A stretch of DNA of 49,220 nucleotides from positions 62,001-111,220 of the forward strand of contig MEDY01000045.1 in the NCBI GenBank assembly GCA_001724265.1. The letters run 5' to 3'. The notes beneath the pieces are model-generated. The model had not been told where the DNA came from, made no database searches, and saw only the letters and a program-made list of their open reading frames with translations. A program made the position numbers and the translations under genes. Of the stretch, positions 1-49,220 are shown piece by piece (within the stretch, counting starts at the first letter, position 1; the number at the start of each line of letters is the position of its first letter). The stretch is from Rhizaria sp. SCN 62-66 (lineage: Eukaryota).

Positions 1-643
1 ATAGTGTTGTGAAAGATAGTAGTGGCGGTAGTGACAGTAAACGGCTAGGAATGGTAACGTGCAACTCTGCCCTGGGAAAAAACCAGTGACAGTGACACGA
101 AAATGATACGAAAGGATAGGCTAACAAAAAGAACTAGTAGGTTTGGTTGTGCTTACAATCGCACATACAGCGTTTTGAGAGAAAACAAAATACAAAATGA
201 GAGTAGAAGAAAACAAACGAGTGTCGTATACACAGGGATAACAGGAGACATGCCAAAACACAATTGAGTGCGGCCGAGTCATCGAGTAGTTATGCCTCTT
301 GGTACTATGTCGCGTAGCAATTACACATAATCTGTGCTTACAGAGCCTAATAAGACGTACAACACAAATACCAACGTACATAACCTGCAAAAAGTGTGCG
401 ACATACCAAATACCAAGAAACAACGTGAAAACCAAACTAAAAACACATCAACCAACAAAACACGAAGACAACATGGCGGCGAAGCCTCATCGGTAAGACA
501 TCAATACATAACACATATGTAGAACGAACACGTGGCATGACACCAAATCGCGTTTCTTAAAAAAGCTAAACGAACCCAAATAAAAAGGTCAAAGTCCAAA
601 ATACAGGTCAATAAGATCGTAAACGTGTTCACAATGACAAACT

Positions 644-2146
644 TTACAGGGTGTTGATGGGAGCAAGATCCGCACCGTTCGCAGTGCTTCCGGCGACGGC
701 GGGAGACCATAACTGGGTTTTGACGCTGCTGATGGGAACGTTGCCGCTCGGAAGGGACGACAAGCTGATCTCGTTGCCACTGTGAACAGCAGCAGCGGCA
801 GCGGCAGCGCCGCCGTGAGCATGGCTCATCGCAACGTCGCTCATGGAGTCCGCATTACTGAGGCCGTCGCCTTCGCTGTTCCTGCCGCCGCCGCCGTTGA
901 CCGCGAAGTCGTCGTCGTCGCCGTCGAGGGCGCTGGGCGCTGCTGGCAGCTCCCCCGCGGGCAGCCGCACGTACTTGTGCTGGCGCTGCGGACGGCCCAC
1001 AAAGCACGCCGCAGCCAGCAGCGCGACCTTGCTAGCCTCCCAGAACGCGTCCATGTAGTGCTGCGGCGTGACGGCGGCGCTGGCCTGGAGCGCGGAGTCG
1101 ACCATCATGACCGCGGCGGCGAGCGCGAGCGCGAGCACGAGCTGCAGCGCGAACTCGCGGAAGAGCGTGCGCGCGTCGACCGCGGTGCCGGCAACGGCCG
1201 CAGCCTTGGGTTGCGCGCGAGCCGCGTAGAGTGCGAGCGCGAGCATGGTCAGCGTGGAGAGCACGAGCAGTGCGCGCAGCCACGAATACCAGGCCAGCGT
1301 CGCGAGGGGCTGGTGCGCCGAGTTGAGCCAGAGGAGGCCGACGGCGGCGCCGGCGGAGGCCAGCGCGGTCTCGGCGACAACGGTCGCACGCGGCAACATG
1401 AAGTAGCGCGTGCGCTTCCAGCCCGTGTAGAGCGCGAAGACGAGCAAGAGCGCGCAGTAGGCGCGGGTGCCGGTGGCCGTGGCGACGAGGTGGGGGTTGT
1501 AGCCGACGCGGGCGGTGACGATGAGGCGCAGCGCAAATATCAAGTCGCCGAAAAGAGAGAGCGTAGTGAGCGCGACAATGGCCCAGTGCTCAGGGCCAAC
1601 GGCGGCGTAGTTACGGACGAGGAGAAACAGCCACACGAGTAAGAGTGCAAGCGTGGCGCCCATAGCGACGAAGGTGATCACGACGGATTTAATCGCGAAT
1701 GCAGACGCCATTGGAGGATTTTCCGGAGTAATCGTGTACTTGAGCGACACCGCCGTGCTTGGCTCGCAGTTGGAAAAATAGACGTAATATGTTGCAGGGT
1801 CACGCAGCGTCGTGATGTACGAGCGGTGTCCCCAAACGGTCTGCGAGGCGAGCGCGATGACGTCGTAGAGAGCGCCCTCGCGGTAGACTTCGTGCGCGCA
1901 GTGATCCGGCATAAGTTCGCCATATGCAATAACGACGCCCATGTTGAAGCGGTACTGGTCCTCGTCGTCGGGAAGCGGGGCGAAGGTGGTGAGAGAGACG
2001 CTGCTGATAGTGATGTTCAAATGAGAGTTTGCTGTGAGGCTGTATGTTCCGAGCAGCACCAAGCTGCGCTGCTCGTCTTCAAGCTTGCCGACGCATGCGG
2101 AGGCTATTAGAGCCCAGAGGCTGAGCAGGACCAGGTATGCACGCAT
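644..2146 (-). CDS. GPR107/GPR108-like (lung seven-transmembrane, GOST family) membrane protein, 500 aa, no coding intron
   Basis: Signal peptide MRAYLVLLSLWALIASAC. Luminal domain ends YYVYFSNCEP..VSL..ITPENP. About seven hydrophobic helices follow, with family-like motifs EHWAI, TGW..TRYFM, LFREF and RPQRQHKYVRL, then an acidic/Ser-rich tail. ATG to TAA. Confidence 0.8.
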   Translation of the reverse strand: MRAYLVLLSLWALIASACVGKLEDEQRSLVLLGTYSLTANSHLNITISSVSLTTFAPLPDDEDQYRFNMGVVIAYGELMPDHCAHEVYREGALYDVIALASQTVWGHRSYITTLRDPATYYVYFSNCEPSTAVSLKYTITPENPPMASAFAIKSVVITFVAMGATLALLLVWLFLLVRNYAAVGPEHWAIVALTTLSLFGDLIFALRLIVTARVGYNPHLVATATGTRAYCALLLVFALYTGWKRTRYFMLPRATVVAETALASAGAAVGLLWLNSAHQPLATLAWYSWLRALLVLSTLTMLALALYAARAQPKAAAVAGTAVDARTLFREFALQLVLALALAAAVMMVDSALQASAAVTPQHYMDAFWEASKVALLAAACFVGRPQRQHKYVRLPAGELPAAPSALDGDDDDFAVNGGGGRNSEGDGLSNADSMSDVAMSHAHGGAAAAAAAVHSGNEISLSSLPSGNVPISSVKTQLWSPAVAGSTANGADLAPINTL

Positions 2147-2378
2147 AACTGGCCAATAACACGCTCAGGCTGCAGGCCGATGGATCGCGGAGTAGAAAGG
2201 CATACGAAGTGATGTGAGCGGTCAGGGCGGAACAGTTAGAGAGGTGTACAATCAACATTTGTAAATTCGGATTTCAGCAATATGATTACGTAAATCAGCG
2301 CGGCACCCGAAAAATACTTAAATACGGAATGACGGAGAACGCATGGTTATCGATACGCCTTTTTTATTTGCATCACTG

Positions 2379-2391
2379 GTTGCCAAGTGAC
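2379..2391. promoter_or_regulatory. X-box-like motif GTTGCCAAGTGAC in the divergent GPR107-like/HYDIN spacer
   Basis: Perfect GTTGCC half-site plus a degenerate GTGAC half-site. Confidence 0.35.
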
Positions 2392-2803
2392 CGTGAGCAG
2401 CACGTTCGAAAATTGAGCCGAAGAGGCGGATGCAGACTTGACTCTGATTTGCTGGCTATCTCTTGCAGATGATCACCGTTTGAACTTTAGTTGTAATATT
2501 AGTATAATCACCTAGAGTTCTATTCCATAATTTTAAACTAATATTCATGAATGTAACCCGGTCGAGAACAACCAACCTCCAGAATTCAAACTGGCTGTTT
2601 CTCTCGGGTTGTGCGGGTTGCGAGATTTCCTTCTGCTACCACCGGTTGCCGCTTGTATCTGGTTATGCCATGCTATCTTTGCTATAAGCCGACAGCGGCA
2701 CATCTATGCGTCGTATTATCATGACGACTCACGATCAAGAACTTCTTCTACTTTTCTTTTTCCATCTTTGTCTCGCCCTCGACTCATCATTGCAGGAGGT
2801 TCC

Positions 2804-5800
2804 ATGTCATCGGGCGTACGTCTTTTCTCTTTACTATAAACTCAGATTATTATTTCGTTGGTTTCCTAGCAACATTGCGCTCACGTTATACCGCCCCCCG
2901 ATGTTTTTATCTGCATAGCCTCCTCGCTTTGGCCCTGCGACCGCGCAGGACATTGAAATCAACGTAACGATGGCGGCCACTTCTTCACACCGCCCCATCG
3001 TCTCCAAAATCCCTTTCGGCGAGCCTCTGTTTCACGCCACCCCTGCCTCCGTGTCGTTCGACGACTACGAAGGCTACCAACAGTACACCGCGACGATCGC
3101 GCTGCGCAACAAGGACTCTGTCGCGCGCCGCGTACGCCTCGACATCCAGTCCTCGCCCGACACCGAGTTCTTCACGCTCTCGGCGCCCCGCATGCGCGGC
3201 ACATACAGCAACCCGATCTCACCTGAGGCGGCGCAGATGGGCGAGACCTCGAGCGCGAGCAAGATCGCCCCGGGCATGGAGTGCGTGTACACGCTCACGT
3301 TCAACCCGCACCAGCGCCGGCGCTACGCCATCGACCTGGTGTGCATCACCGAGCGCGAGACCTTCTGCATCCCCGTCCGCGCCGCGGGCGTGCTGCCTAA
3401 GGTTGACATCCCCGCCGCGATCTCCTTTGGCGACGCGCCCGTCAACTACCCGACGGTGCGCCCCTTCCTGCTCAGCAACACAGGCACCATCGACACCCGC
3501 TTCTCGCTCACTGCGAGCAAGGGCTTCACGTGCCAGCCATCGGACGGCGTGTTGCCCGTCGGGCAGGTCACGCAGATCCTCTGCACGTTTAATCCGCTTA
3601 CGCTGGGCGCTTATGATGGCGTGATCGAGTGCGCGCTCGAGGACGACGTCGTGGTCACCGCCGCCGTCCGCGGCCACGCCACCAACGTCGACGTATCCTT
3701 CACCGCGCCCGTGCTTAAGGTCCCACCGACGTACATCAAGCTTACGTCACACGCGTCGACGCGGCTCAGCAACAACAATGACATCCCGATCAAGTTTGCG
3801 TTCAAGCAGCACCCGTCCGCGGCGGCCGAGCTGGCCTCCAAGGCCGCCGCGCTGCAGCAGCTCGACGAGGCCGAGAGCGCGGAGCTGCACCAGCTGTCCC
3901 TGCTGCGCCCCGCGGTCATTGAGGCTGTCAAGTCGCTCATTGTGGCCGAGCGTAAGAAGGCCGGCGGCCGCGGCGTGCAGCACAGTCTGCGTCCGCGTCG
4001 CGAGCGCCCCGCCATCGTGAGCAGCGGTGTCAACGACTCGTTCCAGCTTAACGACGGCGTTCCCAGCAAGAATACCTACATCACATCGTCCGCTAAGTCT
4101 CACAGCCGCCGTCGCCGTCCGCGCACGAACGCGCACGATGACGATGAGGACGATGAGCACAGCGGCGTCGGCAGCGCCGACGCCAACGACCTCGCGCGCA
4201 TGCACGAGTCCGATTCGAGCGTCGACGAGCACTCTGGCACCGACGCCACGGACACCGAGCACGAGCACGGTGACAATGCTGACGTGAGCACGCAGCAGGG
4301 CGGCCGGTTTGTGGGCTACGAGTTCGACTCGTTCGACGGACACATCGACACCGACGCCGCCTTGCACGGCGACGACGACACGCCGTCCGAGGATGTGTTG
4401 ATGGAGTACGACGAGTACACCGAGCACCTGCGTACGCTGCAGGAGGTGCGCCGCCGCTACGCGCAGCTGCGCGAGACGATTGACACCACGGGCGCGTTTG
4501 CGCACCCGACCTTCACGCTGGACCCGCCTGAGGGCGAGATCTACCCGCACGGCGCGCTCGACATCTGCGCGCGGTTCAAGCCCGCGCAGTCGCTCGAGTA
4601 CAGCGTCATCGCGTACTGCGAGGTGTCCGGCGTCGAGCAGCGCATCCCACTGCGGCTTGTGGCGCAGGGCGTGGGGCCCAAGGCTGTGTTCTCGTTCGAG
4701 TCGCTCGACGTGGGCGACGTGTTCATCCACGCCGTGTACCACTACAAGGCCACGCTGCGCAACGTCGGTGACATCACCGCGCACTACTCGCTCGTGCCCG
4801 AGAGCACCAAGCGGCTCAAGTTCACGCCGGCACAGGGCACGCTCGCGGTGTCGACGGCGCGCAGCTCGCACAACAAGCTCCTCGGCATCCTCGACTCGGA
4901 GCCCGACAGCACCGGCGCCAACGACGCCGGCGCTGGCGGCGTGAATCCGACTGCGGACGGCCAGGCGCACACGGGCGGCGAGCTCGTGCCGTCTGCGTCG
5001 CAGGGCCGGCTGTCTGCGGACAGCGTCAAGATCGACATCCAGCTCACTGCGCACCAGATCGGCGAGTTCGTCGAGCACGTCCAGTGGCGTCTGCACGGCA
5101 GCACGGAGCCCGTCATCCTGACCTTCAAGGGCCGCGTCGTGGGCCCCACGTTCCACATGGACCAACCCTCGCTCGACTTTGGCACCGTGTGCTACGGGTT
5201 CCTCAACACGCGCGTCATCACGCTCTACAACACGTCACAGGTCCCGCTAAAGTATCGCTTGCGCATCCCGCAGGACCACGTGCACGACGACGGCTCCAAG
5301 GAATTCGCCATTTCCCCCGCCACGGCCGTCGTGCTGCCCAAGTCGAAGCAGCAGATCACGGTCTCGCTCGTCTCCCGCTCCGTGGGCCTCTATCACGCCT
5401 CGGCCGCGCTCCCCGTCAACGGGCCCATGACGCTCTCCGCGCTGCGCGCCGCCAACGCCGCTGCGGGCGTCACTGTCGTGCCGCAGCCGCCCGCGTCGGC
5501 CGCGTTCGAGGGCGACGCCATGGGCCTCGCTGGCGGCCACCTCGCCGTCGCCGCGCCGACGCTGCGGTCCAGCGCCATGATGATTGCCGGCGAGGCGTAT
5601 AAGCTCGTCGTTGACGTGCTTGGTGTTGGTGACGCTGTGCAGTCTGTGCCCATCAAGGGCCAGGGCATGGTCTTTTACCCCACAGTCATGGTCGATAAGC
5701 TCAATTTCGGCAATGTTTTCATGCGCTTGCCGACGACAATGACATTGCCGCTGACCAATGTGCACGATTTGGATGCCAAGATCGAGGTTGTGCCTCAGGA

Positions 5801-8800
5801 TGATAACTTCAGGCAGATTGCAGAGATCACCCCCGAGTTTGCCTCGCTTGCAGTGCAGCCCAACTCGTCGGCCGAGCTCGCCATTTCGCTGAAGGCTCAG
5901 CGCCTTGGTCCCTTTTCGTTCCCTATGTATCTCCGTATCCCGGGCAGTGACGTGCCGCCCGTGCACGTGCTCGTGACCGGCAACGCCGTGGGCCCCAGCG
6001 TCATCGCCAGCAAGTCCACGCTCAGCTTCGGCTCGATCGAGGTGCTGACGCCGGTCACGCAGACCGTGGTGCTGACTAACACGTCGCCGATTCCCGCGCA
6101 CTACAAGGCGATCCTGCAGAAGCCGTCCTCGGTCTACTCCGTCGACACCCCCGTCGGCACGATCCCGCCCAAGTCATCGCTCACGCTCACTGTCACGGCG
6201 ACGCTGAACGAGAACCTCGCGATGCCCGACACGCTTATCGTGCTGATCGACGAGAACACCGAGCTCACCATCCAGCTCCGCTCCAAGGGCGTGGGCACGA
6301 CGATGGAGCCCGACGTGGGCATCGAGAAGATTAACCATGGGGACGTGCTTACGCACACCGAGACGACGCGCACGTTCCGCCTTGTCAACCGCGGCCGCCG
6401 CCCGCAGACGCTGTACTGGATGAAGATCCCGACGCACGACGAGCTCGACCTCGCGGAGCAGAACATGCTGCTTGCCACGGGCGCCGCCACCAAGAAGGAC
6501 CTCGCGGCCAAAGCCGCAGCCGAGAAGGAGGCCAAGGCGCGCGCCATGGTCGACGCCGTTGAGGCCGACGCCGCTGCCATTGGCGCCAATCCCGACGATG
6601 CCGACAACGACAACGACGACGATGTGTTCTTCCCCGAGCTTTCCCTTGCCGTGCCTGGCGCCGACGCCGGCGCTGCAACCGCGGCCGGCGCTGATGGTGA
6701 CGACACGACGGACACCGAGGCGGACCCCACGGCGCGCATGCGCGAGCGCCAGGACTCGCGCCGCGAGCAGCGCACGCACCGCACTCCGGGCCACGGCTCC
6801 AAGCTCGCGCTCGACAAGGCCTCGTTCAAGCGCCTGAAGCAGCTGGCCGAGTATGTGCCGTCGACGTTTAAGGTGACCCCGGCCAAGATCACGCTGCTGC
6901 CTGACATGGCGATGGACTTCACCGTCACGGGCATCTCCCCCGAGGCCGGTGCGATCAAGGAGCTGTGGCTGTGCCGCGCGCTCATTGGCAAGAACAAGGA
7001 CCTGGAGGACATCCACAAGTGCCGCATCCGCTGCAACTTCGTCGAGCCCACTGTCGACTTCGGCGTCGCCGACGTCAAGTTTGTGGCGCAGATGAACCCG
7101 GGCGAGCAGGACGCCGTGTACCCCGAGCCTGTTGAACTGACGTTGCGCAACCCCACGCCGCTACCGCTGCAGATGACGATGCACGCGCCCTTCCCCTTCT
7201 CCACCGGCGTGACGCCCTTCATGCTGCAGCCCGGTGCGACTGAGCGCGTCGTGGTCGCCTTCGACCACTCGCACAAGTCGGACCGCCTCAGCGCGATCGT
7301 GCAGGCGTATCTCACTGCGACGTTCGCGAACCACCCGGCCGCTGTGAAGCTGCCGCTTGTGGGCCAGTTCTGCTTTCCCAACGTCACGTTCGACCAGAAC
7401 GTCGTCGACTTTGGCTGCATTCTCAACGACACCAACAAACGTAACGTGCTCACGGTCACCAACAGCAGCGTCATCCCCGTGCACTACGAGTGGGTCATGC
7501 TCGAAGAGCCCGTTGCCAACGCAAACAACAACTGCACTCTCGAGGACATCAGTGGCAGCAACGCTCTCCCGCTGCCGCCTCGTGGCGCCTCCGCGCGCCC
7601 CGGCTCCGCCGCCTTCCCGTCCGCACGCGAAGCCCTCGCCTCGGCGTCTGGCTCCCGCTACGACGCGTCCAAGGCCGGCGTGGCCGCTGACGCAGTGATC
7701 CCGTTCGGCGTGACGTCCACCGCCAACGGCGCCGTGACCGCGCTGCCCGCGAGCGACGTCTTCTCGATCGCGCCCCTGCGCGGCGTGCTCGCGCCCGGGC
7801 AGACGCAGGGTGTTGAGTTCACCTTCTTCGGCCAGCAGAACGTGCGCGCCAAGGTGATCGCCGTGTGCCGCGTGCTGGGCGGGCCTGAGTACGAACTGGG
7901 CCTGCTCGCCGAGTCGTCACAGGTCTCGTTCAAACTTGACCGCCCCGCCGTGCACTTCGGCGCGCGCGACATTGACACGGTCTCGCACAGCGAGTTCGTG
8001 CTCCACAACCCCGGCCGCGTGCCTCTCGACTTCACCATCGACACCACCACGCTGTCCGCGCTCGTGGCGCCGTGCCTGACCTTCTCCACCCTTGCGGGCC
8101 AGCTCAAGGCGGGCGAGAAGGCCAAGATCGGCGTCGCGTACAAGTCGCAGCTGCCGATGGACGTGCGCGAGCACATCACCGTGCAGCTCGGCTTCTACGA
8201 GCCCATTATCGTGCCTATCACCGCGCTCGGCACGTTCCCCCACATCGTCGCCGACCTCCCGCGCGTCGCCGGCGGGGCTTTTGACGCCGTGCTGCCCGAG
8301 GCCGAGAGGCTCTCCGCTGCCCGCGTCGCCGCGCGCGAGGCGCTCGAGGCCGCGCTTGACGCACGTCAGCAGGCCGCGCACGAGCAGATGGTGCTAGCGA
8401 ACGGCTACCACGCCGACGTCGCCGTCGCTGTCGGCGGCGGCAACGCCGTGCGCCGGCTGTCGGCCGCGTCCGAGTCCCGCCTCGCCACCGCGCGCCCCGG
8501 GACCGGCACGACTGCGATGTCCCCGCGCCTCGGCTCCGCCACCAGTCGCGGGCTCCCGATCGTCTACTCGGGCGCCAGCGGCGAGCGCGCCGTGACCTCT
8601 GCGGTGGGTGTACCCGTGCCGACCGTGCTCACGGTTGCAGCCGAGTACCCCGTGCCGGACCTGCCCGCCGCTTGCGTCGCCGCCGTGCCGGCCGTGTTCG
8701 CGCACATCGAGGCAGACCGCCTCGTCTTCCTCGAGCACATGAAGACCGTGCTCGGCGCCGCCATCGAGAAGGACGCTGCGAACAACGCGCATCATGCTGC

Positions 8801-11800
8801 AACTGGCGCCGCTGAGGCGAGGCTTCCTGCCACCGTCACGTCGGCCGGTCTGGTCGCCAAGGCCAATCGCGCGGGCACGAGCACGCCGGCGCAGCAGTTT
8901 GCCGTCGCCAACTACGTCATGGACTTCTCGCACCTCGTGCTCGGCATGAGCAAGACGCGCACTTTCACCGTCACCAACACGTCGACCGCACCCATCTCCT
9001 GGGATGTTTCCAAGGACCTGCTGCAGCGCACCGTGTTCTCGCTCGAGCCCACCTCTGTGGTGCGTCTGCCCCCCGGTGAGTCGCAAGTCGTCACGGTCGT
9101 CTGCCAGGCCTCGGCGCAGCCCAAGAAGGGTCAGCCCTTTGCCGCGCTGCTGCGCGACGAGGACCTGGTCGTGCCCATCGTGCTTCGCGGCGGCCCGCGC
9201 ATCAACGTCACGCTGCGTGTCAACATCACTGTGCCCAACCTCGCACTCAGCAGCAAGTTCATCGACTTTGGCAAGGTCTACATCGGCTTCCGCAAGGAGA
9301 TCACCGTGCAGTTGACCAACGACCGCGAAGTGCCGTGCGAATGGGGCGTGCGTCAGCTCGCTGGGCTGACCCAGAAGGAGCGCCTGCTGTTTGACATCCT
9401 CCCCGCCGCAGGCACGCTGCTGCCCGGCGCGCGCCAGAACATCACGATCGCGTTCACGCCCGAGGCGACGTCCGACTTCCTGGCGCAGCTGCCGATCCGC
9501 ATGGTGGACAACCCGAACCCTGCGCTGATCAAGATCAAGGCTGAGGGCGTCCCCATGGTGCTCGCGGTCACCCCCGAGACGCAGACTCTGCCTGCGATCC
9601 AGCCCTTCCAGTGCGCGGCGCCCGTCCCCGTGACGGTGAGCAATGACAGCGACTACCCCGTGGAGATCTACTCGGTGGAGACGGACCGCGCGTACCTGGA
9701 GGAGGAGCAGATCCTCGCTCAGGACGAGGGCTACGTGGCCGACGTGCTGCGTGTGTTCCCGCCCCGCATCCCCGGCGACCAGCTCCCGCTGCCCGTGCTG
9801 CAGCGCTTCCACGCCAAGCTCCGCGCAGCGCGCGCGACGATGCTGCTCAACCGCGAGCGCGAGACTGCGGTCCAGGCCGCCGTTGCTGCTGCTGCGCTCA
9901 ACGCCACCGCGACCAACACCGTGCTTACCCCTGAACAGCTGACCGAGATCGCTGAGGCCGCGAGCGACGAGTTCCCCGACAAGCCCACTGTGCCTGACGC
10001 GCCGGTCAACGTCGTCGTCGTCGGTAGCCCCTTCTCGGGCCAGTCGACCCTTGTCAAGGCCCTCGCGGCGGACTCGGCGCTCGGACTGCAGCAGAGCGTC
10101 GTCACGCTCGACGCCGCCGTCGCGTTCTACTACAAGCTCGACCTCCAGGTTGAGGCGCGTGCTAAGAACGCCGAGCTCCGCGAACGTGAACGCCAGAAGC
10201 GCCAGCAGGCCAACGCTAAGAAGGGCGGCCGCGGCGTTTCGGGCATCGGCGCCGTCCAGTCCGTGTCCTCGACCGGTGCCCCGGGCAGCGGCGCGCAGTC
10301 GGGCCGCCGCAACTCGCAGACGGCCAACGACGACGGCGCCGGCAGCGGCGAGCGCGTGAGCAAGGCCGACAAGGCGCACATGGCGGAGGAGATCCGCTGG
10401 CAGGAGGAGGACGCCGCTGACGCTGCGTTCTACGCTGAGCTCACTGCGGAGGACCTCGCGATGGCCGCCGAAGTGCGTGCCACGATCACCAACTTCCGCA
10501 CTGCTGAGCAGGAGGCTGCCGACGCGGCTAACAGCGGTGCTTCGCGCCGTGGCGCAGGTGCCGGCAACAAGCGTGCCGCTGGCGCCAACACGGCTACGAC
10601 CACGGTCACTGCGCTGTCCAACGACGTGACGACCGCATTGATGAGCGACGACAGCGAGGAGAACTCCGTGACTGACTTCACCGACCTCCGTGACAAAACG
10701 GTGCTCAGCGAGGAGCAGCTCTCGCGCGCTTTCTCTGTATTCCTGCTGCACAAGGGCGGCGCGTTCTTCCAGCGCGGCATCATAATTGACGGCGTCGACT
10801 CGGTGTTCTGCGACCGCCTCACCGCGGCGCGCGCGCTTAAGAAGGCCTTCTCCAACACGGCGCTGCTGCGCGAGAACGCGACGCACGTGATCACGCTTGC
10901 CGTGACGCACGAGGAGGCTCGTCGCCGCGCGCTGAACCTCTACTACGAGTGCAAGAACATCGTCGAGGACAAGGAGCTGCTGAACCAGCTCAAGCGCTTT
11001 AAGGAGATTCCCGAGCGCGAGATCGCCAAGCTCGCTGACGACAAGCGCGAGAAGTACGAGGACATGCTCGTGCTGGCCAACCAGCGCCGCAAGGCCGAGG
11101 TGCTGCTTAGACGCCTCGCCTCTGTCGACTACGACCGTCTGCACAAGTACTACGGCGACGCCATCGGCGACATCGACGAGATCCGCGGCGGCGCCGTCGA
11201 CGCGGCCGCGATGACTGGCACCGCTACCTCGCCTGCCAACGCGCTGCTCCGCACCAAGCAGCAGACGCAGGTGCTTAAGCCCGCACCGCCCGCAGGCTTG
11301 TCGCCGCTTCTCGCCGTTGCTGCCGCTGCATCCGCCGCTGCCTCTGGCTCTGCCGCCGGCTCCTCGGTCGGCGCCGCCGCGACCACCCCCGCGGCTGCCG
11401 CCCTCCGCCGCGCCGGCCGTGGCGCTGCAGTCCCTGCTGCGCTCACTCCCGCTGCCGTCCCCGAGCACGTCGAACTGACTCACCTGCCTCTGTCCCACCT
11501 TCCCGCCCTCGCCACGTCCTCCGCCGCCGAGTCCGTGCCCTCCGCGAACGCTGGCATTATCGCCATCGTCGAGGTATTCGGCGCCGACGCGACCGCGATT
11601 GCGCTGCCCGAGCCGCTGTCGCCGCGCATCGTGCCCGCGCCGTCGATCCCGTCCCCGATTGCGACCGAGGCCGCGGCCGCCGAGGCTGCCGCCGCGGCCG
11701 CCAAGGAGGACCTGCGCAACCGCCGCCAAGCCGCGGGCCGCCAGTCGCGTGGCCGCACCGCGATGGACTCGCTCGCGCGCATGGCCAAGTCCATGGCGTC

Positions 11801-14800
11801 CGAGCCCGAGCCCACGGCCACGATCGCCGCGATTCCCGAGGCCGCGGCCGTGCCCGACGCGGCCGAGTTCGCGCTCGAGCCGCGCGACTGGACGCTGCAG
11901 GACACGGCAGTGCCCATCGTCAAGCACTCTTGGATCCGCGCGCGCTGGTTCGACGGTTCGACGCCCACGGTTGAACTCGTGGCGCGCGCCACCGAGTTTG
12001 TCCAGGCCGGCTTCGAGCCCCGCGACGAGCACGCTGGCGATGTGACTTACATCCCGCCCCCGCGCGTGATCCAGCTCGTCCGCCGCCCGGTCCCGCGCCA
12101 GCCCCCCGCGTTCGCGGCCGACAAGTTCGTCTTCGTTTATCCGCTCCCACCCGCGGCTGCGCCCGATGCCGCTACCGCTGCTGCTGGCGACGCGCACGGC
12201 AACGCTCACGAGAGCGCCCCTGGCAGTCCCACGACTGCGCCTGAAGGCGCTTCCGGCGCTGCTGCCCCCGCGCCGCTCGCTGCGCCTCCGGCCGCCCCGT
12301 CGCTGTCTGCGTCGCCGTCCCGCTCGTCGGGCCTGCTCGCCCGCGCGCGCGCCGCCCGCGAGAACGCAGCGGGCGGCAAGGGCGGCCACGGCTCTACCAC
12401 CTCGGGCGGCAACGGCGACGCGAGCGGCGCCGAGGAGAAGGAGCCCGAGCCGCTGACGCTGAGCACGCTGTACCCGGGACTCGTCCCAGCGGGCAGCACA
12501 ACGACGTCGCCGAGCGTGCCCCGCATGGCGCCGCTGGGCGTGACGCGCTGGGTCGTGCCCGCGCGCTCTGTACAGGTGCTGCATGTGCAGTTCACGGCGC
12601 ATACCACCGGCGAGTTTGCGCAGAACTTCTCCTTCGAGCAGTGTTACCGCGCGGGCCAGCCCGTGACGACTGAGCTCATCGGCACCTCGATGGTGCCCAG
12701 CATCTCTCGCGCGCCCAAGAACGTCTTCGACCTTGCGCGCCTGGCGAAGGCCAGTGGCATCGTCGGCAAGTCCGCGCGCGTCGTCGGCGTCCCTGTCAGC
12801 ACGGTTGACCCCGCGCTGCTCGACACCGCCGGCGGTGCTGGCTCCGGTTCCAACGGCGCCACCGGTACCGTTTCCGCGACTGTCAACGGCCTTTCGGCGT
12901 GCCCCGCCGGCAGCACCATCGCAGTGCTCGCGCCCGCGTCGCCCCCCGTCAAGCAGTATCTCTTCGCTGACAACGTGTTTGACTTCGGCTCGCTGCTCGT
13001 CGGCAAGCATCACTCGATGCTGACGGCGGAAGCTGAGGCCACGCAGCTCGTCGAGGACAACGAGCGCATGTACCTGCGCGAACGCGACGAGCAGGCGATG
13101 AACATCGCGGCCCAGGCGCTCACTGCGCAGTACACGCAGGCCTACTACGCGCTCATCGGCGCCGTCAACCCCCAGGGCGGCGCCGCTTCGCGCAGTGGTG
13201 CGCGGGCGACCGGCGGCGTCATGAATAGCGCGCTGCTAAAGCAGACCCCCGCGGCGGCCGCGCCCCTGGGCTCCCCGCTTGGCGCCAAGGGCAAGCGCGT
13301 TGGCGGCCGCGGCTCCATGACGGACCCGTTACTCGCGGCCGGCTCGGTGACCCTGTCGTCGACCGTGCCCGCGGGCTTCGGCCCCGCGCCCGACGCGGTT
13401 GTGCTCTCGCAGGTCATCGCGCAGGCTGTCGCCGCGCTCGGCGTGCCCCAGGGCAACAACTCACAGTCGCAGTCGGCGCTCGCGGCGCTGCCCCACAAGC
13501 TCGCGCTCGCGGCCCTGCAGCACATTGCGCAGATCCCGCTCTCGTACTCGGACCCCCTCGGCTTCCGTCTGCCCAACCACTACCCATCCGTGCTCGGCAA
13601 GGCCTTTGGCGCGATCCTTAAGGATATCGCCGCCCCCAAGGCAGCCGCCGAGGCCGCGGCCAAGCAGGCGCGTCGCAACTACATCCCCCGCGCGCCCCCG
13701 GGCACCACCAACAAGGTCTCTGTCTCGCCGCGTTCGTCATCTACCGCCTCGCTCGCCAGCCAGACCGGCGTTCTGACCGCCGTGAGCACGCCTATGACTG
13801 ACATCGCAGCATCCACGTCCTCCCTCGTCGCACACAACGCGTCCGCCACCACCGCGGTCGGCGCGCCGGTCCACTGGACTGTGCGCCGCAGCGCCGGCGT
13901 GCGCTCACTCAATAGCGAGGTGTTCCGCATCACAAACATGTCCCCATTCCCGCTCATTGTGCGCTGCGGCTTCCGCTACCGCGTTAACTCGCTCGGCCAG
14001 CGCAACGTCACCATGGCGCTGATGGCACAGGACGCGCTCGAGAACACCCGCGGCGGCGCACGCGCCGGCTCCAGCCACAAGAAGCTCTCCGGTGGCAATA
14101 GCAGTGCCGGTGCCGCCAACACGAACAACAGCAAGGGCGGCAACGGCCGCGCGACGACGCCCACCGCGTCCCTCGCGCAGCTCCTCGCCGCCCCCGCCGC
14201 GGCCCCCGCCGCGACCACGAGCTCCGGCCCCATGAGTAGCCGCCCGCAGATGGGCCTCAAGCAGCAGACCCCGCTGGCGGCCGCGCTGGCCATGCACGCG
14301 GCCTCCGGTGTCGACAACACCGAGCTCGTTTGCTACGCGAGCAAGCGTTCCGGTCCGCGCATGCGTCTTGCCGCCATCGATGTCACCGCCAAGCCGTCGA
14401 GCGTGACCCGCCCGTCGTCCTTGTCTTCGGGCGACAGCGCCGGCGGCAGCGGGCTCGCGGCCGGCACGTCGCCGCTGCTGTCTGTGCGCAACCGTGTTGA
14501 GCGCGAGCGCCAGGGCCGCGACCAGCGCGAGCGCGGCGGCGACGGCGATAAGGCGGGCGCGCAGCCGCGCCGCCAGGACCGCCAGGCCGAGGAGGAGGCC
14601 AAGATCGAGGCCTGGAAGACCGAAGACGTGTTCACCTGCGAGCCCGGGCTAATCACCGTGCCCGTTGGTGGCGTCGAGGAGGTCACCGTGTGGAGCTTCC
14701 CGCAGGCCCCGGGTGTGTTTTACGACGAGCTTGTGTGCACCGTGGCGGACAACCCGGAGGCGTTTGTGTTCCCCGTGCGCTGCGAGGGCGTCGAGCCCCG

Positions 14801-17800
14801 CCTCACGGTGTCCACCTCCGACATCAACTTCGAGGGTCTCCTGCTGGGTCAGGCCGCCGCTGTTACGGTGACTCTTCACAACCCGACGTCGATCCCCGTC
14901 GGCTGGTCGCTGCGCCAGTGGGAGCTCATGCTAGCCTCTCACGCCTTCAACATCCAGCCCGCGACCTCCGGCGTCATCGCGCCCGGCGCCACGGCGCAGT
15001 TCACCGTCGAGTTCAAGGCCTTCGAGGAGGTTGCGTACGACTTCCGCCTCGAGCTCGACGTCCGCGACGCCGAGCGTGCGCGCGCAGTCGTTGACACCCA
15101 CGTCATCGGCGTCCGCGGCCACGGCTACAAGCTCAACGCCTTGCTCGGCATGGCGCCCAACGGACTCGACTTCCGCACCGTGCGCACGGGCGACGAGGCC
15201 GTGCAGCACCTCTCGGTCACCAACCAGGGCAAGAACCCGATCAAGTTCTTCGTCGCCACCGCGCCCAACGCTAACGGCTCACCCTCTCCGCTCGAGTCTG
15301 TGCTCACCGCAGTGCCCGCACAGGGCCTCCTCGCGGTCGGCCAGACGGCTGTGGTGGCGCTTACGGCGCGCTCCGAGCACGAGATGACCGTGGTCAACGC
15401 ACATAACCTCACCGTGCTCATCCAGGACGGCTGTCAGCCCGCGCCCGAGGGCTCCGCGCCCGGCCTCGTGTTCCCCACGCCCGACAACGTTTCGCCCAGC
15501 GGGCTCCCGCTCGCAGTCGCGGCCCCGCCGCTGTCGCTGCCCGTGCCCATCTCGCTCAAGGTGATCAACTCAAAGCTCCGCGTGCTGCCCTTCTCGGGCC
15601 TCACCTTCGGTCCCACCGAGGTCAACACGTCGCGCGTCACCAAGTTCAAGGTGCTCAACGACGGCGTTTTCCCATTCCAGCTCCACATCTTCCCTCAGGA
15701 CCCGTCGCACCCGTTCTCGCGCGCCGCCATCGCGGCCCGCGCTGCGGCCGAGGCCCAGGCCGCTGAGGCCGCGCGCGTCGAGGCCCTGTCCTCGTCCACG
15801 CAGCTCGGTGGTCGCCGCATTGGTGGCGCAGGCGCGAACCCGTCGTCTCCGAGCGATGGCAAACGCTCCGCCCTCGCTGGGCTCGGTGCCGTTGCGCGCG
15901 ATACGAAGCCTGTGGCGAAGCCGTCCCGCGGCGGCCCCGCCGGGCGCCGCGCCGGCTCCGACCGCAACGGCGGCGGCGCGGGCGACATGATGCAGGTGCC
16001 CGATGTGCTGACGGTTGGCATGTACACGGTCACGCCTACGTCCGGCATCGTCGAGCCCGGCAGCCTGATGGAGGTCTCGGTCACGCTCAAGTCCAACGAC
16101 TGTGGCTCCTTCATCGAGCTGCTCAATCTCATCGTCATCGACCACCACGCTGCCGCCCCGGCCGCGGGCCCCGGCGCTGCCGCTCAGGCCGCCGCCGCCG
16201 CCGCCGCGACCCCGCTCGCGTCGTCTGTTTCTCTGGCCACCGCGCTGCCCGCACAGAGTACAGTGCTCAAGTACGAGCTGTGCGGCGAGACGTGCAGCCA
16301 GGGCCTCGAGGTGCGCGCCTTCCCGTCCATCTTTGAGGAGACGGAGATCATCACGCACGGCGAGGACCTCGACGCCTACACCAAGGCCGACGGCGGAGAG
16401 GCCCGCGACGTGTTCGTGCTCGACCAGAAGACGCTCGTCTTCGCGCCCGTCGTCGTCGGCCAGGTTCCTGCTCCTGTGACTCCTGCGGACTCCGAGTCCA
16501 GCTCGCTCTCTGATGCCGCTGCAGCCGGCTCCCGCTCTGCTGCCGCGCAGGCCCAGCCGTCGACCCCGGTTGCCGGTGCGCCCGTTGCTGGCGCGGGCGA
16601 CAAGGGCTCCGCCCCCGGCTCGTCCCCGGGCAGCAGCACGCGACGCACAACCTCCCGCAGCCGCGCCTCGCTCGTGGCCAAGGACAAGCCCGCGCTCGCC
16701 AACGCGCTCTCCGTCGGCGCCACGGACAAGGATGCTGCGGGCGCTGCCGCGGCCAGCAGCAAGAAGGCCTTTGTGTGGGCGTCGCGCACGCAGCGCGTGA
16801 AGCTGATCAACCCGTTCAAGGTGCAATGCGCGGTGAGCGTGCGCACGTGGCAGCCGGCGCAGTGGGCCGCGTACCAGCAGCAGCAACAGGTCATCGCGCT
16901 CTACACCGCGCAGATCGCTGCACAGGAAAAGGCAGCCGCCGCGGCCGCTGCCGAGAGCGCCGCCGCTGCTGCTTCGCCGACCACGCCTGGCCGCGACGCC
17001 GTCCGCGGCAGCACCCCGTCGTCTGGCGCTGCTGCTACCCCTGGTGCCAACAACGGCACCAACGCCGCTGCTGGCGCCGCAGGTGCTGGCTCTAAGGCCG
17101 CTGGGAGCACTTCGAGCACGCCCGCTGTCGAGCGCCGCAGCATCGCACCCCCGGCTCGCGAGAACAAGCGCCCCGCCGGCGCCAACGCCAAGGACGCCAA
17201 CAACGCCATCGGCAACGCGCCGGTGCTGCTCGCGCAGGCTCAGGCCGCCGCTGCCGCTCTCGCCGCGCAGGCCACGACCGCGTCTCTCTCCGATGCCGCT
17301 GCTGGCGCCGCCGTCAACGCGTTCACTGTCAGCACGACCTCGGTGACTGTGCCCGCGCATGAGCACCGTTACATCGACGTGACGTTCACACCCACGGCGT
17401 TCGACTCATACACGTGCGTGTTCGAAGCGCTCGTGGAGAAGAGCTCGGACCCCGTGGCGCGCCAGCTCGTGTTTGAGCTCCGCGGCGACGGCACGCTGCC
17501 CAACCTCACCGTGCTCACGCCCACGGCGCGCGAGCCCGAGACGGCGGCGCCGCTGCTCGTCTTCCCACGCGTCTTCACGGGCCCGGCCTCGTCCGATTCC
17601 GGCGCCACCCCCGCGCGCGTGGCGTCGAGCGCCGACATGCAGAAGCTACCCCTTGTGCTGCGCAACGACGGCGCGGTCACGGCCACGCTGCGCTTCGAGA
17701 TGGTCGGCGTGTCCTCGGCCGCCGCGTCGTCGGCGCTCGACTCGCCGCCGCCCCAGGCCTCGAGGGGCCGCAGCGCGAGCATCACTGCCGCATCACTCGC

Positions 17801-20800
17801 CGCCGCCGCCGCCGCTGCCGCCGCTGCGCCGCAGTCCGGCTCCGGCGAGGTCGTCGCGCCCGCGCTGCTGATGTCGCCCACGGCACCGCTGCTGCCGCCC
17901 GCGGCATCCCGCGGCGCGTTCTGGTTCGACGGGCTCGGCTCCGTGATCAAGATCGCGCCCGGTGAGACGCGTGAGTTCTCCGTTGCGTTCTTGCCCTCCA
18001 AGGCCGGGCTGCACATCTGCGAGCTGCGCATGATCGTGGCCGACAACCAGTTCGAGTCGCCGCGCATCTTCCTGCGCGGCGAGGGCTACACCGACGACGT
18101 CACCGTTGACGGGCTCTCCACTGTCCGTCTCGAGGCCAAGGCCAAGCCCGCGTTTACCGCCGGCGGTGACAAGGCTATTGGTGACGCCACTACGTCCAAT
18201 GCACGCTCTGGTGCCTCCGCGAGCGCGGACACCTCACGCACGCAGTCGTCCCGTGGCAATAAGTCCTCACAGGGCGGCTCCGGCTCCGCTGCCGCCGCCG
18301 CTGCGGCCGCCGCGCAGACGGCGACGCAGCTGGCCAAGGACCTGCGCTCGCTGCTGGGCGAGGGCGCCGAGGTGCGCGACGAGCTAGTGTTTGGCGACGT
18401 CTTTATCGGCGACGCGCTCAGCAAGACATTCACGCTGCGCAACCACTCCGAGCACGTGTACCGCTTCAAGTGGAACCCGCTACCTGCGCTCGACGACGCC
18501 AGCAACGACGCCGAGCAGCCCGCCACCAACGCGCGTGCTTCGATGACGCTGTCCTCCGCGAGCCTCGCTGGCGCGCTCAACGCCACCGCCGCTGCCCCCG
18601 CCGCGGCCGGCGCGAGCGCGACACCCAACTCAACTGCGCGCCGCCGCGGTCCGGGCGCGAGCGCAGCTGAGGCCGCCGCGAAGGAGCAGGCCGCCGCGCA
18701 GAGCTCCGCCACGGCCGTCGTCGCCGCTGACTGGAGCATCAGCCCCGCCATCGGCCACCTGCCACCGTTTGCGACCAAGACCATCACGGTGACCTTCACC
18801 GGCACCGACAAGCGCACCTTCCCCTCGCAGGCCAACCTCGCGCTCAAGTGCGCGCTGCAGCGTATCGCCTACGTCCCGCCCGCCGTCGCCGCGGAGCGCG
18901 CCGCCAGCACTGCCGCTGCCGCCGCCGCTGCCGCCGCGACCGCGTCGCCGTCGTCGGCATCTGGCGCTGCTGGTCTCAGCGCGCGCCGCATGCAGCAGCG
19001 CCCCGGCGCGGCCCCCGCGCCCGCTGCCGCAGTCGCTACCGTCGTAGTCAAGCCCGCGGACCTGCCCCCGCAGTGGTGGGAGCCCTACTACGACGCGGGC
19101 GCGCCGATCGAGTGGGACTCGTCGATGACGTCCACGCGCGTGGTGCCCTATGACGCCTTCGTCGCCGCCACCGAGGTCCGCGCCGAGCCCGTCGCGCAGA
19201 CCGCCCCGCGCAAGCTCGGTGCCACCGCATCGCTCGCCGCTGCCGCCGCCGCCGCCCCCGCTGCGCCGGCCGTGAACCCCGCGTTCGCGGCGCTGCGCAT
19301 CTCACAGCAGGCCGTGGCCCAGGGCGCGCCCGACGCGCAGCGCCGGATCATGATCGTAGAGCCCCTTACCGAGCCCGTGTACGACCTTGTTCTCGAGCCC
19401 GTGGCCGCGCCCGCCGAGGCCGCCGCCCCCGCGTCCCTCGCCTCGCCGGTTGCGGCCTCATCCCTCGCTTCGGCGCGCAAGGGCCCTGCCGCCGCCGGCG
19501 CTGGCGCTGCGTCCGCCGCGGCGCCCGCGCCGTCGACCGGCGGCCGTCGCAACGCTGCGCCCGTCCCCACGGCGCCGCAGCCGCTGCCAGAGGTGCGCGT
19601 GAGCGTGCCAGTGAGCGTCATGTGCGACACCCCCCGCTACGAGCTCGACACGCCTATCGTGGACCGCGTTTCGTTCGCCGACACGCTCATGTACCAGTCG
19701 CGCACGTGGACCTTCACGATGCGCAACGTGTCGGCCGTGGCGCTGCACTACGACTGGCGCGCGACACCCGTGATGCCCGACGCGCCGCGCCCGCAGGCCG
19801 CACGCCCCACGTCGGCGCACCATGCGCGCGTGCTGCAGGAGGCCTTCACCATCTCGCCCGCCGTCGGCTCCATCGCCGTCGACGACGCGCAGGTCTTCAC
19901 CGTGACCTTCGCACCGCTGGACTCGGAGACCTTCGCTACGCTGCTCGACGCCCATATCGCCGGTCTCTCACACGCTGCCGCCGCTGCTGCCGCTGCTGGT
20001 AACGGCATGCTCACGCTGCCGTCGATCCACCAGACCTCGCTCGAGCGCCAGCAGGAGGCCCAGGCCGCCGCTGCCGCTGCTGCCACTGCTGCGGTTGCTG
20101 TCCCGGCTGGCCAGGCGCCGCCGCGCTTCGTGGTGTCTGGCCTCGCGCTGCGCCCCAAGTGCCACGTCGATTTAGTGTCGTCCGACTACCTCTCTGCGCA
20201 CCGCCGCGCGCCCGCGCTGGTGGCGATGGGCGCGCCGCTGGACCCGCTCACGCGCGTGATCGAGATCGCGTCGCTGGGCACGCACACCAAGAACACGCGT
20301 CGCTTCTGCGTCATCAACCCCACGGACCGCGCGTACGCCTTCCACTGGACGTGCGAGGACGCCATGCTCGGTACCCCGCTGCCGCTGCAGTCGCCCTTCG
20401 CCTGCGTCTACGGCTCCGGCGTCGTACAGTCCGGCCGCAAGTTCGAGATGGTGTTCGACTACACGCCCACGGAGGACGTGGTCTCCGAGTCGCTCTGGCG
20501 CTTCGCCGTGCCCGAGCTCGGCCTCTCGGTGCCCGTGCTGCTCGTCGGCACTGTCCGCGACCCGCGCGTGCGGCTGGACAAGGCGCGCGTCGACTTCAAG
20601 TCGATCATTCTCAACCGCGCCGCGCAGGAGACGGTGTTCATCATCAACCAGGAGAGCGTGCCGTTCAACTTCAACGTCGACAAAGCGTCTCTGGCTGCGT
20701 TCGCATCTGCCGCCGCTGTTTACGCCAAGCCCGGCACGGCCGCCGCTGCCGCCGTGCAACCTGCGATCGCGGTCGAGCCGATGCAGGGTACCGTCCCCGC

Positions 20801-23800
20801 CAACGGCCGCTTTGCTCTCACAGTCAAGTTCCGCCCCAACGTTGAGGCCGCGCACAACATCACGCTCGCCGTCAATGTCGTGCGCAAGTCCTCTGCGCTC
20901 ACGCTCAACGTTAAGGGCCAGGGCATGGCGATCAAGACCGCGCTGCTGCTGCGCGACCCGTCGATTGCGGCGCCCGGCGCGGCCATCGCGAACGCCGCTG
21001 ATGCTGCTGCCGCCGCCGCTGCCGGTGCCCCCACGGGCGCCGTCATCGCCGAACTCGTGCCCTCGACCGCCGCTGGCACGATTAGCGCCAACGCCAACGC
21101 CACCACGACGGCCGTCGCGAACGGTGTGCGCACGCAGAACGGCGCCGCTGCCACGGTCGCCATCGGCGGCCAGCAGATCAACGTCGTCGAGCTCGGCACG
21201 GTGACCGTGAACGACAAGGCGCGCCGCGTGTTCGAGCTCCGCAACATGGGCAACGTCGCGCTCGACTTCGTCTGGTCGTTCCCGTCCGAGGCGCCCCCCG
21301 TGGCGTCCACCACCGTGCTTGCTGGCTCCAACGCCGGCGCCGGTCACCAGTCGCGGTCAGCGCTGCTCGCGATGCTCAACAAGGAGTCGCGCCGTACCAA
21401 GGACGCCGCCGCTGCCGCTGCCGCCGCTGCCTCCGCGCGCGCCGACGGCGCCGGCTGCCCCGTGCCGGGAATTACGCTCTCGCCCATGACCGGCACCGTC
21501 AAGCGTGGCGGTTCCGTCACGTGCGAGATCTCCTTCTGCAGCGACGTGCCCGTGGTCGTGGACAAGCTCCTTGCCAACCTCGTTGTCGCCAAGACCGTGC
21601 GCTACAGCGTCGAGATCGCTGCCCGCGCCGAGCGCACGCGCCTCAAGCTCTCGGCCGCGAGCCATGACTTCGGGCTGCACTTCATCCCGCCGCCCGTGGT
21701 GATAAACCCGTCGTCGTCCGCCGCCGCCGCCGCGGCCGCCGCGCTGCCGTACCTCGAGGACGCGAGCTCCACCACCGTCATCTCGCTCACCAACGCGGAG
21801 AAGGACAAGAACGTGCAGGTCGAGGCGCTCGTCGACGCGCTGTTCAAGACGCAGGCCACGGTGCAGGGCCCGCGCACGGCGCTGGGCGTGCAGACGCAGA
21901 ACGTAGTGCTCAAGGACCAGGTCTTCCACCTCGACGACGGTTTCTCCTCCGCCATTCTCGTGCCCGGCGAGTCGCGCGGCATGCGCGTGTCATTCCGCCC
22001 CCCGCGTGCGGGCAAGTTCTCCGTCACGCTGCCGCTCGAGGTCAACGGGCTCTCCAAGGTGCCAGTCACGCTCACGGGCGAGGCCGTGCCGCTGCGCCTT
22101 GAGGCCCAGCTCGCGCCCGAGACGCCCGCCACCATCGACGGCGACAACAGCGTCAGCGCCGACCCCGCTGCGGCGGCCCAGTCGTGGGTGTCTTTCGGCC
22201 AGCTCCGCCCCGGCGACTGCAAGACGGTCACGGTGCCGCTGGTGAACAAGTCTAGAAAGGCCGTCACGTTCCGCCTGCACTCGCGCACGCGCGGCGTGCA
22301 GTCGCAGCTCATCGACCAGGCGTTCTCGCTCAAGTCCGTCCGCACACCGCCGCCGCCCCCCACGAGCGTAATCTCCTCGGCCGTGACGCCCAAGCCCAGC
22401 CCGTACGCGCGCCCGCCGCCGGAGTTCGCTGCCGACGCTGTCATCACGCTCGAGCCCAAGGCCTCGCTCACGGTCACCGCGGCGCTCGCGCCCCACTGCC
22501 GCCTGCCCGCGTTCGTGCGCGACATCTTCTTCGAGGTTGTCGACGCCAGCACTACCGCCGCTGCTGACTCCTCTGCCGCCGACGGCGATTCTGCTGTGGC
22601 AGAGCCCCGGCTGTTCTACCTGTTCTCGACCAAGGGCGCGTGCGTCGACACCGGGCTGGCGCTCGACACGGACCGCCTCGCCTTCGGCCCCGTCGTCGTC
22701 GGCGCGTCCCGCACGCTCCGCGCGCACGTCACCAACGTCGGCGACGTCGCCTGCACCTTCGCCTTCGACACCTCGGTGCTGGGCACGCACTTCGCGCTGT
22801 CACCGGCCGAGGGGCTCGTCGCGCCGCAGCAGACCGTGGCCGTGGACATCGTCTTCACACCGCAGTCATCGCGCGCGGCCGCCAACGCGGTCATGGACCC
22901 GACTGACGTCACGGTGCCCCGCGTCGCGCTGCTCAAGGACGGCGTGGCCCAGGACGCCGGGCTGCGCCTCGTCGGCACCGTCGTCGACGTCTCGCCCACC
23001 GCGCTCGCCAAGATCGCCATCGCCAACGCCACCGCGGCGGCCACTGCGCGCCCGGGCTCCAGCGGCGCCGGCAACCAGCTCGCCCTCACCGGCGCGCTCG
23101 GCGCCATCGCTGGTGCTGCTTCTGGCACCAGCGCCGCTGCGGCTGCTGTCGCCGCTTCTGCTGCCGCTGCCGCCGCCGCTGCGGGCGAGGGCGCTGGCTC
23201 GCTGCCGCCTGGCGTTGTGCTGTCGACGCTCAGCTTCACGTCCCGCGCGCGCGTGCCTGTGACACAGACGATCCCGATCACCAATGACTCGACGCAGCCG
23301 CTTGTGCCGACCTTCTCGTCGCCGCTCTTCTCGGGCCCCTCGCGCATCGTGATCAACCCGAAGGAGACGGTGCAGTACCCCGTCACGTACCTCCCGCTCG
23401 CGCGCACCGCCACGCAGGCCGAGATCGCTGACAAGGCCGCCGCTGCTGCTGCTGCTGAGGCCGCTGCTGCTGCTGCCTCCGCTGGGGCCGATGCCGCCGC
23501 CAACGGTGGCACCGCCGCTGCTGCTGGCGCGCAAAAAGGTAAGAACGCCCGCACTGGCCCTGTTGCCAGTACTGGCGCGAAGCCCGCTGCTGCCGCGCCC
23601 GCCGCCAAGCCCATGGTCGCGACCCCCGTGGTCTCCGCCGGCGGCGCCAGTGCCGCGGCGAGCGTCGACCGCCCCGCCGTGCACGAGGCGTCGCTCTTCA
23701 TCCCGCTGCCGCAGGGCGGCGCGCTGTGCTACGCGCTGCAGGGCACGGCACCACAGCCCGCGCCCGTGGTTGCCGTCACCTCGCTCGCCGTGCCCTGCAA

Positions 23801-25880
23801 GCAGGCCGTGCAGCACGTCTTCCCCGTCGCCAACTGGCTCTCCGAGTACCAGTCCTTCAAGGTCCTCATCGACGTCTCTGTGCCACGCGGCGCGCTCCCA
23901 GTCGCCGCAGGCTCGCCCTCGGCGCTCCCGGCCTCGAGCAGCGGCTCCAGCGGCAGCGAGCGCCCCTCGCGCGCCTTCAACAGCAAGCTCGCCGAGCGCC
24001 GCGAGCGCACCACGCTCGACCGTTCCGCGTCCAACAACACGACTATCGTGGCGGGCTCCGGCGCCGGCTCTAACGGCAGCAGCTCCTCTGCGAGCGCTGG
24101 CGACGGCTCGAACCTCTGCGCGGCTTGCGGCAGCGACACGCCCCAGCAGTGCGGCTGTCCCGCGCCGCTCGCGGGCCAGGTCGCCGCCGCTCCCCCGTCG
24201 GCCGTCACGGCGTCGGTGGTGCCTGTGCAGCGCGCGGGCCCCGCGGCGACGGCGGACAACTTCGTCGACAGCGACATGATGCGCGCGCCCCGCCGCGGTG
24301 CGCTCACTGAAGGCGGCGGCTGGGCCTCGGGCCACGCCACCGACGGCACCTTCACGGCCTACGGCGCGTCCACGATCGACGTGCCGCCGCGTCTGGAGCG
24401 CTCGTACAAGCTCAACCTCTTCGCGCTGGTGCCCTCCGCGGTCGCCGGCGTCGCATCGGCGCGCGTGCGTGTGCGTTTCCTCAACGAGAAGACGCAGGAG
24501 TACGCCGACTACGTGTTCCTGGTTGCGCCCTCGACGCCCACGCTCTGTGCCGGCGTTGACGCGAGCGCCGTCTCGACCACCGCGGGCCCCATCACGGCCC
24601 CCGCGTCGGCATGGGCCGCGCCCGAGCTGCCGCTGCTCGCCACCGACGTGCGCCAGACTAAGACGCTGCGCCTGGCCTTTGCGAATCCGCTGCCGGACCG
24701 CGCGGTGACGCTGACTAAGCTCACCTGCTCGAACCCGGCCGTGTTCGCGGCCAATGCGGCCAACGTTGGCGCGCCCGTGTTCCCGCTCACTGTGCCCGCC
24801 AACGGCACCGTGACCGTGCCGGTGTGCTTCCGCCCGCTGATGCCTATCGCGCCCGCCGGGTCGGCCAAGGTACTGCTGACGCTGTCGACAGACACGATGG
24901 GCGACTTCACCTACACGCTCCCGCTGCAGTGCCCCAAGAACGCTGACAAGGACGTTGACCTTTCCGCGTGGTCTGTCGGCGCCGCCGGCGTCGTCCCACC
25001 CGAGATGCTCGCGCGCGCGGACGCCATGCTGCGCTTCGAGGCGCCGCTGGGCGAGAGCGTTGTCAAGTCGCACGTGTTCAAATCGCCCTGCACCGTCGCG
25101 ACGACGTACGACGTGTCGATTCTGCCTGTTTGCTCTGGCAAGGTCACTGCTGCCGCCTCCGAGGCCGCGGCCGCGTTTACCGTGTTTGACCCCGCCGCGC
25201 CGACCGTCGCGCTCACCAAGATCTCGGTCCCCGCCGCGGAGACGTCCATGTCGGGCGCCCCCGTGAGCGTGAACCTCCCGGTCTCGGTCCGGTTCGAGCC
25301 CTCCGTGGTCGGCGACGCGTCTGCAATCGTGATCCTCAACAGCCCTCAGGGCGGCGTGTTCATGTGCGCGCTCAACGCTACGGGCGCGGGCCCCAAGCCC
25401 CAGGGCCCGATCTCGCTGACGCCCGTCGCCACGCTCGCCGCGCAGGCTGGCGCCGCGGGCGGCAGCAGCAACAACGCGGCGCAGCAGGCCGCGCAGCAGC
25501 TGCTCGCGCTCGCCCTGCCGCCCACCGCGACCGCATTCACGTCGATCAAGTTTAAGAACGTGTTCAACGCCACGCACACCTTCTCCTTCGCGCTCGACGG
25601 CTCCACCGGCGGCACGCAGGCGTTCGTGATGAGCAAGCGCGCCGAGAAACTCCCCGCCAAGGGCGAGTCGGTCATCGCGGTCGGCTTCACGGGCCCCATC
25701 GCCTCCGCCGCCGCCGCTGCCGCCGCCGCTGCCGCCTCTGCGTCCACACCCGCCGCGGCTGGCGCGGAGAAGCAGCGGCTGAGCGGCGCTGCGGTGCTGA
25801 CGGCGAGCGCGAAGCTTACCGTCACGTGCATGGAGACTCAGCACGTCTGGACCTTCTTCCTGCAGGTGCCCCGCATCTAA
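2804..25880 (+). CDS. HYDIN: HYDIN, axonemal central-pair protein; exons 2804-2815 and 2919-25880, ~7657 aa
   Basis: Many ASH/Ig-like repeats (xDFGx...L.N....P..F...P..G.L.PG). Hydin-like blocks include YPVEIYSVETDRAYLEEEQIL, adenylate-kinase-like VVVGSPFSGQST...GIIIDG, TRWVVPA, FDFGSLLVGK, RPKCHVDLVSSDYL, LDPLTRVIE and C-terminal KLTVTC...WTFFL. The short first exon ATGTCATCGGGC splices in frame (2919 to 2970 is 17 codons). The 5' exon is less certain than the family call. Confidence 0.95.
2816..2918 (+). other. Spliceosomal intron, 103 nt, phase 0 (HYDIN)
   Basis: Donor GTACGTCT, branch-like CTCAC at 2880-2884, acceptor TGCATAG. AT-rich, and removal joins ATG 2804 to the long ORF. Confidence 0.8.
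2861..2873. promoter_or_regulatory. RFX X-box-like motif GTTTCCTAGCAAC in HYDIN intron 1
   Basis: Close match to the 13-bp imperfect palindrome GTTNCCTAGCAAC bound by RFX factors, 57 nt downstream of the proposed start of a ciliary gene. Confidence 0.45.
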
Positions 25881-26407
25881 GCTCACTCATTGGTTTATCC
25901 TTCTGAACGAAGAGTAACTGCAATCCATATTACCGTGTTTCATCTAGTTTATTCTAACAACCCTTTCTTTCTGTCGAATAGTCTCAAGCTACACTCCAAG
26001 CATTCTCAATAATATCAACCATAACACTACAAGTAGACTTCAATTTGTTGTTAAGCTTACACTGTACCACTCAAATACATAATATTACTTTTCATCATCG
26101 ACTGTATAATCTGTGTAGTATGATTTGTCTTTAATGTCTTTTGGAGTGTATTGTGCGTGTTTATATAAGTTTGGACGCGATAGATACATGGCCCTGTTAC
26201 GCCCCATTCGTACTAACTTGCACGCACGCGACACAAGCAAAATATACAGAAGACAGCGCTTAAAATAGTGTTAAAATAGATAACAAGACCATCAGCAACG
26301 AATACCACTTCCACAAAGAAACCTCGACAACAAAGCACAGCAAAAAAAAAGTGAAATACTCGGTGCTGTCGTGGTAGCGGCTGAATGTCATCGTCACCTC
26401 GTCCTGC

Positions 26408-27757
26408 TCACTTGGGGACGGCAAATGTCGGGAAGCCCTTCCACATATCTTCGAGATCCTCCTTCTCGAACATGGTGATGTCTTCGTTGTTGAGCTCGCG
26501 CCAGCGGTTCCACCACTGCATCGACGGCCGCATCGCAGGGTACGTGGCGCGGGGAAAGTTCTCGTACTGGTGGCCCAGCGTCAGCGATGCGCCCAGCCGC
26601 AGGTCCGCCGTCTCGGAGAGGTAGAAAGAGCTCACGCCCAGCGACGCATGCTGCACGGGGGCGTACTTGACCTCGCTGGTGTAGACGCCAGTGGAGGCCA
26701 CAGCCATCGCGATGGAGCCTTGGGGGGCTGTAAAGTTGAGCAAATAAATAAAGATACGAGCGTGAGTGCAGATCAAGTGCGGATTAAAGTAATCATGACG
26801 ATTAAAAAAATTACTAATATTATATGCGATAATAGGTATATGCGTAGACGTACTGGACCACTTGATGCCGGTCTTGGTGGCGGAGTCGAGCTGCCCGGCG
26901 CGCATGCCGACTGAGAACTCGCTCTCCCAAGTCAGCGCGTGGTTCACCCGCTTGTGATACACGACAGAGCAGTGGTCGTCGGCAACCTTAAGCAGCATGC
27001 CTTCGGCCTCCGGGATGGCGAGGATGTTGTCCAGGCCCTTGAAGCCGCGCGGGTCGCCCTCCTTATAGGCGCCCAGCGTTATCTCGGTGCGCGTGTGCGG
27101 GTGGCGCGTCGAGTTGTAGTCGGTCTTAGCGCCCATCATCCAGCCGGGCGCGAGGCGTTGCACGTACGACGCGGCGGCCGTAAGGCTCCCGCGCAGCTTG
27201 CCGCCAAAGCTAGCCGTGAAGCACGAGTCCGCGGTGATGTGCTCACCGGAGAAGCGCACGCGGTCCGGCGTCGAGTCGGCGGCGACGCTGAACTCGACCG
27301 CCGCGGCCGTCGCGGGGGTGATCTTGCCGCCGATCTCACCGGCGATGCGGCCATCGGGTGACGCGAGGGCGACCACGCGCTCAGCAGTGGATGTCTTGTG
27401 GACGCCGAGCGACATCTGCGCGCACTTGCCGGAGAGGCCGCCCATTTCGGCCTTGACGCCAGCGAAAGCGATCGTGTCGAGATCCTTCGAATCGGCGACC
27501 TCGATGGCGAAGCGCGCGCCCTCCCAAGACTGGTTCTGAATAAACGACGCAATAGGGCGGAACGCGTTGTCGTACTGCGGCGGCGCGGTGGGCGGCCCGC
27601 GCATCGGGGACAAGTCCTGAATCGCGCGGGCGCGGGCCATTCGAGCGCGGACTTGTTCGGGGTACGCGATGGCCTCTTCGTAGATGCGTTGGTACTCCTT
27701 CGCGTCCGCAATGGGGTCCATAAGAGGACGCCCCAAGGCGCTGCTGAGACTGCTCAT
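26408..27757 (-). CDS. TOM40: Divergent Tom40-like mitochondrial porin-family beta-barrel; exons 27757-26854 and 26727-26408, 407 aa (alternative ATG at 27721)
   Basis: Tom40-like blocks in the expected order: WEGARFAI, ASPDGRIAG, GEHITADS, ASYVQRLAPGWMMG, YHKRVN, TGIKWSTPQGSI..VASTGV, and the beta-signal RLGASLTL. Confidence 0.75.
   Translation of the reverse strand: MSSLSSALGRPLMDPIADAKEYQRIYEEAIAYPEQVRARMARARAIQDLSPMRGPPTAPPQYDNAFRPIASFIQNQSWEGARFAIEVADSKDLDTIAFAGVKAEMGGLSGKCAQMSLGVHKTSTAERVVALASPDGRIAGEIGGKITPATAAAVEFSVAADSTPDRVRFSGEHITADSCFTASFGGKLRGSLTAAASYVQRLAPGWMMGAKTDYNSTRHPHTRTEITLGAYKEGDPRGFKGLDNILAIPEAEGMLLKVADDHCSVVYHKRVNHALTWESEFSVGMRAGQLDSATKTGIKWSSTSTHIPIIAYNISNFFNRHDYFNPHLICTHARIFIYLLNFTAPQGSIAMAVASTGVYTSEVKYAPVQHASLGVSSFYLSETADLRLGASLTLGHQYENFPRATYPAMRPSMQWWNRWRELNNEDITMFEKEDLEDMWKGFPTFAVPK
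26728..26853 (-). other. Spliceosomal intron, 126 nt, phase 1, in frame and stop-free (Tom40-like)
   Basis: Abrupt AT-rich block within GC-rich CDS. Donor GTACGTCT, branch-like CTCAC at 26766-26762, acceptor TTTACAG. Splicing gives KWS-T-PQGSI. Confidence 0.9.
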
Positions 27758-27947
27758 GAGGGGCAAAGCGGGTGTGTCTGTGACGGTGAACCTGGGCGCG
27801 CTGGCGCGGTGGCGAGGCGCAAGGCCGAAGAGGAAGAGGGCGGAGGCGGGAGCGGGTAGGACCTAGGGCTGGACAGCACTGGAGCAACACACGCGCTCGT
27901 TAAAAGTTGTACGAGTCCAGCTTTGACCTTAAGGTCGGGTGCAGAAG

Positions 27948-28028
27948 CTAGGGTTGTAAGAATGAAGTGCAGGGATGAGAAGGCGGTTAGTCGGGAGGCG
28001 TTGTAAAACTTGACAGCGAACAGCGTAC
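27948..28028 (-). other. Probable 5'-UTR intron of the Tom40-like gene, 81 nt
   Basis: Donor GTACGCT, branch GACTAAC (CTAAC at 27990-27986), pyrimidine-rich tract, acceptor CCCTAG. Branch-to-AG spacing matches the coding introns. Confidence 0.55.
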
Positions 28029-28404
28029 GAAAAGAACTCGTAGCAAGTCAAGAAAGTGTATGTTTAAACTGTTTGTGAAAATAGTTGTTAGGATACAAAC
28101 GTGTAAATTCCTAGTGACAAACAGAATGCCTATACATAAAATGTATTTCGCGTGCAAAGGCCCCAATCATGAGCCCCGGAGTCCTGGGTTTGCTTCGCTT
28201 CTCGGCCGTCCTCTAGTGACTGTGGTCACTTGACTGGGCTTGACCACAAGCAGTTTCTATCAAGACAAAAGCAAGGATTCGACAAGGTGAATTAACTGAT
28301 ATGACGCTACGACTGTGGCGCTAGACCCAAAAAACACTCGAGTGTAATATATCAACGAGATATCTTTCATAGAACGTATATACCCTCGAAAGTCAGTCGC
28401 CATA

Positions 28405-29267
28405 TCAATTGGTCGATCCCGCCCCGCCCTCTGTACGTGGCAGCGCCGAGGCCGCCGCGGCGCCCGCAGCGCCCGCGGGCACCTGCGGGTACGCGGGGGG
28501 GTTGGGCGGCACGTACACGGCCGTCTTGAACCTGCGTGCAACGGTCATAGCCTCCTCGGGCGTCGCGTCGGCGCGGATGTTGAACAGCGACTGGATTTCG
28601 GCAGGCGTCTTCTGGTACATTTGCGAGGCGATGTGCGCGAGAATGAGGCCGCGGAGCGACGGAACCTCGTAGAAGTTCGCAATCTATGCAAAAGAAGCAA
28701 GTGGGCACACGTTAAAACCAGAGATGTTGATGAAGATGAGTTCTAGTGAAGCGATAGCAGATGAGACAAGCAAGAGGATGTCAGAGGTTGATGACAAGAA
28801 CTTGGTTTAGAGCGAGACAACTGTTGTGTGTTGCGTACCAAGAGGAGCTTAAAGAGCGTCTCCTGCGTGGTGTCAAGAAAAGCCCAGTCGAACTCGTCCA
28901 CGAGCGGCTGGAGCGAGTCGGTCGCGATGGGCTTGGGCAGCTCGCGCGGGGGCACCGTGGCGTGGTACTCGATGTACTCGAGGAATTTGACTGCGATGTC
29001 GGGGGAAACGTCCGGGAGCACATGCTCCTCGCTGTTTGGGTCTGTGGCAAGAATGAATTACGTCGTCAAGAAAAGAGGGTGAGACTGGGTGAGTGATGTG
29101 CTGCAAGCACAGAGAAACGGATTCGAAACTCAATAGGGTCAAGAAAGGACTGTGGACATACCAGAGTCAAGGGTTTGAGTCATGAGACCAGACAGGGAAG
29201 CGGCTTTGCGAGAAATCATGAAGCGCGTGCCGTCGGCGCCGACGAGGAAAAGCTGGTCCGAAGGCAT
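28405..29267 (-). CDS. SKP1: Skp1-like SCF adaptor; exons 29267-29162, 29041-28839 and 28683-28405, 195 aa
   Basis: Spliced product MPSDQLFLVGADGTRFMISRKAASLSGLMTQTLDSDPNSEEHVLPDVS..KFLEYIEYH..ELPKPI..EFDWAFLDTTQETLFKLLLIANFYEVPSL..IASQMYQKTPAEIQSLFNIRADATPEE fits the Skp1 POZ and dimerisation domains. An in-frame upstream ATG exists at 29336. Confidence 0.9.
28684..28838 (-). other. Spliceosomal intron, 155 nt, phase 0 (Skp1-like intron 2)
   Basis: Donor GTACGCAA, branch-like TTAAC at 28715-28711, acceptor TGCATAG. Joins LFKLLL|IANFY, equivalent to the Skp1 LILAANYL motif. Confidence 0.9.
29042..29161 (-). other. Spliceosomal intron, 120 nt, phase 1 (Skp1-like intron 1)
   Basis: Donor GTATGTCC, branch-like CTCAC at 29083-29079, acceptor CCACAG. 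Removal restores the Skp1 frame. Confidence 0.9.
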
Positions 29268-29521
29268 GGCCTTAAAGGGGCGAGGAGCAACTGGGTGCCT
29301 GGAGGTGGGGGAAGCGGTACGTGACTGCAGAGGCATATGGCATGAATAAAGTGATCGACAAAGATTTAATTAGCGCAGAATATAAAAAATGGTGCGTCTC
29401 CTATCGCGGAGAAATGAATAGGCTTCATGCCGGACTTTTGTGGAGATACAGGTTCTGGACAACATGAGTTTGAGACCTTGCTCACTTGCCAAAGGTTCAT
29501 GGCTGGTGAGGGGGGGTCGGC

Positions 29522-29565
29522 GACGAAGTTTGAGCACGGACCTCAGGGAAGCTCAAACTTCCGTC
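29522..29565. repeat. Inverted repeat in the Skp1/DEPDC5 divergent spacer
   Basis: GAAGTTTGAGC (29525-29535) and GCTCAAACTTC (29551-29561) are perfect reverse complements with a 15-nt spacer, extendable by GAC/GTC past a 1-nt bulge. Confidence 0.85.
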
Positions 29566-29653
29566 AATTGAAGTGCCACGCAATTTACTTATAGGTATAA
29601 GTATTTTCTAACTATCCTTTAATTTTCATTTCTACCTGTTTGGTTCGTAGCTC

Positions 29654-32600
29654 ATGGATCGTTCGCGCCTGGTGGCCTCTTCGCCTCCCGCAGCGCCGAC
29701 CGACGCCAGTCTCCCGGACAACTCCACATCCACCCAACCACCCACCAGTGGTCTCTTTACTGACCAACCTGCTATGATACCCACTATTGCTTCCGTTAAC
29801 GTTGCCCAGCGTCGTGATGGAGCAACTGTTGTGATCGGAGGGTCGGGCCCGTCGCGTCCTCTTGGCGCAGGTACGTCTGTCTGAAACTTACAACGGTCGA
29901 TATCCTTCATTATGTATCTCTCCATTGCATGACTCTAACGGGAGATCGTGGTTTTTGTGTGAATTTTTCTGTCTGTAGGCTTTGCTCGCGGCTTCCCCCG
30001 CCCCGCTCCGATCGCGACGTTCACCAACTCATCGCCCTCCGCCGCGCTGCTGCCGGCCGTCACCGTGCCCCCCTCCGCAGTCTCCGTCCCAGGCGGCGGC
30101 ACGATGTTGCCCGCGAGCGCCGCGCCCCACGGCGGGGCCCTGGGAGGCCCCCCGCTGCTTGCGCGCGCCGCGACCGTGACTCACTCGCACACGCACAGGC
30201 ACGTCATCACCGCGCCGAGCCCGTCTCAAAGCAGCGGCAGCAGCGCTAACGCCAACATCATCAGTGCATCCGCTGCGGCGCAGCACTACAGTCCCAGCCC
30301 CAGTGCGTCGCCCGCGCACTCGCCGCCGCGCTCCGGTGGCGCCGCGCCCGCGGCGATGATGGGTCCCGCCCGCCCCGACGCGGCTGCGGCCACCGCTGCC
30401 ACCGCTCCCGCCGCCGCCGCGACCAGTAGCAGTAGCAGTAGCAGCAGCAGCGGCGGCGGCAGTGCGGGCTACGGGGGGCGCCTTGGCCCGGCCCCCGGAG
30501 CGCTGCAGGCCGGCGGTGTGGGCACCGTGGGCGGCGGCGGCCTAACTTCCCCCGTGCTCGTCTCAGCCGTGGGCAGCGGTCTCGGCACCGCCGGCATGCA
30601 GACGCGCGTCGTGACGCTGTCGGCACAGGGCGGCGCTTACATGCGCCCGCTAACGACAGAACAGGGACCGCAACAGCAGCAGCAGCAGGCGTTCGGCGGC
30701 GCTCAGCGGGCCCCCGCGCCCGCGGCGCTGGGGGGCGGCGTGCGCGTGGTCGCGACGGCTGGCGCAGGGGCCAGCGCGGCGCCCTTCACGCAGCTGCTGA
30801 CGCGGGCGCAGCTCGGCGGCGGACTCCGGACCAACGCGATCGGCGGCGCGAACGTTGCCAGCGGAAGCATCGTTATGGGTAGCAATAGCAGCTACAGTAA
30901 CAATAGCGCGGGCAGTGGGTCTGCTGGCGGCGGGGGGAGGAGCGCGCTCAGAACCGGCGCTAGGGGCGCCGCGCCCGGAGCTGGCGCGCCGGGCCCCGGC
31001 CAGCTGCCGTCGTTCAAGTCGTCTCTGCACGCATACCGCGGCCCGTCGACGTCGTCGTTTCTGTCGGGCGCCGACGACGACGCCGACGGGCTGGACGCCA
31101 GCACCCCCTTAGTCGATGTAAGTGGCCCAGAAGCGGCCGCGAAGGCGAGCGCGGGTCTTAACATAAGCACGCATAACGAACTGGAAGAGGAGGAGGATGC
31201 GGATACAGATAGCGGAGCACGGCAGTTTGACTCTGCTGACGACGGCGACAGCGACGGCGACGGCGACGACCGCGATGCTGAGACCGACGACGACGGCGAC
31301 GACGGTGAGAGTGATCGCGACATGTACGACGATGAAAACGATAATGACGACGACAACGATGCCAAGCCATCTTCTGCCACGGTGAAGACGACGATCGCTG
31401 ACAGCAACAACAACGTGGATGCACATGCCGAGACAGTGGCCGAGACTGCGAGTGCCGGAGTCGCAGGCGCCGACGACGGCACTGAACCGGGGGCGCTGCT
31501 ATCACCACCCCACGGCGCGTATATCGATGGTGATGCGAATACTGCACAAATTACTGGGAGTGTTGCAACAGACGCGACGCCTGCAGCTGAAAATGCGGGC
31601 TCCATCGCAGACAGCGACATTGCGAACTCAGTCACACCGACGATTGAGACCGCGTCCCCGACTGGGACCACCTCGACCCCGCAGCTACAGCAGCAGCAGC
31701 CGGGGCCGCAGCAGCAGCCGGGGCCCGTGTCGTACTTCTCGATGCAGTCTGGCTTCGGCGCGCGCCGCCGGCCGGTCACGAAGCTGGGTCACCCATCGTC
31801 GTCCATCGTCGCCACGGTTGCCTCCACGGGCGGCCTAGCTTCGCCCGGCGGCGTCGCTTCCGTGGCAGGCGCGTCACCTGGCAGCGGCGCGGCCACCCCT
31901 GGGACTGCAGAAGCTGCTCGCACCCCCGGCACCGATCCAACGCAGCAGCAACAACCGCATCGGAGGCCGCCGCCGTCGCTTAAGTCCAAGGCGGGCTTCG
32001 CGTCGGGCGCCGCCGTAGTGACCATGAGCAGCGGCGTTGGCGCCCCTCTGCCGCCGCAGTCGACGACCCGCTCCGGCGCGCTTGCCAAGGGCGTGTCTGC
32101 GACTCCGGCAGCGGCGGACGACGGCTCCGGCGCCGGCGCCGGTGCTGCTGCTGCTGCTGCTGCGGCGGCGGCGGGGGCTTCGGGCGCTGCGAGCGGCCGC
32201 AGCGGCAAAGACGGCAGCTCCCGCGCCGGCCGCGGCGACCGCTCTAGCGACCGTGAGCAGCAGGCCGTGGCCACCGCTGCCGCCGCCGCAGCCGCCGCCG
32301 CCGCAGCCGCTGTTACGCCCGTGCTGGCCAACGCGAGCACGTTCGCCGCGCAGTGGGGGTACCCGCTGCAGTTCGCGTCGCCGCTGCTCCTGCAGGCCAC
32401 GTTCGACCGGTTCGCGGCCGCGGCAACGGCCACGACGGCGCTGGCCACTGTTGCCACGGAGTCCGCAAATGGTGCCGTCACAGACCATCTCAATGTTGGC
32501 GCGGTTGACTATGCGTTTCCAGCGACACCATTGACGCCCCGCCGCGCCGGCAGCGCTGCGAGTGCTAGCGCGAGTGCTAGAGTCGGCGTCAGCGTGGCTG

Positions 32601-35600
32601 ATCCTGTAATCCCAGCCTCTCTGTACCCGCTGCTACTCACCATGCCAACGCCAGTGCTTACGCTACCTCCTGGCACCACTCTCAGCAACACCACAGGCCC
32701 TAACGCGGCTGGCAGCGGCGTCGCCCCGGCCGCGAGCCCCGGCGCCCACGGTCCCTCCCGCACGCTGCCGCTGCCCCTCGCCCCGGCGCCGGTCCCGGGC
32801 TCCGCCGCGGCCGCCGACGCGCGCCGCCGCGCCCGTGCGCACGCCGCGGCCGCCGTGTTCGCGCACAGCCGCGGCGACGCGGCGGCCGACATCGTGCTGG
32901 GCCCCGCGCTGGCGGGCATGCTCATGGTCGGTGACGTCATCCGGCTCCAGCGCAGGCCCCCGGACTACACCAAAGTCAAGTCGCAGCGGCTTAACTTGCG
33001 CAACAAGCTGGTTGGCGAGCGCTCAAACAGCGTCAGCGGTTCCGGCGTTCCCGCTGCACTGGCGGCGGTGAGCGTGACCGGCGTCCACGGGCTCGACGAC
33101 AGCGACGCCGACGACGACGAGGGCGACGGCGACGACAGCTCGGCCAACGCCGCGTCCGGCAGAGGCGGCTTTGCTCGCACCGCCCTCGACCGCGAGCAGC
33201 GCGCGGCGCGGCGCCACACGCGCGCGCTGCCGCCGCTGTACACAGGCCCCGACTGCCTGGACGTCCAGATCACCCCGGCGTCCTTCACAGCGCCGCCCGC
33301 GGTGACGGCCGCCGCGGCCGCGATGGGCGGTGCCGTCGCGGCCGGAGCGTGGATCAGTGTTTGCGCGACATTGTACCGGCCGGTGTGGCACCAAGACGCT
33401 GCCGATAGTGACTGCGACGGCGACAGCGACGGTGAGCTCGAGCAGGAGCATGAATGTGCGTCTAAGCAAGCATCCGCAGACGGTGACAGCGCTCCGATCA
33501 CCGAGACCGCGATGGCGGCCGCGGCAGCGCGCGCTCTGGCGCAGGCCCCCGCAGCGCCCGTGCCGCTGTCGCGCGTGGCGCTGACGGCGCCGTGCTCTTG
33601 GCCCCACAGCCACACCGCGGCCGCGGCCGCCGCGCACGGCTACCCGACGCAGAGCCACCCCGCGAATGCTGGAGCTCCCGGCTTGGCAGAGGGCGCGCAA
33701 CAGCAGCAGCATCAGCCACAACAGCAAGGCGATGTTTACGACAGCGTTGGCACCTCTGCGACCGCAGCTGCGTCCACTGCGGACGACAAGAGCAATACTA
33801 GTACCGCCGCGAATGTAAGTGGGCCCGTAGGCGAGCTCATGGCCGCGGCGAGCCTGTTCCCGCCCCGCACCACTACCGAGCGCGCGTGCCCCTTCTTTTC
33901 CGTCCTGGCGGGCGCGCGGCACGTCGCGGCGATTGCGGGCGACGGCGCCGCGGCGGCCGCGCTCTCGACCTCGGCGCTGCCTCTGTTCACGGCCGCGATC
34001 GCCGGCGTTGCAGCCCGCGACAGAGCTGGCGATGGCGCGGAGACGCGCGCGGCGGTCACGGATGCACTGAACCATGTGTTTGCTGCGACGGTAAGCAACC
34101 GCAGCCGCAGCCGCCACAACGGACACGGATGCGTGCACTGCGGCAGCGGCAGCGCGCTTGCGACCGCGGCAGCAATGCAGACTCGCATGGTAGCTTGCCT
34201 GGGGCCGTTCATCCCGCCCGCGGTACCTGTGCCTGCGCCCTTTGACATCGGCGCTGGCGCTTCGTCTCAGAGTGTGTTGGGGGCGGCCGAATGGAGCGGC
34301 ATCGGCAAGCAGGACGCGTGGTGCGTTGCCGGTGTCGGCCTCGTACCTAAATCCGTGTGTGTGCCGGAGAAGGCGCAGATTGTGTCGACTCCGTTCCGTC
34401 CGCAACCCTTGCAGTCGCAGAGCGATGTCAGCGACGCCGCGCAAGCAGAGCAGTCACCGTTTTCGTTTAACTACGCGTTCAAGCCCCTGGCAGCGTTGTC
34501 TAAGGGAACGCTTGCATCGTTAGAGTCACTGACTCGTCCGGACATCGCTAATTTCTTCACAGAGAGTACTACAAGAGACACTACTATGAACACGCCCAAT
34601 ATGTATCTCAAGACCCCATCGACGAAGTCTTACTTTAGCACGCCAGCAAAGTCTCCCACCTCCGGCGCCTTGCCTTACGACGAGCCCAAGTGCCCCGCGC
34701 TCGCGTTCCCGCCCCTGGTGGCCGGCATCACCGCGCTCAACGCCGCGACCGCCGTGCCAGTGCTGTTTCTGACCCGGCTGACGGCGACGGACGAAGACAC
34801 CACCGCCGCGGCCCAGTTCCTCGAGCTCTCGATCCGCGGCCAGCACGTCGGCCGCGCGGACATGCTCGCCACGGCTGCGGCGCTGCGGCGCATCCTGGTC
34901 CGCGACCGGCAGTCGATCGCCTCTGGCCCCACGGTGTACCGCGTGCACAAGTCACGGCTCCCGCTGACCGCGCTCGCGCCTAGGGACCGCGTCGGCGCCG
35001 CAGCGTGGCTGCGCGCGGCCGCCGCGAGGAGGCGGCTGCGCAAACTAACAGCGGCAGACGCGACCAGCCACGAGATCTGTGCGTGCGTTGGCGATGCTGC
35101 GGCGCCCCGTGTACAGACGAAGAAGGTTGCGGTACGCGGTGGCGTCAGCGTCAGGTACGACCCCGAGTCTGACTCCAATACGAGCAGTGTTGAAGATTCT
35201 GACTCCGATGCTGTCTCCGAAACCGATGATGTGACTTCTGGCAAGGAGAAAGGCGCTGTTAAGCCTGCGGGTAGTTCTGACGCTGATGCGGAGGCTGCTG
35301 CTAACAAGCAGGCCGTGGCTGCATTCGCCAATCACCATGCTGACTTCCACATCACCCAGGACAATGTCGTTGCAGTGGCTGCCGTCCAAGGTAGTGAGCC
35401 TGGGCCGGACGGCGACAGCGCTGTTGTCATCCCAGCAATTTCGGGCCTCCACTTCCGCGATAGAACACCCCTGCACAGCCTAGGCGCCCCCAGAGCCGGC
35501 GCACCAAGCGGGGCGATCACGAGCAATATCAGCGGCTCTGGCGCTGGCGCTGGCACTGGTATTAATGTCGTGAGGGGTCCTGGTATGGGACTTAAGAGCG

Positions 35601-38600
35601 GCGCTCTGCTGCGTGGCGGGCCATTGGGCAGTCGCTTCCACGCGCTCCCCCGCGGCAATGCGTACGTAGACAGTGCGAACAGTGGGGCGAAACAGGATTC
35701 GGTGAGTACTCAGCAAGCAACGTCTGGTACCCTCGAAGAGATCACGCCTTTACCTGCAGGCTACCCCTTGGCATCCAAGACACCCGCTCAAGACGCAAGC
35801 AGTACCAGCGCTAGCGTCAACTCCAAAGGCATGGATGGTGCAAACGCGAAGTCTAAGAGTGGCAAATCCAAGAAATCAAGCAAAACCGCGAAGCGCCAAG
35901 CTGTCTCATCGAACTCTATCAGTGTTGCCGCAAGCACTCGCTCTTGCCCTCCCTGCTTATCGTGCTACTTGGCCGTCCACGCCCCCCTACCGCCCCCCGG
36001 CACCCACGACCCCTGGGACGCCTCGCGCCTCGGCGCGGCGCTCTTGGCCTACCTCGCTGAATACGGCGCCGCCGCGGAGACCGGGGGCACGGCGGTGTAC
36101 CACGGCGACGAGCACGCGGGCGCGACAGACAGCTTCACGGGGTTCGCCTCCGCGGTGCGGTCGCTGCCGCAGCTGACTGAGGCGATCGAGGCGGCGGTGG
36201 CCGCGGTGACGTGGACGCCGCACCTTCCTTTGCATGTGCCCGGGAGCCAATCCTGTGTCATTAGCAATGGCAACGCACTCAGTCAGTCGTCTCATAGTGG
36301 GGCTGATAGCGCTACCGCTGGCGTTGCTGGAATGGTGGCAGGGCTGGTTGAAGAGGCCTGGCTGCGGCATTCTAGGCCATTACACGCGACCCCTTACACG
36401 ACGCCGGACGCGCTCGCTCTGCTGTTTCGTCTGTCAAACCGCGAAGCTAGCATGGCAGGCACGTCCGACACCAACAGCATGCGTCGCCGTGGTGCTCGGC
36501 GTCAGCCTCGTCGGCACTCAAGCAGAGCTGGACACAGTGCAAATGCGACTGCCAGTGACTGCGAGACCAACGCAGAAGACTTGTTTGATGACGAGTGGGG
36601 GGTCGACGGCGGACTCTCTCATGTTCCGCCACTGGTGCGGCCGCTTTACACCCGCGTTCGCGTTGCTGCCGCCCCTGCTCCGACATCAACTCACACTGGG
36701 GCAGCAACATCGCAAGCGACAGCCTCAGCAACGGGTGCTTCGTCGGGAGTCATCGACTACTCATCGAGTGCGGCAGCTGCCGGTGCTGCTGCTGCGGCGG
36801 CCGCCTCGACTGTCTTGTCCGCTTCACATCATCATCATCAGCAATATCAGATGCAGTCGTCGCAGGCGCAACTGCATGGCGCATCTGATGTTAACTCCGT
36901 CAGCACGAACTTAGGCGCCGGGCACCCGGTTTACTCGAGCTCGTTTGCCTCCTCGGGCGGCAACTCTTCTGGTTCGGTCAGTGGTAGCGTTAAACACCAG
37001 AGTAAACAACGCTCGGGTCTCTTTTTTGGTCCTGGCAAGTCCACATCGACTCCGCTCATGGGCCCTGCTGTCGCGCCTCTTTCGACGTCACACAGCTACG
37101 GCATCGTGTCTGCAAACACGAGTACTACGGGCAGCTCGAACAGCAACGCTGTGAACAACGTGTTGGCGACAGGGTATAGCCCTGCTCTTGGTCCGAGCGC
37201 GTCTCCCATGCTGCAGGCAAACCAGACCGCGGCGCCCGGAAGTTTGGCCGCACTGGGTCTCCTCGTAGGTTCGCCGCATTTCGGCTCACTCAACCCAGAA
37301 AACAACAACGGTAGTAGTTCAAACGCAACTGCAATCGGTAACACGAGCCACACCACCGCTGCGAGTTCACTCCATCCGACCAGCGGATTGCCTGCGACCG
37401 GCAGCAGTGTCGGCTACGGTCCTGAACGTGGTCGGTACAGTGTAATGTCGAACTCTGTGAACGTGAATGCTCACCAAAGCATGGGCACGGGTGGCAATTT
37501 CCCTTCGAGTGTCAGTGCAGTTATTGGTGGAGGTAGCAACGCCAACAGCACAACAGCTGGTTTGTGGGCCGCGCACACGGTCGACTCTCCCGCGTTGAAC
37601 TACATGACGTCCCCCTTACAGTCGCACTTACACACGCAAGGCGGCGCTCGCTCTGGCGTCACTGACTCACCCTTCACTGGCAGCGGTTTGGCAAACAGTC
37701 AAGGCACCCCGTCGGTGCACACTCCCAGTGGCGCTGCAGGAGTGTTTCCTCCTGCGTTCGCTCTGTCAGGCGGCTTCTCGCCCGCACCCCCATCGTTCTC
37801 GCTCGCTGGCGGACCCAGCACCGGCGGGAACAACACGCCGAACCCTTACAACGTCCCGGGCACTTACAATTATAGCCACAGCATGAACAGTCCTTACACG
37901 CCGAGCTACAACTCTCCTGCTTCGATAAGCTCCGGTGGACAAAGCCACTTACTCCAGCAAGGGCCGAACTTACTCAACTCCAACGCGACCGGAACCCCTT
38001 ATGGCGTTTCCACGCCCACTGCTGCTGCAATTGCGCATAGCTTCGGTGCCATTCATGGTCCCTTCCACACTCTCGGCCACAGCCATGCGCTCGGTCAAGG
38101 CCATCACGGTCCGCACGCCCACAACAGCAGCGGCCACGAAGGCGCGACTCCGACGGCATCCGCTGTGAAGACCACGGTTACCACGGGGCAGACCAACGGC
38201 GTCGCTACGACCACGACCACGATTACGGCCCCGACGGCCGCGACCGCGGCCGCGGCCGAGTCCGCGCCGGCACCGCGACCGTCGCTGCGCCGCCGCCTAG
38301 ACGCACTTTTCTCGGTCCTGCTTCCGTCGTCACGCGTGACGCGCGCGCCGCTGGTGCCGCCGCCGTCGACGCACGCGAGTACGGCGCTGGTGACCGACAG
38401 CACGCGTTTCGTGTTCCGCTCACGGTCCTGCGTCGTCACCATGTTCGTCGTCATGTCGCCGGAGATGTGGTCGCCGCGCGCGCGCGGCGGCGGCCGCACG
38501 CTCGACTCAGCGCTCGAGGTGCTCGCGCATACGGTGAGGCAGTGGATCCGGTTCAATGCGACGCACAAGCTAACTTTAGTGTTGTGTTCACGCTCGTTTG

Positions 38601-41600
38601 TTGATGTCACTAAGACAGCAAACAATGGCGCAGCAACGTCGTCTTCGGCACCGTCCTCTTCACTCTCGTCGTTGGTGTTCCAGCACCTAAACCAGCTCCC
38701 TGCCTCGGCCCCCGTTCCCGGCTCCGTTCCACTCGACGGTGTCATCTCTGTCGATGCCTTCGGCCGATGCTACCAGGACCACTACACTGTGGCGATCTCC
38801 GGCGACGCCGTGGTGCACAGGGACCCCCGGCGGCTGCTGGCGCGCGTGCGGCCCATCATGGTCCTCTACGGGCAGCTGCTGGGGTGGACGCAGGCCCGCT
38901 TGCCCGGCACACTTTACCCACAACAGCCTGCCAAGACAGCGTCACATTTGGCGACCGCATCGCGTGTGGGCAAGGCTGGCAAGCACGAGCAGCAGCAAGA
39001 CAGCCACGACCTATCGGACATGAAGCTTGATACCTGCGGCGACCTCGTGATCTCGCGCACTGCGGCGTCGGCCCCACACTCGTGCCTGCTCGAGGCCGTC
39101 AACCTTGGCCTCTCGCTTACGGAGCTGCACGGCACGGACCGCGACCTGACCAAGTCCGGCCACCAGCTCGTCGTCGTCACCGCGGGCACGGGCCTCACCG
39201 TGGCGCCGCTTTCGCTCCTGCGCCTTACGCGCCGCCGCGTCGCAGAGGTCGGCGTCGGAGTCGACGTCATCGCACTCGCGCCGCCGCCCTTGCACCCGGC
39301 ACCCCTGGTCGCGCACATCCTCGCCGCTGAGGCGGAGCGCGTGCAGGCCTGCGGCATCGACCCGTTCTTCCGGTCCTCCGCCGAAGTCAAGTCGTATCAG
39401 GCTGAAGCTAAGCCGCCGGCCGACCTCTCGTGCGATCGCAGCGCGGTCAGTAAGAGAGTCAAGCCGCTGGCCGTCTCTCTGCTGGCGACGCCCCCGCCGC
39501 TGCACGCGCTCTCGCCGCTGCCGCGCCCGCGGCCGACCGCGGCCGCCGGCGTAGTGTACTCATCGCCGCACTGGCTCGTGACCACCTTCGCCGGCGCGGC
39601 CCCGCCCCGCGGCGCCGTCGGGCTCGGCAGCGGCGTCGGCACGGCGGGCGCGGGCGTTGGCGCCGGCGGCGACGGCGGCGTGCAGTACCCCGCCAGCATT
39701 GCCGGCGGCGGCGCGACGGCCGGCGCGGCGGCCGGTGGAGGCCCGGGGTCCAGTGCCGGCGGCGGCGCGGGCGCTGGTGGCAGCGTCGGGCCTGTGGGCG
39801 GCAGTGGCGGCGCAGAGGCCAGCGGCTTGACGTCGTTCATTGCAAGTCTCGCGCCTGCTGCGGCGCCCGCGCTCGTGGCCGCGGCTGCGCGCTGGGCTGC
39901 GCTGGCGTCGCGCGCGCCAGTAGACTCATCTAGTGTTGCAAGCTCGGCCTCGAATAGCACTGGCACAGCTGTCGGCGGTGTCAATACACCGATCGGACTG
40001 GTTAACTACTTGGCGACGTTGTCGGCTGCTGCCTCGTTCTACCAGGGCCACAGCAACACCAGTCGTGACCGCGGCAGCAGCGCGCTGCTGTCTGCGATCA
40101 CAACCATCGCGAACGCAGCGGCGGCAGCAGCGGTTGCGCCGGTGGCTGTGAAGCGTGACCCCTTGGACGGACGCCCTTACATTCTTGCGTTATGCCCCGA
40201 CGGGGCCTCGAAGGGCATCTTGAGTAGCAAGACCGTTGGTACAACCAGCGCAACTGCGAACGGTACGAGTGGTGGACTCCGTCGTGTGTACGTATCTGAG
40301 TCCGCCGTCACCACATCGGTTGACGGCAAGTCTGAATCGATTGCAGCGGCGAGCACGACCTTCAGCAAGCCCGACGCCAACAACAGCACATCGCCCGTGA
40401 CTGTGAGTGTGGTTGCTGAAGGCGGTGTCCGTGTGACTGTTACGCTTCCGCCTACGTGTCTCGAGCACAGCGCAAGCAATAACAACATTAACGCACTCAC
40501 AGCCGCAACCTTGTCCGCATCTGCGAGTAGCAGCGCTGGCTCAGGCGCGAGCACAAACGCAGCAACGGCAGCCTCTGCTGGTGGCTTCTATGTCTCATCG
40601 ACAGGTGTTCGTGTCTATAAAACGGCCTCTTCGACGGACAACGCCGCTGACGCCGCCGTCGCCTCAGTCGCCGCATCAGCCGCGACAATCAGCGCTTACG
40701 CCACTTCTGCCGCAACGGCGCTTGGTGGGCTCACCCTTGCACCCGTTGTGAGTAATTCGTACGGCTTTGTTGCAGCCGCGGCCGCCGCACAGGCAGCGCA
40801 GGCGGCCGGACTCGTCACGCGCACCGCGCCCCCGGCGGCCACCGTCGCCGCGGTCGCCGCGGAGACTGCGCGCGAGCGGGAGAAGAAGGACGAGAACGAG
40901 CGGTGCGCCGACGAGCGGGAGCAGGAGCGCGAGGAAGACATTCTGGCGCTGGCGGTTGGCAGCGAGTACGTGAGCGCCAACTGGGGCGGGTTTGATGTCT
41001 GCGCAGTGAATGCGGCTGTATACGCGTCTGCGCCTGATGTTGACGCAACTGCATATGGTCATCCCAACGCGTTTTCAGATTCGGATGCTGAGTCTGGCTC
41101 TGATAATGAGCAAATCAACGGCGACAATGATGAGCGCAAGCTTGACATCGGCGTAAACAGCAACGACCAGGCTGGTAATGCAAAAAACGTTGCTGCTGCG
41201 ACAACACCGAGTAAATCAACTACCGCTGCGAGCGCACCCGTGGTCAACGTCGCTGCTGTCGCGCTGAGCGCTGTGGCGCCCCGTGTCAGCACACTTGGCG
41301 CTTACATTCCGCCTATGCCGCCCATGGTCTCCGCACTCAACATGACGTACGACACGTTTTGTATCACCGGAGGGAGTAGCGGCTACAGTGCAGTCGGTGG
41401 GTCTGAGACTGGCTCGTTGTTTGGTGATAGGTTTGGCAACGACGACACAGTCTGTGACTTGACTGATTTGGCTCGCGAAATCTCGCCCGGTTACGCTGCT
41501 CTTGTTGGCACTTGTCAAACACAGAACATGAACACAGAAAGCAATAACATTGCGCCATCACTCCTTGGGGCTGTTGATGGCGCCGTGGACGAAGAGACCA

Positions 41601-44600
41601 AGGCTGACGATGGTGTTCCTTCCTCAACCGCGGCCGTTCTCATCAATACTGGCAACAACAGTCACGTAGCCAGTAACTTGAACAGGACTGACATCATTGT
41701 TCCTAGCTTCTCGTCAATCGACCGCACCTCACTGCAACACTCGTGGCCTCTGCTGCCGCTGTCATCCGCGTCGCTGCTCCCCGGACCCATCACCGAGGCG
41801 CGAACGTTCGCAGCCAAAGTGAAGCAGTGGCAGGTGGCCCGGCCAGGCGCCACGCCGCTCCCCGCTGCGCTGCTGACCGTCACTGCGTGCGCGCGCTCTC
41901 AGTCAAGCCACCGCTCAAGCACTGTGAGCGGTTCTGGCTCTTCATCTACTAGCGCTGTCGGCGCTGCCTTGAGTGGAAACACTGCAAGCTCGGCCGGATA
42001 TGTCGCTGTGAGCAAGTTCCTGTCGACTCTGCCCGTTGCGCGTGGCCCGCGGCCCTCGCTGGCGTACACGACGCTGCCACTCGCGACGTGGCTGGCGCTG
42101 AGGCAGTATTCGTACGCCAACCCTAGCAACATCATGAGCAGTGTCAACTCTAGCTTCAACTTGGCCAACGCGGGTAACAACGCGAATGCTTCTGCAACTG
42201 GGACTGTGCCGCCAGTGCCAGCACTTGTTAGTCTCGACGCACCAATCTTTGAGCTCATCGTCTTGACCACAAGCAGTCCTGGCGAGCCATCTTCTAGCGC
42301 GCGTGGCGTGCTGCTGCTGCATCACGCGCCGAGGCCCATGGTGCTTACCCCGGCAGCACTCGCCGAGATCCGCGATACAATCACGCACGCGCCAGCTATC
42401 GACCCGACGGAGACGGCAGGCACTGGCTCAGCTGATAAATCAAGTCGCGACGGAACCGCTTTAACATCATCATCGTCGTCGTCGCCGTTGTCCGCAGCGT
42501 CAGCACTGCCGCTGCCGCTGCCACCCGCTCTGCTTCGCACGCGCCCGCGTCGCTTCCACCAGCGGTGGTCCGCAGAGGACGCAGCCTACCTTCCGGGGCA
42601 CGACGACGAGTACGCGGTGTGCACGGAGTCGGTGGCGACCGCGGCCAAGAGGGTTGTGGCCAACCACGGGCAGCAGCGCCGTGCCAGGGCGAGGGTGAAG
42701 GTGCGCGCGGCGATGATGCTGCAACGAAGTCAAGCCGCTAAACATCAACTGCAAGGCAATGGTGACGAAGAAGAGGAGGAGGCGAGTGACGAGGAAACAG
42801 TGTTGGCTGCGAACGTTGCGTGCGAGAAAACCAAGGCTGAGGCTGCTGCAGAGGCCATAGATAACGCTACTTTCGCGGCTGTGCCGACGTTCATCACAAA
42901 CGCAACCAGGGTACTCACGCCTTCGGCAGCATCTAAGGGTGGTTCATCGAAGGAGAATGGAACGGTCACTTGGATTGAACTGTTCGATCCCTTCGCTCAC
43001 AGTTTCACAACGGCCTCAGCTTACAGCGTTCCTCTTGCTCATGGACAAACTCCCGGGCTACAGCTGCCGCAAACGCAGAACCAGCAGCCGCCCCCGCACA
43101 GTCTGCTGTTTCACCCCCGTCTCGACAGCAACCACGTGCGCTGGGCCAACATTGCTGGCTACCCTTCCGCGTCGCTGCTGCCGCCATGGCAGACGCTCTC
43201 GATGCCGGCGCTGATGCCGCTGTCGATGGCGTACACGCCCGCCAAGAGTGAGCTGCGGCGGCTCTACTTCAAGTACAACCACCAGATCCAGCTCGGCGGC
43301 TTCTCGCGCGGCGCGGCGATGCGCGCGGTGCGCGAGCTCGTGTTCCAGCGTCAAACGCAGCAGTTCCAGCTTGTGACCGCAGAGCAAGAGCCCGCCGCAG
43401 CCGCCGTAAACAGCACTGGCGCTGCCACAACCACTGTTGTTGCTGCTGCTGCGAGGAGTGCAACAGCTACAGCAGCCACAGCGACGGGCTCTGCTACGGG
43501 CATGAGTGGCCGCGCGAAGGCAGGCGTCAATGCGGACAGTATCAATAGCAACAGCAACGCCGCGTCCGTGTCTGTCGCGATCAATATGCTCGGCGGTGAC
43601 GGCGCGAATGCGACAGACAACGTCAGTCAGGGCGCGAGTTCAAGTGGCGCCGTAGCGCACTCCGAGGCAGCCACAAAGAAGCAGCAGCAACAGCACTCGT
43701 TCACGCTGGCGTCCGCGCAACAACTGCACACGATCACGTGGGACATGGAGACCAAGACGGTCGATGTCACGCGGTGGGTACAACATACTGCGGATGTTAT
43801 GAAACACCCGCTATTGCAAGCGCCATCGGCGCGGATGTTGTTCCAGCAGCCGCAAACGCTTTCAAAACACGCGTTCGCGCACTGCAAGACTGGTCAGGAT
43901 GCTCGCAGAAAGGGTAAGCGGGGCAGCAATGGCAAGAATAAGGGTGAGAAGAACGCTGTTGAAGGGGAGCTTCTTGGGACATTCAACAGTGTTTCTGCGA
44001 CGGCAGCCGCAAAGACGCTGACGAAGACGGCGACTGCTCCGACAACAGTGGCCACCGTGACAACATCATCGTCCACAACCACGACCACTACGACGCCGAA
44101 TGGCACGACCACATCCACAGTCGCCACGACCGGTGGTCCTGATTCGGCCTCACTTCCGTACACGTACAACCTCTGGAACCCTTACATTTCGAGGTACTTA
44201 CCTGTGCACCGGTCAATCCGTCCCGCAGGCTCAAAGGTGAACTGGTCGCACCAGGACCGTCTTGTCTCCGGAATCGATGAGTTCTTCAGCTCTGAGACCG
44301 CCGCGTATCGCAGGCTGCGGTACGCACTGATGCCGTGTGTGGATGAGCGCAACTATGAGCACGTTTACTCTAAGGCGATGACGCGGTGCCGTCGGCTTAC
44401 TGTGCTTGCCAACAAGGAGCGCTCGGCGGTGGTGACTGTTACGGCGGCCTCTCTTTCGGCTGATGGTTCTGCTCCTAGTGAACAAACGGCTTCTGATGAT
44501 GAGCGTTTGCCCTATTGGCAACGACTCTGTTCACTCGCGTCTACCACTTCTCGTAGCAGTACAGCTCGCCCTGGAACTTGCTCTGAATGTGGTTATGACA

Positions 44601-47600
44601 AACTCGCAAAACTGGATAGCAGCAGTGACGTTACCGTTGCGAACGTCATCCTCGGTGCCTTTGTCACAACAGGAGTTGGTGCTCTCTCAGCACTTCTTTC
44701 AGCCGACGCTGGGAAAGATGCCAACAGTACCAGCTGCCCGTTATGTATGTTATTCGCGCCGATCAGCATCCGTGCTGCTGACTACAGCGGCAGTACGGGA
44801 CGAGGCGTCCCGGTCGGCGGTGACGACATTAGCGACGCTGCGAGCGTCAGCACCTCGAGCAGCTTTGCCCACCACGGCCATGGCCACCTTGCGCATGGCC
44901 ATGGCAACTCGCCGAGTCCGTTGGTGATGGGAGCTGTTGTCGGTGACGCTGTGGGCCGCCGCTGCATCACGCCGATGACCGACTCGGACGTCACCGACGT
45001 TGACACCGACAGCGCGTCCACAACAGCGACCAGCACGACGAACTCGAGTGCGAGTGCCAACGCGGGGATGCTCGCTGTTCCTGTGACAGCAGGCAGCAGC
45101 GTCATCCGGACCATGCCGATGCCGCTTGTCGCGAAGAAGCAGAGTCGGACTAGCACGTCCATGACGACACTCGCATCGGGGGCAGCCGCAGCGTCTACCC
45201 CGCCTGTTCTCACCCAAAGCGGCAGCTTTACTGGCTTTGCATTTGCATCCGCGTCGGGGTCTGCCGCCCACAGCCCGAGCACTAACACTGCGGCGACGGG
45301 CGCGCTCACAGCCGCGGGCACCGCGGTCGGCACGCGCGCCAGCTCGCCGATCGTGACGCACCTCGGTGGCCCACTCACGGGCAGTTTGAGTGGCAGTTTC
45401 ACGGGTGTCGGTTCTAGCGTCGGATTAAGCACCGGTGGTTACAAGCCGCGGTCGCCGGCAACTGCGACTGCGTCAACTGCGCTGAATATGTACGGTGACA
45501 ACCAACAGCAACAGCAGCCGAACAACGGCAGTAGTAGTGCAAGCGTAGCTCCTGGTGCCTCTGCGGTCGAGCTTGCGCTCCGATCACTCGTGGCCGCGGT
45601 CACGACGGCGGGTCAGCCGAACTTCTTGCAGTCTCTGGGTGACTTTGTTGCAGCCACTGAGACGCAGCAGGGTGTGGGCGATGATAGCCACGACGAGGCG
45701 TCGGACTTTGGCTCCTCAGGCGTTCTCACAGCGTCGTTTGTGCCGCTGCCATCGACGGTGTCGTCGTCGCCCCCGTCGATGACGTCGGTGCTCAAGGCTG
45801 GAGGAGGAACATACACTTCTCCTGCGGGCACGTACGCGTCGCCTGCTGGCACTTACACATCGCCCGGCGGCGCTTACACGTCGATGTCGATGGGTGGTGC
45901 GCATGCAGCTCCGCTTGCAGTTCCTACATACGCAACTCCTGCTTCGACAGCCAACGGCACTGCTGCCAGCAACAGCAGTGGACAACTCTCCCAAAAGCCT
46001 CTCACTTCGTCTGCCACTGCGACTTTTTCAACACCCTCGTCATCGTCCGCGCCCGCGTCCGCCGCTGCGGCAGCAACTGCGTCTGCGTCGGCGAGTGGTG
46101 GCAACAGCGCAGCATTTGCCGGTCTCTGGGCGGACGCCTCCGCGCCAGCTTTGTCGCCCGCTGCCGCCGCCTCTGCCGCCACGAGCGCTGGTCTCGAATC
46201 GCAGTCTCTGCCCATCTTGCTTGCACTTGCGTCCCGAGCACGCGCCGTCGCCGCCGTGGCATCGGCTGCAGTGACGCTTGCGACTGCGGACGCCGACGCG
46301 CGCGCACACTTTGCGTCCGTGTCGGCCCTGTTTACGGTGCTCAAGGAAACGTCGTTGTTGGAACAAACAGAAGGAAACAACAGGCCGCTGGTGACCGTAA
46401 GTACGCTGTATGAAGCTGTGACTACCGTGATCGCGAGCAAGGTCAGGGCCAAGGCTGCGTGTCTTGGACTCTGCTCGAGCAACAACCTCGGCGGGACAGA
46501 GGGCACTACGAGCTCTAGCTTCGGATTCAACTCTCCACAACAGCAGCAGCAAATGCGGCAGGGTGAAGAACAAGGAGTGGGCGCTCTCGCGGTTGGTGCC
46601 GCTGTCAGCGGCTGGAAGGCAATCACAACAGACCATTTACTTCAGCAGCTGCCGCTAACATTTGTATCTGCGCCATCAAATCCTGCACCGACAGGGCTGA
46701 AAACCCCTTCCAAGAGTGCGGGACTCAAGTCCTCCGCAAAGGGTGGCTCTGCCTCTGACGCCGCCATTGCTGCTGACCTTGCTTCAATCAACGGCCTCGT
46801 CACTGCGGCCGAGTCTGCACTGGCGGTGATCTCCTGGGAGCTCGTCGGGCGCCTGCACTCGAAGCGCGAAGCCGCAGTCGCTGACGCTGCTGCGAAGTGT
46901 GCGGCTGCGCTATGCTCAGCCGCCATCACCGCCAATAGCGGTGGTATAGATGTCAGTGCGAGCGACAGCAACCGCTACGGTGACTCGTCCGTGCTGTCAC
47001 CCCAGCATATGTTCAGTATGTCTGACTCCGAGAGTGACACCACTACTGAGTCGACCTCGACGACGGTGGCGAAGATTTCCACGCCGGAGACGAAGGCGGC
47101 AGTGGCGACGGCTCGCGCGTTTGCAACTTTGCTGTCAGCCACTCCCGCATCGTTGTTATGGGACACTATTACTGCGGCCGCTGACGTCTTCAGTCGCACG
47201 GTTGCAGCAGGCCGTATCAGTGCTGCGGCACTCGCAGATGTCATCGCACATTGCAGCTCAAGTGGTAACATTACCGATTGTGGTGTTGTTGTGGAGCGTG
47301 TCTACGCGAGCACGAATGGTCGCGGAGGACTCACTTGCGTCACGGCGGGTGGCGATTTCGCGAAGCTGCCAACGTACGTGCAACGCGGCCTAACTTCATA
47401 CCACCGCATAGTCACTGCTGCGCTCGTCACGACGCCCCTGCGCGTGTGGCAGCAGAGTCTGGGGCGCGAGTGTGGATTTTTCGGTCCCTGTCTCGGCGCG
47501 TGTCGTGGAAAGCTCGACTGCGGTGAGGTCCTCCCGGCTCTGCTGGAAGGGGTGATAAATAGCGAGGTCAATATCTCCACGGTGCACGCTGCGTCCCTGC

Positions 47601-48898
47601 TTCCGCTGACGTCCCCTCAGTTTGCGACTCACGCGAACCGTGGTCGAAGTCTCAGTGGAGACCAGCTGCAGCAGGCCGAGGTGGCGACCCCGACGGATGT
47701 AAGCACTCCCGTGGGAGCGCACAACTCATCGAGTGTAAGCGCAATCAACTTGCAATCACCGCGGCCCCCACGCTCGCAATCACGCTATAACACAACTAAC
47801 ACGCACACGAGCGCCTCGACTCTTTTGGACACTAGCTCTCAATCGCAGCTGCAAGTGACTGCAAACACCACCGTTACAGTCGCACACTCTCTCTCCGGTG
47901 CGCTGCCTGCAGCCAACACCATGCGTCTCGGCTTCGGCCTGCGTCCGGATGTCCCGTCGTCCTCGCTGCGCCTCACCTTACGCCACCCGTCGACATCGAC
48001 GTCAACGACCCACGCGTCCACCGTTACCGCGGGTGAAAATGCTGACAGCGCTAGCAGCGGAGGCAACAATAGTGCTGTTTTTTCGTTTGGCGCCACTGCA
48101 GCGTCGGGTTCTGGCGCTTATGCCTACGGCGCTGAGGCTGCTGGTGGACTGGATGACCGCGGCAACCGCGTGCTGCAGTCGCACGATAAGCGCGTTGAGT
48201 GGGTCAACTTGTCGTATGATGGCGTTATTCACCCTTACACAGCGGTGTACTTAGAAGTGCAGTGGCTTTCTGCTGCAGGACCGACGATTGAGGAGCTGGT
48301 CAAGGTGCTCACGCGCAAGTCCAAGGCGTTGAGTGTGGTGCTTGTAAGGGTGCCTGCGCTGCAGCCTAACGCGGACGTCAGTGACCCACTGGCGCCGCAA
48401 CCGTTAACACTACCGCTGTCGCAAACTACAGACCTCACTGTCGCCGGCGTGCAGTCGTTCGCGGCTAGCTCAGTTGGCGCCGACAGCAACGGCGTCAGCG
48501 TCCTGCTTGAGTGCACTGGCAAGCGCGCCGCGCTCCTGCGTTGGCTACTCTCTGACGGAGGCTTTGTCCCTGATGCTGCGCCGCGCACGCCCTCGGTTCC
48601 CGGCGTAGCCACGCCTTCCGCGGCGGCCGCCACTGCCGTTGCCGCGGCGTCTGTTGCGGCCGGCACGACCGCAGGTGCTGGCGTGTTGTGCCAGGTCGTG
48701 CACAAGTCGGGCATCGCGGTGGTGCGTGTCACGCCCACGCAGGTTGTTTGGGTGCCCAACACGCTCGATGGCGCGTACGTTCAGGGCCATAATGGCGGTG
48801 TGCAGCTATTCAGGCGGTTCTTGCGGCAGTGGGAGCTGCTGGGGGAGTCTGTGACGGAGGACGAGCAGGAGGCATTGCTCGCAGAGACGCGACAGTAA
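29654..48898 (+). CDS. DEPDC5: DEPDC5/Iml1 GATOR1 (SEACIT) subunit; exons 29654-29870 and 29979-48898, ~6378 aa
   Basis: Family blocks in order. NTD: DIVLGP..MVGDVIRL and LELSIRGQHVGRADM. SABA: TRFVFRSRSC..MSPEMW, THKLTLVLCSRSF, GRCYQDHY, LLEAVNL..DRDLTKSGHQLVVVTAGTG, GVGVDVIALAPPPLHPAPL, PHWL. SHEN: WQTLSMPALMPL, ELVFQRQTQQFQLV, NWSHQDRLVSG. CTD: EWVNLSYD..LEVQWLSA and VHKSG. Exon 1 splices in frame to the 30065 ORF. Confidence 0.92.
29871..29978 (+). other. Spliceosomal intron, 108 nt, phase 1 (DEPDC5)
   Basis: CAG|GTACGTCT donor, CTAAC at 29935-29939, acceptor TCTGTAG. Contains an in-frame TGA at 29882-29884. Confidence 0.9.
32144..32173 (+). repeat. Coding triplet repeat (GCT)6(GCG)4 encoding Ala10; one example of many poly-Ala/Ser/Gln tracts in HYDIN and DEPDC5
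   Basis: Read directly from the sequence. Confidence 0.9.
45806..45883 (+). repeat. Coding 21-nt (heptapeptide) tandem repeat GTYTSPA-GTYASPA-GTYTSPG-GAYTS
   Basis: About 3.7 copies; amino acids conserved while third codon positions differ. Confidence 0.85.
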
Positions 48899-49206
48899 TA
48901 ACGCATCTTTGATTGCACCTACGTTTTAAATTCGACTTTCTGAAAATATAATTCCATAAGAAACAATACATAGAGTTAATATATTTATTTTCTTTAATAC
49001 TTCAACCCGTCAAATTACATAACTACTAGCCAGCATCCATGGTTATAGCTGCAAATTGTATAAAAACATCCGAGGATAGAAGACATTGTCTGCTGTAGTC
49101 CGCTGAAAATAGATAACATCATGTTACCGCCGACATTTAGCATAAAATACCAAGTCTCACAGGCTCAGACTGGGGCAAACACCACCCACGGTCGTTTCGG
49201 GGCGGG

Positions 49207-49215
49207 TATATAAAG
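49207..49215 (+). promoter_or_regulatory. Possible TATA box (TATATAAAG) of a gene beyond the window
   Basis: Canonical TATAWAW in a GC-rich context, preceded by GGGGCGGG. The downstream gene is not visible. Confidence 0.35.
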
Positions 49216-49220
49216 GTGGC

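Follow-up and report, generated by a model that had tools for sequence, protein, structure and literature searches.

Acceptor-like sequences upstream of start codons in Rhizaria sp. SCN 62-66 and a tentative promoter reading

Acceptor-like sites and introns of the locus

The window, i.e., the whole stretch of DNA analysed here (49,220 nt), contains a DEPDC5/Iml1-like, a HYDIN, a GPR107-like, a Skp1-like, and a Tom40-like gene. An original prediction, made from the sequence, described a structure resembling a 3' splice site upstream of all five start codons, mostly lacking a consensus donor, and raised the possibility of spliced-leader (SL) trans-splicing. When compared with the sequence, its coordinates and motifs proved correct at all five sites, which are given below together with the first coding exon of the DEPDC5/Iml1-like gene.

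29608-29612, plus strand: branch-point-like CTAAC of the DEPDC5/Iml1-like gene, 39 nt upstream of the AG (29650)
29613-29650, plus strand: claimed acceptor of the DEPDC5/Iml1-like gene, a pyrimidine-rich AG-free tract ending in TAG, 3 nt before the ATG at 29654
29654-29870, plus strand: first coding exon of the DEPDC5/Iml1-like gene, followed by an intron (29871-29978); the open reading frame reaches 48898
2728-2795, plus strand: upstream site of HYDIN, with CTCAC (2728-2732) and a pyrimidine tract closed by TTGCAG at 2795; the ATG (2804) follows after 8 nt
2170-2218, minus strand: upstream site of the GPR107-like gene, with CTCAC (2218-2214) and a CTGCAG whose last base is 2170; the ATG (2146) follows after 23 nt
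29325-29373, minus strand: upstream site of the Skp1-like gene, with CTAAT (29373-29369) and a CTGCAG whose last base is 29325; the ATG (29267) follows after 57 nt
28069-28091, minus strand: claimed site of the Tom40-like gene, with CTAAC (28091-28087) and ACAG ending at 28069; weak

The AG-free run was 47 nt long in the DEPDC5/Iml1-like gene, itself a giant, 54 nt in HYDIN (pyrimidine rich), and 71 nt in the Skp1-like gene, and the GPR107-like site terminated an AG-free run of 145 nt. At the claimed Tom40-like site, the tract was A-rich and only ∼19 nt separated the branch-like motif from the AG. Three genes had further AGs nearer to the start codon than the AG claimed as acceptor. TGCAG was common to three of the sites and occurred in 12 copies per 6324 intergenic positions. 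A single strain variant, at 29327, changes the Skp1-like CAG to TAG.

The coding introns and one candidate intron in a 5' untranslated region (UTR) were as follows.

2816-2918, plus strand: HYDIN coding intron (GTACGT...CTCAC...ATAG), predicted from signals and reading frame
29871-29978, plus strand: DEPDC5-like coding intron (GTACGT...CTAAC...GTAG), predicted; contigs of sequencing runs X1 and X3 (see below) are unspliced across it
26728-26853, minus strand: Tom40-like coding intron (GTACGT...CTCAC...ACAG), predicted
29042-29161, minus strand: Skp1-like intron 1 (GTATGT...ACAG), confirmed by a splice joint of run X2 (29041>29162)
28684-28838, minus strand: Skp1-like intron 2 (GTACGC...ATAG), confirmed by a splice joint of run X2 (28683>28839)
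27948-28028, minus strand: candidate 5'-UTR intron of the Tom40-like gene (81 nt), with a GTACGC donor and CTAAC 39 nt before TAG; consensus signals only

As had been claimed, all five coding introns used GTAYGY donors (GTACGT three times, GTATGT, and GTACGC). Including the Tom40 candidate, all six good introns had a G at position 5 (G5), and four shared GTAYGTC. The true introns ranged in size from 103 to 155 nt, and in four of five the best CTNAY was found 35 to 40 nt before the AG. The likeness in branch-to-AG spacing between claimed sites and true introns was borne out, with 39, 45, and 45 nt in three genes versus 35 to 40 nt. The few introns of this locus were 5'-proximal and carried strong signals.

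Enrichment of the pattern, cis donors, and RNA contigs

For an objective evaluation, we used a detector requiring a branch-like CTNAY followed by a pyrimidine tract free of AG and closed by YAG. It recovered four of the five claimed sites as well as four of the five true intron acceptors. Thus, acceptor-like structure was upheld ahead of four start codons; the Tom40-like site, for which the detector made no call, was weak. The detector also gave eight other matches in 3774 nt of non-coding DNA (both strands), of which four fell in 3' flanks on the sense strand, and fired inside introns. Dinucleotide shuffling yielded p values of 0.005, 0.31, 0.17, 0.037, and 0.12 for the individual genes; their combination (Fisher p 0.0025) was carried by two genes. 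Four matches in 5 x 60 nt corresponded to a Poisson p of 0.0004 against all non-coding DNA and of 0.017 against sense 3' flanks. Because of these shuffle and Poisson values, we consider the acceptor-like pattern real and somewhat above chance, though not strong, in four of the five genes rather than in all five.

Among control regions of other non-coding DNA, the share of anchor points with an AG-free run of at least 47 nt ending within 60 nt varied from 0 to 57%, and it was about one-quarter to one-third in most sense-strand regions. The sense strand of non-coding DNA was generally pyrimidine rich here (0.51 to 0.67). In both divergent spacers, the strand bearing the tract followed the orientation of the gene.

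The original prediction had further stated that the claimed acceptors have no suitably placed GTAYGY partner, and this was corroborated: across the five upstream regions, no donor of the host's own consensus lay at intron distance from the claimed AGs, and only GTATCT, GTATTT, and GTATAA, all without G5, were present at 49 to 155 nt. Consensus donors were 258 to 660 nt away or as close as 35 nt. GTAYGY occurred at 8 in 6324 intergenic positions, by hand estimate about one per 650-nt spacer and strand. The far consensus donors at 2135 (plus strand, for HYDIN), 2819 (minus strand, for the GPR107-like gene), and 29317 (plus strand, for the DEPDC5-like gene) were rejected as chance occurrences, since their use would need transcription starts inside the neighbouring gene and about one GTAYGY is expected anyway. 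The candidate donors lacking G5 were the following.

2655-2660, plus strand: HYDIN candidate donor GTATCT, 140 nt before the AG at 2795
29444-29449, minus strand: Skp1 candidate donor GTATCT, 124 nt before the AG at 29325
2312-2325, minus strand: two GPR107 candidate donors GTATTT, starting at 2325 and 2317, 155 and ∼148 nt before the AG at 2170

Acceptors without a cis donor ahead of start codons were thus found, from sequence alone, in four of five genes. As predicted features, they are a necessary but insufficient sign of SL trans-splicing, because the same detector gives the eight further non-coding matches.

Contigs of four sequencing runs were compared over 25700-31700, a range that includes the sites at 28069, 29325, and 29650. 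X2, a cDNA run, was the only one with spliced contigs, and its Skp1 contig stopped 20 nt into exon 1, short of the 5' end. Contigs of X1, a poly(A) metatranscriptome, and of X3 ran colinearly over the sites, yet were also unspliced at good coding introns. X1 covered 25907-26085, 27419-28087, 29327-29573, 29775-30090, and some later pieces; we take it to be DNA-like or unprocessed, because spacers and one intron are covered and the Skp1 exons are not. Its contig 27786-28087 extends only 18 nt beyond the Tom40 AG at 28069, less than the 31-nt threshold. Contig ends and stretches lacking coverage were given no weight. Since these colinear contigs are DNA-like and unspliced at good introns too, they refute nothing. 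X4 provided next to no coverage of the stretch.

No splice joint ending at 28069, 29325, or 29650 was present in the four runs, where the covering runs are those unspliced at good coding introns. Likewise, none of the contigs listed carried a shared leader or a loose end at these three positions; all spliced contigs ended short of a 5' end. An X2 joint at 26527>27365, skipping 837 nt within the Tom40-like gene, was set aside as non-canonical (CC..GC). At the gathering threshold, Rfam returned no match, and hence no described SL RNA family, in the 49-kb window.

In HYDIN and in the Skp1-like and GPR107-like genes, upstream ATGs were concentrated immediately ahead of the claimed acceptors, with none following. 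In HYDIN, 2588-2654 was free of ATGs and 2655-2795 contained four. Judged from the sequence, this clustering would fit removal by splicing and a nearby transcription start equally. The leader of the Tom40-like gene is 380 nt long, free of ATGs, and contains the candidate cis intron with consensus signals.

Proposed promoter-proximal pyrimidine tracts

A third reading, a TATA-like box, pyrimidine tract, and initiator without any splicing, was absent from the original prediction. We tentatively favour it: the tracts may be promoter-proximal pyrimidine-rich sequence, comprising the core promoter and a short 5' leader, and not acceptors. Each gene would have its own promoter inside a short AT-rich spacer, in which a TATA-like box would be followed by a pyrimidine-rich sense strand, with transcription starting within or just after the tract. 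The combination of branch motif, tract, and AG would then be a look-alike arising from tract composition. CTNAY pentamers would be common inside such a tract, and, since it is AG-poor by composition, the first purine-rich stretch would tend to supply the YAG. An acceptor-like sequence before a start codon alone is weak evidence of splicing, because a pyrimidine-rich core promoter gives the same picture, and an ordinary promoter layout explains the tracts at least as well as splicing does. Both the start positions and the lack of splicing at these AGs we infer from the sequence.

Core promoters were searched in the sense upstream regions as TATA[AT][AGT] located 28 to 36 nt ahead of YYANWYY, in line with the general initiator consensus and TATA spacing. 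TATA-initiator pairs were detected in two of the five sense regions (DEPDC5, 29596>29628; Skp1, 29384>29352) and in none of the five antisense controls. The level of two genes was reached by 9 of 2000 mononucleotide shuffles. The elements of these pairs, an inverted repeat, and copies of TCAAACT are as follows.

29596-29601, plus strand: TATA-like TATAAG of the DEPDC5-like gene, 58 nt before the ATG, overlapping the weak donor GTATAA at 29595-29600
29626-29632, plus strand: initiator-like TCATTTC of the DEPDC5-like gene, with its A at 29628, 32 nt downstream of where TATAAG begins
29346-29384, minus strand: TATATT of the Skp1-like gene from 29384, with the A of initiator-like TCACTTT 32 nt further on (29352), both within the tract
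29525-29535 and 29551-29561, no strand: arms of a perfect 11-nt inverted repeat midway in the divergent spacer between the Skp1 and DEPDC5 genes, with TCAAACT on each strand
29467-29473, minus strand: a further sense-oriented TCAAACT
2586-2592, plus strand: TCAAACT of HYDIN, a candidate promoter element, sense-oriented and 212 nt before the ATG

If transcription started at the predicted initiators, the branch-like CTAAC of the DEPDC5-like gene and CTAAT of the Skp1-like gene would remain untranscribed; the DEPDC5 start at 29628 would yield a 26-nt leader without CTAAC. The TATAAG hexamer recurs in HYDIN at 2683, without an initiator-like motif at 28 to 36 nt from it. In the 200 nt upstream of the GPR107-like and Tom40-like genes, no TATA-like box was present. 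Four of the window's seven copies of TCAAACT fell within 1043 nt (binomial p 7e-6), and sense-oriented copies were present in each divergent spacer, which points to separate promoters for each gene.

Several observations count against the promoter reading. The spacing resembles that of true introns, the enrichment holds even against sense 3' flanks, and two upstream ATGs (29343 and 29336) would stay in the leader if Skp1 transcription began at 29352 as predicted. The missing consensus donor in cis, with G5 in all six good introns, would count in its favour.

Comparable promoters have been described in fungi. In the Aspergillus xylP promoter, a TATAAG 34 bp before the start and the intervening pyrimidine-rich stretch were both needed for promoter activity, and in A. 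nidulans an excess of pyrimidines immediately ahead of start sites is reported (PMC9703631). In the basidiomycete yeast Cutaneotrichosporon, CT-rich motifs precede transcription initiation (PMC10506223). If the tracts here are promoter sequence, the gene architecture would be ordinary, and their use would be limited to annotating start sites in this lineage.

Splicing alternatives and comparison with known systems

A different explanation holds that the sites are true outron acceptors, with an SL RNA encoded elsewhere supplying the GTAYGY donor and a short capped leader and each gene retaining its promoter, as in cryptomonads. We regard this as unlikely. The enriched branch-like motif, AG-free tract, and YAG at most 60 nt from the ATG in four of five genes would agree with it, as would upstream ATGs that precede and never follow these AGs and the lack of a consensus donor in cis at intron distance, even though the good introns all use GTAYGY. 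Against it stand the absence of a shared leader or loose end among the contigs listed from the four runs, whose spliced members all end short of a 5' end, and that of an SL RNA family in the window, as reported above. Furthermore, the TATA-to-initiator spacing in two genes would place the start downstream of the branch motif, and the HYDIN acceptor would leave a 20-nt exon ahead of the donor at 2816. At the Tom40-like gene, the site is weak, and the ATG-free leader with its consensus cis intron is found instead.

Relatives could contribute little. Word searches with the Tom40-like and GPR107-like proteins found none beyond the window's own proteins, and a contig-scan match of 23 residues was spurious. 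A protein atlas search returned mixed taxa, and the PDB matches to HYDIN favoured no single lineage. For HYDIN, a single relative was found on one metagenome contig (40 to 42% identity). This locus bears the signature at one of four gene starts, which also speaks against trans-splicing, but at ∼40% HYDIN identity it is too distant to weigh much.

To our knowledge, only a minority of eukaryote lineages use SL trans-splicing. The host would have to be a deeply divergent flagellate in which most of the genes, monocistronic and poor in introns, are trans-spliced at acceptors 3 to 57 nt before the start codon, as a further independent origin, which we consider improbable. Such acceptors would add a new lineage, intron-poor, GC-rich, and apparently operon-free, to the scattered distribution of SL trans-splicing, and would bear on why it keeps evolving.

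Equally doubtful, in our view, are cis-spliced 5'-UTR introns with relaxed GTATYT donors lacking G5. Transcription would start further upstream, perhaps at the initiator-like TCAAACT, and exon 1 would be short and non-coding. GTAT[CT]T is located 124 to 155 nt before the AG in three of five genes (HYDIN, 2655; Skp1, 29449; GPR107, 2317/2325), distances within or just past the true intron sizes, and the intergenic rate gives a probability of 0.017 for three or more of five. The Skp1 candidate donor, GTATCTCCACA, matches the donor region of the true intron 1 of the same gene at 10 of 11 positions (by eye). The ATG distribution in HYDIN, which changes at the candidate donor, sense-oriented TCAAACT upstream of each candidate donor, the position of introns near gene 5' ends, and the likely UTR intron of the Tom40-like gene are likewise favourable. 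However, all six good donors have G5, four of them within GTAYGTC, and intron-poor yeasts tolerate loss of G5 poorly. The motif class was chosen post hoc, and the placement was not significant when the class was widened to GTAY[ACT]Y (p 0.063). Moreover, the DEPDC5 candidate intron would be merely ∼50 to 55 nt long, the GPR107 and Skp1 candidate first exons contain ATGs, and spliced contigs supporting such introns were absent from the four runs over 25700-31700.

Pure coincidence, by which AT-rich spacer composition and the reader's flexible choice of motifs would have produced sites of no function, is very improbable: only two of five genes were individually below 0.05 against shuffles, detector matches elsewhere were many, and motifs were accepted loosely (CTAAC, CTCAC, GCTAAT) at AG-to-ATG distances of 3 to 311 nt with nearer AGs skipped, but the combined tests hold at p 0.0004 to 0.017 and the tracts switch strand with gene orientation in both divergent spacers.

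Among known systems, the cryptomonad Guillardia theta is similar in that its SL trans-splicing is documented without operons (PMC5619915), and the genes here are apparently monocistronic. With SL organisms in general (Euglenozoa, dinoflagellates, nematodes, and cryptomonads), the locus shares a branch-like motif, tract, and AG before the ATG and the lack of a consensus cis donor. Unlike in these organisms, no leader, SL RNA gene, or trans-spliced read was seen in the window and the four contig runs, and one of the five sites is weak. Intron-poor genomes such as that of budding yeast offer a second comparison through their 5'-UTR introns. There is likeness in the few, 5'-proximal introns with strong signals and in the Tom40 candidate 28028>27948, which has the full consensus; in contrast, the claimed acceptors would need donors lacking G5, seen in none of the six good introns. 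The fungal core promoter differs in that two genes here are without a TATA-like box, and starts here are predicted only. Its likeness to the promoter reading favoured here lies in the same TATAAG hexamer at a spacing near that of xylP (PMC9703631), under fungal rules that may not be those of the host, and in a TATAAG followed by a pyrimidine-rich strand, resembling the CT-rich sequence before initiation in Cutaneotrichosporon (PMC10506223).

Gene content and coding introns

The window proved to be 49 kb of eukaryotic DNA with a coding GC content of ~70% and short, AT-richer spacers. It contains five genes:

644-2146, minus: GPR107/CAND-like gene
ATG at 2804, plus: HYDIN, intron 2816-2918, open reading frame (ORF) to 25880 (~7,600 aa)
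26408-27757, minus: Porin_3/Tom40-like gene (weak assignment), intron 26853>26728
ATG at 29267, minus: Skp1-like gene (likeness by eye), introns 29161>29042 and 28838>28684
ATG at 29654, plus: giant Iml1/DEPDC5-like gene, intron 29871-29978, ORF to 48898

The Tom40-like porin assignment scored 16.3 bits in Pfam, below the cut-off of 28.4, and for the Skp1-like gene Pfam gave no match for the single exon scanned. HYDIN (2970-25880) and the Iml1/DEPDC5-like gene (30104-48898) both much exceed their usual homologues in length. The ORF of the latter encodes >6,260 aa, with Pfam matches confined to its later parts. HYDIN (~7,600 aa versus 7,510 aa in its one relative) had this single relative at 40 to 42% identity, after which the score fell sharply, and a word-indexed search of 5.8 billion proteins returned only the window's own entries for the Tom40-like and GPR107-like proteins. 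Judging from these searches, sequenced close kin of the organism seem to be absent. If HYDIN starts at ATG 2804, its first coding exon comprises just 12 nt before a consensus intron; the database model of the protein begins at ATG 2970.

As predicted, all five coding introns have GTAYGY donors (GTACGT in three, GTATGT and GTACGC). CTNAY lies 35 to 40 nt ahead of the YAG in four of them; in Skp1 intron 2 the nearest copy is 53 nt away. Both Skp1 introns were borne out by spliced contigs of run X2 (joints 28683>28839 and 29041>29162).

Acceptor-like sites upstream of the start codons

The original prediction described 3'-splice-site-like structures upstream of all five start codons, with coordinates that were all correct when compared with the sequence:

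2170, minus: GPR107-like
2795, plus: HYDIN
28069, minus: Tom40-like
29325, minus: Skp1-like
29650, plus: DEPDC5/Iml1-like

We used a detector that required YAG after at least 30 AG-free nt, CTNAY 18 to 70 nt upstream, and a 20-nt stretch, ending 3 nt ahead of the G of the AG, with a pyrimidine content of at least 65%. It yielded 17 matches in 3774 nt of non-coding DNA (both strands), recovering four of the five true acceptors, the acceptor of a candidate Tom40 UTR intron (27948), and the sites at 2170, 2795, 29325 and 29650. Tom40 28069 was missed. The overall observation was thus confirmed in part: four of the five genes, rather than all, do have the acceptor-like structure. The detector is also unspecific, since the remaining eight matches fell in sense 3' flanks (four), within introns (three) and at 2468.

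We measured the longest stretch without AG leading up to an AG at most 60 nt from the ATG; dinucleotide shuffles of 300-nt upstream regions gave P values of 0.005 (GPR107), 0.31 (HYDIN), 0.17 (Tom40, for another AG than the claimed one), 0.037 (Skp1) and 0.12 (DEPDC5), with a combined Fisher P of 0.0025. In control regions from other non-coding DNA of the window, runs of at least 47 nt occurred at 0 to 57% of anchor points per region (about one-quarter to one-third in most sense-strand regions), runs of at least 54 nt at 0 to 24%, and runs of at least 71 nt at few. Four detector matches in 5 × 60 nt corresponded to a Poisson P of 0.0004 against all non-coding DNA and of 0.017 against sense-strand 3' flanks. 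The enrichment is modest and carried mainly by the minus-strand gene in each of the two divergent pairs. Pure coincidence appears very unlikely. In the sole related locus, a metagenome contig of different composition (~55% GC), one of four gene starts had the detector signature (HYDIN, at 9958); this contig is too distant for much weight either way.

Donor candidates and RNA contigs

Consistent with the prediction, no GTAYGY was found at intron distance from the claimed AGs, the best candidates being too far or too close:

2135, plus: too far (660 nt)
2819, minus: too far (649 nt)
29317, plus: too far (333 nt)
29392, plus: GTGCGT, too far (258 nt)
2205, minus: too close (35 nt from AG)

By hand estimate, about one GTAYGY is expected per spacer and strand (intergenic rate, 8 in 6324 positions). 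Spliced-leader trans-splicing, for which no such partner would be needed, we consider unlikely; trans-splicing without operons is described in cryptomonads (PMC5619915), so gene order is no bar to it here. It is likewise doubtful that some genes have cis 5'-UTR introns with GT donors lacking G at position 5. GTAT[CT]T does occur 124 to 155 nt upstream of the AG in three genes, a spacing within or slightly beyond the size range of the true introns. At intergenic frequencies, the probability of at least three of five genes is 0.017 for this motif class, which was picked after seeing the data, and 0.063 when the class is widened to GTAY[ACT]Y. Past the end of the GPR107-like gene, its 3' flank (1-643, minus) is GT-rich on the sense strand and has no ORF. 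It carries GTAYGY at 168, 360, 379 and 406 and detector matches at 566 and 437, reflecting either composition alone or untranslated 3' introns.

Four sequencing runs aligned to 25700-31700, which spans three of the five claimed sites (28069, 29325 and 29650), were all read as contigs. Run X3 was colinear across the Tom40, Skp1 and DEPDC5 introns and hence behaves as DNA. A contig of X1, a poly(A) metatranscriptome, was unspliced over the good DEPDC5 intron (29775-30090, with >90 nt to either side of it), so that the colinear X1 contigs at 27786-28087 and 29327-29573 carry no weight as a refutation. Run X2 represents true cDNA, but its contig stops 20 nt into Skp1 exon 1. Among the rows listed for the contig runs, none had loose ends at 28069, 29325 or 29650. 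The RNA contigs provided neither the support named in the original prediction, a shared leader, nor its named refutation.

Another X2 joint, 26527>27365 within the Tom40-like gene, skips 837 nt with non-canonical ends (CC..GC) and is probably an artefact or derived from another template. X3 strain variants clustered in the Skp1 leader (29261, 29285, 29298, 29305 and 29327, the last of which turns the minus-strand CAG into TAG and so retains YAG). None was listed within 29328-29390, where the TATA-like box and the branch-like motif of the Skp1 tract lie; beyond it, variants resume at 29391 and 29435.

Promoter-like elements

We tentatively favor promoter-proximal pyrimidine tracts without splicing, at somewhat less than an even chance. 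In DEPDC5, TATAAG (29596) lies 32 nt upstream of the A in TCATTTC (29628), and in Skp1, TATATT (29384) lies 32 nt upstream of the A in TCACTTT (29352). Searched with a general initiator consensus and the usual TATA distance, such pairs occurred in two of five sense and none of five antisense regions, and two genes with a pair were reached in 9 of 2000 shuffles. TATAAG of HYDIN (2683) had no matching initiator-like motif. Transcription would start at 29628 and 29352, downstream of CTAAC and CTAAT, and would not include these motifs; the promoter and splicing readings are therefore mutually exclusive at these two genes.

Against an expectation of 2.25, the window has seven copies of TCAAACT. The two divergent spacers account for four, all of which face their respective downstream genes:

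2586-2592, plus: TCAAACT
29467-29473, minus: TCAAACT
29525-29561: two copies, which make up a perfect inverted repeat (11-nt arms, 15 nt apart)

TCAAACT may serve as a promoter or initiator element, and its sense orientation in both spacers fits a promoter of its own for each gene. By eye, the related contig has similar AATTCAAC / GAAATTTGAA repeats at ~3320-3357 and 9870-9920.

Several points speak against the promoter reading. As predicted, three genes have a branch-to-AG spacing (39, 45 and 45 nt) that resembles the one in most true introns. Upstream ATGs lie shortly before the claimed AGs, never after (HYDIN, four in 2665-2721; Skp1, 29343 and 29336; GPR107, 2203), and the TATA-predicted Skp1 start retains two of them in the leader. 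Tom40 is unlike the others in that 380 nt upstream are free of ATG and this leader holds a candidate intron with consensus signals (28028>27948).

Promoter-proximal pyrimidine tracts have parallels in fungi. CT-rich motifs precede initiation in a basidiomycete yeast (PMC10506223). In Aspergillus, promoter activity required TATAAG and the pyrimidine stretch (PMC9703631), and its layout, in which TATA is followed by a pyrimidine-rich stretch and then by the start site, is the one that we propose here.
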